A stretch of DNA of 64,000 nt, taken from positions 124,001 through 188,000 of IMG/VR virus record IMGVR_UViG_3300023179_000009; one strand, written 5' to 3'. The number at the start of each line of letters is the position of its first letter. Within the stretch, counting starts at the first letter, position 1. Shown here in pieces: positions 1-64,000 of this stretch. A program made the position numbers and the translations under genes. Under the pieces are notes generated by a model. That model was given only the letters and a program-made list of their open reading frames with translations. It made no database searches and was not told the origin of the DNA.

Positions 1-37
1 GAACAATTATTTTAAAATAAAAACAGAATACAATAAA

Positions 38-2065
38 ATGCCAAAAACTTTACAGGGAATTGATGATTTAGGAGATTATGATAATACTTCTATTTCAACA
101 TATGTACATTGGACAACAGATGATTATAGGGTTTTTGTTCCTGCTGCGCCCACTATTAAAAGTTTAATACCGGGCGTTTATGAAATGCACAAGAGCGATA
201 ACATTGGTTTATATTTTGAAAAAATACCAGTACGTTCAGAAGGTCTCCTAAGATTCCCTGACACCAATTCAGAGCGTGTTGTAAAAGAGATTCAAAAATT
301 TTGGGAAAGAGAAGATGTTTTTGAATCGTATAGTTTAACGTATAAGCGGGGAATCCTGCTATACGGCCCCCCAGGTTGCCATGCCAAGGGAACGAAAATT
401 TTGATGTACAACGGCGATCTTAAAAAAGTTGAAGACATAGTTGTCGGTGACGAGGTTATGGGACCAGACAGTCGGCCTAGGCGTGTTTTGGAACTTATAA
501 GAGGCCAAGATCAAATGTATAAAATTACTCCAAATCGTGGCGAACCTTTTGTTGTGAACGGTCATCACATTTTGAGTTTACAAAGAAGCAGCAAAAGAGA
601 CTGCGCAACGCCAGAAATATTAAATATTTCTTTAAATAATTACAAAAAATTATCTAAGCCATCTCAAGTCAAATATAAATTACGTCGTTGTGCTGTAGAT
701 TTTTCGAATCTATCAAATGAAGTAATCGTAGATCCTTATTTTTTAGGTGTTTGGTTAGGAGACGGCTCAGAGAATAAAACCGAAATCAACACCGCTGATA
801 AAGAGATAAAAGATTATTTATATCAAATAGCAAGTAGTTATAATCTACACGTAACAGAGAGAAGGAAAACGGATTCTATTTGTTGCAGTTATACACTCTC
901 TAGTAATGGAGGCATTGGCGAAAATGGCTTGCGTAATGATTTGAAAAAAATCGGGGTATTTAATTCAAAACACATTCCAAATGAATATTTTGTGGCTTCA
1001 AGAGAAGTCCGCTTGCAACTTCTAGCAGGGATAATTGACACAGACGGTGGTTATTCAACGGCTTCTTGGAGGAAGAATCAAAAATTTAAAAATAAAGGCT
1101 ATAAAGGTTATTTTGAAATAATTCAAAAGAGGGTCGATCTATCCAATCAAATTGTAAAATTGGCAAGAAGTCTTGGATTTGGAGTTACTATTCGTAGTTG
1201 TAAAAAAACAATTAAAAAAACCGGGTTTGTAGGAGAATATCAAAGAATTAGTATTTTTGGAGACATTTCCATTATTCCTACAAAAATTCTTAGAAAGAAT
1301 GCTCTTAAAGGTCGTGCAAATAAAGACCCACTTCGCACGGGAATATCTTTAATAGAATCTTTGGGCTTTGGTGATTTTTATGGCTTCACGCTGTCGGGAG
1401 ATCATCTATACCTCACAGATGATTTTATTGTTCACCACAACTCTGGTAAATCGTGTACAATTCAATTAATTATGGAAGATGTGGTGAACAGAGAAGGAAT
1501 TGTCATAAAGTTCACAGATCCTTTTTTGTTTACCCAAGGCATGCGAGTTCTTAGACAGATACAAGAAGATACACCTGTGGTTGTCATAATTGAAGATATA
1601 GATTCTTTTTTAGAAATTTATAACGAATCTGAGATACTAAATGTTTTAGACGGAGTAAACGAAGTCAATAAAGTTGTTTTTTTGGCTACCACTAATTACC
1701 CAGAAAAACTCGGAGCAAGAATAGTAAACAGACCCAGTCGTTTCGATAAAAGGTTTAGAATAGGTTACCCTTCAAAGACTTCAAGAAGAATGTATTTCGA
1801 ACACTTGATTGGCGAAGGAGATGAAAATAAACTTAAACAAAAAATATCAGATTTAAATTTGGATTTGGATCGCTGGGTCGAAGACACAGACGAGATGTCG
1901 GTTGCCCATCTCAAGGAGTTGTTTATACAAGTTGTTATTATAGGTGACACTTATGAAGAATCAATAGAAACTTTAAAAAGTATGAAAGAAAACCTTGAAG
2001 ATAAAGAGTTCGACAGTGAGATAGGGTTTAGTGGTCCAAAAAAATCCAAGAACTACTACGGTTAA
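38..2065 (+). CDS. AAA+ ATPase (intein-interrupted)
   Basis: Walker A reconstituted after intein removal (LLYGPPG|SGKS), Walker B VVVIIEDID, sensor/Arg finger FLATTNYPEKLGARIVNRPSRFD. Confidence 0.9.
   Translation: MPKTLQGIDDLGDYDNTSISTYVHWTTDDYRVFVPAAPTIKSLIPGVYEMHKSDNIGLYFEKIPVRSEGLLRFPDTNSERVVKEIQKFWEREDVFESYSLTYKRGILLYGPPGCHAKGTKILMYNGDLKKVEDIVVGDEVMGPDSRPRRVLELIRGQDQMYKITPNRGEPFVVNGHHILSLQRSSKRDCATPEILNISLNNYKKLSKPSQVKYKLRRCAVDFSNLSNEVIVDPYFLGVWLGDGSENKTEINTADKEIKDYLYQIASSYNLHVTERRKTDSICCSYTLSSNGGIGENGLRNDLKKIGVFNSKHIPNEYFVASREVRLQLLAGIIDTDGGYSTASWRKNQKFKNKGYKGYFEIIQKRVDLSNQIVKLARSLGFGVTIRSCKKTIKKTGFVGEYQRISIFGDISIIPTKILRKNALKGRANKDPLRTGISLIESLGFGDFYGFTLSGDHLYLTDDFIVHHNSGKSCTIQLIMEDVVNREGIVIKFTDPFLFTQGMRVLRQIQEDTPVVVIIEDIDSFLEIYNESEILNVLDGVNEVNKVVFLATTNYPEKLGARIVNRPSRFDKRFRIGYPSKTSRRMYFEHLIGEGDENKLKQKISDLNLDLDRWVEDTDEMSVAHLKELFIQVVIIGDTYEESIETLKSMKENLEDKEFDSEIGFSGPKKSKNYYG
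377..1441 (+). mobile_element. Intein (355 aa) with in-frame LAGLIDADG homing endonuclease, inserted in the Walker A motif
   Basis: Starts CHAKGTKILM, block B VVNGHHIL, LAGLIDADG motifs LGVWLGDG and LLAGIIDTDG, ends FYGFTLSGDHLYLTDDFIVHHN followed by Ser+1. Confidence 0.93.
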
Positions 2066-2080
2066 TTTGGAGTATTAATT

Positions 2081-5000
2081 GTGCTACAAGAACGCCAGCA
2101 ACTTTTAAAACTGTGTGTTTCCTCTTTGGAAAAAAAAGGTTTTTCCGAGGATCAGAGATACAAAGACAGGCTCAAGAGAGAATTGAAAGAAATAGATGCC
2201 CAAGGAGAGCATGAGTATCTATTAAATTTACAAAATCAATTTCAATCAAAGGGATTGATTTTGCCTTATAATCAACATAATCTTCTTGTTTATTATCTTT
2301 TAGATTTGTGTAAAGATTTTGATATTGAAAAAGAATATGCTTGGTATCAAGGTGAGTTTCCAGATATTGATATCGATTATTTAAAAGATGTTCGTGATTA
2401 CATTAAACGTACTTGGGCCGCAGAAAATTTTGGTCAAGATAAAATTTGCGAGATTGGAACATATGGAACAAGTGGTATTAAATCGGCCATTTTAGATATG
2501 GCACGAGTCCATGACGCTGAAAAAGATAGAATTCAGGCTATTACAACAAAGATGTCCGACAAGGACGAAGATGGGCATGATTTAGAGTGGGAAAAAGCTT
2601 TAGAGACATACCCGGAATTTAAATCTTATTGTGAAGATCACTCAGAAGTTGCCGATGCAGCCAAAGCATTATTAGACAGAATACGCACAGGGGGCGTTCA
2701 CGCTGGTGGCTTAATTGTTGCTGATCGTCGTTTAGATGGATTTGTTCCACTTGAAGTTAGAATGGTGAACAAAGAAAATCCAAATGGGGTTATTTGCTCG
2801 GCTTGGACAGAAGGTTTGAACCGTCAAGATCTTGGCCCTGTGGGTTTGATTAAATTTGACTTGTTGGTAATTAGCAATTTAATGCAAATAGCCTTGGCTT
2901 GTGACCTTATAAAAAAAAGACACAGTATTGAAAAAATATGCGCCGCACCTAATCAATGGGATTTCTCCGATTTAAATTATCTCAATGACCCAAAAGCATT
3001 GGCCATGGCAGACAAGGGTGATTTAAAATGTATTTTTCAATTTGATAGCGAAGGCATAAGGAATCTGGTTAAACGTGGTGGGGTTTCTAGTTTTGATGAT
3101 TTAGCAGCTTACTCAGCCATTTACCGCCCAGGGCCTTTAAATATGTCGATGGACGTTCATTATTGTAAAAGAAAAAGAGGCGAAGAGCCTTATGAAATTC
3201 ACCCTTTAATGCAAAAGTCTCTTGCTAAGACTTACGGAATTTTGGTTTTTCAAGAACAAGTTATGGACATCTTGCGTGTTGTTGGTGAAATCCCAGACAT
3301 GCACACAGAGAAGGTCCGAAAAGCTATCTCTAAAAAGAAAATTAAAGATTTTATAAAATACAAAGAAATGTTTATTAAAAATGGACAAAAAAATTTAGGA
3401 GAAAGCGAAGAATATGTTGAGAATTTGTGGAGTACTATAGAAAGTTTTGCAGAATATGGTTTTAATAAAACTTTGACCGAAGATACTATAATAGATTGTG
3501 TTGATGGCTCTAAACAAATTAAACACATAGGTGTTGGCGACAAGGTTTATTGCATAAACGAAAAAGGAGAACGAGCAGAAACAGAAGTTGTAGCAGTTCA
3601 CGATCATGGCGTAATTGATGTTGTTGAAGTCACATTTGATGACGGGTACTCGGTGAAATGCACATTAGATCATAAATTTTTAACCGAAGAAGGGCAAATT
3701 CCACTTTGGAAAATTATTCAAGATAATTTGGTTGTGCTTAGTTCTCCGTTGGGAGAACAAAATGCCACAGAGAAAAAATTGGGAAGCAATTTGCGGAGAG
3801 ATTCTCGGCAACAGAAAAAAAATTATAGAACATCGCAAGAATTGTACAAAATGCAGAGAGATGTATTTGCAAAAGAGAACAGAAAAATACAATCACAAAT
3901 CTCATTGCGGAAAGAAATTTCCAACAAAACACAAACTAGCAGATCACTTGAAAGAATGTCAGGACTGTATTTATTTGAAATGGCGAGAGACAGGAAAGAA
4001 ACACATATCTCGATGCGGGATAGAATTTTTGAGATACAGTTTGTTGGCGGAACACCATCGTCATTGTGCGAAATGCACGGAAATAAAAAAAGAGAACATT
4101 CAAAATCGGATGGACAAGTTAAACAAAGACAACCTGTCTCCAGATCGCAAGGCTATATTTTCTGCAACTGCCAAGAAAACTTCGGCAAGGAAAGATGTTC
4201 AAGAAGCAAGATCTGCACAATTAAAAAGATGGAGGGACAACAACCCAGAAGAGTTTGCGAGATCTATAGAAAAGGCACAACATGCTCCCAAAAAATCAAA
4301 AATGGAAACGTGGTTGAGAAAATATCTGGGATGGAAGCCGAAGAAAATATGTTGTGGGAAAGACAGGAAATTTGTGGATTTAGTAAAGAAAAATATTTGG
4401 ATAGAGGTGGACGGACCGTTCCACTTTTGGCAGGTCGGATCAAAATCGAACAAAAGAGGTCACAATTTAAACTATGTTCAACTCAGAGACCAGATGCTCA
4501 AAGAGGAGTGTTTGAGGAGACAAGATATAATGCTTTTGAGATTGAGCATGACTTGTTTTCACAAAAAAACAGGAGAAATGAAGAAGGAAAGTTTGGATTT
4601 GTTCCAGACTATGCTCCGATCTCCAATACCGGGGATTTGGTGCATAGGAAAGTTCTACGAATTGTGCCCGTGGGCAAAAGACAATGTTACGATCTTGAAG
4701 TTGCTGTAAGCACACATAACTTTATTTTGCCAAATGGGGTTGTCACATCGAATAGCCACTCTTATGCATACACTTATATATCGGCAAGGCTTCTTTGGCT
4801 AAAGGCGCATTATCCTCTTGAGTTCTACGCTGCTATTTTGATGTGTGAAACCGATACGGATAAAATAAAAGATTACAAGATCGATGCCGAGAAGCATGGA
4901 ATTGAAGTTTTGCCTATTCATATAAATTATTCTAAAGAAAATTTTACTATTCACGATAACAAAATATATTTTGGTTTTTCCAATATTAAATCTATAGGAG

Positions 5001-6124
5001 AAGAAGTTGCAAAAAGAATAGTGACCAATCAGCCATATAAAAACGTAACAGACTTCCTTGATAGGTTCGGCACAGATTTAACTTGCATCAAAGCTCTTGT
5101 TTCTCTTGGTGTTTTTGGTGATAATCGTGTCAAGATTAGAAAATTTACAGAGTACTATAAGGGAAAAATAAACTCAAGAAAAGATAGAAAAAAAAGATTC
5201 GAGCAATCTTTAGAAAAAAAATTACAAGAATTAAAAGATTTGTTGTTGGAAGAAATTAATGAAAACGATCCTGATTTTCAATCTCTTTGCACATTTACAC
5301 CGGAATCTCAGTCTTTATGGGTGTCTCGATTTGAAAAAATTACAAGAGAAGTTGATTACAATTATCAAGGCAATAAAAGAAAAAAACAAGTTACTTTTTT
5401 AAAACAATTAGAAGATTTGGCAAAAAAAAGATCTAGTATAATTGAAAACTTTCATCTTAAAGAAAAAGAAGATGATGGTGTGGATTCTTATGAATTTTTT
5501 AATACTTCATCTATCAAAATAGACGATAAAGAAATTGATATCTTGAATGATGAGTTAATTATTGATGGCAAAAAGTTTTTTCCAAAAGCCGAATCTAATT
5601 ATTATGGTTTTCAATGGAAGCACATTTTAGAAACTTGTGATCAATACTCCGGAAAAACTATTGATAATTTTTTACAAGAAATTGAAAATCAAAACGACAA
5701 GTCCGGAGTTATACAAATTCAAGTTTTAGCCGTGAAGAAGAAAACCAGCAAAAGAGGCACAGATTTTTATAGCATGGAAGTTGAGGATGCAAACGGGAAA
5801 AAGGTTTTTGTCAATGTTTGGAAAGATGATTATCTAAGGTTTAAAGATAGGTTCGTATCTGGCGAGTTGTTGTCTATAAAAGTAACGCCGCCATCTGGTG
5901 GTTTTAGCACATTCACCTTCTGCTCTATTCCAAGACACAAACGCAAAGAAATTCCTGATAAGGAGTGTGACCAAAGATGTATTGTTCTTGAGCCTCCAAA
6001 ATTTGAAAATTTAAAGCCCGACACTGAAGAAAGAATCATGAAATTTAATACGGAGATTCTCAAGAAGCAATCTTCAAAAAACACCACAATTAAAACTGGT
6101 GGTTTTGAAATTTTTCAAAATTAA
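2081..6124 (+). CDS. dnaE: DNA polymerase III alpha subunit, lacking N-terminal PHP domain, intein-containing
   Basis: Catalytic FPDIDID, GVHAGG, GLIKFDLL, FQFDS, SAIYRPGP, YGILVFQEQVM, YGFNK|SHS, KAHYPLEFYAA and a C-terminal OB fold; GTG start with GGAG upstream. Confidence 0.93.
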   Translation: MLQERQQLLKLCVSSLEKKGFSEDQRYKDRLKRELKEIDAQGEHEYLLNLQNQFQSKGLILPYNQHNLLVYYLLDLCKDFDIEKEYAWYQGEFPDIDIDYLKDVRDYIKRTWAAENFGQDKICEIGTYGTSGIKSAILDMARVHDAEKDRIQAITTKMSDKDEDGHDLEWEKALETYPEFKSYCEDHSEVADAAKALLDRIRTGGVHAGGLIVADRRLDGFVPLEVRMVNKENPNGVICSAWTEGLNRQDLGPVGLIKFDLLVISNLMQIALACDLIKKRHSIEKICAAPNQWDFSDLNYLNDPKALAMADKGDLKCIFQFDSEGIRNLVKRGGVSSFDDLAAYSAIYRPGPLNMSMDVHYCKRKRGEEPYEIHPLMQKSLAKTYGILVFQEQVMDILRVVGEIPDMHTEKVRKAISKKKIKDFIKYKEMFIKNGQKNLGESEEYVENLWSTIESFAEYGFNKTLTEDTIIDCVDGSKQIKHIGVGDKVYCINEKGERAETEVVAVHDHGVIDVVEVTFDDGYSVKCTLDHKFLTEEGQIPLWKIIQDNLVVLSSPLGEQNATEKKLGSNLRRDSRQQKKNYRTSQELYKMQRDVFAKENRKIQSQISLRKEISNKTQTSRSLERMSGLYLFEMARDRKETHISMRDRIFEIQFVGGTPSSLCEMHGNKKREHSKSDGQVKQRQPVSRSQGYIFCNCQENFGKERCSRSKICTIKKMEGQQPRRVCEIYRKGTTCSQKIKNGNVVEKISGMEAEENMLWERQEICGFSKEKYLDRGGRTVPLLAGRIKIEQKRSQFKLCSTQRPDAQRGVFEETRYNAFEIEHDLFSQKNRRNEEGKFGFVPDYAPISNTGDLVHRKVLRIVPVGKRQCYDLEVAVSTHNFILPNGVVTSNSHSYAYTYISARLLWLKAHYPLEFYAAILMCETDTDKIKDYKIDAEKHGIEVLPIHINYSKENFTIHDNKIYFGFSNIKSIGEEVAKRIVTNQPYKNVTDFLDRFGTDLTCIKALVSLGVFGDNRVKIRKFTEYYKGKINSRKDRKKRFEQSLEKKLQELKDLLLEEINENDPDFQSLCTFTPESQSLWVSRFEKITREVDYNYQGNKRKKQVTFLKQLEDLAKKRSSIIENFHLKEKEDDGVDSYEFFNTSSIKIDDKEIDILNDELIIDGKKFFPKAESNYYGFQWKHILETCDQYSGKTIDNFLQEIENQNDKSGVIQIQVLAVKKKTSKRGTDFYSMEVEDANGKKVFVNVWKDDYLRFKDRFVSGELLSIKVTPPSGGFSTFTFCSIPRHKRKEIPDKECDQRCIVLEPPKFENLKPDTEERIMKFNTEILKKQSSKNTTIKTGGFEIFQN
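3470..4753 (+). mobile_element. Intein (428 aa) in DnaE with Thr at position 1 and an out-of-frame endonuclease gene inside
   Basis: Removing TLTEDT...VVTSN restores conserved YGFNKSH; block B VKCTLDHKFLT, block F CYDLEV, C-terminal SN plus Ser+1. Confidence 0.9.
3762..4709 (+). CDS. Vsr/DUF559-like homing endonuclease with N-terminal Cys/His zinc-binding repeats, nested in the +1 frame of the DnaE intein
   Basis: GGGAGA at 3751-3756 precedes ATG 3762; motifs SKMETWL, FVDLV, WIEVDGPFH, RDQML; HxxxCxxC repeats at N-terminus. Confidence 0.82.
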   Translation: MPQRKNWEAICGEILGNRKKIIEHRKNCTKCREMYLQKRTEKYNHKSHCGKKFPTKHKLADHLKECQDCIYLKWRETGKKHISRCGIEFLRYSLLAEHHRHCAKCTEIKKENIQNRMDKLNKDNLSPDRKAIFSATAKKTSARKDVQEARSAQLKRWRDNNPEEFARSIEKAQHAPKKSKMETWLRKYLGWKPKKICCGKDRKFVDLVKKNIWIEVDGPFHFWQVGSKSNKRGHNLNYVQLRDQMLKEECLRRQDIMLLRLSMTCFHKKTGEMKKESLDLFQTMLRSPIPGIWCIGKFYELCPWAKDNVTILKLL

Positions 6125-6140
6125 ACTCTTCTATTTTAGT

Positions 6141-6593
6141 ATGGAAAATAAAAAAGAAGACACAGAATTGGTGATAGATCAAAATAATTTTAACGATTAT
6201 TTTTTTGATGTGAGAAAATTTGGCCCAAAACAAGGGCAAATTTTGGCAAAGTTTTCAGCGGTTGCTATTTTTGGAGATGGTCCAGAAAAAAGAGATTTAA
6301 TAAAAGTTTTAAAACGAGACAAAGCAGAAGCCGCTGCTATGGTTATGAAAAAAATACACTGCTGTAAAGAGCCTGATTGTTATAAAATTTGTAGAGAAAT
6401 GTGCGAGGATCTTATATCCGGTATGTCAGAAGATGATGTTGCCAAAAAAGAACATGAGTTTATTATAGAAGCTTTTTATTATGCTAATCGTGAATATGTT
6501 CCAAAAAATGATCCCCACTGGGAAACTATAGAACTTATTAAATATGACCCAGAGACTAAAACTTTTAAATCTAATATTGAATTAAAAATTTAA
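6141..6593 (+). CDS. Hypothetical protein
   Basis: Long open frame with plausible composition; first ATG at 6141 (track extends upstream to 6099). Confidence 0.7.
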   Translation: MENKKEDTELVIDQNNFNDYFFDVRKFGPKQGQILAKFSAVAIFGDGPEKRDLIKVLKRDKAEAAAMVMKKIHCCKEPDCYKICREMCEDLISGMSEDDVAKKEHEFIIEAFYYANREYVPKNDPHWETIELIKYDPETKTFKSNIELKI

Positions 6594-6616
6594 TTAAAAA
6601 TGCTACATATACTAAT

Positions 6617-7114
6617 ATGAGCGATAATAATTATCAAGATTACAAATCTCAAATTGACGTTTGGGCTTCTATGTGGGACGAAATGGAAGGAGAAAAAGTT
6701 CATCCTTCTTTGCAAAAACCCGAGAGGTCAGAGTTTGCATCAAAAATTTTTGGTGACCAAGATTTCGAAAATGACGACCAAGAAGAAGACCCAGGTTTAA
6801 TTCAAGAGTCAGAATCAATCACACAAAACCCTGTGAGAGTTCACACTGCCGGAAGAGACGATCAACATCCAGAACCTTGTTGGGTTAAAGAAGATCTTTT
6901 GTCGGAAATCGAAAAACTAAAAAATAGTTTGTTCGATATGGAAAATAAATTAGCCAGAATGAACCAACCTGAAAAAAAATCTCAAAAAAGCAAAAATCAA
7001 AAAGATCAAGATGTTCTTAAAAAGATAGAATCTATTAGAAAAGATATTGATGATTTAAGTGACAAACTGGGGATTGGCAAACAAGACGTTAGTTTGTTTG
7101 CAGTAAAAAAATAA
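6617..7114 (+). CDS. Hypothetical acidic protein with C-terminal coiled coil
   Basis: 165-aa ORF in operon context; heptad-like C-terminus. Confidence 0.7.
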   Translation: MSDNNYQDYKSQIDVWASMWDEMEGEKVHPSLQKPERSEFASKIFGDQDFENDDQEEDPGLIQESESITQNPVRVHTAGRDDQHPEPCWVKEDLLSEIEKLKNSLFDMENKLARMNQPEKKSQKSKNQKDQDVLKKIESIRKDIDDLSDKLGIGKQDVSLFAVKK

Positions 7115-7153
7115 TTTGGTAATATAGTTGAAAACCCAGAGTACTCTGTTTTG

Positions 7154-8206
7154 ATGATTTACGAAGATTTTTATAATAAAATTAAATCTTTAGAAAATCC
7201 TAAAGTAGCCATATTTACTCATCGTTACCCTGATCCCGATGCTATGGCATCCATGATGGGGGTTGCTTGGATTCTTAAAAAAAATTTTGGAATAGAACCA
7301 AATTTGTTTTACTCCGGAGAAATTTCACATCCTCAAAATGGAGTGATGTTGAACTTATTAAATCCAGATTCATTGAAAAAATTAGATGATAGTTTCAATA
7401 GTAAAAATTATAATTTATTTATATTAGTGGACACTGTTCCAGAAAATGCTGGATCTGATTCTTTCAATTTGAATTTTGATATAGTTATAGATCATCATAG
7501 AGAAGCACCTGTTAATTTTGATGGTGTTTTAATTCATAAAAAAGTTGGAGCTTGTGCTTCAATTGTTTATGATATGATGATTAATCTTGTTGATAAAAAT
7601 AATTGGCTAGACGAGGACTCAGACAGTGACCAAAAACTAGCGACTGCATTGATTGCCGCTATAGTTACCGACACAGAATACTTAATGTCAGATGACAGTA
7701 CAGAACATGAATTTAAAGCCTTCTCAGAACTTTTCCCTTTTAGAAATTCTAATCTTTTAAAGCAAATAGTTTTTTTCAAAAGACCAAAATTTTGGATAGA
7801 CAAAAAAGCACTCGGATCTGCCGAAGCAGAAATAACAGACGATGGTTATGCTATAGTTGGTTTGGGCATCATACCAGAGAAACATCGTGATTTAATTGCT
7901 GATATGGCAGAGGAGATGATCCACTGGACAAGCGTAGAGACAGCTATTGCTTTTGGGGTTGTCGGCGGAGACCGCATAGAAGGATCTGTTAGATCATTGA
8001 ACCCTAGCCTAACAGTTTCAGATTTTTGTAAAAAACTTGGCGGCAAGCATGGCTCTGGCGGCGGCAAACATGGGAAAGGAGCCTATAGATTAATTCTTGG
8101 CGGCATGAGTATAGATCCAGATGAGGAAGAAGAAGATGTTGAAGAGTTTTATAAATCCATAGATAAAAGAGAAATAAAAAGAATAATGAGAACAATAAAA
8201 AAATAA
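7154..8206 (+). CDS. DHH/DHHA1 family phosphoesterase (NrnA-like)
   Basis: HRYPDPDA, LVDT, IDHH, IVTDT motifs and DHHA1 SVRS...GGGKHGKG. Confidence 0.88.
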   Translation: MIYEDFYNKIKSLENPKVAIFTHRYPDPDAMASMMGVAWILKKNFGIEPNLFYSGEISHPQNGVMLNLLNPDSLKKLDDSFNSKNYNLFILVDTVPENAGSDSFNLNFDIVIDHHREAPVNFDGVLIHKKVGACASIVYDMMINLVDKNNWLDEDSDSDQKLATALIAAIVTDTEYLMSDDSTEHEFKAFSELFPFRNSNLLKQIVFFKRPKFWIDKKALGSAEAEITDDGYAIVGLGIIPEKHRDLIADMAEEMIHWTSVETAIAFGVVGGDRIEGSVRSLNPSLTVSDFCKKLGGKHGSGGGKHGKGAYRLILGGMSIDPDEEEEDVEEFYKSIDKREIKRIMRTIKK

Positions 8207-8229
8207 ATTATAATGGCTCTCTTATTGTC

Positions 8230-8430
8230 ATGGATGAAAATGTTCCAAAAAATTTTGTTTTAATGTGCCAAAAATGTAAGTGGTCTAAAAAATCTACTGG
8301 ACTAAAGGAAGACCTCGCTGATCTAACCAGACTAAACGCAGGTTGTTCATCTTGTGGCAAAATAAAAAAGTATAAATGCCCGAAGTGTGGCGGAGTTTGT
8401 GTTTTAAAAAGAACTAAAGGCAACGCTTAA
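8230..8430 (+). CDS. Small zinc-ribbon protein
   Basis: Three CxxC pairs (CQKC, CSSC, CPKC) in 66 aa. Confidence 0.65.
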   Translation: MDENVPKNFVLMCQKCKWSKKSTGLKEDLADLTRLNAGCSSCGKIKKYKCPKCGGVCVLKRTKGNA

Positions 8431-8433
8431 AAA

Positions 8434-9639
8434 ATGATAAATTCACTCAAAACCCCAGTTGATTTTAGCCCTCCTTTGGCTTTTTTTAAAAAAAAACAAA
8501 CTAAAGATGAAATTAATCTTGAAGAAGTTAATTTTAAAATATACAAATTCAACAACAGACCCAGGCCATCAAAAACTGATAGGATCATCATAGTATCCTG
8601 TTTCTCCGAATTTGGATGCGAAACTTTGGGTTGCATGTATTGTATACCTCGATTGTTAAAGCAATTTCCTGGGAAATATGTCATCGCTATGGGTTGGTAC
8701 GGTAGAGAATATCTGTACAGACATCTTGTGGATGAGTTTTGGGAAATAGATGAAAAATTTATGTTTCTTAGGGATTACACCAAAGCTTTTCATCATGTTT
8801 CAGACAACTTAAAAAGAATAGAACACTCGGCATCAAAATTTGGATCGGTGGTCCCCTCGGCCACCTTGGGTAAATACGTTGTTTCTAATCTTTGTAGAAC
8901 TTGTGGTAAAGTTTGGCACGAGTGGAGAAAAAAAACAGACAACTGTCCAAATTGTCAAAGTACAGTTTTGGTAAGATCTGTTTTTACTGATATAAATTCT
9001 TATAAGCCTTTTGCAAAAAAGATACCTAGGCCAAAACAACCTTTGTTAGATTGGGCCAAATCGATTGTGGGCGAAAACTGTGTGGGTGTTTTTGCAAGAA
9101 AAAGAAAGACTTACGGAAGAAATTTACCAAAAGAATTTTATTTAAAATTAATAGATTTAATTAAATCAAAAGGCTTCAATATAATTTGGCTTGGGGAAAA
9201 ATATAACACCCTACCCTGCCCAGATCCAAGTGTTTTTGACTTTTCGGCAACTTACGAATCTAGAGATCTTGAAAAAACTTTGGCAATTATATGTAATTTA
9301 AAATTTACGATTCAATTTTGGACGGCTTCCACAAGATTATCCGGCATGATGGGCGTTCCCTTTTTGCTTTTTGAAAGCCCAGAACAAATTTACTCCTCAT
9401 ATTCGGGTCTTATGGCCGCTCAAGAAGGAAAAAGATTAGAATTAACTACCTTTGGAAATAAAAAAATTGTAATTTCACATTATCATAATGTGGTGGAAAA
9501 CCAAGAAGAGTGCTTGAATTTAGTTCATAGAGCCATAGATGAGATGGGCAACAATAATTGGCAAGACATAATTGGTTTGGTTGAAGATAATGACTTCTCA
9601 GAAGTTTTGAAAAAAGAATTTTATGAAATGTTAACATGA
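8434..9639 (+). CDS. GT-B glycosyltransferase (GT9/heptosyltransferase-like) with zinc-ribbon insert
   Basis: IIIVSCFSEFG..., IIWLGE, DLEKTLAIICNLKFTIQFWTASTRLSGMMGVP pattern; CRTC...CPNC insertion. Confidence 0.6.
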   Translation: MINSLKTPVDFSPPLAFFKKKQTKDEINLEEVNFKIYKFNNRPRPSKTDRIIIVSCFSEFGCETLGCMYCIPRLLKQFPGKYVIAMGWYGREYLYRHLVDEFWEIDEKFMFLRDYTKAFHHVSDNLKRIEHSASKFGSVVPSATLGKYVVSNLCRTCGKVWHEWRKKTDNCPNCQSTVLVRSVFTDINSYKPFAKKIPRPKQPLLDWAKSIVGENCVGVFARKRKTYGRNLPKEFYLKLIDLIKSKGFNIIWLGEKYNTLPCPDPSVFDFSATYESRDLEKTLAIICNLKFTIQFWTASTRLSGMMGVPFLLFESPEQIYSSYSGLMAAQEGKRLELTTFGNKKIVISHYHNVVENQEECLNLVHRAIDEMGNNNWQDIIGLVEDNDFSEVLKKEFYEMLT

Positions 9640-10772
9640 GCGATACATCAGATTTTTTAAAAAGAGTTTCCAAAAGAACCGGGTTTAAAAGGGAATTTTA
9701 TATAGAAAAAAACATTCCCACAGAGCCCAGTAACATTTTAGCCATACCATTTTTTGGCGATTTTGAGTCATTGTTTATTTTATCTTCTTTGATATTAAAA
9801 CCTTTTAAAGAAAAAAATTATGAAAAGTATATTGTTCTTTGTTCCTGGCCAGGGATGCAGGCACTTTTTCCTTGCGTTGATGAATATTGGACAATAGATG
9901 ATCCTTCTTTGTTATCTAATCTTTCTTTAGGATCAAATGGTTTTTTCAATAACTCCAATATATCAGCAGAATTAACAAAAGGCTTGTCAGAGGTTTTAAA
10001 TATTTTCACGCCAAGAGACCTCCAAAAAATTTACAACAAGGGATTTACATCAATTTTTTGGCAAGAATTTAAAGAAATAAAAAGATTCCTTCCGGAAATA
10101 AATTCTTTTTCTTCTTTGCAAGAAGATATTAAAAGACAATTTTTAAAGAAGGAAGGAAGAAAAGTAGTTATTTATCCTTCTTTGAAAATGAATTCTTGGC
10201 AAAGGGGTGCTAGTGTTTCTTTGCCAATTATAAAAGATTTTTGGGTATATTTGGTTGAAAAATTAATTAAAAATAATTTTGATGTTGTTGTTTATCAAAA
10301 CTACTTCACGCATGACCTTTCTAAAGAATTTGCTGATAGGTGCGTTTATTTAAATTTTAATGAAATTTCTAAAATCCTAAGTTGCATAAGGGAGTCCGGT
10401 TTGTTACTGGATATACATTCAGGAATATCAAGATTTGCGGTGGCAGCACGTTGCCCATATCTTGCTGTTGTAGAAAGACAATTATTTGTTTATAATAAAG
10501 TTTATGAGGTGGATGATTTGTGTGCCAAAGATTTGCAGAAAAAATATATCTTTTCTTTTGCCTCTCAAACGACAACCTGTTCTAAGGAAGAGTGGGATGT
10601 AACGGTATTGGATAATGTTTTTAATAAATTAAATTCTTTTTTACCTGAGATTGACTATAAAAAAATTCCTAGCACCGCTAGTTCTTATGATGTAGTGTCT
10701 CATGATAATATAAGAAATATAGTTTCTAAAAGATTAGGCACTCATTTTATAAAAACTTCAAAAAATAAATAA
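9636..10772 (+). CDS. GT-B glycosyltransferase-like protein, apparent paralog of the upstream gene
   Basis: Similar layout (VDEYWTID vs VDEFWEID; LLLDIHSGISRFAVAARCP); ATGA overlap. Confidence 0.55.
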   Translation: MSDTSDFLKRVSKRTGFKREFYIEKNIPTEPSNILAIPFFGDFESLFILSSLILKPFKEKNYEKYIVLCSWPGMQALFPCVDEYWTIDDPSLLSNLSLGSNGFFNNSNISAELTKGLSEVLNIFTPRDLQKIYNKGFTSIFWQEFKEIKRFLPEINSFSSLQEDIKRQFLKKEGRKVVIYPSLKMNSWQRGASVSLPIIKDFWVYLVEKLIKNNFDVVVYQNYFTHDLSKEFADRCVYLNFNEISKILSCIRESGLLLDIHSGISRFAVAARCPYLAVVERQLFVYNKVYEVDDLCAKDLQKKYIFSFASQTTTCSKEEWDVTVLDNVFNKLNSFLPEIDYKKIPSTASSYDVVSHDNIRNIVSKRLGTHFIKTSKNK

Positions 10773-10786
10773 TTAAGGAGATTTAA

Positions 10787-11113
10787 ATGTCAAATGTAAC
10801 AAGAGTTAAAGTAGAATTGAAAAAGAAGCACAATGATCCTCAAAGAAACTTTAAGGATATGCTTCAAGAATTTAAAAAAAGAGTAAGCAACGCAGGAATA
10901 TTGCACGATTATAAAGACCATCAATTTTATGAAACCAAGTCTCAAAAGAAGAGAAAAAAAAGAATTGCTATGGAAAAGAAATTGCAGATGGAGAACTTAG
11001 AAAAAAGAATACTTGGCGGAGAACAAGTGAGAGCCTCGGCTGGACTTTTAAAAAAGGTTTTAGCTCATATGAACAAAAATAGCAAGAAGAAGAATTATAA
11101 TCACGAGGATTAA
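10787..11113 (+). CDS. rpsU: Ribosomal protein bS21 with C-terminal extension
   Basis: VKVE...FKDMLQEFKKRVSNAGILHDYKDHQFYETKSQKKRKKR matches the bS21 pattern; strong AAGGAG RBS. Confidence 0.8.
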   Translation: MSNVTRVKVELKKKHNDPQRNFKDMLQEFKKRVSNAGILHDYKDHQFYETKSQKKRKKRIAMEKKLQMENLEKRILGGEQVRASAGLLKKVLAHMNKNSKKKNYNHED

Positions 11114-11137
11114 TAATATATAATAAAGAGGTTTAAT

Positions 11138-11437
11138 ATGTCGAAAAACAAAAAAGTAATGAGTATAGCTATTCTTCCAGAGATGCACGAAGATCTAAAA
11201 AGAGCGGCAAAAAGAAAAGGTGTTTCTTCTTCTACTTACGTTGGTGATTTGGTAGAAAAAGCTTTAAAAGTTAATCCCGATGAGGATGTTGTTGTTATTG
11301 GCAAACCAATAGAAGATGACATTCAACCAATTATATTAAAAATACCGGTTTCAATTACTTCTAATCATGAAAAGTTAAAAGATTGGTTGGATTTACAACT
11401 TAAAGGTATCCTACAAGCCATGACTGGTCAAGATTGA
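11138..11437 (+). CDS. Ribbon-helix-helix (CopG-like) DNA-binding protein
   Basis: N-terminal VMSIAILPEMHEDLKRAAKRKGVSSSTYVGDLV is an RHH pattern. Confidence 0.65.
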   Translation: MSKNKKVMSIAILPEMHEDLKRAAKRKGVSSSTYVGDLVEKALKVNPDEDVVVIGKPIEDDIQPIILKIPVSITSNHEKLKDWLDLQLKGILQAMTGQD

Positions 11438-11955
11438 TGTTTATTGTAAAACCAGAAGACATACCTGAATATAATAATATTTTAGATGTAAATTTTGAAA
11501 ATTTGATTGAAAAATATAAAATTTTCCAAGATTTACAATTTATTTGCGAGAAAGAAAAAGGGATAGGCATATCAGCCGTACAAGTTGGTTTGCCTATTAA
11601 ATTATTTTTAATAAAAGGAGATGGAAGTTGTCCTTTTATTAAAAATAATGAATACGCTTGTTTCGTCAACTGTAACTATGAACCTTTAGATGATTCTAAA
11701 AATATAATTACAATAGAAGGCTGCTTGTCTTTAAAAAATAAAAATAACCAAATTCGTCACTTCAAGGTTGAAAGATACAGCGGTGTTAGAATTCATGGTT
11801 ATCGATTTTTATTTGATAAAAAATTAGAATTTGTTAAGATAAATGAAAATTTAAACTTTGATCAACAAGGTATAGTTTTTCAACATGAAATTGATCATCA
11901 AATGGGAAAAGATGGATTAATTTCAAAAAAAGGTCAAGAAATATTCATCTGGTGA
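11434..11955 (+). CDS. def: Peptide deformylase
   Basis: All three motifs: GIGISAVQVG, EGCLS, QHEIDH. Confidence 0.93.
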   Translation: MMFIVKPEDIPEYNNILDVNFENLIEKYKIFQDLQFICEKEKGIGISAVQVGLPIKLFLIKGDGSCPFIKNNEYACFVNCNYEPLDDSKNIITIEGCLSLKNKNNQIRHFKVERYSGVRIHGYRFLFDKKLEFVKINENLNFDQQGIVFQHEIDHQMGKDGLISKKGQEIFIW

Positions 11956-11958
11956 ATC

Positions 11959-12243
11959 ATGTCTTTAAGTAAAAAACAATTAAAAGATGTTTGTTGTTTG
12001 GGCCTCAAAAGTCTGCAATGCAGATATTTGGATGAGGACACCAGCGATTCTGGTGGTCTTGTTTATATTTGCAAAAAAAAGTCGCCGGATAAAAAAATTA
12101 TAGACTCGGAGATTACGGATTTTTTGAATATGTTGAAAATGAGAGGGCAAGACCCCAAACAACAAACAGTGGCTTTAAGCGATAATTGTGAAGGCTTTAT
12201 GCCTTTTAAAAACAAAGTTCAAGGGTATGACATTAAAAATTGA
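11959..12243 (+). CDS. Hypothetical Cys-containing protein
   Basis: 94-aa ORF closing the operon. Confidence 0.65.
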   Translation: MSLSKKQLKDVCCLGLKSLQCRYLDEDTSDSGGLVYICKKKSPDKKIIDSEITDFLNMLKMRGQDPKQQTVALSDNCEGFMPFKNKVQGYDIKN

Positions 12244-12265
12244 ATGAAAATAATCCAAAATTTTA

Positions 12266-12302
12266 AAAATTAAGAATTTTAGAATCAAAAATTCTTAATT
12301 TT
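12266..12302. terminator. 15-bp inverted repeat between convergent genes, probable terminator
   Basis: AAAATTAAGAATTTT-N7-AAAATTCTTAATTTT perfect stem. Confidence 0.55.
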
Positions 12303-12321
12303 GGTTTGAAAAATATTTTAA

Positions 12322-12825
12322 TTATTTTTGCATTGCCTTTAGTGATTTTTGTTTTTTAATCAAATTAAGAATTTTTTCTTCGCAATTTGTGTTCAAAGCT
12401 TTTTCAAAAACAGCATTTTCGATTTCTTGATTGTCGGAAAAAACTATTTCTTTGGCAAGAATATTTGCTGTTTTTTCGTATTTTTTAGACTCAGATCTGT
12501 AGTGCAACACCATTATTGTTAAGCAACCTATCCCAATTATGGCCACCATCGTTCCGCCCGGACCAGATAAAACTTGAATTCCGCTATTTTCATAGACACT
12601 TTGCAAATTTATGATCCCTTGTTGAATCTTGTCCAGGCGACTGTTTTGGATGCTTTGCTGGTTTTTTAAAGCCTCCAAGTCTGCAATAATTCCGTTTTGA
12701 TTATTCTTTAATTCCTCTATTTTTCCATTTTGGTTATTGATTTTAGGAGATCTAGGTGAGAAATTTCCACAACCTGATAAAACCAGGACTAAAAAAGTGA
12801 AGATTAAAAAATATGCAGTTTTCAT
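12322..12825 (-). CDS. Lipoprotein with coiled coil and internal transmembrane helix
   Basis: Lipobox LVLSG|C, Asn/Gln-rich heptad region, hydrophobic GTMVAIIGIGCLTIMVLHY; AAGGAGG RBS. Confidence 0.7.
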   Translation of the reverse strand: MKTAYFLIFTFLVLVLSGCGNFSPRSPKINNQNGKIEELKNNQNGIIADLEALKNQQSIQNSRLDKIQQGIINLQSVYENSGIQVLSGPGGTMVAIIGIGCLTIMVLHYRSESKKYEKTANILAKEIVFSDNQEIENAVFEKALNTNCEEKILNLIKKQKSLKAMQK

Positions 12826-12953
12826 AAAGCCTCCTTGATTACAAAATTATTTATTATTGATAAGAGGAAATCTTAATGAATTTCTTATTTAAGGGGTCTT
12901 GATTTATTTTAAGAACTTGTGCATAATCCTGACTTCCCCCAAGGAGATAACTT

Positions 12954-13370
12954 GTGTCGAGAAGACCAAAGAGAACCTATGAAGAACCTTTTTTTGAAAA
13001 AGGTCGTCATATAAAAGATCTTAGAATTATCATAAAGGAGGGAATTAAGATTTTCTTTGAAAATAAAAAGTGGTTTGCTGGAGGAAAAATTCCTCAATGC
13101 GAACTGCTCTCGGATAGTAGTGTTGATGTAGTTCTTAAAACTCCATTTAACGAAAGTTCTTTTGGTTTTTTTCATGATTGTTGTTTGTCAAAAATTTCTT
13201 GTCCAAAAGATTTTGTAGACGAAGGTGTCCCTTGGGAGGTTTGTTATCTCATAAGTCTTTTGAGAGAAATGAAAATCTACGGCTTGCCAAAAGATTTCCA
13301 GCCTGGATTTTTAATGTTGTTTTTCAAATTCTGTAAGGGAATAAATATCCCTCAACCGCCTGTTTTTTGA
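12954..13370 (+). CDS. Hypothetical protein
   Basis: GTG start with AAGGAG RBS; 138 aa. Confidence 0.7.
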   Translation: MSRRPKRTYEEPFFEKGRHIKDLRIIIKEGIKIFFENKKWFAGGKIPQCELLSDSSVDVVLKTPFNESSFGFFHDCCLSKISCPKDFVDEGVPWEVCYLISLLREMKIYGLPKDFQPGFLMLFFKFCKGINIPQPPVF

Positions 13371-13371
13371 G

Positions 13372-13707
13372 ATGGAATCCAAAGATCTAGAACTTATATC
13401 CGGTAGATTTTTAGAGATGGAAATACCTAAAGAAAAAAAGTTTCTTCTTAAGTATTTTACCGGAAAAGTTCAGGTTGCTTTTTTGAGATTTTATTTGGTC
13501 TTTGGAACAATTCGAAATTTTACAAACCACACAGGTCTTTACTGTAGTCACACTTTGCTGAAAAGATTTCGTAAAAGATATTTGGACATAACTTTTTTGT
13601 ATGAAAAATCAAAAAAAGAAATGACCGAAGAAAGTTTGCGAATTTTGAATTTAATTGAATCGGGTAAATTAAACTTAGCCAAATTAAAAAAAGGAGAAAT
13701 AAAATGA
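13372..13707 (+). CDS. Hypothetical protein
   Basis: 111-aa ORF abutting neighbours. Confidence 0.65.
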   Translation: MESKDLELISGRFLEMEIPKEKKFLLKYFTGKVQVAFLRFYLVFGTIRNFTNHTGLYCSHTLLKRFRKRYLDITFLYEKSKKEMTEESLRILNLIESGKLNLAKLKKGEIK

Positions 13708-13940
13708 GTGATTTCTTAAAAATTCAAAGTTTGATCCAAGAAGGTTTTTCTTGCTTGGGTATGCTTAATGAAGCTCAATCTAAGTGTTGTTTAATAAAAA
13801 ATAAAATTGAAAATGATTTTTTTAATGAAGATTTTGACCCATCCACCGAAATTAATCAAATATCAGCCGACATCGATACATATTCCAATAAGTTGTTTTT
13901 GCTTAAAAAGGAATTAAAATCTTATGGGGCAATTTGTTAA
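13704..13940 (+). CDS. Hypothetical protein
   Basis: AAGGAG RBS, overlap with upstream stop. Confidence 0.65.
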   Translation: MSDFLKIQSLIQEGFSCLGMLNEAQSKCCLIKNKIENDFFNEDFDPSTEINQISADIDTYSNKLFLLKKELKSYGAIC

Positions 13941-14331
13941 TTGGAAAGAATGGCTTCTTTTTAAAGAATCAAAATCTAAGAAAAGAAAAAATAAAAAGAA
14001 AACGCTTGCGGTAAATTTTTTAAATTATTATCATCCCTATTATAGTGATGACAATAGTGGAGAAGAAATAACAGGAGCAGATCATCAAGGAGACTCAGGA
14101 TCTGAGATATCAGAGTCCAAAAAAAGTATAAGAACACCAAATTATTTTTTTGATAAATGGCTGGAAAAAATTGAAGATTTACAGAAGGAAGTCAAAAATT
14201 TAATCAACAAGCCAGAGACAAAGAAGCCAGAGACAAAGAAGCCAGAGACAAAGAAGCCAGAGACAAAGAAGCCAGAGACAAAGAAGCCAGAGACAAAGAA
14301 GCCAGAGACAAAGAAGCCAGAGACAGACTGA
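13924..14331 (+). CDS. Low-complexity protein with CTS-like N-terminus and (KKPET)n tail
   Basis: MGQFVNWKEWLLFKE N-terminus; C-terminal NKPET plus 7x KKPET. Confidence 0.7.
   Translation: MGQFVNWKEWLLFKESKSKKRKNKKKTLAVNFLNYYHPYYSDDNSGEEITGADHQGDSGSEISESKKSIRTPNYFFDKWLEKIEDLQKEVKNLINKPETKKPETKKPETKKPETKKPETKKPETKKPETKKPETD
14206..14325 (+). repeat. 15-bp tandem repeat AAGAAGCCAGAGACA x7 plus one 1-mismatch copy
   Basis: Read directly; the seven copies at 14221-14325 are identical. Confidence 0.97.
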
Positions 14332-14332
14332 G

Positions 14333-14800
14333 TTGGTAGATATTTTTATGCAAAATGATTTTTGTTTTGTGTTCGATACAAATGAACATCTTAAATATAC
14401 AAAGTTTATTTCTAGAGATTCAAAAGAAATTAAGAAATCCTTACACGTTCAGCAAAATATTGTTGGTACTTTTGTGTACGCTCTTTGTGTTCACGAAAGT
14501 TTAAATAAAAACAAAAAAATAGAAATCAAAAATAGTTTTGGAAACTGTTTAACGCCAGAAGTTTACGATACGGTCAGAGATTTGTTTTGCTTTGAGGGCG
14601 TTGATGTTTCCTATATAGGATTTGTTCCAATAAGTTACAGGATAATATCTCCCGAGTCAGATTGGGATTCATATGTTCCTTTGCCTTTTTCTTTAATTAA
14701 AAAATACTTAAATAAAGAAGAAATTACTAATTTTTCTAAATGGTCAAGTCAATATAAAGATCAACATTTTAAAATACAATTAATTCAATTTGTTGGGTAA
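14333..14800 (+). CDS. Hypothetical protein
   Basis: 155-aa ORF in operon; start uncertain. Confidence 0.65.
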   Translation: MVDIFMQNDFCFVFDTNEHLKYTKFISRDSKEIKKSLHVQQNIVGTFVYALCVHESLNKNKKIEIKNSFGNCLTPEVYDTVRDLFCFEGVDVSYIGFVPISYRIISPESDWDSYVPLPFSLIKKYLNKEEITNFSKWSSQYKDQHFKIQLIQFVG

Positions 14801-14803
14801 AAT

Positions 14804-15334
14804 ATGGCAAAATTTAGACAGACCGCAGATAGAGATTCTAGATACATGGGCCTTGCTTGGATGATGGCATATTGTTCAAAAGACCCCAATACGCAAGTCG
14901 GGGCTTACATAGTGTCTGAAGATAATTATGTTTTAGGAGGAGGATATAATGGCCCGCCGAGAAACATTAAAGATGAAGACGTTAACTGGGATAGGTTTCC
15001 TAACGAAGAAAATAATTTATGTAAGTATGATGTAATTATTCACGCAGAGATTAATGCGATGAGTAACATGTATTTACAAAATATAAATTTATTAAATGCA
15101 ACACTTTATGTAACCGCTTTGCCTTGCCCAACTTGCATGAAGCAAATTGTCGGTAGAGGTATAGGCAGAGTTGTTTATTTGGATTTTCAATCCAGTCCAG
15201 AATCAAGTCTAAGAAACACAGAATGGTGTGAAAAAACTTTTAAAATAGCTAATCTTGGCAACACAAAAGTTGAAAAATTCATAGGCAACATCGATTGGGT
15301 GGAAGATTGGGCCTCAAAACGTCCAAAAAATTAG
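14804..15334 (+). CDS. dCMP deaminase
   Basis: SKDPNTQVGA, GYNGPP, HAEINA, PCPTC zinc-deaminase motifs. Confidence 0.92.
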   Translation: MAKFRQTADRDSRYMGLAWMMAYCSKDPNTQVGAYIVSEDNYVLGGGYNGPPRNIKDEDVNWDRFPNEENNLCKYDVIIHAEINAMSNMYLQNINLLNATLYVTALPCPTCMKQIVGRGIGRVVYLDFQSSPESSLRNTEWCEKTFKIANLGNTKVEKFIGNIDWVEDWASKRPKN

Positions 15335-15367
15335 AAATATTTGGATGGAGTTTTCTGGCAGTAAACA

Positions 15368-15375
15368 TATAAATA
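15368..15375 (+). promoter_or_regulatory. TATAAATA, T4 late-promoter-like element 5 nt before ATG 15381
   Basis: Exact T4 gp55 consensus directly upstream of a probable virion gene; the AT-rich background lowers certainty. Confidence 0.4.
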
Positions 15376-15380
15376 ATATC

Positions 15381-16424
15381 ATGGCTTTAAAATATAACCT
15401 AAAAACAGGAAGTTGCAATCATAATTGCAGAAACATTGAATCGGAAATCAATCCAGATTTTTCTATAAAAAGACACGATACAAGGCCCTCTTTTCGTGTT
15501 TCAATAGAGGATTGCAATGGACCTTTTGATTTTCGTGGATTAATTGTTGAAATCAATATGTGGTCCGCTGCAAAATTGAAGACAGACCTGAGCGAATCTG
15601 CTGATTATTTTTCTGTTGCCGATAATATAGGGTTCAATCAGATTATGGTGGGAGACATCATCATAGTGGATCAGGTAAGATCACCAGAAAAGATGTTGGT
15701 TCTTGGTTTTGATGAAAAAAATAAATTTATTAAGGTCCAAAGATCTTATCACGGAACAGATGCCAATTCTTATAAAAAAGGAACCAAGATAAGAATTTTT
15801 AGAATAATGAATGAACAAGCTAGAGTAGAAATGGATTTTAAAGATGTTGAAAATGTTGATGGCACACTTGATAATGATGTCATTCAATCTTCTTTTTTAA
15901 CATATGATTGGAAGCCAGAGGACACATGTCTCCCAGGAATCTATTACTTGGAATTCAAGGTTTTAAAAATGATAGATGTTGTTTATTTTATTCCTGATGG
16001 TGCTTGGGTTGGCGAAGTGTTTAAAAATAATGAAGACGGATTCTATTACACAGGTTCCACCGAATCCAACTCATCCGTTAGATTAGAATACAATCAAGTG
16101 GATAATAAGTATTTCTTAAAACAAATTCCTTGGAACGGCGAGATCCACCTCCACTCAGATAATCAACACTACACTGGAGAAAATCACAATGACGGCTCTG
16201 TGTTGTTGATAAAAGATAAATCAGATAAAAGTAATTCCTATAACAATAATGGAATTTTAAATTCTCAAAACGTCTCGGTTATACCGAGTTTTACAAGCCC
16301 CAGTTTAACACCCGAAGATTTTGGTTGTTTTATAGGGGAAGGCGTTGAGTGGGTCAGAAGATTTCCTTCTAATAACGAAGGATTCATTGTGCAAATAGTC
16401 GATAGTTTTACAACAGAAATCTAA
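15381..16424 (+). CDS. Probable virion structural protein (BppU-like N-terminal domain)
   Basis: IKRHDTRPSFRVSIED and YDWKPEDTCLPGIYYLEFKV resemble baseplate upper-protein N-domains; start placed at ATG 15381. Confidence 0.55.
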   Translation: MALKYNLKTGSCNHNCRNIESEINPDFSIKRHDTRPSFRVSIEDCNGPFDFRGLIVEINMWSAAKLKTDLSESADYFSVADNIGFNQIMVGDIIIVDQVRSPEKMLVLGFDEKNKFIKVQRSYHGTDANSYKKGTKIRIFRIMNEQARVEMDFKDVENVDGTLDNDVIQSSFLTYDWKPEDTCLPGIYYLEFKVLKMIDVVYFIPDGAWVGEVFKNNEDGFYYTGSTESNSSVRLEYNQVDNKYFLKQIPWNGEIHLHSDNQHYTGENHNDGSVLLIKDKSDKSNSYNNNGILNSQNVSVIPSFTSPSLTPEDFGCFIGEGVEWVRRFPSNNEGFIVQIVDSFTTEI

Positions 16425-16443
16425 GAAAGGATATAAAGCCCTA

Positions 16444-17019
16444 ATGGCTATAAATGGTAATTTTGGAAGGTATTCAAAGTTTGATGATAATTCAAAAAAG
16501 GATCGAGTCAGGTGCAACGAACAAATCAGAATACCTCAGGTTTTAGTGATTCATGATGGGAAAAATTTAGGGGTGATGCAAAGCAGATCAGCCCTACAGT
16601 TGGCTAGAAGTTTTGATTTAGATTTGGTTGAAGTTGCTCCCAACGCCAGACCTCCAGTTTGTCATATTATAGATTACGGAAAATACATGTATGACAAGCA
16701 AAAGAAGCAAAAAGAATCCAATAGTAAACAAAACCAAGTTAAAGAAAAAGAAATAGACTTCAGGTACGTTATAGCTGATGGGGATCTTAATACAAAATCT
16801 AATCAAATAAGAGTTTTCTTAACAAAAGGCTACAAAGTAAAGTGTGTTTGTAAATTTAGGCAGCGTGAAAATGCTCATAAAAATCAAGGCTTTGAGGTTT
16901 TCAAAAAGTTATTGGATTCTTTAAATGATATCGCAGCCGTTGAATCTCCGCCAAAACTTGATGGAACTAATATAGTTTGTCGTTTAGAACCAATTAAAAA
17001 TAAGTCAAAAGTATTATGA
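16444..17019 (+). CDS. infC: Translation initiation factor IF-3
   Basis: NEQIRIPQVLVI, DLDLVEVAPNARPPVCHIIDYGKYMY, KEIDFR, FLTKGYKVK. Confidence 0.95.
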   Translation: MAINGNFGRYSKFDDNSKKDRVRCNEQIRIPQVLVIHDGKNLGVMQSRSALQLARSFDLDLVEVAPNARPPVCHIIDYGKYMYDKQKKQKESNSKQNQVKEKEIDFRYVIADGDLNTKSNQIRVFLTKGYKVKCVCKFRQRENAHKNQGFEVFKKLLDSLNDIAAVESPPKLDGTNIVCRLEPIKNKSKVL

Positions 17020-17843
17020 GATGTTTAGTTACCGGAGGGTCGGGATTTATCGGCTCTCATCTTGTTGATAAATTGGTTTCTTTGAATTATGAAGTTGTTT
17101 CTTTAGATTGTGCTTTGTGCAAGTACGAAAATCCAAAAGCAACATACAAGTATGGTTTTGTTCAAAATATAGAATCTTTTCATTTTTTAAATTTTGATTT
17201 TATTTTTCATTTGGCGGCTTTGCCAAGAATTCAGCCTAGTTTTAAAGATACAACAAATGTTCATGATTCAAACACCACGGGGACTTTTAAAATTTTAGAG
17301 TTTGCAAAAAAATCAAAATCTAGAGTAATTTTTGCTGGATCCAGTTCTGTTTTGCATGACATTTATGCTAATCCTTATTCTTTTAGCAAAAGCATAGGCG
17401 AACAATATTGTGTTCTTTACAATAAAATTTTTCAAGTTCCTGTGGCTATTGCTAGGTTCTTTAATGTTTATGGGCCTAGACAAATTGAAGAAGGAGAGTA
17501 TGCCACCGTTGTGGGAATTTTCGAAAAGCAAAAAAAGCAAAATAAAAATCTTACAATAACAGGAGATGGCGAACAAAGGCGTGATTTCACCCACGTAGAT
17601 GATATAATATCTGGCCTCGTTTGTATAATGAAAACAAATTGGAATTTCGAAATTTTTAATTTAGGATCAGGTAAAAATTATTCTATTAATGAAATAGCTT
17701 CTTTTTTTAATTCGCCTGTTGAGTATATTGAATCTAGAAAAGGTGAGGCAAAAACAACGCTTGCCGATATTGAGTACACTTGTGCAAAAACTCAATGGAG
17801 TCCTGTAGTTGATATAAAAGACTATATTGAAAAAATTATTTGA
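17016..17843 (+). CDS. NAD-dependent epimerase/dehydratase (extended SDR)
   Basis: VTGGSGFIGSHL, YSFSK, RFFNVYGPRQ, RDFTHVDD. Confidence 0.92.
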   Translation: MRCLVTGGSGFIGSHLVDKLVSLNYEVVSLDCALCKYENPKATYKYGFVQNIESFHFLNFDFIFHLAALPRIQPSFKDTTNVHDSNTTGTFKILEFAKKSKSRVIFAGSSSVLHDIYANPYSFSKSIGEQYCVLYNKIFQVPVAIARFFNVYGPRQIEEGEYATVVGIFEKQKKQNKNLTITGDGEQRRDFTHVDDIISGLVCIMKTNWNFEIFNLGSGKNYSINEIASFFNSPVEYIESRKGEAKTTLADIEYTCAKTQWSPVVDIKDYIEKII

Positions 17844-18451
17844 AAACAATGTACAATCATAAAGACGGTGTAGTGTTAAGAAAAATTGAAAGAAGTGACC
17901 TCCAGTATCTTTTGAATTTAAAAAAAGAAAGTTGGTGGGGAACTCATTCTACACAAATAATTAACTTAGATGATCAAAATTATTGGTTTGATAACATTCC
18001 CAAAAATCAATTGTTTTTAATTGGAGAAGTTGAATGTGAAAGAATAGGTGTTGCCTCTTTAACCAATATAGATACCACAAACGGATCCCTCAACATATCA
18101 GGATCTGTTTTTAAAAATTATAGATCAAAATGGGCTTTTCCTTCTTTCTGTGCGGGTCTGGATTTTGCTTTTGAGATGTTTAACGTTCATCGTGTGGAAG
18201 CAGAAGTTCTGGAGTACCATGTGACAGCTCAGAAATTAGAAATTGAAAAGTTGGGATTTGTTGTAGAGGGCAAAAAAAGAAAATCTGTATTTAAATGTGG
18301 AAATTATTACGATTCAATCATATTAGGTATGCTTAGAGAAGATTGGTTAAAAAGCGAACGTGTAAAGCAATACGGAGATAGTTGCAATTTAAATTTTAGT
18401 CCAAATAGATTTAAAAAATTATCTAATTACTTTTCTAGAAAACTACCCTGA
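17840..18451 (+). CDS. GNAT N-acetyltransferase (RimJ/PseH-like)
   Basis: LRKIERSDL, FAFEMFNVHRVEAEVLEYH, LGFVVEGKKR, YYDSIILGMLREDW. Confidence 0.8.
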   Translation: MKTMYNHKDGVVLRKIERSDLQYLLNLKKESWWGTHSTQIINLDDQNYWFDNIPKNQLFLIGEVECERIGVASLTNIDTTNGSLNISGSVFKNYRSKWAFPSFCAGLDFAFEMFNVHRVEAEVLEYHVTAQKLEIEKLGFVVEGKKRKSVFKCGNYYDSIILGMLREDWLKSERVKQYGDSCNLNFSPNRFKKLSNYFSRKLP

Positions 18452-19315
18452 TCTTCCTTCCTTCTTTATTATTTTTTTTGGCCACTCTCCTATGTTTGGC
18501 AAAAGATTTTTCCCAATAATATAACTAATGGTCTCTGGTGTTGACCAAAATTCTAATAAATTTGCTAAATCTTCTTTATTTGGTTTCTTAATCATGTTTG
18601 ACCAAGATTGACATACTTTCTTATAAAGATCTTCTAATAAACCAAAATTATACAAGTCGTACCATTTTTTCCAACGATCACAAATAGCACTTCTTTTTAG
18701 TAAAGATTCGTGACCCTCCACCGCTTTTTTAACAAATTGAGAATATGACCTAATTGGATAGTGATGTCTCCATATTGTGTTTGCGTAGTGTACATTATTT
18801 ATTCCATCAAAACTATGATTTCCGTGTTTGATTACAATGTCGGGATCGGGTCTGTGTGCCACCTTGCATTCTCCTGGTAAATCGTGAAAATTTTCAAAAT
18901 CCAAATAATATCTCATCTTAATTTGGTCAAATTCACAACCAACGGGAGGGTGCAGGAACATTCTTGGAGAACTCACATACTTAACAGGTATATTTTTTAA
19001 ATTATTTAATCCACACCAAAATTCATCGGCATCTAGGTGAATAATCCAGTCGGGCTTCAATTTGCAAGCCACTCTTGCCATTTTTGTAACCCACTCTGAT
19101 TGATTATGATCTTCTCCTTGTTCTTCTATAATTTCACAAACTTCAGGATATGATTCTATTATATTTTTAGTTTTATCTTTTGATCTATTGTTTGTAACAA
19201 TAAAATACTTTACTCCCTGATTAATATGATGTTCTATATTTTTTCCTATAATATCTTCTTCGTCTTTTGCCAAAATTGTTGCGACTATTTTTAAATTAGA
19301 ATTTAATTGAAACAT
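18443..19315 (-). CDS. Glycosyltransferase family 2-like
   Basis: AKDEEDII, DWIIHLDADEFW, KVAHR, GNHS, RHHYPIRS. Confidence 0.85.
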   Translation of the reverse strand: MFQLNSNLKIVATILAKDEEDIIGKNIEHHINQGVKYFIVTNNRSKDKTKNIIESYPEVCEIIEEQGEDHNQSEWVTKMARVACKLKPDWIIHLDADEFWCGLNNLKNIPVKYVSSPRMFLHPPVGCEFDQIKMRYYLDFENFHDLPGECKVAHRPDPDIVIKHGNHSFDGINNVHYANTIWRHHYPIRSYSQFVKKAVEGHESLLKRSAICDRWKKWYDLYNFGLLEDLYKKVCQSWSNMIKKPNKEDLANLLEFWSTPETISYIIGKNLLPNIGEWPKKIIKKEGRSG

Positions 19316-20096
19316 GAAAAATAAGTTAAAAATTTTAATATTGATGGTTTATTATAATAGACCTATTTTGGTAAAAAATGCTTTAAGAAGTATTATAAAA
19401 TGCAATAATCATCATCAAAATTGGGTTCTTTTCTTTGGCGACGACGGCAGTCCCAATCCAGGAAAACCAATAGCAGAGGAAATCCTAGCAGATTTTAAAA
19501 ATCAAATTATTTTTGCTAATTCAAACGCCTCCCCAGAACAAAAAATACAGGAAGGTTTGGCGATAGGCAAATATGCAAATCAAGCCATAAAAAACTCCGA
19601 TGCTGATTTGGTTGTGACTCTTTGTGATGACGATGAGTTTTATCCTAATTATTTTTATAATTTAAATAATTTTTTTTTAAAAAATCAAGAAGTTCTTTAT
19701 TGTTATTCAAATATTATAACGTATAATCCTTTGTTCCAAAAAAGTGAAGACTCGGATTTTTTGTCGCACAAATACAATCAATATAAAAATCCTATAAATC
19801 CAGTTGGAAAATTAGATGCAACTCAAGTCGCCTGGAGGTCCGATTGTTGTAAAAAATTTGATGCTTGGTTCGCAGAAACTACAAAATTTATACAAGGCAA
19901 ACCATTAATTAAAGACACAGATCGCTCTTTTTTTGAAAATTTATATGATAAATGTGGGTTATGTCACCCAACTCATTTTATTTCTCAATATAAAGGCATT
20001 CATGACTATCAATTGTTATGGCACAAGAATGCACACAAAGAATCTCTTTTATCTTATTACAATAATTGCCAAAGACTGGCTGGAGAACTATTTTGA
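19314..20096 (+). CDS. Glycosyltransferase family 2
   Basis: YYNRP, GDDGS, LCDDD (DxD) GT-A motifs. Confidence 0.8.
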
Positions 20097-21175
20097 AAAA
20101 CTTGTATGAAATCTTGGGTCTTGAAAAAAGTGCCTCAGAAGAAGATATTCGTAAGGCTTATCGTGATTTGGCAAAAAAATACCACCCTGATTTAAACCCT
20201 AACGATCCAGATGCAGCAGAAAATTTTAAACAAGTTTCTCGTGCTTTTGAAGTTTTAAGTAATAAAAATTCAAGATTTAATTATGACAACTATGGATCAA
20301 TTGAAGGAAATGATTTTTTTGAAAAACGCAAACCGTTTTCCTCGGCTTTTGAAGATATGTTTGCTCAATTTTTTAATAATAGACCTCAACAAGTTTCCAA
20401 AGGTGATGACATATTTTTGGAAGCCAACATAACATTAAATCAGGTTTTAAGTGGTGATGAAATAGATCTTTTTTATCAGAGAAAAAATATTTGTGATAAG
20501 TGCAATGGTTTTGGTGGTGATAGGATAAAGTGCAAACACTGTAACGGCACCGGTTCAAGAGTAATTCAGGGGAGAGCGATGACCGTTAGAACCGGCTGTC
20601 AAGCGTGCGGTGGCACCGGCAGCGTTATAGGTGAATCTTGTTCCAATTGTGAAGGAGGATACACCAACTCAGAGGAACAAAAAATAAAATTCAAAATTTT
20701 CCCTGGAGTAGACAATCGAATGAGATTTGTTCAAAAAGGTCTGGGAAACCCTCCAGTTGATTCTGATGGTGTTTTTGGCGATTTGTTTATATCAATAAAT
20801 GTGCAGAAGCATGAATATTTTGAAAGATTACCAAAAGGAGACATTTTAATAAATTGGCCTGTTGGATATTCTGAACTTGTTTTGGGAACTCAAATAGAAG
20901 TTCCTACGTTGGAAGGACGAGCCATGGTTGTTATTCCTCCAAAATCGAATCCGAATCAAAAGCTAAGACTGAGGAACTTGGGATTGCCCATATTTAATAC
21001 CAGTGACACTATATACCAACGTGGCGATCAATACGTTAACCTTTCGCTCTACACACCAAATGATTTGGGTGACAAAGAAAAAGAAATTTTTACTAAACTA
21101 ATGGAGTTAGAAAACTCTTGTTTAAATACAAATAGACAAGAAATTTTTAAAAAAATAGGAGAAAAAAATGGATGA
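20093..21175 (+). CDS. dnaJ: Chaperone DnaJ
   Basis: J-domain with HPD, CxxCxGxG repeats, C-terminal domain; TTG start at 20093 with GGAGA RBS. Confidence 0.93.
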
Positions 21176-21497
21176 TTTAAAAAATAATAAAATATTTTTA
21201 ATAGTTGTTTTTTTAATTACAAGCAATCTGCTAGGTTTTGCTTTTAGTAAATTTATAATCAACGCCACAACAGATTGCGTTATTGAAAAATTAAAACAAA
21301 ATTATTCTCCATCTCCATATGGTCCAGGTTTCGACCCAGATAAAGTGAACCCTGAGAGTTTGCAGGTTGACACTCAGGGCGACGAATTATACTCAAAAAT
21401 TTCTTTTAAAAATGATCTCGCCCATGGATCTTATAATGGATTTGAATCTTGGCAAAAAGATTGGGAACAAGATCGTGGCTTCAATCCAGTACGATAG
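21168..21497 (+). CDS. Hypothetical protein with N-terminal membrane anchor
   Basis: Hydrophobic [18 protein letters not shown]; GGAG RBS. Confidence 0.65.
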
Positions 21498-21900
21498 CTT
21501 TTTCTATTTTTGAAAAATTTTTTGAAAAATCATTGGGGTTTCTTTGAAACACCAAAGTTATAGTTTTGTTTATTTCAGGAATTCCTTTTATCTTTCTAAA
21601 CTCAACCTCAGAAAACAAGCACTCGGTTCCATCCGACAAAAGCATTCTTATTGGGGTCTTTTTAACGTCTAAAAATATTATTTTTGCAGTTTTTTCTATA
21701 TTTGGAATCACTAAATCAACAGGCTCTTTTTGATTATTTATGCTATCGTTTCCTCTCCATGGAGAATAATCATAAGTGTTATTTGTTGCCGATGATAAAA
21801 AATTTGAATAATTTTTGTTGTCAAAAATTTTATTTATTTTCTGTTCTATGTCTCCTAATCCAAACTCTTCTTTAATTAAAAATTGTTTAAATTTGGACAT
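21481..21900 (-). CDS. Hypothetical protein with CTS-like N-terminus
   Basis: Begins MSKFKQFLIKEE. Confidence 0.7.
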   Translation of the reverse strand: MSKFKQFLIKEEFGLGDIEQKINKIFDNKNYSNFLSSATNNTYDYSPWRGNDSINNQKEPVDLVIPNIEKTAKIIFLDVKKTPIRMLLSDGTECLFSEVEFRKIKGIPEINKTITLVFQRNPNDFSKNFSKIEKAIVLD

Positions 21901-21937
21901 ATATTACTCTTATAAAATATAGGCAGCCCCAATATCT

Positions 21938-22231
21938 ATGTCTGAAAAAATAGAAATAAAAGAGTTAGTTTTCTTAACACCAGCAAAATTGAAAATGGTT
22001 GTTGATGGTCAAGAAAAAACTATGATGGTCAATGTGGATTTGGTTAATAAAAAAGTTTACTCCCAAACCGGTGATTCTTTTTATAGTGATCATATTTTTT
22101 CTTATTTAGATTCGATGTATATTCTTCCAGAAGACTTTTTCTCGTCCTCTGAAGAAGTTAATGAAGAGGTGGCCGAAGCAGAGAAAACTGTTGACGAGAT
22201 AATGAACCAAGACATAGGAGAAATAATATGA
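21938..22231 (+). CDS. Hypothetical acidic protein
   Basis: 97-aa ORF, translationally coupled downstream. Confidence 0.65.
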   Translation: MSEKIEIKELVFLTPAKLKMVVDGQEKTMMVNVDLVNKKVYSQTGDSFYSDHIFSYLDSMYILPEDFFSSSEEVNEEVAEAEKTVDEIMNQDIGEII

Positions 22232-22524
22232 GTGAAGCCGGTTCTATAAAAGCCCAAGTTTACGTCCCAGGCAAGTCTGGTGGAAAATTACAGAGGCAGT
22301 TAACCCTGGATACCATCGTAAGTTGGATCAAGGTGCAAGGTTTGGACGAATATACAACAAATGGACTCATAGAATTAGCAAAAAGATATCCCACACAAGC
22401 TTTTCCTAGTTTTAGAAAAAATTTCAACTTAATGATCGAAAGAGTAAGGTCAAAAAGAAAAAAAGAAATTAATGCTAATTGCGATTCAAAAGAAGAAAAA
22501 TCTAAAGAATTGGATGATGTATGA
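22228..22524 (+). CDS. Hypothetical protein
   Basis: AGGAG RBS, ATGA overlap. Confidence 0.7.
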   Translation: MSEAGSIKAQVYVPGKSGGKLQRQLTLDTIVSWIKVQGLDEYTTNGLIELAKRYPTQAFPSFRKNFNLMIERVRSKRKKEINANCDSKEEKSKELDDV

Positions 22525-22727
22525 GCGTATCTATTCTGGTTAGTATAGCTCGCCAAGTTATGGGTGAGTATGTTTTTGTTCGTGTTGTAAAAGCCGACAA
22601 AAATAGTGAAAATTTATTTAAATTTTTAAGAGAAAATGAACTTCCAAGAACAACCAAAATAGGAGAAATAGAGTGTTTTATAGAATATGGTGTTATAGAG
22701 AATGTAGAAGTTGAAGGTTTGAATTGA
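22521..22727 (+). CDS. Hypothetical protein
   Basis: ATGA overlap with upstream gene. Confidence 0.6.
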   Translation: MSVSILVSIARQVMGEYVFVRVVKADKNSENLFKFLRENELPRTTKIGEIECFIEYGVIENVEVEGLN

Positions 22728-22732
22728 CTATT

Positions 22733-23395
22733 CTATTCTATTTCTAATAGTAAATTTTTAATAGAATGTTTATCGGATAAACCTCCAGTAACCCCATAAA
22801 ATCTTAATCGGTATAAGTCTAGATTGCTTGCCGCTGTATCAAAAAAATTACAAGATGTACTCGATAAATCTATTATTGTTTTGGATACCAACCCATCTAT
22901 GCTAAAGTTTATTTGTTTTTTTGACTTATCTGCCTCAAAATTTAATCTTCTATAAGAGTTATTTCTTAGACCACTATTGCTGTAGAAAAATCTATTTGAT
23001 ACATCTCTATAAAATTTTATCCCAACCCCATCGCCGCTATTATTATATGTGTCTATAAAAAATCTTAGTCCCTGCGACCTGTACCTGTTTCCCCCCAACA
23101 ATGGTTGAGCGGCTATCACGGATAATTCAAAACCAAGACCATCCGCCCCGCCGCCATCAAATATCCTATAATCAAAAGACATTTTAAAATAACGTTTTTC
23201 TTTAAATTTTATATTAGAAAATTCAGCCGATCCTGTGCTGTTGCTTATATTTGGAGTTAAAATTAATTCATTATTTAATATGGAAGCGCTATTAGATAAT
23301 ATAATTCCTGTTGAGTTTGAAAAATCAAAAAAATATCGAAATAATGACGAAGTCGATCCTCTAGAAACTATTTTGTGTATCAAACCACCAAACAT
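22733..23395 (-). CDS. Concanavalin/L-type lectin-like domain protein, possible virion component
   Basis: FKMSFDYRIFDGGGADGLGF and YGVTGGLSDKHSIKNL match legume-lectin-like folds; start set at TAATG overlap. Confidence 0.6.
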   Translation of the reverse strand: MFGGLIHKIVSRGSTSSLFRYFFDFSNSTGIILSNSASILNNELILTPNISNSTGSAEFSNIKFKEKRYFKMSFDYRIFDGGGADGLGFELSVIAAQPLLGGNRYRSQGLRFFIDTYNNSGDGVGIKFYRDVSNRFFYSNSGLRNNSYRRLNFEADKSKKQINFSIDGLVSKTIIDLSSTSCNFFDTAASNLDLYRLRFYGVTGGLSDKHSIKNLLLEIE

Positions 23396-23790
23396 TAGTA
23401 GTTTTGCCCTCCAATAAAACCAAACCAATTAACGCCTTTATCCATTGTAATAAAACTAAAAAAATCCTTTTTACCATCCGTCTGAGTGACGACAGCCGAT
23501 GCACTATTTTGCCATTTTACGTTACTAGGCCAAGAAACCACCCTACCTGACCCTGATATTGTCAACACTAAAGTAAAAGCAACTATAATGTTGTCTAAAT
23601 TAGGTACATTTAAAATGTTTATTGTGGTTATATTTTCATTAAGTGTTATTAAAAAAACATTACCTTGATTTAAATCTATATTTAAAATTCCACTTGTTAT
23701 AGTCGAATTTGTATAAATTTCTTTATATTTTGATAAAATTAAATCAGTAACATTATAGTCTGTTAGTTTTAGTTTGTTTTTAATTGGCAT
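23395..23790 (-). CDS. Probable tail-fibre-associated protein
   Basis: IDLNQGNVFLITLNENIT...VSWPSNVKW...DFFSF...NWFG pattern typical of phage fibre C-terminal modules. Confidence 0.6.
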   Translation of the reverse strand: MPIKNKLKLTDYNVTDLILSKYKEIYTNSTITSGILNIDLNQGNVFLITLNENITTINILNVPNLDNIIVAFTLVLTISGSGRVVSWPSNVKWQNSASAVVTQTDGKKDFFSFITMDKGVNWFGFIGGQNY

Positions 23791-23794
23791 TTTA

Positions 23795-24124
23795 TTACTT
23801 AGATTCTCTCCACTTTAACCACTCTTGAAAAGTTGGAAGTGATTTATGGTATTTTTGACTCTCTTCTTTTTTGCAATCGCATCCCTCTTCACAATCACAA
23901 TCTTTTTCTTTTATTGCTTTTTGTATTGCTTCTCCTCTCTTCTTTTCATATGAAGAAAGTTTCCCATCTTTATCCAAGTCCGCTTTTTCTTTGTTTATTT
24001 CATGATCATCATGATTATCTTTGTTTTTTGTTTTTTTGTTTTTTTTGCTATTTAAAATAGCGTCTTGTAATTTTTGGGGTAATTTTTCTTGTGCCGGTGT
24101 GAGTTTGCTGCTTGATTTTTTCAC
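23795..24124 (-). CDS. Hypothetical charged protein with EF-hand-like DLDKDGKLSSYE motif
   Basis: KADLDKDGKLSSYEKKRGEAI; C-terminal PTFQEWL; GTG start with AAGGAG. Confidence 0.65.
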   Translation of the reverse strand: MKKSSSKLTPAQEKLPQKLQDAILNSKKNKKTKNKDNHDDHEINKEKADLDKDGKLSSYEKKRGEAIQKAIKEKDCDCEEGCDCKKEESQKYHKSLPTFQEWLKWRESK

Positions 24125-24204
24125 AATAAATCTCCTTTTCTTAATTTATCTAGTTTTTTTTGAAAAATTTTTTATACAAACTATCTTAAAAAGAGGTAAA
24201 CTTT

Positions 24205-24936
24205 ATGAATCAACCGTTTAATCCACTAGAATCACCATCGGACAAGCCCACTCTTAGTTTTAATTTAAATGATGGATCCAATGAGCAAGTTTCTATTATC
24301 GTGGTTCACCACAATAGACCCGAATATTTGAATATATGTCTTCAATCTATTCATGCAATGAGTAATCTTAATAATTATGAGGTCATAGTTGTTGACAACG
24401 CTTCGGATCAAGAGACTCAAGAATATTTAGAGGTTCTTCAACAAGAGGGAATTAAGGTAATTAAAAATAAAACTAATGAGTATTGGTCAAAGGCCGCAAA
24501 TCAAGGTGTTGCTGTTGCTGATCCAAATTCAAAGTATTTTATTTTTATGCACGCAGATACGGTTGTTTTAGACCCTGCTTGGATTGATGTTATGGTTAAC
24601 CTGTCAGAAAGTAGATCTGCTGGTGTTGTTGGAACAAGTCTTCACGCATATTATATTCAAAAACAGCAGGTTAATTTTGTTCAAGAATACTGTATGTTGG
24701 TGAGTCGTCGTTGTTGGGATGATATCGGCCCTTGGCCAGAGGAATTGCCTCTTGTGGGAATGTCATTTATTATGACTCTAAGGGCACAATATAAAGGACA
24801 CACTCCACAAGCAATAGGCAATAATATTGTGCATCACTATAAGGCTTTTGGGATGGACCCAAGCGAATACGAGAGAATGTGCGAACAAGCCATGGGAATA
24901 GTTGGCAAGTTGATGGCTGCGGCACAAAAGAAATAA
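24205..24936 (+). CDS. Glycosyltransferase family 2
   Basis: VSIIVVHHNRPEYL, VIVVDNASD, FMHADT. Confidence 0.85.
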   Translation: MNQPFNPLESPSDKPTLSFNLNDGSNEQVSIIVVHHNRPEYLNICLQSIHAMSNLNNYEVIVVDNASDQETQEYLEVLQQEGIKVIKNKTNEYWSKAANQGVAVADPNSKYFIFMHADTVVLDPAWIDVMVNLSESRSAGVVGTSLHAYYIQKQQVNFVQEYCMLVSRRCWDDIGPWPEELPLVGMSFIMTLRAQYKGHTPQAIGNNIVHHYKAFGMDPSEYERMCEQAMGIVGKLMAAAQKK

Positions 24937-24937
24937 T

Positions 24938-26089
24938 TCACACGCTTGTTACTCTCAAAGGCGTTATTTGACGACCAGATTTGCCCACGATCCCAATTTG
25001 GTCATTGATTTTTATTTTTGTTGGCGAAGATAACAATGTTCCATTTAAAATAGTTTTATTCACCGCTGTCGCAACGGGAGTAATATACCAACCATCTTTT
25101 GATTTTTTAAATAGCATTTGTGGGTTTGAGAAATATTGAGACACCTCCTGCCCCAAATATTGTTTTAGCCGTATTGCTCCTATAGTTGCGTCAATGTTTA
25201 TATTTATTGGCCCCCCGTTCGTTGCTATAGTTAAGGTTTTTGGAGAATATTCTTGTGAAGTTGATTGTGGATTTTGGCTTGTTTTCGATTGACCATGCCC
25301 GCTTAAATAAGGAGAAGCGACAGGGTCAGACATTAAAAATTCTAGTTCTGTATCTTTCCATAACCGTAACTTTGTAGTTACAAAATTAGGTCTGGGAATA
25401 CCAGGTTTACTTAATAATATTGCAGATAATCTTAGACTTACAAGCTCGGTCTGACTAAGTTTATTACCAGTGCTACCTGTAAAATCTTCTCCTGTGTCTG
25501 TCGCCAATCCTAAAACATTGATTCCTTTTGTGAGTTCGCCTATTTTGCTTTCGCCTTGTTTCGATAAATAAATTACAAAATTATCCCTCCTGGATTCAAA
25601 ACTGCCCCCTTTGGCTGCAAATTTGAACTTGCGGAAGTTTGCTGAATTTTGTTTTATAAATTCAGCAAGATTCACAGCATACTCTAAATTACTTGGTGGT
25701 ATTTTTACATGTATCTTTTTTTTCGCATCATCGGGTTTATATCCCTCGATTTCAAAAAAGTACCAAGATCCCTCAGTGTCATTTGTGACATCAAAACCCA
25801 TAGATTTAATTCTATTAGCAATTGTGTATAATTTAGACGCCAACTCTGGATTTGTTTCTGGCATGAACATTCCTCTACTCGTATCACCAGATATTAAATT
25901 ATAAAAAGCATCCTTCCAATTGTGTCCTAGTTGAGTATATTGGTCCGTCTTAAAATTAGGAATCACCCCCGCACTGGACAAATTTTTTATTGCATCTTGA
26001 TATGTGGGTGCGGATAAAATCAATGAAGACAATCTCTTAAAGATATCTTCGGCACTTTCCATGTTTTCTAGCCAAATTTTAAATCGCAT
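24938..26089 (-). CDS. CTS-bearing protein with putative phosphothreonine-lyase-like domain and C-terminal FHA domain
   Basis: N-term MRFKIWLENME; middle KKIHVK...KFKF...RRDNFVIY...VSLR; C-term YFSNPQMLF...WYITP...NKTILNGTLL...IKINDQIGI. Confidence 0.55.
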   Translation of the reverse strand: MRFKIWLENMESAEDIFKRLSSLILSAPTYQDAIKNLSSAGVIPNFKTDQYTQLGHNWKDAFYNLISGDTSRGMFMPETNPELASKLYTIANRIKSMGFDVTNDTEGSWYFFEIEGYKPDDAKKKIHVKIPPSNLEYAVNLAEFIKQNSANFRKFKFAAKGGSFESRRDNFVIYLSKQGESKIGELTKGINVLGLATDTGEDFTGSTGNKLSQTELVSLRLSAILLSKPGIPRPNFVTTKLRLWKDTELEFLMSDPVASPYLSGHGQSKTSQNPQSTSQEYSPKTLTIATNGGPININIDATIGAIRLKQYLGQEVSQYFSNPQMLFKKSKDGWYITPVATAVNKTILNGTLLSSPTKIKINDQIGIVGKSGRQITPLRVTSV

Positions 26090-26561
26090 TGTGCAAAGTC
26101 CTTATAAATCCCATCCACTCAGGGTTGTTGTAGGTTGCATTTTTGTGTTTGGAATAAAAATTGGCATAGCAATGACAAAAAATTTCTTCGGGTATTTGTT
26201 TTAAAGAATCCTTTGCCTCAGGATTTTCTTGTGTTTGTTTTTCAAAGTTTTTTTTAACAACACTAGACCATTGATTTTTTATTTCTTTTGATAATCTTTC
26301 ATATACAAGATGAGCTATTTCGTGGAGAATTGTAAATTCTCTTGAAAAATTCCAAGGTGCCGCTATTGCTATTTCTTTTGAGTATTTGTCCATATAGCCA
26401 ACGTGCTTATCATCTCCATTTAGTGTGTTTCCGGCATGAAACTTCCATTTGTACCCTCTAACAAGATCTGAGTGTGCTTTTGGTAACTTGGAAAGAGTTT
26501 TTTGAATATCTTCTTTTTCTTCTTCCATGTTATCTTGAAGAAATTTTTTAAAGTTTAACAT
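26079..26561 (-). CDS. Zincin-like metallopeptidase domain protein with CTS-like N-terminus
   Basis: TILHEIAH (HExxH) and downstream EEIFC; begins MLNFKKFLQDNMEE. Confidence 0.65.
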   Translation of the reverse strand: MLNFKKFLQDNMEEEKEDIQKTLSKLPKAHSDLVRGYKWKFHAGNTLNGDDKHVGYMDKYSKEIAIAAPWNFSREFTILHEIAHLVYERLSKEIKNQWSSVVKKNFEKQTQENPEAKDSLKQIPEEIFCHCYANFYSKHKNATYNNPEWMGFIRTLHNAI

Positions 26562-26599
26562 AAAAGTATTTAGTTTTTTCTATTATATTTTGTACAAAC

Positions 26600-27039
26600 A
26601 AGTCTACTTTGGACTTTAAATTTAGCATTATCTTTTTTGTCGAAAAGAGGTTCATGTGATTTCCCATAAAATTACACATACCACCAATGTTTGGTGCGAG
26701 GTTGCGAACCTAACCTAATGGGCGGAAAGTCCGGAAAGAACAGTAATCTTTTCAAGTTTGTATTAAAAAAATCATTGAAAAAGTAAAGATTTAAGGGTGG
26801 GGTGACAAAAATTGTCAATAAATATTATTAAAAGTTTCAATAATTAAATACTTTTTAGTTGTAAAGTATTTAATACAAATCCAAATTGGTTGAGATTCTT
26901 TTAAAAACAACTATCTTCTTTTCAATTGTCAAGGTTATGAAGACAGGGTTGAATTTAGGTTGTTAGATTAGCACTTGGTATCTTTTCAAATGAATTGTGA
27001 TATTTTTTACCTTGCCAATTAATATTGGCAAGGTTTTTT
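26600..27039 (+). ncRNA. Candidate large structured non-coding RNA (unassigned)
   Basis: ORF-free 528-bp intergenic region with at least seven short stems, ending in a + strand intrinsic terminator. Confidence 0.35.
27009..27039 (+). terminator. Rho-independent terminator
   Basis: ACCTTGCCAAT-TAAT-ATTGGCAAGGT followed by a T run. Confidence 0.8.
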
Positions 27040-27089
27040 ATTATTAATGTTGGATTCTAAATATAGTATGCATTTTTGAAAGGACATAG

Positions 27090-27803
27090 ATGGGATTTAA
27101 AAAAAGAAAATCTGCAAATTTAAAAAACGAAAAAAATAAAAACGCAAAAAACACCAAACCGATTAAAGTTCCTCAATCCAATTCAAATTTTCATATTGAA
27201 TTTAAGAATAAAATTCAAAACGAAGCTTGGGCGGCTTTTCAAAAATTTGATGTTCTTTTTTTGCTAGGATCAGCAGGTACAGGCAAAACTTTTTTAGCTA
27301 GCGCTTTTGCAATAGAACAAATATTAAATAATAAAAGAAATAAAATTATTTTGACTAGACCCATTGTAGAAGCCGGTGAGTCTTTAGGTTTTTTACCTGG
27401 AGAGTTTTCTGAAAAGGTGCATCCTTATATGATACCTCTTTATGATTGCATGGATCAAATGGTTGGATCTCATGGGCCTTGGAGAGAAAAAATAGACCAA
27501 GCCGTTGAGGTGGCTCCTATAGCTTTTATGCGTGGTCGTTCATTTTTAAATTCTATTTGTATTTTTGATGAAGCACAAAATGCTTCTCTTTTGCAATTAA
27601 AATTATTTCTTACTCGCTTTGGGGAAAATAGTAAAATTATCATCACAGGAGATCCGACTCAAAGCGATATTGGTAACAAAGTTGCTTTGGTAGATGTTGT
27701 TCAAAAATTAAGAGGACTAGATGGTGTTGGTGTTATAGAATTTAATAATGATTGTATAGTTAGACATCCTTTAGTTGGTAAAATAATTGATAGATTAGGT
27801 TAA
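27090..27803 (+). CDS. phoH: PhoH family ATPase
   Basis: GSAGTGKT, TRPIVEAGESLGFLPG, MRGRSF, IFDEAQN, ITGDPTQSD, VRHPLV. Confidence 0.95.
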   Translation: MGFKKRKSANLKNEKNKNAKNTKPIKVPQSNSNFHIEFKNKIQNEAWAAFQKFDVLFLLGSAGTGKTFLASAFAIEQILNNKRNKIILTRPIVEAGESLGFLPGEFSEKVHPYMIPLYDCMDQMVGSHGPWREKIDQAVEVAPIAFMRGRSFLNSICIFDEAQNASLLQLKLFLTRFGENSKIIITGDPTQSDIGNKVALVDVVQKLRGLDGVGVIEFNNDCIVRHPLVGKIIDRLG

Positions 27804-27805
27804 GA

Positions 27806-30800
27806 ATGAATATTTACGACGAAATATCTTTTGGCGGCATGAATTTAGGCGGTCAAGCGAGCGTTTTTCTCATTAGAAGTTCTTATGGGGTTGATTTTTT
27901 TGAATCTCGAACCTCCCTTGGCGGCGTGAATAATGGCGGCTCCGGATCAGAGTCTTTGATTTATGATATTGTTTCGCAAGGTGTAACACGGATTGGCGGC
28001 TCCGGATCAGATTCATTGATTAATGTGATCGTCGCCGTTGTTGAAATAAACTTATCAGGGGATGCAATCGCCACCGACGCCATTATCGCCGCTGGTGGAA
28101 TTACAATTTCGCCTTCCTCTTCATCGTTTTTTGTTTATAATTGTATTTCATTTGGTGGAGTTAAATTCTATGTTGATTTCAATAACACACACTCCACAGA
28201 ATTCTTTGTAGAAAGTGGTGGCTTACTATTTCAAGGCACGGCTTTGATTAGGGCTCGCTATCGGAACAATTTCGAAGGATTTTGTTTAGTTTCTGGTGAT
28301 TTTTTTGTGTCCGAAGGTTTTGTTTCTCTTGGAGGTGCCGTTTGTTCTTCATCTTCTAATTTTAATTTAGCAATGAAGGAAGTCAGAGGGTTTGTTGTTG
28401 GTGGTTTGAAACTATCGGGGAAAAATTCACTAAATGTAAACAATAATTTTTTTGTCACAGCCTCCGGATCTTTATCCACCGAGGGATCTGGTTTTTATTT
28501 TATAAATGACACGCTGTTCGTTTCAGACGGTGGCCTATCCCTTAAATCAGACGGTACTTTAATAAATTTTAAATTTAATAAAGATATAGAATTTAAATGG
28601 AACACAGATCTTAAATTAGAGAAAAAAGTTGATTTTTATTGGAATTTAGGTCAACAAACAATGTATTGGTATCGTGTTGTTGGTAAAGGAATTATAGACC
28701 CCTGTATTCCACAAGACGTTTGTTGCGGCAAAATCATAGTTAACTTGCACGCAAGATCATTATCTGAGTTGTGTCAAAAATTAAGTAAAAGAAAATATAA
28801 ATTTCCAATAGACACAGTTGAGAGATTTAGTAGACCTGCCGAAACTGTCGTTGTTGAAGAACAGGAATCAAATGGCGTCAATTTAGATTGCAATAATCTT
28901 GTTAATGTTGAGTTGTGTTCAATTCCAGAGTGTGCAGATTTTTGCGTCGATCAAGACATTAATTTAAAAACTGGCTTTTATTTTAAAGCTTGGTTGGTTT
29001 TTCAATCCACGGCATCAGGAAGTTTGCAAACATCAGGCGAATCTAGTTATGTTTTTGTTAAAAAATTACCCAATATTAAATTCAAGTCTGAGGGAGAGTT
29101 GTTTTTTGATGGCAATTTTATAATTGGAACAAATTCTTTTAGAGGTCGTGGTGGTTGTGTGGTTGGCGGCAAGTCTAGGCTTAGACACAATCGTTGGTCT
29201 TATAGTGGAGGCGTTTGGCCAAACAAAACTCCAAAAATTTATGCAAAAAAATCAATTAGCCTTAAGCATGTCTCAACGCATTCCCCTTGGCTTTTACCGG
29301 AAAGAGCAATTTCGGAAGACAATCTCTTTTCATCATCGGACATTAGTTTCAAAAAAACATCCGAACTTTTAGTTTTGACAAATTTTTCTTTTGATATACC
29401 TGAAAATAGCAAAGTTTTAAAATTAATTGTTAATGTTGATAGGGTTGCAACAAAAAGTGGCGTTCGAGACAAAGATTTGTTTTTGGTTATAAACAACAAA
29501 GTAATAACAAGCAATCTGGCCGTGACAAATATAGATTGGCCTTTACTACAAACTACAAAATCTTATGGATTGGATGTTTGGAGAAAAGAAGATTTTGATA
29601 AGTATGTGGACGATTCTTATTTGATTAATTTAAATATTAACAACCAACCAGGAGAAATTTCGACAGTTCCATCTCTTGAGGAAATAAAAAATTCTTCTTT
29701 CGGGGTGGCTATTAGAGTCCAATCTGTTTTAAATATAAATCAAACTATTGCTAGAGTTAATTCAATAAACATTGAGATTGAGTATGAGGATCCAAATGGT
29801 TCCACCATAAGAGTTTCTTCAAATAGCGGGGCTTTGGCTAAATCCCCGGCTTATACATCTAAGTCCACAGGAAAAATTTACTCCTACGGCTCTGCTAATG
29901 CCCGATACACAAAAAGAACGTTATTTAAAGTTTTTTCTTTTGGAGCCAAAATAGGTGGTGATTCGCTTAAAACCGTTGTTGAAGACACCAGCGGAGGTTG
30001 TCTATTATCTTCTTCTTCAAAAGTAACTCCTTATTTGGAAAATCCAATTATAAATTTGAATTTTGGTGGGGAGGCTTTTGTTTTGCCTTGGTGGCACTCG
30101 ATGAGTGGCGGATTGAAAACACGAGGATCAGCATCTAGATTTGAAAGATTTAAATATCAAGTTGTTGGCGGTATAAATGTCACCGGAGAGTCTTTTGTAC
30201 CAAGAAAATTTTCTGAATATTTTGCCGCTGGTGGAGTAAGTCTCCTAGGTTCAGCCAGATCGAAAAAGCAAAATTGGAAATGGATATCAGATGGTAATGC
30301 TGTGTTTGTTATAGGACAGGCCGTAAACAAATCGGGAAATGTTAGTGTGCCAGACCAGATTTTTGATTTTTCTATGAATTTATTAAAGATGGATGTGTAT
30401 TTTGCTGGCATAGACAAACAAGACGCCGAAGGCAATGTTGATTTTTTCAACAAATGTGGTTGTTTTGATCTTTCTTCAACAATGACTTTAACTCATAATT
30501 TTGCAATTGATAATGTTTTTGCTAAATTTTTAACGAGAAATAATTTTGCTATTTCTAAAAATTTAGAATTAAGGTATAATAAAGTTAATGATTCTTGGCA
30601 AAATAATTTACACTACAAAGGAATATCGGGTCTAGGCAATTACCACGAATCCTGGAATGTAGTCTCTGAAATTTCTTGTTCTAATAATATCGGAGGAACC
30701 ATACTGGGATCTAGACTCTGGAAAGTTGCTCTTCAATTTTCCAGAAACAACCTACTTACGGGCGATAGCTATGAAACTAGGATTGTGATCGCTGTTCTAC

Positions 30801-31045
30801 CAGACAACTATTGTTTAACATCATCCAACAGGCTTGAATTTGAAATAAATTATGACACTCAAAGCGATCTCGCTGTTTCAAACCCCTCCGCTACAATTTA
30901 TCAAAATACAATCTATGATAATATTGGAATTTTTAAGAACAGAGCTTGGATAGAATCTCCCGATTTAATTTTAAAGGTCACTCAATCTTTGGCAGAAACT
31001 AGTAGAAAAAGAGTTAGAATGCCAACTTCAACCCTCACTGAATGA
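27806..31045 (+). CDS. Large Gly/Ser-rich repeat protein, probable virion structural protein
   Basis: Recurring xGGxxxSGxA units plus a beta-sandwich-like domain shared with 42756..45524. Confidence 0.65.
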   Translation: MNIYDEISFGGMNLGGQASVFLIRSSYGVDFFESRTSLGGVNNGGSGSESLIYDIVSQGVTRIGGSGSDSLINVIVAVVEINLSGDAIATDAIIAAGGITISPSSSSFFVYNCISFGGVKFYVDFNNTHSTEFFVESGGLLFQGTALIRARYRNNFEGFCLVSGDFFVSEGFVSLGGAVCSSSSNFNLAMKEVRGFVVGGLKLSGKNSLNVNNNFFVTASGSLSTEGSGFYFINDTLFVSDGGLSLKSDGTLINFKFNKDIEFKWNTDLKLEKKVDFYWNLGQQTMYWYRVVGKGIIDPCIPQDVCCGKIIVNLHARSLSELCQKLSKRKYKFPIDTVERFSRPAETVVVEEQESNGVNLDCNNLVNVELCSIPECADFCVDQDINLKTGFYFKAWLVFQSTASGSLQTSGESSYVFVKKLPNIKFKSEGELFFDGNFIIGTNSFRGRGGCVVGGKSRLRHNRWSYSGGVWPNKTPKIYAKKSISLKHVSTHSPWLLPERAISEDNLFSSSDISFKKTSELLVLTNFSFDIPENSKVLKLIVNVDRVATKSGVRDKDLFLVINNKVITSNLAVTNIDWPLLQTTKSYGLDVWRKEDFDKYVDDSYLINLNINNQPGEISTVPSLEEIKNSSFGVAIRVQSVLNINQTIARVNSINIEIEYEDPNGSTIRVSSNSGALAKSPAYTSKSTGKIYSYGSANARYTKRTLFKVFSFGAKIGGDSLKTVVEDTSGGCLLSSSSKVTPYLENPIINLNFGGEAFVLPWWHSMSGGLKTRGSASRFERFKYQVVGGINVTGESFVPRKFSEYFAAGGVSLLGSARSKKQNWKWISDGNAVFVIGQAVNKSGNVSVPDQIFDFSMNLLKMDVYFAGIDKQDAEGNVDFFNKCGCFDLSSTMTLTHNFAIDNVFAKFLTRNNFAISKNLELRYNKVNDSWQNNLHYKGISGLGNYHESWNVVSEISCSNNIGGTILGSRLWKVALQFSRNNLLTGDSYETRIVIAVLPDNYCLTSSNRLEFEINYDTQSDLAVSNPSATIYQNTIYDNIGIFKNRAWIESPDLILKVTQSLAETSRKRVRMPTSTLTE

Positions 31046-31055
31046 TGGACTCACT

Positions 31056-31268
31056 ATGATCAACTATGTTTGTCTTTTTTTGTCTTTTTTAAATTTACTT
31101 TTTTTAATAGCCATAGCTGGCTCTTTATCAAAAATTATTTCTTATTTTAGAGATAATAATTTTAATCAAACAAAAATAAATAGTAAAAATTTTGAAATAA
31201 ATGATAGACAAAATTGGGATGGAGTTAAAAATTCTCAAAATTGGGATGGAGTTAAAAATCTAAAATAA
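31056..31268 (+). CDS. Small membrane-anchored protein with duplicated QNWDGVKN
   Basis: N-terminal TM helix; C-terminal duplication. Confidence 0.65.
   Translation: MINYVCLFLSFLNLLFLIAIAGSLSKIISYFRDNNFNQTKINSKNFEINDRQNWDGVKNSQNWDGVKNLK
31209..31259 (+). repeat. 24-bp direct repeat x2 (27-bp period)
   Basis: CAAAATTGGGATGGAGTTAAAAAT at 31209 and 31236. Confidence 0.9.
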
Positions 31269-31317
31269 AGACTATACTATAATTGGATAATTAAACTTCA
31301 CAATTTTTGGTGTTTAA

Positions 31318-32241
31318 ATGATTTTAAAAATTTTTTTGTCTGTTATGTTAGCTTTTTTATTCACGGCCAACTCCTTGGCGGATGAAAAAATTACTAGGGT
31401 GTCTAGCCCAAGTGAAGTTTCTACGGAAGTTTCAAAATATCGTGGTGTTCCCAAAGAATTGGAAAATCTTGTTTGGAACAGATGGACTAGCAAGAACTTT
31501 GTGGTGTGCAGCCTGAACGATTCCCAAGCCCAATATTTGCACAAACACTTAGAACTTGTTAAATCTTGGATGTTTTTACGTTGGGGCATGAAGGACATAG
31601 ACTTTTCAACAACATGCAAATTGATATGTGTTGACGACAAAGAGTTGTTTAAAAAGTTGTTTAATATCGAAAATACAAAAGTTGAAATTCGTCGAGATGA
31701 AAACAAAAAAATAACCGAGACCGTTATTTTTTTGTTGATAGATGGAACCCCATCTCAAACAATACCAGTCCCTTTGACCCAAATTTGTTTGGCTGAATTT
31801 TCTCAAAAATTTCGAGTTGATTTTAAAACTTGGATTTACAAGGGTTTTTCTCATTTAAATGATTCTCTTATAAAAATTAGAGAAAATTTAAACAAATTAG
31901 AAGATTACAAAAATAATAATTCCTTTGTCGTCAAAGATTTAGTTGATTTTGATAATGAAAAATATAAACAATTAAAAGATGAAGATAAAAAAATATTTGA
32001 TTGTTATTCTATGTACCTTTGTCTCATGATCAGAAAAGAATTTGGCGAAGATGTATTTCTAAATTTTATTCAAGAATCTTCAAAAGAAAATTTTGAATAC
32101 GCTGTTAAAAATGTTTTAAAATTTGATAGTTTGGAACATTTTGATAAATCTTTTCAAAGATATTTAAAAGATTTATCAAATGATGTAAAATTAGGAAAAA
32201 CTCCAAATTATTATTTGCAAATTAATTCTAAAGATAATTAG
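31318..32241 (+). CDS. Secreted protein, degenerate peptidase-MA/gluzincin-like fold
   Basis: Signal peptide ending ANSLA|D; WIYKGFS and YSMYLCLMI align loosely with gluzincin-like proteins, but HExxH is absent. Confidence 0.45.
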   Translation: MILKIFLSVMLAFLFTANSLADEKITRVSSPSEVSTEVSKYRGVPKELENLVWNRWTSKNFVVCSLNDSQAQYLHKHLELVKSWMFLRWGMKDIDFSTTCKLICVDDKELFKKLFNIENTKVEIRRDENKKITETVIFLLIDGTPSQTIPVPLTQICLAEFSQKFRVDFKTWIYKGFSHLNDSLIKIRENLNKLEDYKNNNSFVVKDLVDFDNEKYKQLKDEDKKIFDCYSMYLCLMIRKEFGEDVFLNFIQESSKENFEYAVKNVLKFDSLEHFDKSFQRYLKDLSNDVKLGKTPNYYLQINSKDN

Positions 32242-32453
32242 TTCTTTTTCATGGATTTTTTCATCATGGAAGCATTTGTTGGATTTGAATTTCCAGACGA
32301 GGATCTCGGTGTAGAACCACCCACAGATCTTAAATTTTTAAAAGGCAATCCATCAGACGGCTTTCGGGCAAATAAAGATACAGGAAAACCCATCAGCCCC
32401 TTGTCAGACGCACTTTGTTCTTCCTGAAAATCAATAAATTTCTTAAATCTCAT
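32238..32453 (-). CDS. Small protein with CTS-like N-terminus
   Basis: Begins MRFKKFIDFQEE. Confidence 0.65.
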   Translation of the reverse strand: MRFKKFIDFQEEQSASDKGLMGFPVSLFARKPSDGLPFKNLRSVGGSTPRSSSGNSNPTNASMMKKSMKKN

Positions 32454-32467
32454 AATTATTATATACT

Positions 32468-32704
32468 ATGGACGAAACACAATTAGCTTTAAAAAAACGA
32501 TATGATCAATTCGGGTCTCTTATCTTTTACAGATCTTTGGATAAATCTTTGACAAATGGAGATCTTTTTGACATATTAGAGGATATGCCAAAAAAATTTC
32601 CTGTTGTTTGGGACAATAAAAAAAGACGATGGGTTCACACCAATGATTTATTGCAAGGTGATTTTTCAAAAAACACAAGCACAATTGAAAAAGACAACAC
32701 ATGA
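32468..32704 (+). CDS. Hypothetical protein
   Basis: 78-aa ORF, coupled to the next gene. Confidence 0.65.
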   Translation: MDETQLALKKRYDQFGSLIFYRSLDKSLTNGDLFDILEDMPKKFPVVWDNKKRRWVHTNDLLQGDFSKNTSTIEKDNT

Positions 32705-33285
32705 AAACTTCCATAATTAAAGAATATATTTTAAGAAATAAAATAAAAGTTCCGGTGGTTTGTTTTAAAAAAAAGTCTTGTGTTGTCTTAAAAAATAAAA
32801 AAAATGAAAATTATCGGATTTTATCGATAACTTGGAGAAATCAAGACTACCACCCAGGTTTTTATGATATAAATTATTACGAACCAATTAAAAGCGGAAT
32901 AGACACAACAAAATTATTCCACAGCCTACTATCAGATATTTGGCATTATGAAGAATACGAAGATAATCTATTAGATTTTTGCCAAATAATTAAACAAGAA
33001 AATTTTTATTGCGGACCTTATTCTCAACAAATTTTTGATGCTTGGAAAATATTTTTAGATCTAGCCGGTGACGATTTATCTAGAACTTATAATTTTGACT
33101 TTCGCCAACAATTTTTTGTTCTTCAATCAATAAGATTTCTAAAGGATAAAAAACATCACTTTAATTATTTGCAGAGTGTGTTAAGGTCAACAAAGAACCA
33201 GTATTCCGATCTCTGGTTTTATAGAATAAAGAGTGTATTTCTAACGTCTAATTCAAAATGGCTAACAGACTTGCTTAAAAACTAG
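32701..33285 (+). CDS. Hypothetical protein
   Basis: 194-aa ORF. Confidence 0.65.
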   Translation: MKTSIIKEYILRNKIKVPVVCFKKKSCVVLKNKKNENYRILSITWRNQDYHPGFYDINYYEPIKSGIDTTKLFHSLLSDIWHYEEYEDNLLDFCQIIKQENFYCGPYSQQIFDAWKIFLDLAGDDLSRTYNFDFRQQFFVLQSIRFLKDKKHHFNYLQSVLRSTKNQYSDLWFYRIKSVFLTSNSKWLTDLLKN

Positions 33286-34123
33286 ATTGGGTTGAATCTA
33301 CAACACAAATCCATTTTATTTGTTTACTGGCAACGCCGTTAACTACAACGTCCACGGAACCAGTCGAGTTGTTTGCAACTATATCGACATTTGTGTTTTC
33401 TAAAGTTGCATCATACCAACTTTCTATAGACAAATTTCCAACCCTGCTTATAACACCGGAGTTATTTCTTTTAAAAACACCCTTTACAATAAAACCAGCA
33501 GATTCGTTATCGGTGTTGTTGTATAAACTAATTTGTGCTTTTATTGTCCAAGTATTTTTAGTAGAAATTTGCAAAATATTCAAATTACTTGGCTCATTGC
33601 CGTCTAAAGTTAATAAAGATTGGGCAGAGTTTGTTGTTGTTCTTTGAAGAATATATTGTTTAGAATAAAGATTATCGATCCCCGATTGAATTGTTTTATA
33701 TCTATATGGAACTATTTTAAGTGTATTGTTGTTAGGAGGTAAGTCGGCCCCAGTTTTGTTTATTATTAAATATTTGTATTTGCAAGGAGGAATAGTTATT
33801 TGTTTCAGTGTTTGTCTTTGAGAGTTAACCGATGGCATTATGTTAAAAACGCCAACCAAAGATGATGGAGAAGGATTTATTGTAGCACTTCCATCTTCAA
33901 AATTGGCGTTATTTATCGCAGATAGCAAATATAACTCCACGACTGATCCATATTTTGGCGTTTGATTGTTAGCGTTTAAAAATAACTCTACGTCATTAAA
34001 CAAGTACAAACCAGACGAGTTGTTTATTTCTTGGCTAACACACCGGAACTCTGGTTGAAGTGAGTTCATCTCTGTACTCATCACTGTAGAAACATCTGCT
34101 GAATCCCACAAAATTGAAGCCAT
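33275..34123 (-). CDS. Probable virion fibre/structural protein; N-half paralogous to 34133..34573
   Basis: Shared motifs EINNSSGLYLFNDVEL, VELYL, PPCKYKY, NKTG, NTLKI; extra C-terminal beta domain. Confidence 0.6.
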   Translation of the reverse strand: MASILWDSADVSTVMSTEMNSLQPEFRCVSQEINNSSGLYLFNDVELFLNANNQTPKYGSVVELYLLSAINNANFEDGSATINPSPSSLVGVFNIMPSVNSQRQTLKQITIPPCKYKYLIINKTGADLPPNNNTLKIVPYRYKTIQSGIDNLYSKQYILQRTTTNSAQSLLTLDGNEPSNLNILQISTKNTWTIKAQISLYNNTDNESAGFIVKGVFKRNNSGVISRVGNLSIESWYDATLENTNVDIVANNSTGSVDVVVNGVASKQIKWICVVDSTQSSF

Positions 34124-34132
34124 TTTTAATCC

Positions 34133-34573
34133 TTAATTTTTGTATCTATATCCTAATATTTTAAGCGTATTTCCACTATTTGCCCAATTAACCCCAGTTT
34201 TATTTTTTATTGCATATTTGTATTTTCTAGGAGGAACTATAAATTTTCTCAAACTATATCTTTGAGCAACCACCGATTGTTTAAAACTAAAAATTCCTAT
34301 TAGATTGTTGGTAGAAATATCTAAGCCGTCCGAAACTCCGCTTTCATAATTAATCCCGTCTATTGATTGAATTAAATAAAGTTCTACTTTTGCGTCTTCA
34401 ATTGGTTGTGTGTCTAAATCGTTCAGTGACAACTCAATATCATTGAATAAATACGAACCCAAACTATTGTCTATTTCTAAACTTAAAACGGTTTGTTCTG
34501 CGGCAAAATTGTTTAATTCGCTAGATAAAATCGTTATCGGATCAGAAGTTTCCCATTGAACGTTGTTGTTCAT
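34133..34573 (-). CDS. Probable structural protein, paralog of the 33275..34123 N-domain
   Basis: EIDNSLGSYLFNDIEL, VELYL, PPRKYKY, NKTG, NTLKILGYRYK. Confidence 0.65.
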   Translation of the reverse strand: MNNNVQWETSDPITILSSELNNFAAEQTVLSLEIDNSLGSYLFNDIELSLNDLDTQPIEDAKVELYLIQSIDGINYESGVSDGLDISTNNLIGIFSFKQSVVAQRYSLRKFIVPPRKYKYAIKNKTGVNWANSGNTLKILGYRYKN

Positions 34574-34672
34574 TTTTTCTCCAAGTATAGTTATTATTTT
34601 GGGAAAATTTTTTCTTTACCAATTGTTTTTTAGTTGTAGAATGACCTAAGACTCATTTTTCAAGGAGGTTTT

Positions 34673-35566
34673 ATGGTTTCTGCAACTTTAAAATTCAATA
34701 AATTAAAGAAAAATCAAAAACATGCTGTTTTGACTGAAGCCGAACAGCGTCTAAAAAGAATATTTTTTCACGAAGACTTTGAAAAACCCGCAGAGATCAA
34801 AAAAATTCTTGGACCCATGCCAGATTCCTCAATCTTCGCAGAAGAATTAAGATCAGTAAGATCAAAATATTGTTTTGGCGGCAACAATTTTCAATCTCGT
34901 ATTTTTTATGAAAGTCCTTTGTTAACGAAGGAACAAGAAACTCATTTGTTTAAAAAATACAATTTTTACAAGTACAGAGCAAAAAAAAGATTACACAGAA
35001 AAGAAATCACGGACTCTCTCAGAGATCTTGTTTTGGCTGAAGACGTTAGAAACACTATAGCCGCAGCAAACCTGAGATTGTGTGTTCCCGTTGTCAAAAA
35101 GATGGGAGAAACCCAAAGACTTGATGATTTATTTTCAGAAGGCTGCGATTTGATCCTGAAGTCTGTTGACTACTTTGACCCAAACAGGGGTTTTAAGTTT
35201 TCTACTTACGCAACTTGGGTTCTAAAAAGAAATCTCTACAGAGCCTTAAAATCGTGGCGCAACTTTGAAGAAAGAAACTCTACTTGTTTGAACGAATCTG
35301 GCACCCAAGAAGCCGTTTTTAATCATGATTTTGAAGTAGTTTTTGAACAAACAGATAGGCTTTTAGTTATTAAAAAATTGTTGAATCTTTGCAACGAAAG
35401 AGAAAAAAAAGTTATAGAAAGACGATTTTTTGAGTCTAAAAAACTAATTGATATAGCCTCGGAGTTTGGGCTTTCTAAAGAAAGAATTCGCCAAATTGAA
35501 ACAAGGGCTTTGGAAAAAATGCACCGACAATGTGAACGGATTGGGATTTCTTTTGATTGCTTTTGA
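34673..35566 (+). CDS. Sigma-70 family RNA polymerase sigma factor
   Basis: Region 1.2 PLLTKEQE, region 2 AANLRL...DLFSEG...FDPNRGFKFSTYATW, region 4 SKERIRQIE; AAGGAGG RBS. Confidence 0.93.
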   Translation: MVSATLKFNKLKKNQKHAVLTEAEQRLKRIFFHEDFEKPAEIKKILGPMPDSSIFAEELRSVRSKYCFGGNNFQSRIFYESPLLTKEQETHLFKKYNFYKYRAKKRLHRKEITDSLRDLVLAEDVRNTIAAANLRLCVPVVKKMGETQRLDDLFSEGCDLILKSVDYFDPNRGFKFSTYATWVLKRNLYRALKSWRNFEERNSTCLNESGTQEAVFNHDFEVVFEQTDRLLVIKKLLNLCNEREKKVIERRFFESKKLIDIASEFGLSKERIRQIETRALEKMHRQCERIGISFDCF

Positions 35567-35589
35567 GTATTAGGAGACATGTTGCCAAA

Positions 35590-35853
35590 ATGAGTATTCC
35601 AAGTGATTTGTTTAAATGTTTAAAGATACTCCCATCTGACTACCAAGAATATGGTGGAGATATCAAAAGATGGGAGCATAATGACAAAAATTACCCCGAC
35701 TGCTCTAGTGGTTGTAAGCACTTTGTCGCACTTCAAGAACCTTTTAATTTTGATTGGGGTGTTTGTTCAAATCCAAAATCACCAAGATCTGGTTTGTTAA
35801 CTTGGGAACATCAAGCTGGTTTCGAATGTTTTGAGCAACAAAAAGACAATTAA
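35590..35853 (+). CDS. Small Cys/His protein (DUF3027-like)
   Basis: CSSGCKHF...DWGVCSNPKSPRSGLLTWEH; family recalled, not searched. Confidence 0.5.
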   Translation: MSIPSDLFKCLKILPSDYQEYGGDIKRWEHNDKNYPDCSSGCKHFVALQEPFNFDWGVCSNPKSPRSGLLTWEHQAGFECFEQQKDN

Positions 35854-35915
35854 TTATTCCATATTGACATTTTGAAAAAAATTATACAATACAACCAACT
35901 GTGGAGAAAAAACTA

Positions 35916-37511
35916 ATGTCCAATAGTAATATTTTTTCAACTAAAACCAAAAAAACTGGGTTTTCTACAAATACAAAAAACAATGCTGGAGGCGATGCTT
36001 ATGAATTTGATCCAAAACATTGTTTGGCTCAAATCGCTGCCACAAACACATTTAGTGGAACTTTTTATGCAACCGCAGAGCAAAATTTTAATTTAGCCAA
36101 AGAATCTGCATTGCGTTTGAAACACGACCCAGAATTCATTGCAAAAGTTGCAATTTATTCTCGTGATAAGTCCTACATGAAAGACATGCCTTGCTTCCTG
36201 ACGGTGTTGCTCTCGGATATTAGCAAGCCTTTGTTTCGCAAAGTTTTTCGTCGTGTGGTTGATAATGGGAAAATGCTTCGAAATGTTATTCAAATGGCTC
36301 GAAGTGGAGTTGTAACCGGAAAAAAAGTTAATGTATCGGCAGGAAGTTGGAGGCACGCCATACAAGAGTGGTTTAATACTCAAAGTTCTTCTAGTATTTT
36401 TAAAGCTTCTATAGGCAACAATCCAACCATGCACGACATTTTAAGAATGTCGCACCCAAAACCAAATTCAATTGAAAAACAATCTTTGTTCGCTTACCTC
36501 TCAGGCAAAGAATTCGATTTTGAAAAACTTCCAGATCAAGTTAAAAAACTTCAAGAATTTAAATCAGGCAAATCAAAAGATATCCCTGATGTCGATTTTA
36601 GATTTTTAGACTCTTTGAATCTTGGTCAAAAAGAGTGGGAAACAATCGCTATTCAATCTCCTTGGCAAATGACAAGGATGAATCTTTTAACTTTTGCTAG
36701 ACATAATGTTTTTGCAAATGAAGATGTTATTCAAATCGTGGCAAATAAATTAAAAGACAAAAAATTAATTAAAAAGTCTCGTGCGTTTCCATACCAATTA
36801 TTCGCTGCTTGGAGACAAGTTGAGAATCAAGTTAATTATTGGATACCTGAAATAATTAAATCATCACTCGAAGAGGCTATGGAAGTTGCCATCGACAATG
36901 TCCCAGAAATCCCTGGAAAGGGTCTGGTCTGTGTGGACTGCTCTGGATCCATGACTTCACCAATAACCGGTTTTAGAAACCACAGGAGTAACTCTAGTGT
37001 ATCTTGCAGCGACGTTGCTGGACTTTTAGCTTCAGCCATACATCGAAAAAACAAATCTGTTGAGGTTTGGACTTTTTCGGATAGTGCCAACATGGTTGAA
37101 TTAGACCTTAAAGACAATGTGCTAAAAAACACAGAAAAATTAAATCGTGCTGGCGGGGGAACCAATATATCGGCACCAATGCACCGTTTCAATTCAGACT
37201 TCAAAAACGCTGATTGGATTTTATATGTATCAGACTATGAGTCTTGGATTGACTCGCCATCTGCTGGTTACGGTTATAACTCAACGGGTCTGTCCTATGA
37301 ATGGGACATTTTTAAGAAAAGAAACAATCACGCTAAATTAATTTGTTGTGATTTGACCCCTAGAGATAACTCTCAAATTTCTGTTAGAAAAGATGTTCTT
37401 CAAGTCGGAGGATTCTCAGATCAAGTTTTTGATGTCGTTTCTTCTTTTGTTTCTCAATCTAAAAGCAAAGATTTTTGGGTTGAAGAAATAAATAAAATAT
37501 CTTTGGACTAA
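35916..37511 (+). CDS. Ro60/Rsr-like TROVE-vWA RNA-binding protein
   Basis: NNAGGDAY, GTFYA, KDMP, PWQMTRMNL, SRAFPYQLF, vWA VDCSGSM, GGTNIS, VSDYESW, VGGFSDQVF; GGAG RBS 9 nt before ATG. Confidence 0.92.
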   Translation: MSNSNIFSTKTKKTGFSTNTKNNAGGDAYEFDPKHCLAQIAATNTFSGTFYATAEQNFNLAKESALRLKHDPEFIAKVAIYSRDKSYMKDMPCFLTVLLSDISKPLFRKVFRRVVDNGKMLRNVIQMARSGVVTGKKVNVSAGSWRHAIQEWFNTQSSSSIFKASIGNNPTMHDILRMSHPKPNSIEKQSLFAYLSGKEFDFEKLPDQVKKLQEFKSGKSKDIPDVDFRFLDSLNLGQKEWETIAIQSPWQMTRMNLLTFARHNVFANEDVIQIVANKLKDKKLIKKSRAFPYQLFAAWRQVENQVNYWIPEIIKSSLEEAMEVAIDNVPEIPGKGLVCVDCSGSMTSPITGFRNHRSNSSVSCSDVAGLLASAIHRKNKSVEVWTFSDSANMVELDLKDNVLKNTEKLNRAGGGTNISAPMHRFNSDFKNADWILYVSDYESWIDSPSAGYGYNSTGLSYEWDIFKKRNNHAKLICCDLTPRDNSQISVRKDVLQVGGFSDQVFDVVSSFVSQSKSKDFWVEEINKISLD

Positions 37512-37512
37512 T

Positions 37513-37540
37513 TTGACAATTCGAAAATTTACCGTAAAAT
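37513..37540 (+). promoter_or_regulatory. Sigma-70-type promoter for the RNA cluster
   Basis: TTGACA (37513)-N16-TAAAAT (37535), 6 nt before the tRNA-like RNA. Confidence 0.65.
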
Positions 37541-37546
37541 AAATTT

Positions 37547-37634
37547 AGACAAGTAGCTCAATGGCAGAGTCCGTCATTGTAAGAAGGTTTGCACCTTTGG
37601 ACGGAGGTTGCAGGTTCAATTCCTGTCTTGTCTT
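37547..37634 (+). tRNA. tRNA-like RNA (Thr-UGU-like loop) with 17-nt hairpin insertion in the anticodon arm
   Basis: Acceptor AGACAAG/CTTGTCT, D arm GCTC-AATGGCA-GAGT, stem CCGTC/GACGG enclosing 24 nt, T arm GCAGG-TTCAATT-CCTGT; no CCA. Confidence 0.75.
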
Positions 37635-37636
37635 TT

Positions 37637-37702
37637 TAGCGGAATGCCGTTGTGGTCCACATCACTACTGGAAAGATGACTATAACAATAAGTTGTCCGC
37701 TA
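37637..37702 (+). ncRNA. Y-RNA-like RNA 1
   Basis: Terminal stem TAGCGGA/TCCGCTA, inner stem GTTGTGGTC/GACTATAAC followed by a bulged C (Ro60-site-like GGUC-C/GACU), 3' U tract; downstream of Ro60. Confidence 0.75.
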
Positions 37703-37718
37703 TTTTTTTTGTTTAATT

Positions 37719-37781
37719 TGAGGAATGCCGAACAGGTCTACATCAAAAGGTTTAATGAACTTGTTCAAAATTTTGTCCTCA
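37719..37781 (+). ncRNA. Y-RNA-like RNA 2 (paralog of RNA 1)
   Basis: TGAGGA/TCCTCA and GAACAGGT/ACTTGTTC stems; shares GGAATGCCG, GGTCyACATC and TGTCC with RNA 1; 3' U tract. Confidence 0.7.
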
Positions 37782-37797
37782 TTTTTGGAGAAAAATT

Positions 37798-38214
37798 GTG
37801 AAAAATAAAATTTATCTTGTTGTTTCTTTAATTCTGGGCTTATTTTTTGTTTTCTTTATTTCTAATTTAGAAAACAAAAAATCTAATTCTAATTCATTGA
37901 TTAATAAAAAAACTCAGCAAGAAAATAATTTTGTTGTTGAAATAAACAATAAAATAGATGAATCAAAAATTTATGAGATTGCCTATCAAAGAGGATACAA
38001 TTCTTTTATGAGACAAGTGGGAAGACCAGATCTTGTTCACAACGGCAACAATAATGAAAAAATTGAGATGTATACATCAAATATAATTGAAGAGATGTCA
38101 GAGGAAGAAAAACAAAAAATAGAAAAAATATCTGCCAAAGCTTATGTCGATGGATATCATAAAGCAGGCGATTCCACCGTTTGTCCTAGATTCAAAGAAG
38201 CAAGACACAATTAA
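37798..38214 (+). CDS. Membrane-anchored hypothetical protein
   Basis: GTG with GGAG RBS; N-terminal TM helix. Confidence 0.65.
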   Translation: MKNKIYLVVSLILGLFFVFFISNLENKKSNSNSLINKKTQQENNFVVEINNKIDESKIYEIAYQRGYNSFMRQVGRPDLVHNGNNNEKIEMYTSNIIEEMSEEEKQKIEKISAKAYVDGYHKAGDSTVCPRFKEARHN

Positions 38215-38927
38215 TTATCCAGCGGTCTTGGAATATAATTTTTTGGGTAAACGCCTTGTGGGTTGTTTTTGTCTACTATTGGTATTTTTCCTAGTAAACC
38301 TTCAACCTTATCGGGGAAAATATCTTTTTTTCCATAAATTACCAATATCCAGCCTCCCCATAATTTATTAAACTTGTCCATGCTCCAAGTTTGTATCCTT
38401 AGACTTCTGTCAGAGTTGTCTATAATTTTTACAATTTTATTTTTTTCGTCGTAGTGGCAAATCACTATGGCATGACCAGGAACGTCCATTAGGGCACCAC
38501 GACCCTCAGCCATTGCACGTTTTAATAATTCTATAGCTTTGATTTTGTTATTATAAACATTTTCAAATTTCACCCCAAAAGTGCTTAATTTAGAAGAAGC
38601 GTCTTTGGGGCCAGAATAACTTTTGCAACCCGGCCTGCTAGTCAAAGGATCTGGCTCTAAAAGTTCTTTTATCTCTCCCCAACGAGCCAAACACTCTAAA
38701 GATGAAAAAACACATTGTATACCTGTGTAATTTTTAACTCTGCAATCCATAGGTATAGGACACTGTACATCTTTTAACTCATCTTCATCCGGGGTTCCAG
38801 AGTCGTATTCTTGTGTGTAAGTTGTGCTATAGTTTGAATCCCAAACAGGTAGTTGGGAAAAATTTTTTTCTTTTTGTGTACAACCAGAGACAAAAAGAAA
38901 AAAGATTACAATTAAAATTTTTCTCAT
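38211..38927 (-). CDS. Lipoprotein with papain-like (C39-like) cysteine peptidase domain
   Basis: Lipobox FVSG|C; QCVFSS (Cys), PGHAI (His), IIDNSD (Asp/Asn); start at MRKIL with AAGGAGG. Confidence 0.7.
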   Translation of the reverse strand: MRKILIVIFFLFVSGCTQKEKNFSQLPVWDSNYSTTYTQEYDSGTPDEDELKDVQCPIPMDCRVKNYTGIQCVFSSLECLARWGEIKELLEPDPLTSRPGCKSYSGPKDASSKLSTFGVKFENVYNNKIKAIELLKRAMAEGRGALMDVPGHAIVICHYDEKNKIVKIIDNSDRSLRIQTWSMDKFNKLWGGWILVIYGKKDIFPDKVEGLLGKIPIVDKNNPQGVYPKNYIPRPLDN

Positions 38928-38998
38928 TACAGCCTCCTTGTGTAATACTCTAATATTTAGTATTATCAACTAATCATATTCCACAGCGGTACACGATT

Positions 38999-39976
38999 AT
39001 GTTTAAGTCAATTACAAAAGAACAAGCAAAAAACCTTGTCTTGGAAATACTCAAAAAATCTGGGAAGAGATTGAGTCAAGAATTACAAGGCGATAACGAA
39101 GAGTTCCTAGATCGTTTGCTGAGACAGTTCAAAACAAAAATTGCACGTTGTTCTTGGAAGAAATCACAACATTGGTGCAAGTGGGATAATGATGGACCAA
39201 TTCTTATGCCGGATTTTACTAGAATATATTACACAAAAGGAACCACCGAGGTGCTTGTGCAAGAGTTTGCTCCTCAAATTAGACTTCTAAAGTTTAAAAG
39301 TGATTTAGTTCTTAAGTCAAATAATTTTGATTTAATTGAAAACAAAACTGACTTAGCTAAAGTTTTTAATTATTCTTTATCTCTTCCCTATGTTGTTTTT
39401 ATTTTTAAATTTGTTGATGGCTTTTTTGTAGAGGTTAAGTGTTCTTTTTTAGACAAACCTCTTAAAAATTTACAAGAAAAACCACTAAAACCTTATTTGC
39501 CAAATATAGATTCTAATTTAAATGTTTGCCTGGGATCTGGCTTTGATAAATCTATGTTAGAAAAGGGAAATGTGACCCAACAATCAGCTTTGGTTTTAAA
39601 TTATTTTTGGAACTCTGTTTTTTCAAATGAATGGGCGGATCACTATTGGTATTATCGTTCTTATTTTCAGAAAGGTGATATTCGTTTGTCAAATTTGGAT
39701 TCTTGGCAGTCCAATTCTATGAACGATCCACTTTTCGTGATAGATGGCGTTAACTGGACGCACAATTCAGATTTTAACTATGGTGACACTATAGTGAAAA
39801 TGTTTGACAACGATAAAAAAAATATAGTACTACAAGAAGAACTATACCAAGAACTATCTGAAGATTTTTTGAAAGAAGTTGTTAAAATAATCAATGAAAA
39901 TATAGAAAATCTCAACAACAGACCTCCAGAAAATTTAGTTGATCAATTGGCAGACTACCTCGTTTCAAATATTTGA
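38999..39976 (+). CDS. Prokaryotic E2-like (PRTRC protein B type) conjugating enzyme
   Basis: SLPYVVF and PYLPNIDSNLNVCLG (catalytic Cys), FWNSVFS; first gene of the E2-JAB-E1-Ubl operon. Confidence 0.65.
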   Translation: MFKSITKEQAKNLVLEILKKSGKRLSQELQGDNEEFLDRLLRQFKTKIARCSWKKSQHWCKWDNDGPILMPDFTRIYYTKGTTEVLVQEFAPQIRLLKFKSDLVLKSNNFDLIENKTDLAKVFNYSLSLPYVVFIFKFVDGFFVEVKCSFLDKPLKNLQEKPLKPYLPNIDSNLNVCLGSGFDKSMLEKGNVTQQSALVLNYFWNSVFSNEWADHYWYYRSYFQKGDIRLSNLDSWQSNSMNDPLFVIDGVNWTHNSDFNYGDTIVKMFDNDKKNIVLQEELYQELSEDFLKEVVKIINENIENLNNRPPENLVDQLADYLVSNI

Positions 39977-39982
39977 GAAAAA

Positions 39983-40897
39983 ATGAACACTGAATGGACT
40001 CCAGATTTTCCAGTTTATGTTTATTATAAAGACATGAAACTTCCGGATAGTGGCAATTATTTTGTGATTGCTGGCAATGGTTGCTGGATGCACAAAGACA
40101 CAGGTTTGTGTAAGTGTTTTATACCAGTCGATAGAATTAGTTTTTTAGACGATCTTAAAACTGACCTAAGATTAGAGTTTAACTTGCCAAAAATACCACC
40201 AGATTTGGTTTGGCAAGTTAAACAATTTTTCAAAATTGTTTTCGATAATTTTTCGTCAGAGGCAGAGGTTAATTTATTATTTAATAAAAAAGAAAATAAG
40301 TTTAAGATCCATGTGCCAGAGCAAATTGTTAGCCACACTAGTGTGAAATATAAACGTTGGAGTTCAAACCAATCAGAGGATTTAAAAGATTATTTATTTG
40401 TTGGAACTTTTCATTCACATAGTGACTTTGATTCATTTCATAGTCACACGGATGTTCAAGATGAGACACATCTGGATGGTGTTCATTTTACTTTTGGCAA
40501 TAACGATAAAAAAGAGTTTAGTATAACTGCAAGTATAGTTATAAATGGATTTAGAAAAGAAGTAGATCCTTTAAATTTCTTACAAGGAATTCAAAATTCG
40601 GACCTTGAAGAAAGATTCATTTTTATTAATCATAAAAATGAAAAACAGGATGAACTGTTGCAAGAAGTTAACGATTGGTTAGAAAATGTAAAACCTTTAA
40701 ATAATAAGTATCTAAAAAAACAATACGCACACTGGAAAGACGGTATGTTTTCTTCCACCCTCAGGAACCATTTTGGCAATGGTCCTTTTGAGGTTTTGTC
40801 AAAAAAAGAAGACAAAATATCACTTAAATCATTGAATGGTGGTGCATTTGAATTATCAAATAAACTTTTTGAAATAAGGTCAAAAGATGGAAAATAA
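39983..40897 (+). CDS. JAB/MPN+ deconjugating metallopeptidase
   Basis: SEAEV (Glu) and GTFHSHSDFDSFHSHTDVQDE (HxH-x7-S-xx-D). Confidence 0.85.
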   Translation: MNTEWTPDFPVYVYYKDMKLPDSGNYFVIAGNGCWMHKDTGLCKCFIPVDRISFLDDLKTDLRLEFNLPKIPPDLVWQVKQFFKIVFDNFSSEAEVNLLFNKKENKFKIHVPEQIVSHTSVKYKRWSSNQSEDLKDYLFVGTFHSHSDFDSFHSHTDVQDETHLDGVHFTFGNNDKKEFSITASIVINGFRKEVDPLNFLQGIQNSDLEERFIFINHKNEKQDELLQEVNDWLENVKPLNNKYLKKQYAHWKDGMFSSTLRNHFGNGPFEVLSKKEDKISLKSLNGGAFELSNKLFEIRSKDGK

Positions 40898-41597
40898 TAT
40901 AGAAAAAATTAAAATCATAGGTCTGGGCGGAATTGGCTCCTATCTTTTAGATCCAATCTCTAGGTATCTGTCTTGCTCCGAAAAACAATATGAGATAACT
41001 TTTATCGATGGTGATTTTTATGAAGAAAAAAATTTAAATAGACAAAACTTTAGTTTATTTCAAAATAAAGCAAAGGATGCATTCGAGAGAATGCAAAGCG
41101 TTTTTAAAAACATTCACTTTAAATACAAGCCAGAATATGTAAACGAAGACAATGTGGTGTCTTTAATAAGAAATAATGATATAATATTTTTATGTGTAGA
41201 TAATCACTCCACCAGAAAAACTGTATCGGATAGGTGCAAAGAATTAGATAATGTTGTTTTGATAAGTGGAGGAAATGATTTAATAGATGGGAATGTTATA
41301 ATTTATATTAGAAAAAACTCAGTAGATATCACACGATCCTTAACGGATTTGGATCCAAGAATACACAACCCAAAAGACAGCAATCCTTCAACTTTGAAAA
41401 ATAATAGTGGTTGCCAAAATTCTACCCAATCCGAACCTCAATTGCTTTTCACAAATTTTGCCGTTGCCTCCACTATGCTGAACTGTTTTAGAAGATACGA
41501 AAATAACGATGTGAATTTTCATCAAGTTTATATTGATATACAAACTCTAAGAACTAGACCTTCACCAGAGGTAGAAATTGAAAAGAGGAATTTTTAA
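40887..41597 (+). CDS. ThiF/E1-like activating enzyme
   Basis: IIGLGGIGS, IDGDFYEEKNLNRQ, FLCVDN, ISGGND, candidate catalytic Cys in SGC. Confidence 0.9.
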   Translation: MENNIEKIKIIGLGGIGSYLLDPISRYLSCSEKQYEITFIDGDFYEEKNLNRQNFSLFQNKAKDAFERMQSVFKNIHFKYKPEYVNEDNVVSLIRNNDIIFLCVDNHSTRKTVSDRCKELDNVVLISGGNDLIDGNVIIYIRKNSVDITRSLTDLDPRIHNPKDSNPSTLKNNSGCQNSTQSEPQLLFTNFAVASTMLNCFRRYENNDVNFHQVYIDIQTLRTRPSPEVEIEKRNF

Positions 41598-41942
41598 ATG
41601 TCGCAAGAAAGAAGAACAGATCAAGGCGATCTAACAAACAAAAAAGATACCCTAGACTCCACCAAAGACAAAACCGAGATTGTTTTTTCTCAAGCAACAA
41701 AAACTGATTCTAAGGTAAGAGTTGTTCATGGGGCCAATCAAGAATATTTCAATTTAGCAGGAAAGACCGTGGGATCAGTTAGAAAAAATTTAAGAGAAAT
41801 TTTTAATATACCTAGCGATGCAGAGGCCCTCATCTCAGGAAACGCTGTTCCTGATGATTTTGTTCTTGAGGGCGGTCAATCTCTTGAATTTTTAAAAGAA
41901 AGTGGAGTAAAGGGTTTTGAAAAAATGTGCTTCTTTTATTGA
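41598..41942 (+). CDS. Ubiquitin-like (beta-grasp) protein with C-terminal extension
   Basis: VRVVHG...GKTVGSVR...FNIP...ALISG...VLEGGQSLEFLKESGVKG then FEKMCFFY. Confidence 0.75.
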   Translation: MSQERRTDQGDLTNKKDTLDSTKDKTEIVFSQATKTDSKVRVVHGANQEYFNLAGKTVGSVRKNLREIFNIPSDAEALISGNAVPDDFVLEGGQSLEFLKESGVKGFEKMCFFY

Positions 41943-42549
41943 AACTAGGATTGGTAATAATTATATTGATTCTATAAATAATCACCTTAGACACTTGTGT
42001 GGTTGGGATTTTTTTGTTTTAACTACAAAAAAATCTTGGAATAGTTTTTACAATTGCTTAAATTTAAAATTTAAATACATTAACGAAATAAAAGATTCAA
42101 ATGATTACAACAAAATGCTTACTAGTTTTGATTTTTGGAATTTTTTTGTGAAAAAAAAATATGATAGAGTTTTAATATGTCAACACGACTCTGGCTTGCT
42201 CTTAAATAACATTGATGATTATTTAGAGTATGATTATGTTGGATCCCCCTGGGATTTTCAAGAACATGGTGGCAATGGCGGCTTGTCTTTAAGGAATCCC
42301 AAAGTTATGAGGGATATATGTTCCAATTTTTTATTTGATACAAGTTATTTTAACGAAGACATCTTCTTCTGTGATATTATGTACAAACAAAAAATAGGAA
42401 ATATGGCCCCTAGAGAAGTTTGTAGAAAATTTTCTATGGAGGTAATACTAGAATTAAACACAACAGGATATCACGGTATTGAAAAATATCATCATCCAAA
42501 TGTGGTTGATACGATAAAGTCTCAAGAAATTATTTCTTCAAAACTTTAA
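41917..42549 (+). CDS. DUF5672-like (glycosyltransferase-like) protein
   Basis: VLICQHDS, YDYVGSPW, GGNGGLSLRN, NEDIFF, FSME, GYHG. Confidence 0.7.
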   Translation: MKKCASFIETRIGNNYIDSINNHLRHLCGWDFFVLTTKKSWNSFYNCLNLKFKYINEIKDSNDYNKMLTSFDFWNFFVKKKYDRVLICQHDSGLLLNNIDDYLEYDYVGSPWDFQEHGGNGGLSLRNPKVMRDICSNFLFDTSYFNEDIFFCDIMYKQKIGNMAPREVCRKFSMEVILELNTTGYHGIEKYHHPNVVDTIKSQEIISSKL

Positions 42550-42751
42550 TTCCAAAAAATATTAACACAATTGAAATTAGAGAAATTGGCACAGGAGCAA
42601 ATATCAACCAATATATTGATATAATTAAGCCCATAACAGCAAAAATTTTTGATAAAATTTTAAATTTTAAGTAATCAAACAAAAAAGCCAAAGGAACAAA
42701 AGTTAAAACACTAAGAAAAATTAAACAAACAAGGAGTGCTAAAGAAAACAT
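42530..42751 (-). CDS. Small multi-pass membrane protein
   Basis: Almost entirely hydrophobic 73 aa. Confidence 0.5.
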   Translation of the reverse strand: MFSLALLVCLIFLSVLTFVPLAFLFDYLKFKILSKIFAVMGLIISIYWLIFAPVPISLISIVLIFFGIKVLKK

Positions 42752-42755
42752 TTTT

Positions 42756-45524
42756 TCAACTCGTTGTTAAGGTTGCTATTTGACGACTCATTTTTCCGAT
42801 TGGTTGTTTTTTTGGAACAATGCCTTTTTGTCTATTTTTTATAATTTTTGGCACATAAGCAAAATCACAAGGATCTCCTACGTCACACCAACCGCCATCA
42901 ATTTGAGATCTTAAATTGTTAACTTCTTGCGGTTGCTCTTCTTTAAATTCTATTAATTTGGATTTTTTAATTACTTGTGTTTTTAGGATATTATCGCTGG
43001 CTAAAGCATAGCCATAACTTGTTGTTCTTTTCAAGAAAGGTTTTAAGTTTTCACTTCTAGCCTTCCCGCCAGTTTTTGCAAATCCCGTAATTGGAGGAGG
43101 CCCGTAAAATTGCGTTAAAGAATGAAAGCCCTTGCAAGCAACGCCTTTTGTTGGGAATGTATTGAAATGTATATTTTCCTTATTTTCTCCATTTAAGCTT
43201 ATTCCTCCTTCAATATAGGGTTGAATTCCTATGACAAAATTGCCCCCGATAATAGAAGATCCAAAGATGCTTTGATTGTATATTAGTTTTATATCAAGCA
43301 AGCCGCTGGCAATTAGTCCAAAAGAGTCTATGGCAACATTGTTCGACTTAATATTTTCCGATTTGGGCGAAACAAAAGAACCGCCAATCATGCCGAGAGA
43401 TAAGGATTTTTCAGACTCTCCGGATGTTGTTGCCCCTCCGCTTACATCAGAATTATTATAGATCAGTTGCTCAAGGGCCGATCCACTAATTGACGCCCCG
43501 CCGGAGGACACTTCATTGTTGAACATTCCCGTATTCGATGTTCCACCCAACACCGCATCGGTATTATTTTTTGCCGATCCGCTTACCCAGACTAATTTTC
43601 TTTCTCCTCCCAAGAAACCATTATTCAACGAACTGTAGCTTAAAGGACCAGGAGTTGAGAAGTTGGCACTAGGTGTGTTCCCACCAGAAACTGTTAGTGT
43701 GATCGGCCCAAAACCAAATAAAGTTGAGAGGCCATTTTGTGGAGGCGTGCTTATAGATCGGAATATTCTAAAACCAGGGTTGGCACTATAGGTTAATCTT
43801 CCGGGAAATTGTCCATTGAAAAAAGCAATCGGATAAGATTCGGGTACATTTAAAATGTATGTTCCAGATTGCAGTCCGTAGAAATTAGATTCACGATCAT
43901 TGTTAAAAACATATTCAAGTTGACCATCTATTCCGGTTGGTCTTACACGAACTTCATTGATCACAGGGTTGTTGGGATTTAGTGACGGTCTTAGTAACGA
44001 TACATTTTGCCAATTGCCATTTAAAACCCTTCCACCAACGGCAGATCCTCCCAAAATTAAATTGCCGCTACCTGTCGATACTTCTAAACCCAATACCGCC
44101 GATCCAGACAAGCCAACTCCATTTGTTGGCTCAAATTTCGGGTAAGATACAAGTGACGCACCTGAAGCAATAATTGATTTAGAAACATCAACAGATACGT
44201 TGTTTACTTGCTCACCCTTAGTATCTCCGTTTAAAACCAAACCACCATTTCCAAATTCGAAAATATTTTGAGTGTAAAAAACTGATATTTCTGCATAATC
44301 AACCAAGCCAACTGAGTTAAGTGCTGGGTCTCCTAAAACTTCTAAAACTACACCAAAGTCTTCGTTGTTAACCTCGTTATAATCCCAAACTTTCCCCCAT
44401 GTATCTGTATTGCCGCCATATGAATATGGCGGCAATACAGATGACGATGTCCAATTTCCATTTAATTTTTTATTTGTTGGTACTATCTCTTTGATTCCAT
44501 TATTGCTCCAAACCAATCCAACAAACGAATCTGATATTTCTCCTGCGGGGGCATATTTTTTAACTTTAAGCGATATTCCAAGTACCACACTAAACTCTGG
44601 AATTTCTAATTTGAAATTAGATAAATATAAAAATGTACTTGATCCAACCGATGAATTGAATGTCACTATCGCTGTCTGGAGGTCATTTGGTAAAAGTGAT
44701 CCATTTAAGTTATTCCAACTAACAGCCCCACTCACCCCTGTTGGTAAATTGTTTGCTGTATTTGCAAAATTTTTGATTGGGTTTGATAATCTTCCAACAA
44801 CGTCAGACCTGCCGCCTGCTTTTAATCCATAACCCTCTACAATAAAATTGTTCAAACGAACTGCTGACCCACCTAAAGCAACGCCCCCTGTTGCCGGAAT
44901 GTCTCTTAGAACTCTAACTCCTGCTTCTCCTGTGGCGAAGAACAAATTATCAGGAACAATAAATCTTGTTATTTTTCTTATTGTCGAATTCCCACTCAGC
45001 ACCACATCTGTGTTTGCTCCAAGACAAGATGTTGAATAAACAAGATTATTTAAACCTCCCAAATAACCATCATTGTATGACTGGTAACTTAAAGGTGATG
45101 TTCCTATGTTGGCTGTTATTGTTAAAGTTACCGTTCCCCAGAAAAAGTCATATTTGTTACCATCTAAAGCAGTCTTGTTTCCTTTAAAATTTGATCCTAT
45201 ATAATTAACTCTTAATCTTCCAACATTCAAAAAAGCAATAGGGTGCGACTCTGGTATATTGAATATGTAAGTTCCTATGGCCAACCCATATATTCCGAAT
45301 TCTCCACCAAAAACATAAACATTTTCTCCATTTATATTTTTTATCTCAACATTATTTACAACAACATTTGGCCCGGTAGTTGCGAGGGTCTGCCTCAAAC
45401 AGATTAACGTTGCGGATTCGGTGTTGTAAATTGTTGAAACGCCTGAAAAGCCACCGTTAAATAAACCTCCGGAGGATTCTTCCAAGTACTCTGATTGTGC
45501 GGACAGGTTGATTTCTTTGGCCAT
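42756..45524 (-). CDS. Large Gly/Ser-rich probable virion protein with duplicated internal domain
   Basis: GGxxxSGxA repeats; two copies of YGL..GTY..N.PES.PIAF...T.T...PLSY.S.N.G.LGG...LV; domain shared with 27806..31045. Confidence 0.65.
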   Translation of the reverse strand: MAKEINLSAQSEYLEESSGGLFNGGFSGVSTIYNTESATLICLRQTLATTGPNVVVNNVEIKNINGENVYVFGGEFGIYGLAIGTYIFNIPESHPIAFLNVGRLRVNYIGSNFKGNKTALDGNKYDFFWGTVTLTITANIGTSPLSYQSYNDGYLGGLNNLVYSTSCLGANTDVVLSGNSTIRKITRFIVPDNLFFATGEAGVRVLRDIPATGGVALGGSAVRLNNFIVEGYGLKAGGRSDVVGRLSNPIKNFANTANNLPTGVSGAVSWNNLNGSLLPNDLQTAIVTFNSSVGSSTFLYLSNFKLEIPEFSVVLGISLKVKKYAPAGEISDSFVGLVWSNNGIKEIVPTNKKLNGNWTSSSVLPPYSYGGNTDTWGKVWDYNEVNNEDFGVVLEVLGDPALNSVGLVDYAEISVFYTQNIFEFGNGGLVLNGDTKGEQVNNVSVDVSKSIIASGASLVSYPKFEPTNGVGLSGSAVLGLEVSTGSGNLILGGSAVGGRVLNGNWQNVSLLRPSLNPNNPVINEVRVRPTGIDGQLEYVFNNDRESNFYGLQSGTYILNVPESYPIAFFNGQFPGRLTYSANPGFRIFRSISTPPQNGLSTLFGFGPITLTVSGGNTPSANFSTPGPLSYSSLNNGFLGGERKLVWVSGSAKNNTDAVLGGTSNTGMFNNEVSSGGASISGSALEQLIYNNSDVSGGATTSGESEKSLSLGMIGGSFVSPKSENIKSNNVAIDSFGLIASGLLDIKLIYNQSIFGSSIIGGNFVIGIQPYIEGGISLNGENKENIHFNTFPTKGVACKGFHSLTQFYGPPPITGFAKTGGKARSENLKPFLKRTTSYGYALASDNILKTQVIKKSKLIEFKEEQPQEVNNLRSQIDGGWCDVGDPCDFAYVPKIIKNRQKGIVPKKQPIGKMSRQIATLTTS

Positions 45525-45577
45525 AAATATTATTTAGATTATTTTTTATAAAAAACTATTATAATTTAAGAAAACAA

Positions 45578-45650
45578 CAGGGCGTAGCGCAATTGGTAGC
45601 GTCCTTGCTTTGGGAGCAAGTGGTTGGAAGTTCGAGTCTTCTCGCCCTGA
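45578..45650 (+). tRNA. tRNA-Pro(UGG)
   Basis: CAGGGCG/CGCCCTG acceptor, CTTGC-TTTGGGA-GCAAG anticodon arm, TTCGAGT T loop; no CCA. Confidence 0.93.
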
Positions 45651-45658
45651 TGAAACTA

Positions 45659-45696
45659 AAACGGCTAGTGTTTTAAAACACTAGCCGTTTGTTTTT
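45659..45696. terminator. Perfect 32-bp palindrome, probable terminator after tRNA-Pro and the convergent gene
   Basis: AAACGGCTAGTGTTTT|AAAACACTAGCCGTTT followed by GTTTTT. Confidence 0.75.
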
Positions 45697-45714
45697 AAAA
45701 ATTTAAGAATTTAA

Positions 45715-45939
45715 TTAACGAATGTTGGGATATGAGGACAATCCACCAATATCATCGGTGAATGTGCCGCCATCTTTTACATTTCCAACCATTTTTCTTC
45801 CGCTATTGGTTACAACGTGAACTCCGAACATGGTTCTTTGGAGCGAATTGCCGTTAGCGTCTCTGACGGTATCTAAAGATCCCTCAGAAGCCATTCCCAC
45901 AGCGGTTGCGGGGGTCAGATCTACTGTATAAGTTGCCAT
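45715..45939 (-). CDS. Small hypothetical protein, possible virion component
   Basis: AAGGAG RBS before ATG 45939; TATAAATA upstream on the minus strand. Confidence 0.7.
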   Translation of the reverse strand: MATYTVDLTPATAVGMASEGSLDTVRDANGNSLQRTMFGVHVVTNSGRKMVGNVKDGGTFTDDIGGLSSYPNIR

Positions 45940-46005
45940 AGTTTTTCTCCTTTGCAAAGAATGAAATCTACATATATTTATAATTTATAATTCAAAATTT
46001 ATTGG

Positions 46006-46593
46006 ATGTATTTAATGATTATATCGTGTAGTTGGGATGATGGTACACGCTCAGACAAAAAATTAGTTAGATTATTAAACGAACTTGGTATTAAATCAAC
46101 TTTTTTCTTAGTTGGGAGACACTTTAATAAAGATTGGAAACAACTTTATCAAGGCCACGAAGTTGGCAACCACACGATGAATCATGTCAATCTTTTGAAA
46201 TGTAATTTTAAGGAAATTAAAAAAGAAATATCAGACTGTCAAAAATTGTTGGAAGACACCTTTCAGAAGAGAATAGTTGGTTTTTGTTATCCTTATGGCC
46301 ATCGATCCAACTATATTGATGATATTGTTTTTGAGCAAAATTTTCTTTACACTAGAACAACAAGAATTATTGATGAATTTAACCCAAAAAGAATAGATAG
46401 CCAATCTTGTTTTGATAATAAAAATAAATTTTGGCAAACTTATTATAATAAAAATAAATATTTTGTTTTTCACGGTCATTCGCAGAGAATTGTCAATGAA
46501 CCAAATTTAAGAGATAATTTTAAAAAGTTAGTTGAAGATAAAAATATTTTTGTCACACATGATAAAATTATTCAACTTAGAAATACAATTTAA
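46006..46593 (+). CDS. Polysaccharide deacetylase (NodB/CE4)
   Basis: SWDDG, KSTFF, HEVGNHTMNH, FCYPYG, FHGHS. Confidence 0.88.
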   Translation: MYLMIISCSWDDGTRSDKKLVRLLNELGIKSTFFLVGRHFNKDWKQLYQGHEVGNHTMNHVNLLKCNFKEIKKEISDCQKLLEDTFQKRIVGFCYPYGHRSNYIDDIVFEQNFLYTRTTRIIDEFNPKRIDSQSCFDNKNKFWQTYYNKNKYFVFHGHSQRIVNEPNLRDNFKKLVEDKNIFVTHDKIIQLRNTI

Positions 46594-46597
46594 TAAT

Positions 46598-46668
46598 GCG
46601 GGTGTGGTGTAGTAGTAACACGAAAGTCTTCCAAACTTTAGATTTCGGAGCATAACCGAATACCCGCT
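46598..46668 (+). tRNA. tRNA-Gly(UCC) with non-canonical D/T loops
   Basis: GCGGGTG/TACCCGC acceptor, AAAGT-CTTCCAA-ACTTT anticodon arm, D loop AGTAGTA, T arm TTCGG-AGCATAA-CCGAA. Confidence 0.85.
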
Positions 46669-46686
46669 CTTTGGAGTTAATTAATA

Positions 46687-47517
46687 TTGATTAAAATCGA
46701 TAAATTTGTTTATTGTGTTGCTAATGGAGGTTTAAACGATGTTTTAAATCAAATAATTTTGTGTTATGAATATTGCAAAAAACACAAAAGGCTATTAGTT
46801 GTCAATTGTGGCCACTCAAAAGTAAAAGAAGATATTGATAATTTTTTTGAATTTAAAAAAAACAAATTTATTTACAAAAAAGATTTAGATACATTCTTTA
46901 AAATTTCCGAAAAATTAACCAAATTTCCCGATTATAAAATTGATGAAAAATTGAAAAAAGAAATTTTTTTTGATATAAAAAAAAAATATAATGAAGATAT
47001 TTTAATATTTTCTTTTTCTTCTTTTAAAAGACATTACTTTACTCACTCCAATGATTTTTTTAAAAATTTTGAATTAAAAGAAGAAATTCTAAATGAACTA
47101 AAAAATAGACTTCTAAAACTTCCAAAAGATTATATATCGGTACACATAAGAGACACAGATTTAGAATCTGATGTTTTTTCTTTTTTAAACAACAATATAA
47201 ATAATTTTATTGATAAAAACATATTTCTATCATCAGATAATTTTGACACTATAGAATTTTTTAAAAATAGTGTAAAAGCAAAAATTTTTACATTTTCAAA
47301 CATTCCTAAATTAGACAAACAAAAATCCAAGATGGGTCTTCATAGATTAAATTTTTTAAATAAAAGACAGATCATAACAGATAGCATCCTGGATTTAATA
47401 CTTTTATCTTTGGGAAAGCAACTATACTGTTCTTGCCATCACTCAGGTTTTTCAAGAAACGCCGCCGTTATGATGAAAGATAAAAATTTTACATCCAAAT
47501 TCAGTAACCTAGAATAG
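46687..47517 (+). CDS. Fucosyltransferase-like glycosyltransferase (NodZ/GT11-like)
   Basis: NGGLNDVL, YISVHIRDTD, IFLSSDN, DLILLS, SGFS. Confidence 0.65.
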   Translation: MIKIDKFVYCVANGGLNDVLNQIILCYEYCKKHKRLLVVNCGHSKVKEDIDNFFEFKKNKFIYKKDLDTFFKISEKLTKFPDYKIDEKLKKEIFFDIKKKYNEDILIFSFSSFKRHYFTHSNDFFKNFELKEEILNELKNRLLKLPKDYISVHIRDTDLESDVFSFLNNNINNFIDKNIFLSSDNFDTIEFFKNSVKAKIFTFSNIPKLDKQKSKMGLHRLNFLNKRQIITDSILDLILLSLGKQLYCSCHHSGFSRNAAVMMKDKNFTSKFSNLE

Positions 47518-47785
47518 AAAAAACATCGGCAGGTAGTATTTTCTTAATATGCTCTAAATTATTTTTTGTCATATCTTGTTCCCGACATTATTATTTCATA
47601 AGGATGACGAATAATAGACAAACTTTTTCTTTCTTTTAAATCTTCTTGCTTTAAAGAATGAAAATTATTTGTGAATTGAATTTCATAACCAGTTTCTTCA
47701 CAACACTTTTCAAAAATACTCTTAACCAAACAGGTTCCAGTTTTGTGATAACTTCAACAATTGGGCATTTTTCGATTTTAATCAT
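47501..47785 (-). pseudogene. Sulfotransferase remnant (frameshifted, internally deleted)
   Basis: MIKIEKCPIV then a frame change to SYHKTGT...IIRHPYEIIMSG (PAPS-binding-like motifs), a stop, then an out-of-frame tail ending ILGY. Confidence 0.55.
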
Positions 47786-47788
47786 AAT

Positions 47789-48190
47789 TTAATAGTAATG
47801 CGACAAATTCATAAAGTTTGTTGGGTGACCTGTTGGTCTTATCCCCACATCGCTTTCATAAAGTCCGGTATTGTGACCAGTTGGTCGTATGCCTTTTTGT
47901 TTTTCTCCTACCACATTAAAGTTTTTTATTTGTTCTTTGTTTGAAAAATTTTTCAACACTTGTTTTTGATTTAAAATTTCTTTTATTTGTTTTTGTTGTT
48001 GTTTTAAAGGTAAAACTTGATTGTGATAAATCGGAGGAGAGAAAGGATCAGGAACCCCAGATAAGGCGATGAAAGGGCTTACGACTGGCCTCCTGTAGAT
48101 ATCCGAAAATGGAGGCAATCCTGGTGATTGAGCAAAAATTTTTGTTTCAAATATGAAAAAAATCAAAAATATTTTCGCTATTTTTTTCAT
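47789..48190 (-). CDS. Secreted protein resembling planctomycete-specific proteins; GIRPTGH repeated twice
   Basis: Signal peptide; RRPVVSPF...; C-terminal TGHPTNFMNLSHYY. Confidence 0.6.
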   Translation of the reverse strand: MKKIAKIFLIFFIFETKIFAQSPGLPPFSDIYRRPVVSPFIALSGVPDPFSPPIYHNQVLPLKQQQKQIKEILNQKQVLKNFSNKEQIKNFNVVGEKQKGIRPTGHNTGLYESDVGIRPTGHPTNFMNLSHYY

Positions 48191-48251
48191 GCGTCAATCC
48201 TTTGACTTAAGTTTAAATTTATTTATAATTATTAAAATCAAAGAGGATTTT

Positions 48252-48461
48252 ATGTGGTGCTTAGAAACAATTATTGAATTAAATCAAAAAGCTATGGAGG
48301 CTTATATAGATGGTCGTCATTTGGCGGAGGCATACAAAGACGTAGGTATAAATTCAGATATTCAGAATTCAAATTATATTTTTGATGAAAGTGAATTAAA
48401 TGAAATTGCTTATAGTTTGAAAGGAGATCAAGCTAATGTTACTTCAAGCCGATGGATTTGA
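48252..48461 (+). CDS. Hypothetical protein
   Basis: ATG 48252 with GAGGA RBS (track ORF begins further upstream). Confidence 0.6.
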   Translation: MWCLETIIELNQKAMEAYIDGRHLAEAYKDVGINSDIQNSNYIFDESELNEIAYSLKGDQANVTSSRWI

Positions 48462-48699
48462 AGATGCTCTTCTCGGCATCGGAACCAAAAAAGGATCGGA
48501 AGATTCTTTGGTCTATGATTATGATAAATGTGTAGAAATATTAATCGAGCGAGAAGGCATGTCGCACGAAGAAGCAATTGAGTGGATGGAATTTAATGTT
48601 GTAGACGCTTATGTTGGCCCGACTACCCCAATATTCGTTCACACGGACCCAGAATATACAATTCAATATATTCAATCTAATAGTGACGACATTGCCTAG
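48436..48699 (+). CDS. Conserved phage-type hypothetical protein
   Basis: ADGFEDALLG...VYDYDKCVEIL...GMSHEEAIEWMEFNVVDAYVGPTTPIF; 3' end overlaps tRNA-Cys. Confidence 0.75.
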   Translation: MLLQADGFEDALLGIGTKKGSEDSLVYDYDKCVEILIEREGMSHEEAIEWMEFNVVDAYVGPTTPIFVHTDPEYTIQYIQSNSDDIA

Positions 48700-48767
48700 T
48701 GGCGACGGCAACAGTCTGCAAAACTGTCGAGGAAACTCCATCGTGGGTTCGAGTCCCACTGTCGTCT
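48685..48767 (+). tRNA. tRNA-Cys(GCA) with long variable arm
   Basis: GACGACA/TGTCGTC acceptor, U73, ACAGT-CTGCAAA-ACTGT, variable region CGAGGAAACTCCATC, GTGGG-TTCGAGT-CCCAC. Confidence 0.88.
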
Positions 48768-48821
48768 TTTTTTCTAACAAAATCATATATATAATTTCAA
48801 AATTTAACAAGTGAAATTTAT

Positions 48822-49091
48822 ATGAAAACTTTTCAGCAATTTTTAGAAATGCAAACACCCGTTGTTGGCGGCAGTCAACCAATACCAAGCCCTTTATCTT
48901 CATATGATTCAACGGGTGCAAGGTACACACCTGACCAAATGCCAGAAAAATACCAACAATACAAAAAAGACATCATAAGAGTTTGGGATTTTATACAAGC
49001 CCAGTCGGTTTCTTTAAACAAACCAGAACTTCAAAAAATATTCCACGAATTTATCAATTCTCTAAAGTCAGCCGGATTCACCGGTGCTTAG
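48822..49091 (+). CDS. Small protein with CTS-like N-terminus
   Basis: Begins MKTFQQFLEMQ. Confidence 0.7.
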   Translation: MKTFQQFLEMQTPVVGGSQPIPSPLSSYDSTGARYTPDQMPEKYQQYKKDIIRVWDFIQAQSVSLNKPELQKIFHEFINSLKSAGFTGA

Positions 49092-49172
49092 TTTTTTTGC
49101 AAAAAAAAATTGAATTTGTTGACCAGACTGCTTACTTGTTTTAGAATACAAACTCAACCCAGGGGGCAAGGC

Positions 49173-49376
49173 ATGAACAATTTGCAAAAATTGAGAAATC
49201 AAATGGCCGAATGTGGCTATGAATGCACGATTGAAGAAACAAAGGGCTTGTTTAAAATAGCAAAAAGACTTAAATCTATGGCAAAAATTTCTAACGAAGA
49301 ATTGGCCGTTATTTTGGATTTAGAAAATCCTCAACAACGACATATTTTTAACACAATTCAAACGATGAAAAGGTGA
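49173..49376 (+). CDS. Hypothetical protein
   Basis: ATG 49173 after AGGGGG. Confidence 0.55.
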   Translation: MNNLQKLRNQMAECGYECTIEETKGLFKIAKRLKSMAKISNEELAVILDLENPQQRHIFNTIQTMKR

Positions 49377-49380
49377 TTTT

Positions 49381-50022
49381 GTGACCAAAAAATGGAAATT
49401 TTTAATTCTAATCGCTATTTTTTTATTTGTTTTTGCTTTTTCAAGTTTTAATATTTTTTTGGAAAAACACACCTTTAACGTTAACCAACAAAACGAATAT
49501 GTTTTAGATTGTGAGTTTGAAAAAGTTAAAAAAATTTTAGTAAGAATTGATGTTCTTGAAGAAATCATATCTTATGAGCAAGGCCGGTTATTAGATAAAA
49601 AATGGAATAAGTTAGTATTCTCATCTAACCGTCCTTTGATAGACGGCGTAGACATAGATGCTCGCTGTGAGTTTTTAGTTTTAAAAAATGACCACTATTT
49701 GGGTGATTTAAAATTAAGATTTAAACAAGATACGCATATTGATAAGTCTAAAATAATATCCCGCACAGAGTTAATGGAACCTGTTGGTTTTATGAAAAAA
49801 CTACAGACTGAGATGCTTGTTTCAAAAAAAGAAAAACAAACTCAATTTTTTGTAAAAAATTACATAGAGTACGAAAGAACCGTACCCAAAAAAATGGTAA
49901 AAGAAATTTATAACAATATTGAAAATTCTCTTAAAACTATGCTGGACAACAATCAAAAAGTAATCACAGATTTGGTTTCCAAATACTCTAACAAATCTTT
50001 TATCATATCAACTGAAAAATGA
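49381..50022 (+). CDS. Membrane-anchored hypothetical protein (possibly START/SRPBCC-like)
   Basis: N-terminal TM; the alpha/beta pattern is only suggestive. Confidence 0.55.
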   Translation: MTKKWKFLILIAIFLFVFAFSSFNIFLEKHTFNVNQQNEYVLDCEFEKVKKILVRIDVLEEIISYEQGRLLDKKWNKLVFSSNRPLIDGVDIDARCEFLVLKNDHYLGDLKLRFKQDTHIDKSKIISRTELMEPVGFMKKLQTEMLVSKKEKQTQFFVKNYIEYERTVPKKMVKEIYNNIENSLKTMLDNNQKVITDLVSKYSNKSFIISTEK

Positions 50023-50618
50023 ACGGCGAAGAAGTCAATTTATTGATGACCCCAGAGTCTCGTGCTTCTTTGGATGAAAACAAATCCAAGGAGCAATTGT
50101 TGGTAAAACTTCATGTTTTCGATGTTGCTTTTCATAATTTCGAAGCACTCCAGGTGGCTTCGGGGGATATAATCGAAGGAGACAATTTTGCTTTTGTTCC
50201 CTTTCCTTGTGGTGCATTTGCCGATTTGTTGATCGAGGCTTTTTTTGTTTTAGGACAAGACCGTTCAAAAAAATTTTTAGATGTTGGTTGTGGGATTGGC
50301 ACAAAGGTGGTTTTGGCTTGTTCTTTTTTTGATGCTTATGGGATTGATTATGATCAAAAATATGTAGATAAAGCCCACCAAATAGGAATAAATCGTGTTG
50401 GATTTTGCGATGCTTTAAAATTTGATAAATATAAAAATTATGATTTAATATATTACTATAGACCAATATTTAACCCCGAAATTTATTTTAATTTTGAATC
50501 TTTAGTTCACAAAAGTATGAAGAAAGGAAGTTTAGTTGCTCCAATGTTCACAAATTATCCTTGGGATAAACAAGAAGACATGGAAAGATTAACTAAATTT
50601 TTATATAGAAAAAAATGA
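50019..50618 (+). CDS. Class I SAM-dependent methyltransferase
   Basis: FLDVGCGIG motif I, AYGIDYD, CDAL, YDLIYYYRP. Confidence 0.8.
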   Translation: MNGEEVNLLMTPESRASLDENKSKEQLLVKLHVFDVAFHNFEALQVASGDIIEGDNFAFVPFPCGAFADLLIEAFFVLGQDRSKKFLDVGCGIGTKVVLACSFFDAYGIDYDQKYVDKAHQIGINRVGFCDALKFDKYKNYDLIYYYRPIFNPEIYFNFESLVHKSMKKGSLVAPMFTNYPWDKQEDMERLTKFLYRKK

Positions 50619-51001
50619 CAAAACAAGTAATTGTTATGAGGTGCAAATACCCTGACGGCAAAGGCGGCACCACCGGGTTGAGAAAAGGCAAAATGATTGC
50701 CCAAGCGTGCCATGCTTCAATGGCATTTATTACAAGAAGATTAGATAAAAATGAACCAATTACACAAGTTCAAAAAGATTGGCTTGATAATAGTTTCACT
50801 AAAATATGTGTTGGCGTAGATACAGAACAAGAATTATTAGACGTTGCCGAAAAAGCAAAAAAAATGAATGTAGAATGTCATGTAATAACCGACAATGGCA
50901 AGACAGAGTTTGGCGGCATTCCAACAAAAACGTGCTTAGCCCTCGGACCAGACCTGTCTGAAAAAATAGATGAAGTAACTGGCGATTTGAAACTATTATA
51001 A
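50615..51001 (+). CDS. pth2: Peptidyl-tRNA hydrolase, Pth2 (archaeal/eukaryotic-type)
   Basis: KQVIVMR, GKMIAQACHAS, KICV, ITDNGKTE, TCLALGP, IDEVTGDLKLL. Confidence 0.92.
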   Translation: MTKQVIVMRCKYPDGKGGTTGLRKGKMIAQACHASMAFITRRLDKNEPITQVQKDWLDNSFTKICVGVDTEQELLDVAEKAKKMNVECHVITDNGKTEFGGIPTKTCLALGPDLSEKIDEVTGDLKLL

Positions 51002-51004
51002 TTC

Positions 51005-53236
51005 ATGTCTCCGCAGAACAAGAGTTGGGTAAATTTCGCCGGCCAGTCTATAGCAAAATTACTAAATGAAGATTTTGATCTCTCTGTTTTTTTGGATCAA
51101 TTTAGAAAGTGTTCTAAAAATTTAAAAATAGAGTTGGAGGATTCGTTTATAAAAGCAATTTTGCTCAAGCCCGACAAACCTTGGCCCTATTTTTTTTTGG
51201 CAGAGATAGCCGATAGTGTAGATGATAAATTATATCTTTATCGTGAATCGCTCAAGATCACCAAGACAGACTATGCCAAAAAAATGATAGAGAGTCTGTC
51301 TGATCTGAATTTTGTTAATTTGCCAAATAAAGATATAAGTTATGAGAAATTTCCTTTATGCAAGAACGTTTTATATTTTTCCCCAGAGGCACCAGATTTT
51401 GATTGCAGCAGCGGCGGTAATAGACTTTATGAAATTTTAAAAATACTAGCAGAGTCTGATTTTAATGTTTACTTTTTGTGCAATAATTCAAAAAATATTA
51501 AACATATAAATTGTTTAAAAGATTTGAAAATTAATTGTTTTGAGGCGGATTTTTCTAAAAGAATTTTCATTCAAGATTATATTAAACAATTTAAGGAAGA
51601 AGGTTTAGTTTTTGAAGTTGCTATTTTTTCTTGGTACGATTCGGCTCATCAATACTTTGATTTTGCAAAAGAACAATACCCTGACATAAAAACAATAATA
51701 GACACTGTTGATGTCCACTGGAAAAGAGAATTTAGAGGATTTGAAAAAGGATTTTTTCAACAAAAGCAGGTTATTGAAAGAAAAAATATTGAAATTGAGG
51801 TCTATTCCAAAGCAGATGTGTTGTTGGCTGTGACTCAAGAAGATAGTTTAGAATTAAAAAAAGAACTAGGAGAAGACGCCAATGTTAAGATATTATCTAA
51901 TATTCACAAATTAAAAAACAATGAAAAACTTGGGCAAGACATTGTTTTTATAGGTAATTATAATCACACTCCCAATGTTGATGCAGTAATTGATTGTATC
52001 GATATATTTCAACAATTCTCTAACACAGATTTTTATAAAAATCTTTCTTATAAACCCAAACTAAGAATAGCTGGTCCAAACTTAGAATTTGGTATTTTAG
52101 AAAAAGCACAAAATATTGAAGATATTGTGGTTGAAGGACACGTTCACAACTTAAATGATTTTTATAAAAATGCAAAAGTTCTAATGGCTCCTATAAATTG
52201 GGGAGCAGGAATTAAAGGAAAAATTTGCGACTCATGCATCAGAGGAGTTCCAGCTATAACCACGGATATTGGCAACGAAGGAATAAATTTAATAGATAAT
52301 GAAAGTGGTTTTGTTGCCAATACGAAAGATGAGTTTTTAGAAAAATTAAAAAATGTTTATTTAATGCCCTTAGATCAACTAAAAACAATAGCTAAAAATG
52401 GACAAAATTTAATTGATTCTTTAGTTTCTCCAAGTAAAGCCAAAAATGTTCTTGTGTCTAATCTAATCCCAAAAAACATAATAATAAGCATTGTTATGTT
52501 TAACAAATTAGACATAATAAAAAATTGTTTAAATTCAATACTAAAAAAAACACAATACTCAAATTATAAAATAGCACTGACCGACAATACCCTTAATCCA
52601 GATGTAGAGAATTATGTTTTGGATATTCAAAAATTACATAAAGAAAAAATAGTATATTTTAAAAATCAATCAAATGATTATTTTGTAGAATCTAATAACA
52701 AAATATTTAATCACCCAGATTTTATCTCATCAGATGTAGTTTTGATAAATGACGATATAGAAATAGTAAGTGAATGTTGGTTATCCTACCTGTACTCAGC
52801 CGCCTATTCCGAATACGATATTTGTGCTGTTGGGGGTAAGATACTCCACCCTGATAATAAAGTCGCTGAGTGCGGTTCCGAACTAAACAATCAAGGTTTT
52901 GGTGGCCACCATGGTTATGGGTTAGATCCAAATATAGACTTTTTAAATAAACGGAGATACGTAGGATATTGTTCTGGTTGTTTGTTGTACATGAGAAGAG
53001 ATGCTTTGGATATATTTGGCGTTTTCGATAAAGATTTTGCTCCTATGTACTTTGAAGATAGTGAGTGGCAATACCGGTGTCACATTGGAGGATACAAGAC
53101 AATTTATGAACCGAAGTGTGTGGCCATCCACCATGAAGAAAAGCAAGAAAATAAACCCATGAAGAAACATCAAGAAACAAACAGAAATAAATTTTTAGAA
53201 AAATATAAAGATATAGATATAGAAAAATATAATTAA
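51005..53236 (+). CDS. Bifunctional GT4 + GT2 glycosyltransferase
   Basis: SGGNRL, FIGNYNHTPNVDA, GAGIKGKI (GT4); LINDDIE, SGCLL, YFEDSEW (GT2). Confidence 0.88.
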   Translation: MSPQNKSWVNFAGQSIAKLLNEDFDLSVFLDQFRKCSKNLKIELEDSFIKAILLKPDKPWPYFFLAEIADSVDDKLYLYRESLKITKTDYAKKMIESLSDLNFVNLPNKDISYEKFPLCKNVLYFSPEAPDFDCSSGGNRLYEILKILAESDFNVYFLCNNSKNIKHINCLKDLKINCFEADFSKRIFIQDYIKQFKEEGLVFEVAIFSWYDSAHQYFDFAKEQYPDIKTIIDTVDVHWKREFRGFEKGFFQQKQVIERKNIEIEVYSKADVLLAVTQEDSLELKKELGEDANVKILSNIHKLKNNEKLGQDIVFIGNYNHTPNVDAVIDCIDIFQQFSNTDFYKNLSYKPKLRIAGPNLEFGILEKAQNIEDIVVEGHVHNLNDFYKNAKVLMAPINWGAGIKGKICDSCIRGVPAITTDIGNEGINLIDNESGFVANTKDEFLEKLKNVYLMPLDQLKTIAKNGQNLIDSLVSPSKAKNVLVSNLIPKNIIISIVMFNKLDIIKNCLNSILKKTQYSNYKIALTDNTLNPDVENYVLDIQKLHKEKIVYFKNQSNDYFVESNNKIFNHPDFISSDVVLINDDIEIVSECWLSYLYSAAYSEYDICAVGGKILHPDNKVAECGSELNNQGFGGHHGYGLDPNIDFLNKRRYVGYCSGCLLYMRRDALDIFGVFDKDFAPMYFEDSEWQYRCHIGGYKTIYEPKCVAIHHEEKQENKPMKKHQETNRNKFLEKYKDIDIEKYN

Positions 53237-53237
53237 T

Positions 53238-54518
53238 ATGAAATCTTGTATATTAACAACATTTTACAATCCAACAAAATCAAAGAATAAAATAAAAAAT
53301 TTTCATTCTTTTTATAATTCTTTAAAAAAACAAAAACTCAACGATTTGCTTTATGTTTGCGAAATTTCTCATGATGGACAATTTGAAATAAGTGATATAG
53401 ACAATTACTATCAAATAACCAACCCAGATTTTTTGTGGCACAAAGAATCAGCTATCAATTATCTTTTAACTAAAGTTAAAAATGATTTTGATGGAATAAT
53501 TTTAGCTGATTGTGATATAAAAATAGATAATAATAATTGGTATGATAAAACAAATTTTTTTTTAAATGATTATATTTGTTTGCAACCTTTTGAAAAAATA
53601 AATTACTTAAATTGGGACAAATCATTTGTAGAATACACAGATAGTTCTATTTTTAATTTTTTGAGTTCAAGTTCTATTGTTGATCGTGGTAATCCCGGCA
53701 CTCTAATAGCTTATAGAAGAGACTACTTAGAAACTGTCGGAGGTTTGTTTTCTAAATGTTTAATTGGGGGCGGAGACACCATTAACATAATTCCATTGTG
53801 TTATGATAAATTTTTTCAATTAAAATTTCTTGATAGAGTTTGTAAAGATATTAGATTTGAAATATTTGATTATTTTGATAAATGCTTGTTGGCTATTCAA
53901 AAATTAAATAAAAAAAATTATACTTTTTTAGAAAATATTAATATTTTTCATATGTTTCATGGATTAATTAAAAAAAGAAGTTATGAAGAAAGATACAAAA
54001 TAATAAACGATTTGAATTTCAATGATTATTTTTTAATAAATTTTGATGGATTTTTTAACATAATTAAAAATTCAAAAAATTTAAATCATCAAATTTTAGA
54101 TTTTTATAAATCTAGAGATGATGATTTTTTTGTAGAAAAAAATACCCCAATTATTGTTTCAACTTTAAACAAGTTAAAAAAAGAACAAGAAGGATCTTGG
54201 TTGTGTGGTTGTGATAGTTTTTATTTGTCTAATATTAAAAAAATAAAAATTAATTTAAATAAATGTCATTTAAGATTAAATTACTTTGAAGTTTATTTAA
54301 ATAATCAAAAATTTCTTTTTGATTTTAATAATCAAAAAGAAATAGAACTAGAATTTGAAGATCCTAAAACTATACAAATCAAATCCGACAGTTACGTTCC
54401 ATTTTTAATAAAAGAAAGTGAAGATATAAGAAATCTTTCTTTTCTTATAAAAGATATAAAAATACAAACTAGAAAAGATAACTCATACATAAATTATCCA
54501 TTGGAAGAAATTTTTTGA
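53238..54518 (+). CDS. GT-A glycosyltransferase-like protein with C-terminal beta domain
   Basis: LWHKESAIN, LADCDI, CLQPF, IGGGD, HMFHG. Confidence 0.65.
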   Translation: MKSCILTTFYNPTKSKNKIKNFHSFYNSLKKQKLNDLLYVCEISHDGQFEISDIDNYYQITNPDFLWHKESAINYLLTKVKNDFDGIILADCDIKIDNNNWYDKTNFFLNDYICLQPFEKINYLNWDKSFVEYTDSSIFNFLSSSSIVDRGNPGTLIAYRRDYLETVGGLFSKCLIGGGDTINIIPLCYDKFFQLKFLDRVCKDIRFEIFDYFDKCLLAIQKLNKKNYTFLENINIFHMFHGLIKKRSYEERYKIINDLNFNDYFLINFDGFFNIIKNSKNLNHQILDFYKSRDDDFFVEKNTPIIVSTLNKLKKEQEGSWLCGCDSFYLSNIKKIKINLNKCHLRLNYFEVYLNNQKFLFDFNNQKEIELEFEDPKTIQIKSDSYVPFLIKESEDIRNLSFLIKDIKIQTRKDNSYINYPLEEIF

Positions 54519-54521
54519 AAA

Positions 54522-55769
54522 ATGATTGGTAAATTAATATACGAAGCGGAGAAATTCTTAGACTCAACAGAAACTGGCCCCGAGTTAGTTGAAAAATATG
54601 CATCCACTATATGCACAGATTTACTTTTCTTGAATGAAAAATTAGTTCGCTCTATCGTTGACAAAATGAAACAAAATGTTATAGATTTTGCTGTAAAAAA
54701 TAGTAAATTGTATTTTAATTTTGATAATAGTAAAATTTACACAAGAGAAGATTTAAAGTTTAATGTAAATTGGCTTGTGCCACAATTAAAAAATGAAGTT
54801 GCAAATTTTAATACCAGCGGTAGCACATCGGGCAAACAATTTTTTTATTATGTTTGGAAAAAATATATTGATTTTATTGAAGACAAAAATCAATACGGTA
54901 TGATACTAGATGAATACGAAATAAATAGATCTATTGATAATAAATTGAATATTTTAATTCTAATCAACCTGCATTATAATCCAAAATTTAAAGATTTTTA
55001 TATTCAAGACGATAGTGGTCATCCTTACACCATGCATACTCATCAATCTTTGAAAAGCAATAGATTCTTTGTTAATTTTGAAAATTACTCGCATGAACCA
55101 GAGGAGTGGCACAGAAATTTATTTCAATTATTTGACACATTTAATTTTGACGTAATATTAATAAGTTCACCAATTTTACACAACATGGTTTACTATATTA
55201 AAAATTTTAATTATAAGAAAAAATTGTCAAAATTAATTAGCCAAACTGGGCAGTTTTTAATAGAAAGTGATAAAAATTTTTTATTGTCCAATAATTTTGT
55301 TGAAAATTTTTGCGATCATATGCGATGTTGGGACGGTGGCGCTACTTTTTTTAATTGCAAACATGGCAACTATCATTTAATGGACAATCTTAGCTTTGTT
55401 GAAAGTTTTGATAAAAAAATGATTTCAACCGATTATTTTTCTTTACCTTCTCCATTTATAAATTATTGGAATGGAGATCTTTGTCTGGTTTCAGACGATT
55501 ATAAAAGATGTGATTGTGGAAGATTATTTAGAGAATTTAAAATGTTAGAAAATAGACCTTTTGCATTAAAAGGCACCGAAAAGCTTACAAACATAAAAAA
55601 ACAAATAAGTAAATTAGATTTTAAATCTCAAATTAAACAAGTTCAGTTTGAAAATTTTAATGCTAAAATACATGTATCCAAAGATATGGATTGTGAACAA
55701 ATAAAATTATTAGAAGAAATATTAAAAGATTATAAAATAAACATTTATAAAATGGACTCAGAACAATGA
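54522..55769 (+). CDS. Phenylacetate-CoA-ligase/CapK-like adenylate-forming enzyme
   Basis: P-loop NTSGSTSG, QTGQ, STDYFSLPSPFINYWNGD, CDCGR. Confidence 0.7.
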   Translation: MIGKLIYEAEKFLDSTETGPELVEKYASTICTDLLFLNEKLVRSIVDKMKQNVIDFAVKNSKLYFNFDNSKIYTREDLKFNVNWLVPQLKNEVANFNTSGSTSGKQFFYYVWKKYIDFIEDKNQYGMILDEYEINRSIDNKLNILILINLHYNPKFKDFYIQDDSGHPYTMHTHQSLKSNRFFVNFENYSHEPEEWHRNLFQLFDTFNFDVILISSPILHNMVYYIKNFNYKKKLSKLISQTGQFLIESDKNFLLSNNFVENFCDHMRCWDGGATFFNCKHGNYHLMDNLSFVESFDKKMISTDYFSLPSPFINYWNGDLCLVSDDYKRCDCGRLFREFKMLENRPFALKGTEKLTNIKKQISKLDFKSQIKQVQFENFNAKIHVSKDMDCEQIKLLEEILKDYKINIYKMDSEQ

Positions 55770-55945
55770 CAGACTATGAAAGCAATGATGATTATTTTGA
55801 TCAAGACGGTCCTATATACAGTATTTTAGAAGACAAAGGTTGCTGTTGTCCCGATGAAACCGGCGACCGCTGCGGAAGTGACTGTTGTTGTTGCGGACTT
55901 GGCTTTGCCCCAATCGGCCCAGGTTGTGCATGTGCGCCAGCTTAA
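55766..55945 (+). CDS. 59-aa acidic-leader, Cys-rich peptide (not in ORF track)
   Basis: MTDYESNDDYFDQDGPIYSILEDKGCCCPDETGDRCGSDCCCCGLGFAPIGPGCACAPA; ATGA overlap with the upstream stop; fills an otherwise empty gap. Confidence 0.75.
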   Translation: MTDYESNDDYFDQDGPIYSILEDKGCCCPDETGDRCGSDCCCCGLGFAPIGPGCACAPA

Positions 55946-55977
55946 AAATTCTTAACAAAAATTGAAAGATTATAAAA

Positions 55978-56241
55978 ATGGAAATTGAAAAATTATCAAA
56001 AATAATTTACGCTTTGACACTAAGAGACAGGAAGGATAAACAAAGTTTTTGGTTTGAAAAAGGCTTTAGAAGAATGCACGAAATGGGAATAAACTTACTA
56101 GATTATTGGCAGAAGAAAATACAGTCCAACCCAGAATATTATGAAAAATTAGCTGAGGAAGTTTTTAAAAAATATGAATTTTTAGAAAACAACCCAGAAT
56201 TAAAAAATATTCCTAAACCACCAAAAAATTATGATAAATAA
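55978..56241 (+). CDS. Hypothetical protein
   Basis: 87-aa ORF. Confidence 0.65.
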   Translation: MEIEKLSKIIYALTLRDRKDKQSFWFEKGFRRMHEMGINLLDYWQKKIQSNPEYYEKLAEEVFKKYEFLENNPELKNIPKPPKNYDK

Positions 56242-56632
56242 TGCAAACATTTTAGATTGTTTAATTTTGCTTTCAAAAAATGTAGAATCCTTCAATTTAT
56301 TAAAAAAAGAATTTCCCGATATTCTAGCAGATTTGGTTAGTTTTCAAAATAACAATAACTGTAGTTGTAAAAATAAATTGATTAATTTTTTTATAGAAAA
56401 AATTAATAGTGATTCAAATTTTTTTGATAAATATATAAAAGATAATGATTTTTTTACAAAATTAGATAATTTATCAAAAGAAAAATTAGAAAAAAATTAC
56501 GCCGGTAGGGTTTTTGTTATTGAAAAAAATGAATCTTCTTGGAAACAATTTACTCAAAGTTTAGTTGGTAAAAATTTTAAAATGTTTAGTGTCGCAGAAA
56601 GAGAAGACACAGTAGCTGTTTATTTTTTATGA
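56231..56632 (+). CDS. Hypothetical protein with CxC motif
   Basis: NNCSCKNK; coupled to neighbours. Confidence 0.65.
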   Translation: MINNANILDCLILLSKNVESFNLLKKEFPDILADLVSFQNNNNCSCKNKLINFFIEKINSDSNFFDKYIKDNDFFTKLDNLSKEKLEKNYAGRVFVIEKNESSWKQFTQSLVGKNFKMFSVAEREDTVAVYFL

Positions 56633-56913
56633 TTTTTGTAATTTATCTAATGTCTACTTTGGGAATTTGCTACGCTTGGAGCGACACAGAGGTTAGTGTT
56701 CCTCTGAGAAATTATGTGGCCAGATTTCCTTTTCTAAGAAAGGTTTTACTTTGTCACGAGTGTTCTAGTTTTTGGATAAGTTTAGCAATTAGTTTTTTTA
56801 TTAATCCAGCAGAAGGGTATTGTTTTCCGATAATAAGTAATTTTTTAAGCGCTTTTTGTGGATTTTTTATTAATTTATTTTTTGTTAGAAACAATAAAAT
56901 ACCTTCTAATTAG
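56629..56913 (+). CDS. Small membrane protein with CxxC (DUF1360-like)
   Basis: LRNYV...LLCHECSSFWISL; family recalled, not searched. Confidence 0.55.
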   Translation: MIFVIYLMSTLGICYAWSDTEVSVPLRNYVARFPFLRKVLLCHECSSFWISLAISFFINPAEGYCFPIISNFLSAFCGFFINLFFVRNNKIPSN

Positions 56914-57970
56914 ATATTTTTTGAATTAATTTTATGGATTCTTTCAAAGATATATTTTTTATTTGACATTCCCTTAATCTAAATATTTGATCCAAGTTGT
57001 AATCTTTTGCTTCTTGTGCCCAATCCTCCGATAATATTTTTTTTCTTATATCAATGTCGGGATTATCAAAGCATCTTGTGAATTTAAAACGACTTGGACG
57101 ATTTTTAAGTGCATCATCTACTTTGTTTATGTCATTCACTGTCATGATAAAAACAACATTTTCATATGTGTTGTACACACCATCTAATCCATTTAGTATG
57201 ATATCAAATGTAAACTTGATTTGTTTGTTTTCTCCTCCTCCAAGGATACACTTTCGACCATCAAAATAATTATCAAAATCTTCAAATAAAACTATACATT
57301 TTTTTGGAATTTGCGCAAACAAAAGAAGCAAATCATGATTGGTCCAATCAGGATTTAGTGTAAATATCATGATCGGCAATCTGTATGTTGTTGCCAGATA
57401 TTTTACTAAAGAAGTTTTTCCGTTCCCTGGAGGGCCATATAAAAGTGCCGATGTTTTTTTTCTATCACCAGCAACAACCTCTATGACTTCTTTTTCAAAA
57501 TCTTTCCAAAGAAATTCATTCACTATTGGTGGTGGCGGTGTTTCTTTTAAAGATCCTATTTTGTCAACACCGTATGGCATCATCAACTCCACAGGGATGC
57601 CAAGGTTAATTAGTTGTAGTTCTTTTAACTTTTCTTTTAGAAATTTTTTTATGTTCTTGTATTGCCATCTTAAACAATAAATTGTTGTTATATAATCTTT
57701 GCTACTAAAACCAGCTTGCATCAGCCGTTCGTTGTGATAAATATAGAACCAAGGAGCGTCTTTAAAAAAGCAAAAAGAAGAATATTCAATCGGATGGCGT
57801 TCATCGGACACAAATTCTTCACTTAAAACTATTTGTCTTTGATTTTTAAATAAATCGAATAAAGTTTTAAATGTATTTTCTTCTATCCTTATTTCTATCA
57901 ATATTAAGTACTTAAAAACAGCCCAAACTCCAAATCCTGATGCGATTATTGCTAAAATATTTGATAACAT
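56906..57970 (-). CDS. BCS1-like membrane-anchored AAA ATPase
   Basis: N-terminal TM; LLYGPPGNGKT, VLFEDFD, ILNGLDG, FIMTVND, RPSRF. Confidence 0.85.
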   Translation of the reverse strand: MLSNILAIIASGFGVWAVFKYLILIEIRIEENTFKTLFDLFKNQRQIVLSEEFVSDERHPIEYSSFCFFKDAPWFYIYHNERLMQAGFSSKDYITTIYCLRWQYKNIKKFLKEKLKELQLINLGIPVELMMPYGVDKIGSLKETPPPPIVNEFLWKDFEKEVIEVVAGDRKKTSALLYGPPGNGKTSLVKYLATTYRLPIMIFTLNPDWTNHDLLLLFAQIPKKCIVLFEDFDNYFDGRKCILGGGENKQIKFTFDIILNGLDGVYNTYENVVFIMTVNDINKVDDALKNRPSRFKFTRCFDNPDIDIRKKILSEDWAQEAKDYNLDQIFRLRECQIKNISLKESIKLIQKISN

Positions 57971-58005
57971 TATTATATTTTAGCAATATTTTAAACTTTT
58001 GTAAA

Positions 58006-59496
58006 CTATTTCCAACTTATTGGCTCGCTGCTCTTTTTACGTTTTGTTCCCTTTTTGTTGCAAGCAGATAGAGTTGGCCTACATGCCGGATAACTTCTTT
58101 CGGCTCCCTTGCCTGTTTTTTTTCTTCCACATGGTACCAAATGACCTTTACGGCTTTTTTTACAATCTATCCAGCCCTTTCCATTATTTCTATCAAACCA
58201 CCCTTTAAGTCCACGTTCTTTTTCTAAATCAAATGCTCCTTCTCTGAAGTCTTCAGGTTTTACGGTTCCCTTCGCCACAGATCGTATTCTTGCTGCGAAC
58301 AACCCTGGCCCCACACCCTCAGGTATTTGTTTTCCTAAAGATTGCATTGATTGAATTATTTGTTCGCTAGACATTTGAGATACATCCATGCCTTGATACA
58401 TTAAAGCCATAGCAACGCTCATGGCATCACTGTATTGCTTTGGTTCTTTTAGTTTTTCATCAAGATGAAAAACTTGTTCTTGCATGTGCTTTTTTTTCTT
58501 TTTAGAATTGCCCCAATTTTTAGCACCAACTTTGCGGCACTTTACAAGTGCCCCCGAGTTGCCAGTTATAGTAATCAGCCCGTTGCCATCCGTTTCCTGC
58601 ATCATGACCCAAGTGCCGTTCTCTGTTTGAGGACACCAAACATCCGCTTTTCTTTTTTCTATTAATTTAAAATTTTCTAAATGTTTGGTGCCATTATAAG
58701 CAACATAATGGCAACCATAAACGTTGGTAGTTTTGTGTTTTTTAAATGTTACCAATCCCTTATTTAGAAAAGCAGATATTAGGAATGCATCCCTGTGATT
58801 TATATCTTTTTGTTTAAATCCGAAAGATTGTTTTCCATGTGGTGAACCATACATGTACTCATGATTACTCTCATTCTTCTGCACAGTTAATCTTTGTGTT
58901 TTGATTTGATTTCCATCATAAACTATGGCACTATAAAGCCAACTTTCACGTTGCTCTGGCGAGCAATTCAAAAGATACTCAATCCAATTTGTTTGATATT
59001 TATAAATTTTATCTAAGCTGATTGGATTACCCCCATGGTATTTTGAACTTATGACCAACGCTCTGTTGCTCCCAGATCCCGATACAATTTCTTCAGTTGT
59101 TAACAACCTCATATCATTTACAAGGTCGGTGTGTCTTTTTCTTCCTCTGTTGCCTTTGCATTTAGGGTATTTTACAACCCATTTATGATTTGGGGTGCAT
59201 TCAAATTTCCAACCAGTATTGCCATTTTTAATCACATAAGTTTCAGCATCTTTGTAATTAAACAAATTTAATATTGGCTTAAACTCAAGGCTGTCTTTTT
59301 CAAGATTAAATGTTAGAATTTCTTCTCCAATTTGAAGCTGTTCGTGTGTCTTCCAGCCCTCTCTTGTAAGAGCTTTGGAAGTCTCTACCGGAACACAGGC
59401 ATAAGCTGAAGGCCAAACGGAATACCTGCTTTTTACCTTGTGATAACAAGCATCCTTTTCTTCATTTAACTCAAACCATTCTTTAAAACTTTTCAA
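58006..59496 (-). CDS. CTS-bearing phage hypothetical protein, intein-interrupted
   Basis: TTG start (MKSFKEWFELNEE) with AAGGTGG RBS; spliced extein DACYHKVKSRYSVWPSAYA|SGALVKCRK. Confidence 0.75.
   Translation of the reverse strand: MKSFKEWFELNEEKDACYHKVKSRYSVWPSAYACVPVETSKALTREGWKTHEQLQIGEEILTFNLEKDSLEFKPILNLFNYKDAETYVIKNGNTGWKFECTPNHKWVVKYPKCKGNRGRKRHTDLVNDMRLLTTEEIVSGSGSNRALVISSKYHGGNPISLDKIYKYQTNWIEYLLNCSPEQRESWLYSAIVYDGNQIKTQRLTVQKNESNHEYMYGSPHGKQSFGFKQKDINHRDAFLISAFLNKGLVTFKKHKTTNVYGCHYVAYNGTKHLENFKLIEKRKADVWCPQTENGTWVMMQETDGNGLITITGNSGALVKCRKVGAKNWGNSKKKKKHMQEQVFHLDEKLKEPKQYSDAMSVAMALMYQGMDVSQMSSEQIIQSMQSLGKQIPEGVGPGLFAARIRSVAKGTVKPEDFREGAFDLEKERGLKGWFDRNNGKGWIDCKKSRKGHLVPCGRKKTGKGAERSYPACRPTLSACNKKGTKRKKSSEPISWK
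58558..59397 (-). mobile_element. Intein (280 aa) with degenerate LAGLIDADG-like remnant
   Basis: Starts CVPVETSKALTREGW, block B CTPNHKW, EQRESWLYSAIVYDG, block F DVWCPQTENGTW, ends TGN plus Ser+1. Confidence 0.88.
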
Positions 59497-59708
59497 AATA
59501 CCCACCTTAAAAACAAAAATGCAAACAAAACTATTCCAACAATCATCAAAGTAGTTCCACCAAAAAACCAGAAGGCCAGGAGACCGAGTGCTATTATGGT
59601 AAAAGATTTTTGTTGCTTTGCCTTGTAGTCGAGATAAAGATATCTTCCTATAAAACAAGCACCAACAAGTAAAGATACGATTGCTGCTATTAAAAGATAG
59701 TTTTCCAT
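59493..59708 (-). CDS. Small membrane protein
   Basis: Two or three hydrophobic helices in 71 aa; overlaps the start of the downstream gene. Confidence 0.65.
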   Translation of the reverse strand: MENYLLIAAIVSLLVGACFIGRYLYLDYKAKQQKSFTIIALGLLAFWFFGGTTLMIVGIVLFAFLFLRWVF

Positions 59709-59717
59709 TTTTGCCCT

Positions 59718-59981
59718 CTATAATTTTTTGATTTTTACCACTAAGTCTCCATCACCTTTGATGACACGATGCCATTCATTTGCTTTTATTTTTATTGGTT
59801 TTTGAATACTCTCAGGGAGTTGATTGTCTCTTTGAAACAACCAATTTGTTTGTTTTAAAGGAATCACTAGGCGATCTTCCTTATCTTTGTGCCATTTTAA
59901 TTCATGTGAATGAACGTCCCCAGAAAATGTTCTTACATATTCTTTTGTTGATACTTTTTTTTCTTTAAATGGCAGACTCAT
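59718..59981 (-). CDS. Small cupin-like protein
   Basis: ELKWHKDKEDR...IKANEWHRVIKGDGDLVVKI. Confidence 0.65.
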   Translation of the reverse strand: MSLPFKEKKVSTKEYVRTFSGDVHSHELKWHKDKEDRLVIPLKQTNWLFQRDNQLPESIQKPIKIKANEWHRVIKGDGDLVVKIKKL

Positions 59982-60137
59982 ATAAATATATATATTGATT
60001 GGTTCATTTTCGCTGCCTTTTAATTTGTAAATCGAAGAAGAATGGTGTCAGAATTTAAAGGGTTGCGTAAGTCAATGACTATTTGGTTTTCACCATTTCT
60101 CAAATACGAGATAACGAAATGAACCGTATATACCATT

Positions 60138-60635
60138 ATGCAAACTTTTGAAGAGTGGTTGGTTAAAAACTACCCAGAATCATTGGACGAAAACTGGCGA
60201 AGGACATTGGGTTCTTTTGCTCTTGGTGCCGCTTCTTTTTTGCCCATGGCTAATGCTCAAGCGGCCCCGCCATCTGCCCTCCAAGCAGCCGCAACACAAC
60301 CAGTGTCTCAAAATCAAAAAACAAGATTAGACGCAATGAAAAGAGTCTCCACCGTTCACAAATTCAAGAAGAACTGGGGATCTGAATTCGGATCACAACA
60401 AGAGCAAAAACTTTTTGACACCATACTAAAATTGCAAACAGAGAAGGAACATGATGACCTCTTGAGTAAAATAGAAAAAGATAAAGAAGATTTATTTCGT
60501 TATCAAATGCAAGGACGATATCACCCAGATAAGAACGTCCAACAATCTGAGGTGCGACAAATAAATAATTCAAGAGATTTCCAATATATGGATTACCTCA
60601 AGACACTTGTGATTGCAAGTAAAATTAATCTTTGA
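60138..60635 (+). CDS. Protein with CTS-like N-terminus followed by a hydrophobic segment
   Basis: MQTFEEWL...ENWRRTLGSFALGAASFLPMANAQAA. Confidence 0.7.
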   Translation: MQTFEEWLVKNYPESLDENWRRTLGSFALGAASFLPMANAQAAPPSALQAAATQPVSQNQKTRLDAMKRVSTVHKFKKNWGSEFGSQQEQKLFDTILKLQTEKEHDDLLSKIEKDKEDLFRYQMQGRYHPDKNVQQSEVRQINNSRDFQYMDYLKTLVIASKINL

Positions 60636-60637
60636 AT

Positions 60638-61282
60638 TTACCAAGGGCGACTACTCTTGAGGCCCAAAGATTTTGAATATCGTGCCACGTTGCACGACCA
60701 GTAACCGGGTGTTGTGCGATCTTTCTTTTCGTGACATTTGTGCCTTGCACGAAAACTTTTTGCACGAGCGGGACTATTATTTTTAATGCTAAGACCTGAT
60801 GCCTTTGAGTCTCCAAAACGAACCATTTTAATTCTTCCACTTGGTGTTTTTACGTACACCTTGAATTTTTTAGGACCGCCTGGAGTTCTCATGGGTTTGT
60901 TTAATGGAGGATTCTTTTTTGATTTTGATTTTTTAGATTCATTTAAATTTTTTGATTTATCCAAGAATGGAGCATCCAAATAAATTGTTTTTCCGTTATG
61001 CTCAACCACCATCCCTACATCTGTTTCTAACAAATCGGCATCTTGATCGTTAACTTCTATTAAATTTTTATTATAAAGTTCTCGGGTTTCATTTATTAAA
61101 TCAAAATATGCTTTACTATAAACACGAAATATGTTTTCGCACAAGGATAAATTATTATCTAAATGATATTTTAAATTTTCACTTATTTTTATATTACTCA
61201 GCAGTCTCATTGGGCTGATAATGTTTTGTTCTTTTAGTTTTACAAAATTTGCAAAAGAATAATCTTTGTTTGAATTTATCAT
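60638..61282 (-). CDS. Phage hypothetical protein with basic Cys/His C-terminal domain
   Basis: LNKPMRTPGGPKKFKVYVK...VRFGD...KSFRARHKC...GYWSC, a module I recall from large T4-like phages. Confidence 0.7.
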   Translation of the reverse strand: MINSNKDYSFANFVKLKEQNIISPMRLLSNIKISENLKYHLDNNLSLCENIFRVYSKAYFDLINETRELYNKNLIEVNDQDADLLETDVGMVVEHNGKTIYLDAPFLDKSKNLNESKKSKSKKNPPLNKPMRTPGGPKKFKVYVKTPSGRIKMVRFGDSKASGLSIKNNSPARAKSFRARHKCHEKKDRTTPGYWSCNVARYSKSLGLKSSRPW

Positions 61283-61362
61283 TGTTTATTCATCCGGTTG
61301 AGTTTTGATTAAATAAATGGTATAATTTTTTTTGTATTATTAACTTATTTATGCGGCTTAAA

Positions 61363-62265
61363 ATGAAAATAATAGTCACAGGAAGTTCAGGTTTGGTTGG
61401 AAGTGCATTTAAAAAAATTCAACACGAATATGATCATGATTTTATTTTTTTTTCTAGAAAAGATTGCGATTTACTTAAATTTGACGATTCTATAGATAAA
61501 ATTGCACAACAAAAACCTGACTGCGTAATACATTTGGCAGCAGATGTTGGCGGTTTGTATAAAAATATTCAAAACAATGTTTCTATATTTGAAAATAATA
61601 TTCTAATAAACACAAATATAGTTCGTATATGTTATATTCTTAAATTAAAGTTTGTAGGATGTTTGTCAACATGTGTTTTTCCAGATAACGTGGATTACCC
61701 CATCACAGAAGAATCTTTATTTAACGGACCTCCTCATAATTCTAATTATGGGTATTCTTATGCCAAAAGAATGTTAGAAATTCACTGTAAAGCTTATAGA
61801 GAAAATTATAATTGTGATTTTCGTTGTTTTATACCTACAAACATGTATGGGCCAAATGATAATTTTAACTTAGAACAAGCTCATGTTATACCTTCTCTTG
61901 TTCATCGTTGTTTTGTTGCTAAAAAAAATAACCAAAAATTTGTTGTTTTCGGCACAGGTAAACCATTGAGACAATTTATGTATGCAGAAGATTTTGCTAG
62001 AATTATATTAAATGAGTTTAACAAAGATGACAAAAGATCTAAAATAATTTGCCCAAAAACCGAAAACAGCATTCGAGAAGTTGCACAAATAATATCTGAT
62101 AACTTTAATTATAAAGATAAAATTGTTTTTGATTCAACAAAATCAGATGGGCAATTCAAAAAAACGGCCGCATGTGATATAAATTATAATTTTACAAAAA
62201 TTGAAGATGGGATAAAAGAAACCGTAGATTGGTTTAATAAAAATTATTTACAAGCTCGAAAGTGA
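61363..62265 (+). CDS. fcl: GDP-L-fucose synthase
   Basis: VTGSSGLVG, LSTCVFP, YSYAKR, PTNMYGPNDNF, AHVIPSL, GTGKPLRQF, SDGQFKK. Confidence 0.92.
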   Translation: MKIIVTGSSGLVGSAFKKIQHEYDHDFIFFSRKDCDLLKFDDSIDKIAQQKPDCVIHLAADVGGLYKNIQNNVSIFENNILINTNIVRICYILKLKFVGCLSTCVFPDNVDYPITEESLFNGPPHNSNYGYSYAKRMLEIHCKAYRENYNCDFRCFIPTNMYGPNDNFNLEQAHVIPSLVHRCFVAKKNNQKFVVFGTGKPLRQFMYAEDFARIILNEFNKDDKRSKIICPKTENSIREVAQIISDNFNYKDKIVFDSTKSDGQFKKTAACDINYNFTKIEDGIKETVDWFNKNYLQARK

Positions 62266-62789
62266 ACCGCATGAAAAAAACATTGATTAAAGAAATTAAA
62301 GATGCTTTCATTTTAGAAATAGAAAAGCACGAAGATAATCGTGGGTATTTTCAAGAGACATTCTCTGTATACAAATACATCACGGAGTGTTGGCGTCCAG
62401 CACAAGTAAACGTAAGTTCTTCTAAAAAAAATGTAGTAAGAGGTTTGCACATTGCTCCTTTTAGTAAATTATGCACGTGCATTCGTGGAAAATTATTTGA
62501 TGTGGTTGCGGATTGTAGAAGAAATTCTTCAACATTTGGTAGTTGGTTTGGGATTTGGTTAGATGAAAATTGCAATAAACAAATATATGTGCCAGCGGGA
62601 TGCGCTCACGGCTTTTACTCAGCAGAGGACGATACTATTTTGCTTTATCAGCAAGATTTTCCTTATACTCCAAGCATTGAAAAGCAAATACACTGGAAAG
62701 ATCCTCTGTTTTCTATAGAATGGCCAAACGCAGACAATTATATATTATCTGATAAAGATGCCAACGCTGGAGTTTATGATGTTAATTAG
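62262..62789 (+). CDS. rfbC: dTDP-4-dehydrorhamnose 3,5-epimerase
   Basis: HEDNRGYFQE, SKKNVVRGLH, DVVADCR, YVPAGCAHGF, LSDKD. Confidence 0.9.
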   Translation: MNRMKKTLIKEIKDAFILEIEKHEDNRGYFQETFSVYKYITECWRPAQVNVSSSKKNVVRGLHIAPFSKLCTCIRGKLFDVVADCRRNSSTFGSWFGIWLDENCNKQIYVPAGCAHGFYSAEDDTILLYQQDFPYTPSIEKQIHWKDPLFSIEWPNADNYILSDKDANAGVYDVN

Positions 62790-63240
62790 AAAAATTGATC
62801 ATATTGATTTAAAAGAAATTGAAGAATTGGCAAATAACACCTATCCGGATAATTTTTTTGAATCAGCCGAATCTTTTAGTTCTAAAATTCTAGGATTTCC
62901 AGACGGTTGTTTTGTTTGTGAAGTTGACAAAAAATTAGTTGGATACGTTGTTAGTTTCCCGTCTCGAATAAATTTCGTTGAACCTTTGAACAAGATTTAC
63001 AAAAAGTGCGAAAACGCAAATTGCCACTATATTCACGACGTTTGTGTTAATTCAAATTTTAGAAAAATGGGCGTAGCGAATAACTTATTGAAAAAAATAT
63101 TTGATAAATTTTTTGTTGATTTTGCTCTTGTGGCCGTAATGGGATCAGCAAGTTTTTGGCAAAAATTTGGATTTGAAGTTGTCCAGCAGATCGATTATTA
63201 TAATTCACAGGCCCACTATATGGTTAAAAAACATGGCTAA
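62779..63240 (+). CDS. GNAT family acetyltransferase
   Basis: YIHDVCVNSNFRKMGVA, FWQKFGF. Confidence 0.8.
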   Translation: MLIRKIDHIDLKEIEELANNTYPDNFFESAESFSSKILGFPDGCFVCEVDKKLVGYVVSFPSRINFVEPLNKIYKKCENANCHYIHDVCVNSNFRKMGVANNLLKKIFDKFFVDFALVAVMGSASFWQKFGFEVVQQIDYYNSQAHYMVKKHG

Positions 63241-63604
63241 AAATAATTGTGTTTGCTCTATATGCGGACAGCAAATGGATTTAATTGTATTAAGCCACAA
63301 AAATAAGCCTTTTGTGGATGGAAATTGTTATCCAAAAATTTGCTTTGGTTGTTTTCAAGTTCCAAAACAATTTATAGATTCTTATGACCAAGAGGGATTT
63401 TTAACCTCCCAAGAAGGTCCATTTTATAGTTATAAAGTTTTACACTCTCCGCAAGAACTTGTTGATATCGGATCTGCCGACAATTTGAAACAAGCAAAAA
63501 TTTGTGTTCGTGCGGTAAAAGAAGCAATCAAAAAATCTGATTTGAGCAAACTCAAAAAAACACAATTAAAAAAACCACAACCCGATTTTGAATTAAATGA
63601 TTGA
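63233..63604 (+). CDS. Hypothetical protein with CxxC pairs
   Basis: CSICG...CFGC; start at ATG 63233. Confidence 0.65.
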   Translation: MAKNNCVCSICGQQMDLIVLSHKNKPFVDGNCYPKICFGCFQVPKQFIDSYDQEGFLTSQEGPFYSYKVLHSPQELVDIGSADNLKQAKICVRAVKEAIKKSDLSKLKKTQLKKPQPDFELND

Positions 63605-63635
63605 CTATAAATATTTTTGTTATTAAAATAGAATT

Positions 63636-63791
63636 ATGCATAATTTTGTTTTTTTAATCTTCTTACTTTTACTTATTTTTGTTTTTCTTATTGCTGTTCT
63701 TTTTTGGGGGTTTTTATTTTTTGAATCGTTAAAGAATTTTTGTGAGCAAAATGAAAATAGAAAAAACAAAAAAAGTAAAAACAGTCGATGA
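63636..63791 (+). CDS. 51-aa single-pass membrane protein (not in ORF track)
   Basis: MHNFVFLIFLLLLIFVFLIAVLFWGFLFF then a basic tail; low-complexity T-rich DNA. Confidence 0.4.
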   Translation: MHNFVFLIFLLLLIFVFLIAVLFWGFLFFESLKNFCEQNENRKNKKSKNSR

Positions 63792-64000
63792 AATAATTTG
63801 TGATATTTGCGGCTGTTCTTGCAAAGATATAAATTGCGGAAACGAATATGCTTTTTTAATGGCCGACTGGGGCTATGCATCTAAAAAAGATGGAGCAAAA
63901 TATGATATTCATTTTTGCGAAAATTGCTTTGATGAAACAATAAGATTTTTAAAAAATAAAAGAACAAGCCAACACAAACCCGATCCGCTAGAACCAAATT
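63751..64000 (+). CDS. Zinc-ribbon hypothetical protein (runs off the window)
   Basis: CDICG...WGYASKKDG...HFCENCF; open to position 64000. Confidence 0.7.
   Translation, partial: MKIEKTKKVKTVDEIICDICGCSCKDINCGNEYAFLMADWGYASKKDGAKYDIHFCENCFDETIRFLKNKRTSQHKPDPLEPN

Follow-up and report, generated by a model that had tools for sequence, protein, structure and literature searches.

The window analysed here is a 64-kb stretch of DNA (64,000 nucleotides) corresponding to positions 124001-188000 of an IMG/VR record of 458,813 bp, which originates from a freshwater/lake metagenome and has a G+C content of about 32%. From its size and its completeness of about 91%, this virus record can be ascribed to a huge phage. 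On the plus strand, a gene (35901-37511) encodes a Ro60 protein of 536 amino acids with TROVE and vWA_Ro60 domains (Pfam PF25045, E=2.9e-12; PF05731, E=1.5e-10), which has more than 2000 homologs at E<=1e-100, several of them named 60 kDa SS-A/Ro in the source. It is followed on the same strand by a tRNA-like RNA (37547-37634), which begins 36 nt after the end of the Ro60 gene, and by two Y RNAs, Y1 (37637-37702) and Y2 (37720-37780). The original prediction, made for the tRNA-like RNA, had implied such a Ro60/Y-RNA context, and the TROVE + vWA_Ro60 reading frame upstream and the two Y RNAs downstream bear it out. A scan of the whole 459-kb genome showed that this is the single Y locus of the phage, and that the tRNA-like RNA is its only long-armed one.

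Orthologs were obtained through the neighbouring Ro60 protein, one from IMG/VR (L002/L007, Ro60 84% identical) and five from Logan/ENA assemblies (L149, 96%; L150, 88%; L151, 68%; L152, 67%; L159, 67%), giving an alignment of seven sequences, window included, which stem from independent metagenomes. A search of IMG/VR with the exact motif of the anticodon arm matched only the already known 84% relative.

Between the Ro60 gene and the tRNA-like RNA lies a predicted sigma-70-type promoter (37513-37540, plus strand; TTGACA, a 16-nt spacer and TAAAAT, matching 11 of the 12 consensus positions), with 6 nt between the end of its -10 hexamer and nucleotide 1 of the tRNA-like RNA. The same geometry occurs in L149, L150 and L007, and a promoter of this geometry is absent from L151, L152 and L159. 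In the four closest orthologs, transcripts from the predicted promoter would begin with the first nucleotide of the tRNA-like RNA. A small ORF lies upstream of the tRNA-like RNA in L151 and L159, and in L152 the tRNA-like RNA comes immediately after the stop codon of Ro60, without an intervening promoter.

Y1 comprises a basal stem (UAGCGGA/UCCGCUA), a 5' internal loop (AUGCC), a second helix and an apical region (UCCACAU), and is followed by a T8 run (37703-37710, plus strand). Y2, the basal stem of which is GAGGA/UCCUC, has the same architecture and is followed by a T5 run (37782-37786, plus strand). The plan shared by the two RNAs is a basal stem, a 5' internal loop with the motif GGAAUGC, a second helix and a CUACAU-type apical region. 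RNAalifold gave 16 pairs for Y1, eight of them with compensatory changes (10 sequences), and the seven-ortholog alignment gave 13 pairs for Y2, two of them compensated. The motif GGAAUGCC...GGUCYACAU is common to Y1 and phage Y RNAs, and the motif is present in Y2 as well; in the form [CG]GAAUGC-N4-6-GGNCUACAU it was seen in dozens of phage Ro60 loci. Its counterpart in bacterial and phage Y RNAs is GNCGAAN0-1G/CGAA (PMC4201824; PMC12135203). The Rfam Y RNA and YrlA models matched neither Y1 nor Y2 nor the tRNA-like RNA of the window.

The stem of Y1 starts 2-4 nt past the discriminator nucleotide of the tRNA-like RNA in six of the seven orthologs (3 nt in the window), as well as in several units of the arrays described below. 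The exception is L152, in which about 40 nt separate the two RNAs, a stretch that includes a T-run and an extended -10 promoter; this spacing, together with what appears to be Y1's own promoter, implies that covalent or co-processing coupling of the two RNAs is not obligatory. We also considered a trans pairing of AUUGY, or of the UUGC loop, of the tRNA-like RNA with Y1 (ACAAU/GCAAU), and rejected it: this pairing fits the window and L007 and fails in L151, L152 and L159, and the sequence change in Y1 is accounted for by its own helix. As to transcripts, the three metatranscriptomes of the source study contain nothing over the tRNA-like RNA. One other RNA library yielded a 161-nt contig, from a relative less than 90% alike, which corresponds to 37671-37831 (from the 3' half of Y1 to Y2) and may stem from DNA carry-over, and nothing over the tRNA-like RNA.

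Fold and conservation of the tRNA-like RNA

The original prediction described normal acceptor, D and T arms, a CCGTC/GACGG anticodon stem enclosing 24 nt (ATTGTAA plus an AAGGT-TTGC-ACCTT hairpin), and the lack of position 26. All of these features were recovered. ARAGORN, named there as a check together with tRNAscan-SE, called 37547-37634 (+) as an 88-nt tRNA-Thr(tgt). The Rfam tRNA model (RF00005) recognised it as well, with 43.7 bits (gathering score 29; E=5.5e-6 over the 64 kb of the window). In the alignment to this model, the anticodon loop contains an insertion of 21 nt, and a gap falls at position 26, where the D stem gives way to the anticodon stem. The minimum-energy structure computed by RNAfold is exactly this cloverleaf, both for the RNA alone and within the 254-nt unit.

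The cloverleaf is complete and its anticodon arm is remodelled (all coordinates on the plus strand). The 7-bp acceptor stem (37547-53/37627-33), the first pair of which is A1-U72, is followed by the D arm (37556-70) and by the anticodon arm (37571-37604). In the latter, the stem CCGUC/GACGG (37571-75/37600-04) encloses the AUUGUAA segment (37576-82), the inserted hairpin GAAGGU-UUGC-ACCUUU (37583-98) and a single G 3' of it (37599). The inserted hairpin has 6 bp, i.e. the five of the original prediction plus one G.U pair; it lengthens the anticodon arm and leaves AUUGYAA as a 7-nt bulge. Between the anticodon and T arms lies a 5-nt variable loop (AGGUU), the U48 of which is able to pair with A15; then come the T arm (37610-26), with a G53:C61 stem pair and a UUCAAUU loop, and a U as discriminator (37634). 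The nucleotides of the tRNA core are all there (U8, A14, the A15:U48 Levitt pair, G18G19, G53:C61 and the UUCAA T-loop), and CCA is not encoded at the 3' end.

The following lines of evidence from the seven orthologs bear on this fold. First, its 27 pairs are formed in 100% of the 189 cells, as compared with just 40-54% in controls with slid partners. Second, five pairs have changed on both sides: one in the anticodon stem (G-C to A-U, in L151), three in the inserted hairpin (U-A/C-G once, G-C/A-U twice) and one in the T stem. Third, column identity averages 91% and no pair is broken, though Ro60 diverges down to 67%. Fourth, the inserted hairpin is present in all orthologs. The complete pairing and the compensatory changes imply a selected structure and not a decaying pseudogene; loss of the insert and random decay, which the original prediction had named as signs of a simple pseudo-tRNA, are not what the orthologs display. 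ARAGORN itself draws another fold, with an anticodon stem CCGUC/GAAGG that contains a G.A mismatch and with a 22-nt variable region, which we rejected, as only 71% of the cells pair and the middle pair, 27-39, never does.

A second hairpin, UGYAAG/YUUGYR with an AAGG loop (37578-83 with 37588-93), is mutually exclusive with the inserted hairpin and can be formed in all seven sequences, where the changes that speak for it are all one-sided and wobble-neutral. The two hairpins lie within about 1-3.6 kcal/mol of each other, and the second is the more stable one in five of the seven sequences. As far as aligned sequences can tell, covariation favours the inserted hairpin of the original prediction over the second one, and the anticodon arm may be two-state.

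Relatives and known tRNA-like RNAs

The seven window-type loci group in the Ro60 tree as a 100/100 clade, nested in a 100/100 clade that also contains array-type loci; the successive outgroups, under midpoint rooting only, are L008 with L017, and then loci bearing YrlA. The array-type loci (L155-L158, the next-closest Ro60 clade, 58-61% identity) harbor at the same place three to five tRNA-like RNAs, for which the Rfam tRNA model gives 44-56 bits. These RNAs retain intact acceptor, D and T arms, some with large insertions in the D-loop; the anticodon arm is either a bare GNRA hairpin or a stem followed by an internal loop and by a hairpin with a GAAA, GCAA or GUAA cap. Two close members of the clade, L153 and L154, have no tRNA-like RNA or Y RNA within the DNA fetched.

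Among phage/metagenome Ro60 loci, the tRNA-like and the Ro60-binding modules are joined in three ways. In topology i, the classic permuted YrlA, the acceptor stem is closed by a loop (L031, RF02553, 59.4 bits; L014, L021, L052 and L053). In topology ii, the anticodon arm of unpermuted tRNA-like RNAs of 119-215 nt accommodates a whole Y module, which runs from the 3'-strand (CUUGUC) through a loop to the 5'-strand (GAAUGC...CUACAU); this topology occurs in L008/L070/L071, L064, L101 (three copies), L016, L017 (two copies), L054, L080 and L083, and several of these RNAs score 36-51 bits on the Rfam tRNA model. In topology iii, that of the window, an unpermuted tRNA-like RNA with a short, closed anticodon arm is followed in tandem by a simple Y RNA. 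Topologies ii and iii were not found in the literature searched. The original YrlA survey discarded candidates having an overlap with annotated tandem tRNA genes, so that elements of these two kinds would be lost from it.

Topology ii is similar to the window element in that the cloverleaf is unpermuted, lies after Ro60 (in L008) and precedes simple Y RNAs, and in that the Ro60 proteins of these loci are the nearest outgroups. Its anticodon arm, however, spans 60-140 nt with CUUGUC...GAAUGC...CUACAU, whereas the arm of the window element encloses 24 nt and has none of these motifs. We also noticed a resemblance between this 24-nt insert and a shrunken Y module (CCUUUGG against CCUUGUUGG of L008), which is too short to judge.

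A known RNA to which the window element can be compared is YrlA (RF02553; PMC4201824; bioRxiv 10.1101/312249). Like the window element, YrlA adjoins Ro60, has a simpler, YrlB-like Y RNA alongside, and mimics a tRNA through its D arm, T arm, acceptor stem, variable loop and tertiary nucleotides, without a functional anticodon loop; in M. smegmatis, it is cut by RNase P and receives CCA. In contrast to the window element, YrlA is circularly permuted, with a loop-closed acceptor stem, has both of its ends in the Ro60-binding stem, and harbors its Ro60-binding motif in the same RNA. The window element ends at the acceptor stem as a real tRNA does (order acceptor-D-AC-V-T-acceptor), its anticodon arm ends in a small hairpin, and the Ro60-binding motif is found in the separate Y RNAs downstream. 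The geometries are not equivalent: in YrlA and in topology ii the Y module stands at the anticodon end of the L, whereas in the window it comes after the acceptor end.

The Ro60-binding motif (GNCGAAN0-1G; here GGAAUGC...CUACAU) is absent from 37547-37634, and RF02553 had no match at E<=10 within 37300-38000, the control L031 scoring as given above; it is therefore the gene neighbourhood that suggests a physical link of the element to Ro60. Our scan for permuted elements detected them in other loci and none at the window locus.

Yrn1 of Deinococcus radiodurans (PMC4201824) resembles the window element by its T arm, its unpermuted order and a stem-loop at the position of the anticodon arm. It differs in carrying the Ro60-binding stem itself, as a prolongation of its acceptor side, and in having a doubtful D arm, whereas the window element has a complete tRNA core and no Ro60 site inside.

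A probable tRNA mimic beside Ro60

We conclude, on comparative grounds, that the tRNA-like RNA is very probably not a decoding tRNA, from the following three observations. First, the triplet at the anticodon position is UGU in five orthologs and UGC in the two others (L007 and L159), with no accompanying change in the acceptor stem, AGACAAG/CUUGUCU, which is constant save for one A-U to G.U change. Second, an ordinary 73-nt tRNA-Thr(UGU) is encoded by the same phage (genome 309512-309584). Third, the anticodon arms of the array-type relatives are capped by GNRA tetraloops. In addition, the anticodon stem of the orthologs encloses 24-25 nt and not a 7-nt loop.

We view the tRNA-like RNA as a novel topology within the YrlA kind; it falls outside RF02553, very probably bears no intron and is not a pseudogene. 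In its best reading, it supplies the tRNA-mimic half of a YrlA-type Y RNA system that is arranged in tandem ('split'). We find it rather likely that the element is a conserved, non-decoding tRNA mimic belonging to the phage Ro60/Y-RNA module, i.e. the unpermuted, stand-alone counterpart of YrlA's tRNA-like domain. Two of the options offered by the original prediction, namely a tRNA mimic that does not decode and a partner of Ro60 or processing leader, both fit the comparative data and are mutually compatible.

In the mechanism that we propose, the tRNA-like RNA, Y1 and Y2 would be co-transcribed as one unit, and the tRNA body would be read by enzymes acting on tRNA ends, namely the RNase Z of the host, its RNase P where there is a leader, and CCA-adding-type enzymes of the phage, the genome of which carries two PolyA_pol/CCA-type nucleotidyltransferases together with RNA ligases of the Rnl1 type and of the Rnl2 type, families that serve tRNA repair in other phages. 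A cut by RNase Z after U73 would separate the mimic from Y1, leaving the latter with a 3-nt 5' tail, and the extra hairpin would exclude the mimic from translation. By analogy with what has been proposed for YrlA, the L-shaped body may then serve as the effector or handle half of a Ro60-Y RNP by engaging a tRNA-binding factor, for instance as a competitor for a tRNA-targeting nuclease or as a tether for an enzyme of RNA decay or repair.

The main rival reading, which we hold to be rather unlikely, makes of the element a pure processing or stabilising leader: the tRNA shape would recruit RNase Z/P so as to define the ends of Y1/Y2 or the 3' end of the Ro60 mRNA, and the released piece would be functionless. 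The short distance between the discriminator and the Y1 stem agrees with this, in six of the seven orthologs and in array units of L156 and L158, as does the position of the element in L152, promoter-free and directly after the Ro60 stop. Y RNAs are, moreover, interleaved with ordinary tRNAs in many other phages (L044, L050, L063 and L025). RNase P and RNase Z, however, need little beyond the acceptor and T arms, and conservation with compensatory changes nevertheless extends to the D arm, the anticodon stem, the inserted hairpin and the tertiary nucleotides. L152 retains the element though Y1 appears to possess a promoter of its own, and four orthologs would start at nucleotide 1, which makes 5' processing unneeded. 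A comparison can be drawn with the mascRNA of MALAT1 and with tRNA punctuation, in which a non-decoding tRNA shape beside a noncoding RNA could likewise set the end of the latter via RNase P/Z. Those systems are eukaryotic or organellar, whereas at the window locus the whole cloverleaf and the extra hairpin of the arm are under selection, and one ortholog seems to provide the neighbouring RNA with a promoter of its own.

We regard as quite unlikely a bolder form of the mimic proposal, in which the mimic and the Ro60-binding module would constitute an evolutionary 'kit' assembled in at least three topologies, and the split form with its bistable arm would act as a regulated, uncleavable decoy or sensor for tRNA-targeting host defences; the near-isoenergetic hairpins would expose or sequester AUUGYAA, and Ro60-Y RNPs would handle the damaged RNA.

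Somewhat less credible still is an uncleavable decoy, i.e. a competitive inhibitor of a host anticodon nuclease targeting tRNAs with UGY anticodons, acting independently of Ro60. The Rnl1- and Rnl2-type ligases of the phage show that tRNA breakage is a concern for the phage and point to a conflict over tRNA cleavage, and AUUGYAA, kept in all seven orthologs, resembles a true anticodon loop (U33, purine at position 37). Competitive inhibition of an anticodon nuclease has been published as an idea for YrlA (PMC7790460). A decoy of this kind would leave the strict position at the Ro60 locus unexplained and does not agree with the relatives that carry, at the same locus, arms with GNRA tetraloops and no anticodon-like loop.

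That the element is a genuine tRNA-Thr decoding ACA, from which the 17-nt insert is removed as a mini-intron or in which it is tolerated, is very improbable. ARAGORN and Rfam both call a tRNA, the loop contains U33-UGU-A37, the phage encodes RNA ligases and CCA-type enzymes, and for two further tRNAs of the phage genome ARAGORN, run with -i, predicts long introns. Intron-containing tRNAs, whether archaeal or eukaryal (bulge-helix-bulge) or bacterial (group I), likewise have extra nucleotides in the anticodon loop 3' of position 37/38. The bulge-helix-bulge motif consists of two 3-nt bulges spaced by 4 bp, and neither conformer of the anticodon arm has this geometry, the loops being of 7/1 nt or 2/6 nt. 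Furthermore, searches of the whole phage genome with PF01974 (tRNA_int_endo) and PF01139 (RtcB) gave no match, an insert of 17 nt is far below the size of a group I intron and not ribozyme-sized, and all seven orthologs have it. The switch between UGU and UGC, the A1-U72 pair (bacterial tRNA-Thr is identified by G1-C72/C2-G71 in the acceptor), the absence of nucleotide 26 and the canonical tRNA-Thr(UGU) of the same genome also speak against decoding. On these grounds, together with the array-type relatives that have no such loop, we discarded the mini-intron that the original prediction had listed as its third option.

A decaying pseudo-tRNA, or a class-II-like tRNA with the long variable arm drawn by ARAGORN and seen in some nearby phage tRNAs (e.g. 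tRNA-Cys, window 48685-48767, the variable arm of which is unusually long), is scarcely credible in view of the incomplete pairing of CCGUC/GAAGG, of the covariation in the CCGUC/GACGG stem and the inserted hairpin, and of the unbroken pairs at 91% mean column identity.

In the preferred reading of a tRNA mimic belonging to the Ro60/Y-RNA module, the mimic has its own gene, with tRNA-like ends, so that it can be removed, exchanged or expressed independently of the Ro60-binding RNA. The differing ways in which the relatives join the two modules offer a natural dissection of the role of the tRNA-like domain of Y RNAs, the presumed effector of which would recognise the D and T stems. The 'odd tRNAs' that stand beside Ro60 in huge phages are probably not translation tRNAs, which bears on the tRNA counts and codon-usage arguments of huge-phage genomics.

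A major-vault-protein-like gene had no match in the window phage, in a search whose controls also remained without a match; such a gene adjoins Ro60 in two of the array-type loci, L155 and L157.

Y RNAs beside and within tRNA-like RNAs

In the window, the tRNA-like RNA is followed by two simple Y RNAs, first Y1 (37637-37702, + strand) and then Y2 (37720-37780, + strand), both supported by covariation and both followed by a terminator-like T run; they matched no Rfam family. The freshwater metatranscriptome run X23 contains a 161-nt contig, possibly derived from DNA carry-over, which comes from a relative less than 90% alike and is equivalent to window positions 37671-37831. This contig spans the 3' half of Y1, the entire Y2 and about 45 nt further, and it stops short of the tRNA-like RNA.

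In other Ro60 loci fetched for comparison, unpermuted tRNA-like RNAs harbor a complete, circularly permuted Y-RNA module in place of the anticodon arm, in the order CUUGUC...GAAUGC...CUACAU. Such RNAs occur once in L008 (4373-4501), L064 (4301-4423) and L083 (3503-3717), twice in L017 (5046-5179 and 5184-5311) and three times in L101 (3332-3453, 3566-3685 and 4048-4173). This architecture was absent from the literature searched.

tRNA-like arrays and a vault-like gene in related phages

The loci of the next-closest Ro60 clade each possess an array of three to five tRNA-like RNAs (L155, 3251-3752; L156, 3401-4275; L157, about 3700-4406; L158, 3125-3830), whose anticodon arms are GNRA-capped or very short, and some of which have D-loop insertions of 30-45 nt. 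These RNAs alternate with Y RNAs or stable hairpins, and a conserved CUUG often follows their discriminator A.

Just 3' of the Ro60/tRNA-like/Y-RNA array, two related huge phages carry a major-vault-protein-like gene (Pfam MVP_shoulder, Vault_3), which continues past the locus end (L155, 4302-4596; L157, 4566-4590). No such gene was detected in the window's phage, in a search whose control queries were also without match. In L155 and L157, the co-occurrence of MVP with small RNAs and a TROVE protein is reminiscent of the eukaryotic vault particle.

Genes and tRNAs around Ro60

Just upstream of Ro60, the window encodes a sigma-70-family factor with regions 2 and 4 (34673-35566, + strand), and the relatives L152-L154 and L157 share the gene succession of NAD-dependent DNA ligase, sigma factor and Ro60. 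Judging from their domains, two neighboring genes at 39983-41597 (+ strand), one with a weak Prok-JAB match and the other ThiF/E1-like, may form a ubiquitin-like conjugation/deconjugation pair within the phage.

Elsewhere in the genome, outside the window, ARAGORN -i predicted introns in tRNA-Leu(taa) (743 nt; 318366-319194) and tRNA-Gln(ttg) (216 nt; 333860-334148). The genome also encodes T4 Rnl1-type and Rnl2-type RNA ligases (271046-271642 and 280677-281180, respectively) and two PolyA_pol/CCA-adding-type proteins (210112-210540 and 379531-379992).

Within the window, the 83-nt tRNA-Cys(GCA) (48685-48767, + strand) is class-II-like because its variable arm is a stem-loop (GAG-GAAA-CUC), which is unusual for tRNA-Cys, and tRNA-Gly(UCC) (46598-46669, + strand) has a non-canonical T loop (AGCAUAA) that lacks UUC, and its D loop lacks GG. 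Upstream of Ro60, several soil-metagenome loci bear 92-nt tRNAs that combine a long variable arm with a CUUAUAA loop (UAU) (L125, 872-963; L131, 163-254; L138, 182-273; L147, 1279-1370). Similar tRNAs, likewise long-armed, occur in the Ro60 locus L005, namely Ile(tat), Thr(tgt) and Cys(gca).

What the first reader, a model, noticed from the sequence alone, without database searches (positions are those of the whole stretch)
37637..37786. Two paralogous Y-RNA-like RNAs with compensatory base changes
Seen: both share GGA-ATGCC-G...GGTC(C/T)ACATC...ATGA...TGTCC, while both stems change sequence but keep pairing: AGCGGA/TCCGCT vs TGAGGA/TCCTCA, and GTTGTGGTC/GACTATAAC vs GAACAGGT/ACTTGTTC. RNA 1 has GGUC-bulged C opposite GACU. 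Known: that bulged helix is the Ro60-binding element of Y RNAs. Inference: a compact (about 65 nt) Y RNA class with a conserved AUGCC internal loop. RNA 2 alters the bulge (U instead of C) and may bind differently.
Basis: partly seen in the sequence, partly recalled or inferred. Interest (0 to 1): 0.82.

Follow-up and report, generated by a model that had tools for sequence, protein, structure and literature searches.

The report
Two short phage Y RNAs beside Ro60
A 459-kb freshwater phage carries, right after its Ro60 gene, a tRNA-like RNA and two ~65-nt Y RNAs of the short bacterial YrlB type; this is a real but known kind of RNA partner for the RNA-surveillance protein Ro60.

Summary
Window 37637-37702 and 37719-37781 are two paralogous hairpin RNAs on the + strand. 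They lie 126 nt downstream of a Ro60/TROVE gene (35916-37511) in a 458.8-kb phage genome, and they are the only two copies in that genome.

A covariance model seeded on them finds over 400 homologues in about 140 Ro60 loci of phages and bacteria. Every hit is on the Ro60 strand and the covariation is strong. The same model also recovers the Rfam-validated Salmonella YrlB and YrlA. So these are short, YrlB-type Y RNAs made of little more than the conserved Ro60-binding module: outer stem, AAUGC loop, inner stem, UACAU, CUUG. Rfam's own models miss them.

- The AUGC loop is a known YrlA/YrlB feature.
- The bulge is U in 99-100% of the family, so RNA1's C is the outlier, not RNA2's U.
- GGUC is not conserved.

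They are not mere terminators. An 88-nt tRNA-Thr-derived tRNA-like RNA with its own promoter directly abuts RNA1. Family-wide, Y RNAs abut tRNAs, which suggests maturation by RNase P and RNase Z. Verdict: new members of a known kind. No expression data could be obtained.

The parts
35916..37511 (+). Ro60/TROVE (Rsr-like) protein gene. The ATG at 35916 matches homologue N-termini; the longest ORF starts at GTG 35901.
   Evidence: Pfam vWA_Ro60 2.9e-12 and TROVE 1.5e-10. PDB sequence matches to phage phiLo Ro60, X. laevis and human Ro60, and D. radiodurans Rsr. Homologue alignment A2.
37513..37540 (+). Sigma-70-like promoter, TTGACA-16 nt-TAAAAT, ending 6 nt before the tRNA-like RNA.
   Evidence: It is the best site in the region, matching 11 of 12 positions. 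It is conserved as TTGACA-16-TACAAT in L003 while the spacer varies. Function is inferred.
37547..37634 (+). 88-nt tRNA-like RNA derived from tRNA-Thr(UGU), with a 17-nt hairpin inserted in the anticodon loop. It ends 1-2 nt before RNA1.
   Evidence: Rfam tRNA 43.7 bits. ARAGORN. Cloverleaf MFE fold. Closest to the phage's own canonical tRNA-Thr(UGU). The L003 orthologue has anticodon UGC and a compensatory U-A to C-G change in the insert hairpin.
37637..37710 (+). Y RNA 1, short YrlB type: a 66-nt hairpin at 37637-37702 plus a U8 tail.
   Evidence: CM R1 72 bits, R2 56 bits. Structure. The orthologue in L003 has a compensatory change in the inner stem.
37719..37786 (+). Y RNA 2, short YrlB type: a 63-nt hairpin at 37719-37781 plus a U5 tail.
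   Evidence: CM R1 28.3 bits, R2 46.5 bits. 98% identical to its L003 orthologue, against 82% for the Ro60 gene.
37644..37648 (+). AAUGC(C) 5' side of the conserved internal loop in RNA1. The RNA2 equivalent is 37725-37729.
   Evidence: A 96-100%, U 100%, G 90-99%, C 89-98% across families A7 and A8. Present in the Rfam YrlA and YrlB consensus.
37658..37663 (+). C-ACAUC after the inner stem in RNA1. The RNA2 equivalent, U-ACAUC, is 37739-37744.
   Evidence: The family consensus UACAU is 96-100% conserved. C at the first position occurs in about 1% of members.
37693..37695 (+). UUG on the 3' side of the internal loop, directly before the outer stem in RNA1. The RNA2 equivalent is 37773-37775.
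   Evidence: The CUUG consensus has U 94-100% and G 96-100%. Present in the Rfam YrlA and YrlB consensus.

Best explanation
Positions 37513-37786 form a small non-coding RNA operon of a huge freshwater phage, placed directly after its Ro60 gene.

A sigma-70-type promoter drives three RNAs in a row: an 88-nt tRNA-like RNA, then two ~65-nt Y RNAs. Each Y RNA is essentially the bare Ro60/Rsr-binding module of the bacterial YrlA/YrlB lineage. That module is a terminal stem formed by the 5' and 3' ends, an asymmetric internal loop (AAUGC opposite A-rich...CUUG), a second stem, the conserved UACAU, and a short, weakly structured A-rich apical loop.

The proposed mechanism is as follows. Both RNAs bind the phage Ro60 ring, as YrlB, YrlA and phage phiLo Yrl1/Yrl2 bind theirs. 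Binding stabilises or gates Ro60 and may couple it to a host exoribonuclease such as PNPase. The 5' end of RNA1 is probably made by tRNA 3'-end processing (RNase Z or an equivalent) of the abutting tRNA-like RNA. The 3' ends are set by the terminal stem plus U-run acting as an intrinsic terminator.

What is shown: sequence, structure, covariation, synteny, strand bias, and family membership by model cross-detection. What is inferred: transcription, processing, Ro60 binding and biological role.
For: - A Ro60 gene lies immediately upstream on the same strand.
- There are only two copies of the module in the whole 458,813-bp phage genome, both here.
- A model seeded on RNA1 and three related RNAs gives 57 hits. 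The rebuilt model gives 126 hits in 61 viral sources and 277 in 80 bacterial Ro60 loci. All hits are on the Ro60 strand and none on the other.
- Covariation is strong. 93-94.5% of cells are paired against 57-60% in shuffles; the covariation score is 0.82-0.90 against 0.19-0.22; slid controls give 0.07-0.16; 16 of 16 pairs show double changes.
- RNAalifold independently predicts the same two stems, with 15 of 15 pairs compensatory.
- The same model detects the Salmonella YrlB at 41.2 bits and YrlA at 31.1 bits. Rfam scores these above its gathering thresholds, at 105.5 and 70.9 bits.
- The Rfam YrlA and YrlB consensus shows the same AAUGC...UACAU...UUGUC layout.
- The RNA genes are better conserved than the flanking coding DNA between the two closest phages: tRNA-like 94%, RNA2 98%, RNA1 85%, against 82% for the Ro60 gene and about 74% for neighbours. 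Substitutions in stems are compensatory, and all indels have lengths that are not multiples of three.
- The promoter is conserved.
- Y RNAs abut tRNAs far more often than chance: 36 upstream and 23 downstream, against 4.1 and 3.7 under random placement.
- There is precedent for phage Ro60 binding two phage-encoded Y-like RNAs and host PNPase (PMC12135203), and for RNase P processing of a Y RNA (PMC4201824).
Against: - There is no expression or binding evidence. Four freshwater metatranscriptomes gave no contig on the locus.
- Rfam YrlA, YrlB and Y_RNA models give no hit on these RNAs even at E<=10.
- The published GNCGAA(N)G motif is not matched exactly: the window has GGAAUG because the closing pair is flipped.
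- Single-sequence folding z-scores are modest.
- The covariation alignments were fitted to the model, which inflates pairing somewhat. The slid controls and RNAalifold mitigate this.
- The apical loops are short and not conserved, so a tethering role has no visible effector-binding module.
Confidence: 0.85

Rival explanations
1. The tRNA-like RNA and RNA1 are not separated. Together they form one ~155-nt composite Y RNA in which a tRNA-mimic effector domain sits 5' of the Ro60-binding hairpin. This would be functionally like YrlA but with a third topology. RNA2 would then be the only free short Y RNA.
For: - Only 1-2 nt separate the tRNA-like discriminator (37634) from RNA1.
- The window has no YrlA-type long form, so the tRNA-like RNA could supply the missing tRNA-mimic module.
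- In related phages, tRNA-shaped RNAs that do carry the Ro module sit in the same position, directly 5' of a short Y RNA (L009 4370-4499 | 4502; L018 4833-4973 | 4973).
Against: - The tRNA-like RNA has a canonical 7-bp acceptor stem, elbow nucleotides and a U-rich trailer, which are the usual determinants for RNase P and RNase Z cleavage (established knowledge).
- In many loci ordinary tRNAs abut Y RNAs in the same way, which fits punctuation better than fusion.
- No transcript data are available.
Confidence: 0.15
2. The two hairpins are simply tandem intrinsic terminators for the Ro60 and tRNA-like transcription unit, with no trans-acting role.
For: Both end in a stem followed by a U-run, U8 and U5. 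They lie between convergently ending and starting units.
Against: - Unpaired motifs (AAUGC, UACAU, CUUG) are 90-100% conserved across phyla, which a terminator does not need.
- Only 19 of 69 viral and 13 of 66 bacterial short homologues are followed by a U-run.
- The homologues of the L004 group include copies without a U-run.
- The module is shared with Rsr-bound YrlB and YrlA.
- The terminator scan did not flag them.
Confidence: 0.03
3. They are cis-regulatory or antisense elements, for example a leader of the downstream ORF 37798-38214 or RNAs read from the - strand.
For: The reverse complement of RNA2 folds with z = -3.2. RNA2 ends 12 nt before the next ORF.
Against: - All of the more than 400 family hits are on the Ro60 strand.
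- The commonest pair at one conserved stem position is G-U (88 of 123), which cannot form on the opposite strand.
- In other loci the downstream neighbours differ: tRNAs, other Y RNAs, or unrelated genes.
Confidence: 0.02

Closest known systems
Salmonella Typhimurium YrlB (Rfam RF02565), the short Rsr-bound Y RNA
   Same: Same architecture and motifs: terminal stem, GAAUGC loop, inner stem ending GGAU/GGUC, UA, CAUC, short apical loop, A/U-rich...UUG, terminal stem. It is encoded just downstream of rsr on the same strand. The model built from the phage RNAs scores it at 41.2 bits, E 1e-10.
   Different: The window RNAs are shorter (63-66 nt against ~78 nt). They lack the 6-nt 3' bulge and the extra basal helix of YrlB. 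The Rfam YrlB model does not detect them even at E<=10. They are phage-encoded and present in two copies. The host operon context (rtcBA) is absent.
YrlA (Rfam RF02553), the widespread bacterial Y RNA with a tRNA-like domain
   Same: It has an identical Ro60-binding module, with AAUGC, UAC and CUUGUC in the consensus. It occurs in the same loci as the short forms and is hit by the same model.
   Different: YrlA carries a circularly permuted tRNA-like domain (T arm, closed acceptor stem, D arm) in place of the apical loop. The window RNAs have none. Only 4 of 135 short forms contain a T-loop motif, against 75 of 125 long forms. In the window the tRNA-like element is a separate, normally ordered gene upstream.
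Thermus phage phiLo Ro60 with Yrl1 and Yrl2 (PMC12135203)
   Same: A phage-encoded Ro60 with two phage-encoded Y-like RNAs next to the gene. Binding and a Ro60-Y RNA-PNPase complex were shown experimentally there.
   Different: phiLo Ro60 is only about 25% identical. Its Yrls lie upstream and were defined by a CGAA motif. I did not compare the sequences directly.
Vertebrate Y RNAs (Rfam RF00019)
   Same: A terminal stem formed by the 5' and 3' ends carries the Ro60 site, and the RNA has a 3' U-run. RNA1 by itself resembles the GGUC / bulged C / GACU helix.
   Different: The resemblance is not conserved in the family: the bulge is U and is followed by ACAU, and GGUC is variable. There is no Rfam Y_RNA hit. 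The transcription machinery differs, being bacterial-type promoter and terminator.

Membership tests
Bacterial/phage Y RNA, YrlA/YrlB lineage | Encoded within a few kb of a Ro60/Rsr gene and on the same strand | tested here: met
   RNA1 starts 126 nt after the Ro60 stop codon, on the same strand. These are the only two module copies in the 459-kb genome.
Bacterial/phage Y RNA, YrlA/YrlB lineage | 5' and 3' ends pair into a long stem, interrupted by the conserved AAUGC / CUUG internal loop and followed by UAC(AU) | tested here: met
   Structure. Covariation. Motif frequencies. The same layout appears in the Rfam consensus.
Bacterial/phage Y RNA, YrlA/YrlB lineage | GNCGAAN0-1G motif near the 5' end (Chen et al. 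2014, PMC4201824) | tested here: inconclusive
   The window has GCGGAAUG and GAGGAAUG. The C is G because the closing pair is G-C rather than C-G. In the family that position is C in 61-83% of members and covaries with its partner.
Bacterial/phage Y RNA, YrlA/YrlB lineage | Scores above the Rfam gathering threshold for RF02553 or RF02565 | tested here: not met
   No YrlA or YrlB hit even at E<=10 on 166-501 nt. Related loci give sub-threshold hits.
Bacterial/phage Y RNA, YrlA/YrlB lineage | Homology to RNAs shown experimentally to bind Rsr | tested here: met
   Model R2, built only from phage RNAs seeded on RNA1, detects the Salmonella-type YrlB (E 1.3e-10) and YrlA (E 1.3e-7). Rfam scores both above threshold.
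Bacterial/phage Y RNA, YrlA/YrlB lineage | Physical binding to Ro60 and dependence on Ro60 for accumulation | not testable with these tools
   Needs EMSA, RIP or northern blots.
YrlA subfamily | Internal tRNA-like domain (T arm, closed acceptor stem, D arm) | tested here: not met
   The apical regions are 20-22 nt and unstructured, with MFE above 0. They contain no T-loop motif. The RNAs are therefore of the YrlB type, not YrlA.
Vertebrate-type Y RNA (RF00019) | Conserved GGUCCGA helix with a bulged C | tested here: not met
   Only RNA1 has GGUC-C. The family consensus is GG(A/U)(C/U)-U-ACAU. No RF00019 hit.
Intrinsic terminator | G+C-rich hairpin with a short loop followed by a U-run | tested here: inconclusive
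   U8 and U5 follow the terminal stems, but the scan does not call them. Most homologues lack a U-run. Termination is likely a secondary role here.
Decoding tRNA (applied to the element at 37547-37634) | 7-nt anticodon loop, anticodon conserved among orthologues, and synthetase identity elements | tested here: not met
   - The cloverleaf and elbow are present.
- The anticodon loop carries a 17-nt hairpin insert.
- The anticodon is UGU here but UGC in the 84%-related phage.
- The acceptor pairs are A1-U72 and G2-C71, where the phage's canonical tRNA-Thr has G1-C72 and C2-G71.
- That those pairs are ThrRS identity elements rests on my own knowledge.

The most novel reading that the evidence does not exclude
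The locus may be a 'split' or rearranged YrlA. The tRNA-mimic part is a separate, normally ordered, tRNA-Thr-derived gene, and the Ro60-binding part is reduced to bare 65-nt hairpins. The two would either remain fused as a tandem composite RNA or be cut apart by RNase P and RNase Z.

More generally, Y RNAs of this lineage may be matured as passengers of tRNA arrays ('tRNA-punctuated' Y RNA operons). They also appear to exist in at least three topologies: YrlA-type permuted, tRNA-ordered with the Ro module as the anticodon arm (seen in L009 and L018), and bare hairpins. As far as I know, neither the tRNA-ordered form nor the punctuated arrays have been described.
Probability: 0.3. Interest if true: 0.6.

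Novelty: new member of a known kind. Interest (0 to 1): 0.45.

Why it matters
Ro60-Y RNA particles are a conserved RNA-surveillance system and a human autoantigen. Bacterial and phage versions are the tractable models for it.

These two RNAs are close to a minimal natural Ro60-binding module of about 63-66 nt. That makes them good substrates for structural work on how bacterial-type Ro60 recognises the AAUGC / UACAU / CUUG elements, which has not been resolved.

About half of the more than 270 aligned module copies are such short forms, and current Rfam models miss them. The catalogue of bacterial and phage Y RNAs is therefore incomplete, and a better model is easy to build.

The tight tRNA-Y RNA adjacency offers a testable route to Y RNA biogenesis. 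For phage biology it adds a huge-phage example of a Ro60 RNP that may redirect host RNA decay.

Tried and rejected
1. Rfam scans of the window, at gathering threshold and at E<=10 on 501 nt and on 166 nt. Only the tRNA hit appeared; there was no Y_RNA, YrlA or YrlB hit.
2. My own regex-plus-pairing descriptor. The strict version missed RNA2 because of its 3' A bulge. The version that tolerated bulges was too permissive (785 forward hits against 279 reverse and 471 shuffled). I abandoned it for Infernal models.
3. MAFFT alignment of nine short RNAs misaligned the 3' halves. The seed was reduced to four sequences with a hand-written structure.
4. Expression evidence. DNA runs from freshwater and lake metagenomes hold the locus. 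The four metatranscriptomes offered gave no contig on it, so transcription and RNA ends are unverified.
5. The idea that the window's tRNA-like RNA hides a circularly permuted Ro module, as in L009 and L018. Its insert has UUG, but there is no AAUGC and no UACAU, and the model gives no hit there. Rejected.
6. The idea that the 17-nt insert is an archaeal-type intron. The predicted fold has no bulge-helix-bulge. Rejected on structure.
7. The idea that the apical loops of RNA1 or RNA2 base-pair in trans with the tRNA-like insert (they share an AAGGUUU heptamer). Duplex energies are no better than for shuffled loops, with 163-496 of 500 shuffles as good or better. Rejected.
8. Myxococcus phage Mx1 is the best cultured-phage Ro60 match at 40% identity. 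It has no detectable module within 2.5 kb. Loci L013 and L014 likewise have none.
9. A metagenome scan for intermediate relatives found none between 84% and 49% Ro60 identity.

Full report
**Where the finding lies**

The window is bases 124001-188000 of a 458,813-bp IMG/VR virus record that CheckV rates 91% complete. This is a huge phage with about 33% G+C. It is found in lake and freshwater metagenomes.

The finding's coordinates, 37637-37786, sit just downstream of an ORF at 35901/35916-37511 on the + strand. That ORF matches Pfam vWA_Ro60 (2.9e-12) and TROVE (1.5e-10). By sequence it also matches solved Ro60 structures: Thermus phage phiLo, Xenopus and human Ro60, and D. radiodurans Rsr. 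It is the only TROVE gene in the phage.

**The observation**

Both RNAs have the same layout.

| Element | RNA1 | RNA2 |
|---|---|---|
| Outer stem | 37637-43 / 37696-702, 7 bp | 37719-24 / 37776-81, 6 bp |
| AAUGCC | 37644-48 | 37725-29 |
| Inner stem | 37649-57 / 37678-86, 9 bp | 37730-37 / 37759-66, 8 bp |
| Single nucleotide after the inner stem | C (37658) | U (37739) |
| ACAUC | 37659-63 | 37740-44 |
| A-rich 3' loop ending in UUG, then U-run | U8 | U5 |

Each RNA also has a 10-12-nt apical region between ACAUC and the 3' strand of the inner stem.

- The two copies differ on both sides of 2 outer-stem and 4 inner-stem pairs and keep the pairing.
- The shared 23-nt pattern occurs twice, against 0 in 100 shuffles.
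- Single-sequence folding recovers the stems but with modest z-scores of -2.3 and -1.3.

**Homologues**

The Ro60 protein retrieved five related viral loci, then 62 viral loci, then 80 bacterial loci (mostly Acidobacteriota and Verrucomicrobiota MAGs), then 80 metagenome loci. Reading the DNA after the Ro60 gene in the first loci showed the same motif order in every one.

I built and searched covariance models in three steps:
- A model was built from RNA1, its orthologue in L003 and two RNAs of L004, using only the two stems as structure. It gave 57 hits in the viral loci, all on the Ro60 strand. RNA2 was among them at 28 bits.
- The model rebuilt from those hits gave 126 hits in 61 viral sources and 277 in 80 bacterial loci, again all on the + strand.
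- In the whole phage genome it finds only RNA1 (56 bits) and RNA2 (46.5 bits).

**Covariation**

| Measure | A6 alignment | A7 alignment |
|---|---|---|
| Cells forming standard pairs | 94.5% (shuffles 60.1%) | 93.1% (shuffles 56.8%) |
| Covariation score | 0.82 (shuffles 0.19) | 0.90 (shuffles 0.22) |
| Slid controls | 0.07-0.13 | 0.10-0.16 |
| Pairs with changes on both sides | 16 of 16 | 16 of 16 |

These alignments were fitted to the model, which favours the structure. However, RNAalifold predicts the same two stems on its own, with 15 of 15 pairs compensatory.

One stem position is G-U in 88 of 123 sequences. This fixes the strand as +.

**What they are**

The Rfam consensus of YrlA reads: outer stem, AAUGC, inner stem, CUAC, tRNA-like domain, AcUUGUC, outer stem. 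The Rfam consensus of Salmonella YrlB reads: GaAUGC, stem ending GGAU, UA, CAUc, short loop, gAUG, stem, AUUUGuC. The window RNAs have this layout.

I made a direct test on a 2.2-kb Salmonella-derived record that carries the 3' end of rsr:
- Rfam scores YrlB there at 105.5 bits and YrlA at 70.9 bits, both above threshold.
- My phage-derived model hits the same two RNAs at 41.2 and 31.1 bits.

YrlA and YrlB were defined as Rsr-bound RNAs in Salmonella (PMC4201824). The window RNAs therefore belong to that lineage.

They lack any T or D arm. Their apical regions are 20-22 nt and have positive folding energy. So they are of the short YrlB type, not YrlA.

Hit lengths in the family are bimodal, at 60-85 nt and 100-160 nt. 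About half of the aligned hits are short: 69 of 126 viral and 66 of 150 bacterial. A T-loop motif occurs in 4 of 135 short forms and 75 of 125 long forms. Rfam's models do not detect the window RNAs even at E<=10.

Family-wide, the unpaired positions have these frequencies:

| Motif | Conservation |
|---|---|
| AAUGC | A 96-100%, U 100%, G 90-99%, C 89-98% |
| UACAU | U 99-100%, A 100%, C 100%, A 98-100%, U 96-99% |
| CUUG | U 94-100%, G 96-100% |

RNA1's C is the rare variant, and its orthologue in the closest phage has U.
- The pairs before the bulge vary: A-U 68% or U-A 30%, then C-G, U-A or G-C. The GGUC/GACU resemblance to the vertebrate Ro site is therefore particular to this phage.
- After UA, a weak 3-bp CAU/AUG helix is about twice as frequent as in shuffled loops. 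This matches the CAUC/GAUG helix of YrlB.
- Chen et al. place the likely Rsr contact at GNCGAA(N)G, which is the end of the outer stem plus the AAUG loop. Sequence analysis cannot say which conserved element touches the protein.

**Not mere terminators**

Both window RNAs end in U-runs and probably do terminate transcription. However:
- Only 19 of 69 viral and 13 of 66 bacterial short homologues are followed by a U-run.
- The first short RNA of L004 has no U-run.
- The conserved single-stranded motifs have no role in termination.

**The surroundings**

*Promoter.* Immediately after the Ro60 stop lies the best promoter-like site of the region: TTGACA-16-TAAAAT at 37513-37540, matching 11 of 12 positions. 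It is conserved in L003 while the spacer differs.

*tRNA-like RNA.* Six nucleotides after the promoter begins an 88-nt tRNA-like RNA (37547-37634).
- It scores 43.7 bits on Rfam tRNA. ARAGORN calls it Thr-UGU.
- It has a 7-bp acceptor stem and normal D and T arms, with a 17-nt hairpin inserted after the anticodon loop.
- It is most similar to the phage's own canonical 73-nt tRNA-Thr(UGU), which lies elsewhere in the genome.
- Its first two acceptor pairs are A-U and G-C, where the canonical tRNA has G-C and C-G.
- In the 84%-related phage its anticodon is UGC, and the insert hairpin carries a compensatory U-A to C-G change.
- I therefore read it as a tRNA-derived structural RNA rather than a decoder. 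It ends 1-2 nt before RNA1.

*Conservation between the two phages*:

| Segment | DNA identity |
|---|---|
| tRNA-like RNA | 94% |
| RNA2 | 98% |
| RNA1 | 85% |
| Ro60 gene | 82% |
| Neighbouring ORFs | ~74% |

All four indels in the RNA region have lengths that are not multiples of three. This argues against the small overlapping ORFs listed.

**A wider pattern bearing on biogenesis**

ARAGORN finds 574 tRNAs in the 142 Ro60 loci, all on the Ro60 strand. Y-module hits abut a tRNA (gap -2 to 15 nt) 36 times upstream and 23 times downstream. Random placement gives 4.1 and 3.7, with maxima of 9 and 11 in 300 trials. L051, for example, alternates tRNA, Y RNA, tRNA, Y RNA with gaps of -1 to 4 nt.

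This suggests co-transcription with tRNAs and release by RNase P and RNase Z. The window's tRNA-like / RNA1 junction fits that picture. Processing of a Y RNA by RNase P has a precedent in M. smegmatis. This step is an inference.

**Related loci also show a form I did not expect**

In L009 (4671-4836 and 4937-5100, with a compact version at 4370-4499) and in L018 (4833-4973, 5046-5181, 5183-5312) there are RNAs with an ordinary tRNA order and an open acceptor stem. Their anticodon arm is the Ro module turned inside out: inner-stem strand, CUUG, outer stem closed by a loop, AAU(G/A)C, inner-stem strand, UACAU, then the T arm.

Unconstrained folding recovers the cloverleaf plus this arm, with z-scores of -1.9 to -3.9. 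These RNAs are circular permutations of YrlA and often sit directly 5' of a short Y RNA, where the window has its tRNA-like RNA. The window's tRNA-like RNA itself lacks AAUGC and UACAU.

**Mechanism**

The best-supported reading is that RNA1 and RNA2 are ligands of the phage Ro60 that occupy its Y RNA-binding surface. By analogy with D. radiodurans, Salmonella and phage phiLo, they would gate access to the ring and/or assemble it with a host exoribonuclease.

With such short apical loops, a gating or stabilising role seems more likely than tethering. Any tRNA-mimic function would fall to the separate tRNA-like RNA. Binding, processing and function are all inferred. No RNA data could be obtained.

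**Novelty and score**

Bacterial Y RNAs, short Y RNAs (YrlB, Yrn2) and phage Ro60 with two Y-like RNAs are all published (PMC4201824, PMC12135203). TROVE proteins in some jumbo phages have also been noted (PMC7824862).

The finding is therefore a correct identification of new members of a known kind. Several modestly new aspects come with it:
- The RNAs are undetected by Rfam.
- They are minimal in size.
- They are paired with a stand-alone tRNA-derived RNA.
- They belong to a family whose short forms, tRNA-ordered forms and tRNA-punctuated arrays appear under-described.

Interest: 0.45.

Noticed in passing
window 37547-37634: An 88-nt tRNA-like RNA with a 17-nt hairpin inserted in the anticodon loop. 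It derives from the phage's own tRNA-Thr(UGU), whose canonical copy is at genome position 309512-309584, outside the window. In the closest phage the anticodon is UGC and the insert hairpin has a compensatory change. It is probably not a decoding tRNA.
   Followed up: yes
window 37513-37540: A near-consensus sigma-70-type promoter (TTGACA-16-TAAAAT) starts two bases after the Ro60 stop codon and ends 6 nt before the tRNA-like RNA. It is conserved in L003. The RNA genes therefore seem to have their own promoter rather than depending on Ro60 read-through.
   Followed up: partly
L051 600-2400 and 4170-4460; also L058, L080, L092, L097, L101, L118 (related Ro60 loci): Y RNAs alternate with ordinary tRNAs at gaps of -1 to ~10 nt. 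All 574 predicted tRNAs in the 142 Ro60 loci are on the Ro60 strand. Adjacency is about 6-9 times the random expectation. This suggests that Y RNAs are matured by RNase P and RNase Z as passengers of tRNA arrays.
   Followed up: partly
L009 4370-4499, 4671-4836, 4937-5100; L018 4833-4973, 5046-5181, 5183-5312: tRNA-ordered RNAs with an open acceptor stem, whose anticodon arm is the Ro60-binding module in circularly permuted order, with the outer stem capped by a loop. Relative to YrlA these are permuted. I do not know of a description of this form.
   Followed up: partly
L018 4973-5400: In this phage lineage the AAUGC loop motif is AAUAC or AAUAU in every copy. This is a lineage-wide G-to-A variant that may go with a change in its Ro60.
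   Followed up: no
L013/L014 1960-2440; L153 (Myxococcus phage Mx1): Some Ro60 loci have no detectable Y module within 2.5 kb. L013 instead has a cluster of odd T-arm-containing tRNA-like sequences just upstream of Ro60, one of them with a 12-nt insert.
   Followed up: no
window 34673-35566: A sigma-70 family protein gene (regions 2 and 4) lies about 330 nt upstream of Ro60 on the same strand.
   Followed up: no
window 39983-41597: Adjacent genes for a weak sub-threshold Prok-JAB-like domain match (23.6 bits against a 25-bit cutoff) and a ThiF/E1-like protein. There is also a PhoH-like ATPase at 27090-27803, a DUF5672 protein at 41917-42549 and a polysaccharide deacetylase at 46006-46593.
   Followed up: no
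window 48685-48767: The predicted tRNA-Cys(GCA) is 83 nt, longer than usual for tRNA-Cys. I did not examine it.
   Followed up: no

What the first reader, a model, noticed from the sequence alone, without database searches (positions are those of the whole stretch)
38999..41942. Complete phage-encoded ubiquitin-like conjugation operon (E2-JAB-E1-Ubl)
Seen: four adjacent same-strand genes with catalytic residues apparently intact: E2 NVCLG Cys, JAB HxH...S..D, E1 GxGGxG/NLNRQ plus a Cys, and a beta-grasp Ubl ending KESGVKG. Known: such operons (PRTRC-type; Bil/Bub and CBASS Cap2/Cap3) occur on bacterial mobile or defence loci, and Bil conjugates a Ubl to phage virion proteins. Inference: here the phage owns the machinery, possibly to tag host proteins, modify its own virion, block competing phages, or use the JAB to reverse host Ubl defence.
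Basis: partly seen in the sequence, partly recalled or inferred. Interest (0 to 1): 0.78.

Follow-up and report, generated by a model that had tools for sequence, protein, structure and literature searches.

The report
Huge-phage ubiquitin-like conjugation operon
A 459-kb freshwater phage carries four adjacent, intact genes (E2-like enzyme, JAB peptidase, small E1, ubiquitin-like protein) that look like a working ubiquitin-style protein-tagging machine; such machines have so far been studied only as bacterial anti-phage defence, and relatives of this one are common in uncultured phages.

Summary
Window 38999-41942 holds four tightly packed + strand genes on a 458,813-bp viral record.

- ORF1 is a divergent Prok-E2_D/UBC-fold protein with invariant Asn169 and Cys177, eight residues apart as in classical E2s.
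- ORF2 is a JAMM peptidase with an exact E...HxHx7Sx2D motif.
- ORF3 is a minimal 236-aa ThiF-type E1 with intact nucleotide-binding residues and an invariant loop Cys176.
- ORF4 is a beta-grasp Ubl. Its family always reads ...EFxKExGVKG and then stops or runs into unconserved tails.

All four genes are under strong purifying selection (dN/dS 0.02-0.11). The locus recurs in four freshwater runs. The E2-JAB-E1-Ubl order holds down to 26% E2 identity in unrelated phage backgrounds. The E2-like family spans about 1,000 clusters at 50% identity.

The closest known system is the uncharacterised PRTRC cassette (Iyer 2006 class 6d). It shares the E2-JAB-E1 order and the GxKG Ubl end, but no PRTRC model reaches its cut-off and ParB, E and F are absent. 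It is not Bil, Bub or CBASS.

The likely mechanism is a Ubl-to-lysine conjugation cascade run by the phage. The target and biological role are unknown. No paper describing it was found.

The parts
38999..39976 (+). ORF1, 325 aa: E2-like enzyme, a divergent member of the Prok-E2_D / PRTRC_B superfamily. It has a long N-terminal helix (residues 7-58), a beta-sheet core (74-151), an active-site loop and C-terminal helices.
   Evidence: 51 homologues; P165, Y166, N169, C177 and G179 invariant. (model, mean pLDDT 80.9). (Foldseek: PRTRC system protein B at E 9e-8 and 2e-5, UBC core at 1.8e-5). (PDB E2s, Z 5.0-5.6). (transitive link to PF14460). No direct Pfam or NCBIfam hit.
39503..39529 (+). E2 active-site segment from Asn169 to Cys177 (N-IDSNLNV-C). 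The 8-residue spacing matches the HPN...C spacing of classical E2s, but the classical His is absent.
   Evidence: coordinates. N169 and C177 are invariant in the ORF1 family, the paralogous second E2 of relatives, distant phage members and Cupriavidus PRTRC_B.
39983..40897 (+). ORF2, 304 aa: JAB/JAMM metallopeptidase with a PRTRC_A-type N-terminal domain and a C-terminal extension of about 100 aa.
   Evidence: Prok-JAB 5e-5, 23.6 bits against a cut-off of 25. (25.6 bits in the six-frame search, over the cut-off). (PRTRC_A 1.1e-8, covering model positions 22-187 of 192). (hhalign against Cupriavidus PRTRC_A, 86%, E 4.6e-6). (invariant residues).
40412..40453 (+). JAMM zinc and catalytic motif H144-S-H146-x7-S154-x2-D157. 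The upstream Glu93 is at 40259-40261.
   Evidence: coordinates; all of these residues are invariant in 10 orthologues at 28-90% identity.
40887..41597 (+). ORF3, 236 aa: minimal single-domain ThiF/MoeB-type E1 adenylating enzyme. Its start overlaps the JAB gene by 11 nt.
   Evidence: ThiF 3.8e-20, 72.5 bits, over the cut-off. (PRTRC_ThiF 1e-13 and MoeB 1.5e-13, both below their cut-offs). (best PDB sequence matches: an uncharacterised ThiF-type protein, then MoeB, Uba4, Uba5 and ThiF). (invariant G12xGGxG17, R26, D43, N49, R52, Q53, K61 and D105).
41412..41414 (+). E1 Cys176, in the variable loop after the adenylation core: candidate thioester (catalytic) cysteine.
   Evidence: invariant in all phage orthologues, in the Cupriavidus PRTRC ThiF and in the Bacillus phage WH1 ThiF. 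Equivalence to MoeB Cys187 or ThiF Cys184 is inferred; no alignment shows it (the alignment ends at MoeB residue 180).
41598..41915 (+). ORF4 mature part, residues 1-106: ubiquitin-like protein. It has a conserved N-terminal MSQER motif, a disordered linker, a helix (25-38), a beta-grasp domain (39-100) and a flexible tail ending at Gly106.
   Evidence: 74 homologues; invariant EFxKxxGxKG, after which 11 of 40 stop at once and the rest carry unconserved tails of 1 to about 70 aa. (beta-beta-alpha-beta-beta core, block-mean pLDDT 72-81). (Caldiarchaeum ubiquitin 8.6e-4, SUMO1, NEDD8, MoaD, bacterial Ubl 8tyx). (MoaD/ThiS and Ubl models).
41916..41942 (+). 8-residue C-terminal tail (FEKMCFFY) plus the stop codon. 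The tail must be removed to expose Gly106. It arose from a 6-bp deletion that removed the stop codon still present in the nearest relative.
   Evidence: L003 reads ...AAG GGT TAG, and the window lacks GTTAGT; contigs from runs X1, X2 and X4 (2018, 2015, 2011) cover this site with no indel.

Best explanation
The four genes encode a self-contained ubiquitin-like protein-conjugation pathway that belongs to the phage. It is of the same type as the bacterial Prok-E2_D / PRTRC cassette (Iyer 2006 class 6d).

Proposed cycle:
1. The JAMM peptidase (ORF2) cuts the 8-residue tail off the Ubl precursor (ORF4) and exposes Gly106.
2. The small ThiF-type E1 (ORF3), probably in complex with the JAB because their genes overlap, adenylates Gly106 with ATP. 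It probably then takes the Ubl as a thioester on Cys176.
3. The Ubl passes to Cys177 of the E2-like ORF1.
4. With no E3 present, ORF1 is presumed to choose the target through its helical extensions and to form an isopeptide bond to a target lysine.
5. The JAB may also reverse the modification.

Shown here: the folds, the intact and invariant catalytic residues, the processed-glycine signature, operon conservation and purifying selection.

Inferred: every chemical step, the E1 thioester and lysine as the acceptor.

Unknown: the target and the biological role. My ranking of roles is host takeover or counter-defence first, modification of the phage's own proteins second, and exclusion of rival phages third.
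For: The gene set and the catalytic residues are intact and invariant across 26-97% identity.

- E2 fold. The model has mean pLDDT 80.9. Foldseek matches PRTRC_B at E 9e-8 and UBC core at 1.8e-5. Solved E2 structures dominate the PDB hits at Z 5.0-5.6. P0193 matches the ORF1-family profile at 6.9e-30 and Pfam Prok-E2_D at 32.7 bits, over the cut-off of 25.
- Ubl. The model has a beta-grasp fold. Family members stop at the invariant Gly or carry unconserved tails.
- A natural test. The window lost its Ubl stop codon by a 6-bp deletion, and contigs from three runs of different studies and years cover the site without an indel, so a tail is tolerated, as expected if the JAB trims it.
- Selection. 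dN/dS is 0.020 (E2), 0.068 (JAB), 0.040 (E1) and 0.109 (Ubl) against L003. In a strain variant, 17 of 21 SNPs in the four genes are synonymous.
- Module integrity. The order E2, JAB, ThiF, small ORF recurs in nine loci and in distant family members set in different phage backgrounds.
- Phage ownership. The carrier is a 458,813-bp virus record, 91% complete, with a terminase gene. Relatives lie on contigs of up to 693 kb.
- Precedent. Related bacterial pathways (Bil, Bub) have been shown to conjugate a Ubl to proteins.
Against: There is no biochemical or expression evidence; no RNA run holds the locus.

ORF1 and ORF4 match no Pfam or NCBIfam model directly. Profile-profile comparison of the ORF1 family with PRTRC_B is only marginal (E 0.11 and 0.016). 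Z-scores against solved E2 structures are modest.

The E1 has no E2-docking (UFD) domain and resembles sulfur-carrier activators as closely as it resembles PRTRC_ThiF.

The Ubl ends in Lys-Gly, not Gly-Gly. The Ubl model is only moderately confident (mean pLDDT 62; core block means 72-81).

The 8-residue tail could instead mean that this strain's Ubl is impaired. No target is identified.
Confidence: 0.75

Rival explanations
1. The module does conjugate a Ubl, but its purpose is a phage-carried exclusion or defence system. Like bacterial Bil, it would tag the virion proteins of competing phages that co-infect the same cell.
For: Bil uses the same four parts (Ubl, E2, JAB, E1) and tags a phage tail protein. 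The module turns up in unrelated phage backgrounds, as mobile accessory genes do.
Against: PADLOC models give no match to ORF1 or ORF4, a chance-level match (E 0.068) to ORF2, and only weak hits to the E1 part of CBASS E1-E2 proteins. The E1 architecture is unlike BilD. Within the huge-phage lineage the cassette sits in a conserved syntenic block and diverges in step with neighbouring genes such as TROVE. That pattern fits a vertically inherited core function.
Confidence: 0.15
2. The functionally important part is the JAB peptidase acting as a counter-defence deubiquitinase. It would strip host Bil or CBASS conjugates, and the other three genes would be accessory.
For: JAB peptidases cleave Ubl-target conjugates in CBASS, Bil and Bub. 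The JAMM site is intact.
Against: In every locus examined the JAB is flanked by its own E2-like and ThiF genes, and a small ORF follows in all but the Bacillus phage, where no Ubl was identified. All four genes are under comparable purifying selection. The JAB is of the PRTRC_A type with a family-specific N-terminal domain, and it shows no meaningful PADLOC hit to Cap3 or BilC models.
Confidence: 0.08
3. ORF3 and ORF4 form a sulfur-carrier pair of the ThiS/MoaD-ThiF/MoeB type. They would make a thiocarboxylate for cofactor, tRNA or DNA thiolation rather than tag proteins.
For: Among characterised proteins, the best sequence matches of the E1 are MoeB, Uba4 and ThiF. The Ubl model matches MoaD/ThiS models. 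The phage carries tRNA genes.
Against: An E2-like protein with an invariant Cys is always linked to the pair. No rhodanese domain is fused to the E1, and no ThiG, MoaE or TtuA-like gene was found among the neighbours scanned. The C-terminus is Lys-Gly with frequent long tails. Iyer 2006 notes that E1s of such operons never carry a rhodanese domain.
Confidence: 0.05
4. The cassette is a decaying remnant, or the resemblance of ORF1 and ORF4 to an E2 and a Ubl is fortuitous.
For: ORF1 and ORF4 have no direct family hits. The Ubl stop codon is lost in this strain.
Against: dN/dS is 0.02-0.11. The catalytic residues are invariant. 1,019 clusters relate to ORF1. The structural matches are significant. 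The locus is stable in several populations.
Confidence: 0.02

Closest known systems
PRTRC system (NCBIfam TIGR03734-03742), which is operon class 6d of Iyer, Burroughs and Aravind 2006 (PMC1779556). It is found on plasmids and ICEs of Burkholderiales and others, and its function is uncharacterised.
   Same: The gene order B(E2)-A(JAB)-ThiF matches, with overlapping JAB and E1 genes. PRTRC_B is Pfam Prok-E2_D, and the ORF1 model matches PRTRC_B models. The JAB matches PRTRC_A over its full length, N-terminal domain included. The E1 shares the invariant loop Cys. The Ubl ends G-[VA]-K-G followed by a short tail in both. The E2 lacks the classical His of HPN, as noted for class 6d.
   Different: No PRTRC model reaches its cut-off, and PRTRC_B, C and F are not detected at all. 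There are no adjacent ParB, E or F genes. The Ubl gene sits after the E1 rather than upstream, and it carries an extension of about 38 aa with a conserved N-terminal motif. The E2 has added N- and C-terminal helices. The invariant His after the Cys in PRTRC_B aligns with Asn, Asp or Glu in the phage family. The carrier is a phage, not a conjugative element.
Bil (BilABCD), a bacterial ISG15-like anti-phage system
   Same: It has separate Ubl, E2, JAB and E1 genes and no E3. The Ubl ends in Gly and is sometimes processed. Conjugation proceeds through Cys thioesters. The Ubl model also matches the Bil-type Ubl structure 8tyx.
   Different: [quoted passage not shown] Here the E1 is a single domain of 236 aa. 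The E2 belongs to the Prok-E2_D family. The system is encoded by the virus, not the host.
Type I Bub (BubAB, BubCD, BubE)
   Same: The JAB peptidase and the E1 are physically coupled: fused in BubCD, and encoded by overlapping genes here. The JAB cleaves a Ubl precursor to expose the reactive C-terminus.
   Different: Bub works through Tyr and Ser oxyesters and lacks catalytic cysteines, and it always includes the DUF6527 protease BubE. Here both cysteines are invariant, and no DUF6527 was found among the neighbours scanned.
Type II CBASS Cap2/Cap3
   Same: It uses E1 and E2 chemistry plus a JAB peptidase. The E1 gives weak PADLOC hits to the E1 half of Cap2-type proteins.
   Different: Cap2 is an E2-E1 fusion that conjugates the CD-NTase itself, with no separate Ubl. 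No CD-NTase or effector is present here.
Lambda and T1 tail-assembly proteins TAPI (Ubl) and TAPK (JAB plus NlpC/P60)
   Same: This is the previously known phage pairing of a beta-grasp Ubl ending in Gly with a JAB peptidase.
   Different: It has no E1 or E2 and so is not a conjugation cascade. Its context is tail assembly.
Archaeal SAMP/UbaA/JAMM1 and the Caldiarchaeum ubiquitin operon
   Same: These also pair a small Ubl and a MoeB-like E1 with a JAMM peptidase. The top PDB match of the Ubl model is Caldiarchaeum ubiquitin.
   Different: The SAMP system has no E2. The Caldiarchaeum operon has a classical E2 and a RING E3. Both are cellular, not viral (own knowledge).

Membership tests
UBC-like E2 / Pfam Prok-E2_D (PF14460) | UBC-type alpha/beta fold: a beta-sheet, then the active-site loop, then helices | tested here: met
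   The model has mean pLDDT 80.9, and about 90 across residues 121-270. Foldseek against AFDB clusters gives PRTRC system protein B at E 9.3e-8 and 2.1e-5 (TM by hit 0.75) and UBC core domain at 1.8e-5. Solved E2 structures dominate the PDB hits, but only at Z 5.0-5.6 and TM up to 0.4.
UBC-like E2 / Pfam Prok-E2_D (PF14460) | Conserved catalytic Cys about 8 residues after a conserved Asn (the HPN...C arrangement) | tested here: met
   N169 and C177 are invariant in 33, 14 and 40 sequences, including paralogues and PRTRC_B. The His of HPN is absent, as in class 6d.
UBC-like E2 / Pfam Prok-E2_D (PF14460) | Direct match of the window protein to the Pfam model above its gathering score | tested here: not met
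   There is no hit for ORF1 or for 33 close homologues. Transitively the link holds: P0193 (6.9e-30 to the ORF1 profile) scores 32.7 bits and P0262 scores 25.0 bits on PF14460, whose cut-off is 25. The upstream paralogue in L007 carries a weak PF14460 hit.
UBC-like E2 / Pfam Prok-E2_D (PF14460) | Formation of a Ubl~Cys thioester | not testable with these tools
   This needs biochemistry.
PRTRC system (NCBIfam) | ThiF, A, B and C proteins reaching the curated cut-offs | tested here: not met
   PRTRC_ThiF scores 51.2 bits against 144.75, and PRTRC_A scores 34.9 against 101.8. PRTRC_B and PRTRC_C are not detected.
PRTRC system (NCBIfam) | Associated ParB-family protein and proteins E and F in the cassette | tested here: not met
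   PRTRC_F is absent from the whole genome. Only a generic ParB N-terminal match (30.9 bits against 278.6) lies about 78 kb away. The neighbours of the cassette are TROVE, a C39-like protein, DUF5672 and a 922-aa protein. Proteins D and E were not searched for.
PRTRC system (NCBIfam) | Core gene order E2(B)-JAB(A)-ThiF with the JAB and ThiF genes overlapping | tested here: met
   The Cupriavidus plasmid locus L013 compared with the window.
Bil (Type I/II) | [quoted passage not shown] | tested here: not met
   ORF3 is 236 aa with one ThiF domain.
Bub (Type I/II) | E1 and E2 without catalytic Cys (Tyr and Ser oxyesters) and a DUF6527 BubE protease | tested here: not met
   C176 (E1) and C177 (E2) are invariant. 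No DUF6527 was found among the ten neighbours scanned.
Type II CBASS (Cap2/Cap3) | An E2-E1 fusion protein next to a CD-NTase and an effector | tested here: not met
   E2 and E1 are separate genes. Only weak PADLOC hits to the E1 half were found, and no CD-NTase is among the neighbours.
JAMM/MPN+ metallopeptidase | E...HxHx7Sx2D zinc and catalytic motif | tested here: met
   E93, H144, H146, S154 and D157 are invariant. Prok-JAB scores 23.6 bits by hmmscan and 25.6 bits in the six-frame search, which is over the cut-off.
ThiF/MoeB/E1 adenylating enzymes | Pfam ThiF above its cut-off, the GxGxxG nucleotide loop, the Arg finger (NxxRQ) and the Mg-binding Asp | tested here: met
   72.5 bits against a cut-off of 28.1. 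G12xGGxG17, N49, R52, Q53 and D105 are invariant.
Ubiquitin-like beta-grasp modifiers | Beta-grasp fold with a flexible C-terminal tail ending in an exposed or exposable Gly | tested here: met
   The model has a beta-beta-alpha-beta-beta core. Foldseek matches ubiquitin, SUMO, NEDD8 and MoaD. G106 is invariant and is followed by a stop or by unconserved tails. No sequence-family hit was found.

The most novel reading that the evidence does not exclude
Huge phages, and many smaller ones, run their own ubiquitin-like signalling system in the infected bacterium. The system is an E3-less cascade, often with two E2 paralogues for two sets of targets. It would tag host proteins, for example defence or housekeeping factors, for inactivation or degradation. 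Alternatively it would decorate phage-built assemblies; in relatives the cassette sits beside a major-vault-protein homologue and a Ro60/tRNA-like-RNA pair. The conserved N-terminal MSQER motif on the Ubl's disordered arm would then be a handle read by a downstream factor. This would be a viral counterpart to host Bil and CBASS ubiquitin-like immunity, and a new layer of phage-host post-translational warfare.
Probability: 0.3. Interest if true: 0.85.

Novelty: new variant of a known kind. Interest (0 to 1): 0.68.

Why it matters
Ubiquitin-like conjugation in bacteria has only recently been shown to work (CBASS, Bil, Bub), and always as host machinery, mostly against phages. This case is the reverse: a complete, selectively maintained cascade carried by the virus. 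It belongs to a family of about 1,000 sequence clusters, the sampled members of which lie on viral or phage-like contigs. Its closest cellular relative, the PRTRC or class 6d cassette of plasmids and ICEs, was predicted in 2006, and I found no experimental study of it.

Finding the targets would show whether phages use Ubl tagging for host takeover, counter-defence, their own assembly or competition with other phages. It would also probably explain the PRTRC cassette of conjugative elements. The minimal E1 (236 aa, no UFD domain) working with a non-canonical E2 is of mechanistic interest for how E1-to-E2 transfer evolved. A cultured Bacillus cereus jumbo phage (vB_BceM_WH1) carries a recognisable E2-JAB-E1 trio, so the question can be tested experimentally.

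Tried and rejected
- Direct family scans of ORF1 and ORF4 against Pfam, NCBIfam, PADLOC and PHROGs gave nothing meaningful.
- Profile searches against PDB sequences found nothing for the E2, Ubl or JAB families.
- hhalign of the ORF1 family against a PRTRC_B profile gave E 0.11 with the narrow profile and 0.016 with a broader one. The motif blocks are collinear, but this is not significant alone.
- hhalign of the Ubl family against PRTRC_C gave E 0.0098, matching only the C-terminal GxKG region.
- blastn and tblastn against 50,697 deposited phage genomes found no ORF1 homologue and only three distant ThiF hits.
- IMG/VR pattern scanning gave only 4 loci, so I used exact-protein contig look-ups instead.
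- The promoter and terminator scan of the operon was not above chance.
- The RNA-run search found no transcript evidence.
- A vault link was considered and rejected for this window. Relatives carry an MVP_shoulder gene and a second E2 upstream, but this genome has no MVP, and L009 has the second E2 without an adjacent MVP. MVP is therefore not an obligate partner.
- A degradation link was checked. One ClpP-family gene lies about 8 kb before the window and there is no proteasome gene. This is uninformative, because ClpP-like proteases are common prohead proteases.
- A Ubl in the Bacillus phage WH1 locus could not be identified.
- Eight literature searches found no description of a phage-borne E2-JAB-E1-Ubl cassette. 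The library is incomplete, so this is not proof that none exists.

Full report
**What is there**

The window is bases 124001-188000 of a 458,813-bp virus record, which CheckV estimates to be 91% complete. The record carries a terminase large-subunit gene above the Pfam cut-off. The window itself holds an intein-bearing PolIII-alpha, an intein-bearing AAA ATPase, a sigma-70-like factor, glycosyltransferases and four tRNA genes. GC content is about 32%.

At 38999-41942 four + strand ORFs are packed with a 6-nt gap, an 11-nt overlap and no gap. They encode proteins of 325, 304, 236 and 114 aa.

**ORF3 and ORF2 (E1 and JAB)**

ORF3 is a ThiF-family adenylating enzyme: Pfam ThiF scores 72.5 bits against a cut-off of 28.1. 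It matches PRTRC_ThiF and MoeB about equally (1e-13), both below their cut-offs. Among solved proteins the best match is an uncharacterised ThiF-type protein, followed by MoeB, Uba4, Uba5 and ThiF.

Nine phage orthologues at 41-95% identity keep G12xGGxG17, R26, D43, N49/R52/Q53, K61, D105 and C176. All of these residues are also present in a Cupriavidus PRTRC ThiF and a Bacillus phage ThiF. The protein has no rhodanese domain, no UFD domain and no CxxC zinc site.

ORF2 has the exact JAMM signature: E93 and H144-x-H146-x7-S154-x2-D157, all invariant. It matches Prok-JAB at the cut-off. It matches PRTRC_A over almost the whole model, including the N-terminal domain (1.1e-8; hhalign 86%).

**ORF1 (E2)**

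ORF1 has no direct family hit. It has 51 close homologues, all metagenomic, some on contigs of up to 693 kb. P165, Y166, N169, C177 and G179 are invariant in them.

An AlphaFold model built on that alignment has mean pLDDT 80.9. It shows a long N-terminal helix, a six-stranded sheet, a confident loop carrying N169 and C177, and then helices.

Foldseek against AlphaFold DB clusters gives 'PRTRC system protein B' at E 9.3e-8 and 2.1e-5, and 'UBC core domain-containing protein' at 1.8e-5. Against the PDB, eukaryotic E2s dominate the list, but weakly: Foldseek E is about 0.4-2 and VIA-align Z is 5.0-5.6 over about 120 residues. The ESM Atlas also points to Prok-E2_D, and PRTRC_B is itself Pfam Prok-E2_D.

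Profile-profile comparison with PRTRC_B is marginal (E 0.11, and 0.016 with a broader profile). It does line up four motif blocks, including PxLPNI..VCxG with PPYFNTWD.ICIG.

A transitive sequence link is firmer. An HMM of the ORF1 family finds 1,019 clusters at 50% identity (451 at E ≤ 1e-10). Among them, P0193 (6.9e-30) and P0262 (2.9e-22) hit PF14460 at or above its gathering score, in the region that aligns to ORF1.

N169 and C177 are invariant across the family, its paralogues, distant members and PRTRC_B. They are eight residues apart, as in the HPN...C of classical E2s. That last comparison rests on established knowledge of E2 enzymes.

**ORF4 (Ubl)**

ORF4 has 74 homologues. All share ...EFxKxxGxKG. 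After it, 11 of the 40 aligned sequences stop and the others continue with unrelated tails of 1 to about 70 residues. This is the classic signature of a modifier whose terminal Gly is exposed by processing.

The model gives a beta-beta-alpha-beta-beta grasp over residues 39-100 (block-mean pLDDT 72-81), with disordered residues 7-28. It matches Caldiarchaeum ubiquitin (8.6e-4), SUMO1, NEDD8, MoaD and a bacterial Ubl, and MoaD/ThiS and Ubl models in AFDB.

In the window the ORF runs 8 residues past Gly106. The 97%-related locus L003 stops right after the Gly, and the window differs from it by a 6-bp deletion that removed the stop codon. Contigs from runs of 2018, 2015 and 2011 cover this site with no indel, so the tail is carried by natural populations and tolerated.

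**Is it functional and a unit?**

dN/dS against L003 is 0.020, 0.068, 0.040 and 0.109 for the four genes. A strain variant shows 17 synonymous and 4 non-synonymous changes in the cassette.

All nine related loci keep the E2-JAB-E1-Ubl order, down to 26% E2 identity. The two most distant, L005 and L006, are viral contigs with quite different neighbours. Two still more distant family members, found by the HMM, show the same order again.

Identities of the four proteins to their orthologues fall broadly in step with each other and with the neighbouring TROVE gene. This fits inheritance as a block within the huge-phage lineage.

**Mechanism**

The parts support a cascade. The JAB trims the precursor. 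The E1 adenylates Gly106 and probably carries the Ubl on Cys176. The Ubl moves to E2 Cys177, and from there to a target amine. No E3 is present.

The overlapping JAB and E1 genes, also seen in PRTRC, recall the JAB-E1 fusion BubCD, which cleaves its Ubl precursor. Every chemical step is inferred, not shown.

**Role**

No neighbour beyond the four genes is conserved across the distant loci, so the target is probably encoded elsewhere in the phage or in the host. Within the huge-phage lineage the block also contains:
- a Ro60-like TROVE/vWA gene followed by an odd tRNA-like gene;
- a C39-like lipoprotein on the opposite strand;
- a large protein on the opposite strand downstream;
- in most relatives, an MVP-like gene and a second E2 paralogue that retains the Cys.

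The window and L003 lack the MVP gene and the second E2.

**Comparison with known systems**

The nearest is PRTRC, which is class 6d of Iyer et al. 2006: Ubl, JAB, E1, an E2 lacking the classical His, and a JAB with an extra N-terminal domain. It is carried on plasmids and ICEs.

Formal membership fails. No model reaches its cut-off, B, C and F are not detected, and there is no ParB, E or F in the cassette. The PRTRC_B His after the Cys is not conserved in the phage family.

It is not Bil, because the E1 architecture differs. It is not Bub, because the cysteines are present and there is no DUF6527. It is not CBASS, because there is no fusion protein and no CD-NTase.

No deposited phage genome has an ORF1 homologue by tblastn. 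Profile comparison does show that Bacillus cereus jumbo phage vB_BceM_WH1 carries an E2-like gp214 (93%, 3e-7), a JAB gp215 (98%, 1.7e-13) and a ThiF gp216 in the same order. I could not identify its Ubl.

**Novelty**

Eight full-text searches found no paper on such a phage-borne cassette. The Bil and Ubl-diversity papers do not mention phage-encoded versions. The library is incomplete, so prior description cannot be excluded.

I rate it a new variant of a known kind. It is a streamlined, virus-owned branch of the class 6d/PRTRC Ubl-conjugation cassette. It is widespread in uncultured phages, and its target is unknown.

Noticed in passing
window 35901-37511 (+) and 37547-37634 (+): A Ro60/Rsr-like protein (TROVE plus Ro60-type vWA) is followed 36 nt later by an 88-nt tRNA-like gene. 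ARAGORN calls it tRNA-Thr. Rfam scores it 43.7 bits as tRNA, but with 21 nt where the model has 4 in the anticodon loop. Relatives have similar oversize tRNA-like genes (76-100 nt) after or near their TROVE gene, with inconsistent or unreadable anticodons; the 97%-related L003 is called tRNA-Ala at the same spot. This looks like a Y-RNA-like (YrlA-type) partner of Ro60 rather than a decoding tRNA.
   Followed up: partly
L002 3152-5926, L007 3109-5850, L008 4062-6722, L010 3988-6735: Relatives encode a protein of about 900 aa with a major-vault-protein shoulder domain between the TROVE gene and the Ubl cassette. The window's genome has none. Vault-like and Ro-like proteins sitting next to a Ubl system in huge phages is unexplained. 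A preprint reports MVP homologues in gut phages but does not mention ubiquitin, ThiF, JAB or TROVE.
   Followed up: partly
L007 6789-7916, L002 6844-7956, L010 6829-7947, L008 6835-7926, L009 6891-7997, L004 6575-7930, L005 7932-9110 and 9104-10171: Most relatives have a second E2-like paralogue (about 370 aa, about 27% identical to ORF1) directly upstream of the ORF1 orthologue. It keeps the Asn and Cys. The window and L003 have only one E2. Two E2s suggest two sets of targets.
   Followed up: partly
L002 468-1840, L010 2147-3197, L004 405-1055: A second, very distant ThiF gene (22-28% identical to ORF3) lies upstream of the MVP gene in three relatives. In L002 and L010 a small JAB gene sits beside it. 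The window's genome has only one ThiF and one JAB.
   Followed up: no
window 38211-38969 (-): A 252-aa protein with a lipoprotein-type signal (…FLFVSGC) is transcribed divergently from the cassette. It is conserved at this position in L002, L003, L004 and L007. Protein-language-model features place it with C39-like papain-fold peptidases, which is a lead only. It has no Pfam hit.
   Followed up: partly
window 42756-45524 (-): A 922-aa Gly/Ser/Asn-rich protein converges on the cassette. Homologues (560-960 aa, one with a CHRD hit) occupy the same position in all close relatives but not in L005 or L006. No family was recognised.
   Followed up: partly
window 41598-41615 (Ubl residues 1-6): The extreme N-terminus of the Ubl (MSQERx; M1, Q3 and R5 nearly invariant) is conserved. 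The roughly 20 residues after it are variable and predicted to be disordered. This may be a docking or recognition motif. It is unexplained.
   Followed up: no
window 41917-42549 (+): A DUF5672 gene (Pfam 3.1e-28) follows the Ubl gene. Its listed TTG start overlaps the Ubl's 8-residue tail, which was created by the 6-bp deletion. It is present in L003 but is not part of the cassette in other relatives.
   Followed up: partly
window 38-2065 (+) and 2081-6124 (+): An AAA ATPase carries a Hint plus homing-endonuclease intein, and a PolIII-alpha-type DNA polymerase carries an intein splicing domain.
   Followed up: no
L014 (Bacillus phage vB_BceM_WH1, LC597490.1) 2680-5774: A cultured 230-kb Bacillus cereus phage has gp214 (E2-like), gp215 (JAB) and gp216 (ThiF) in the same order as the window's cassette. 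The first two are annotated as hypothetical proteins. A NADAR-family gene follows. No Ubl was identified.
   Followed up: partly
L007 13324-16909, L002 14168-16575, L004 14466-16693, and others: Dense tRNA arrays (7-18 genes per locus) lie downstream of the large reverse-strand gene in relatives. At the corresponding place the window has only tRNA-Pro, tRNA-Gly and tRNA-Cys.
   Followed up: no
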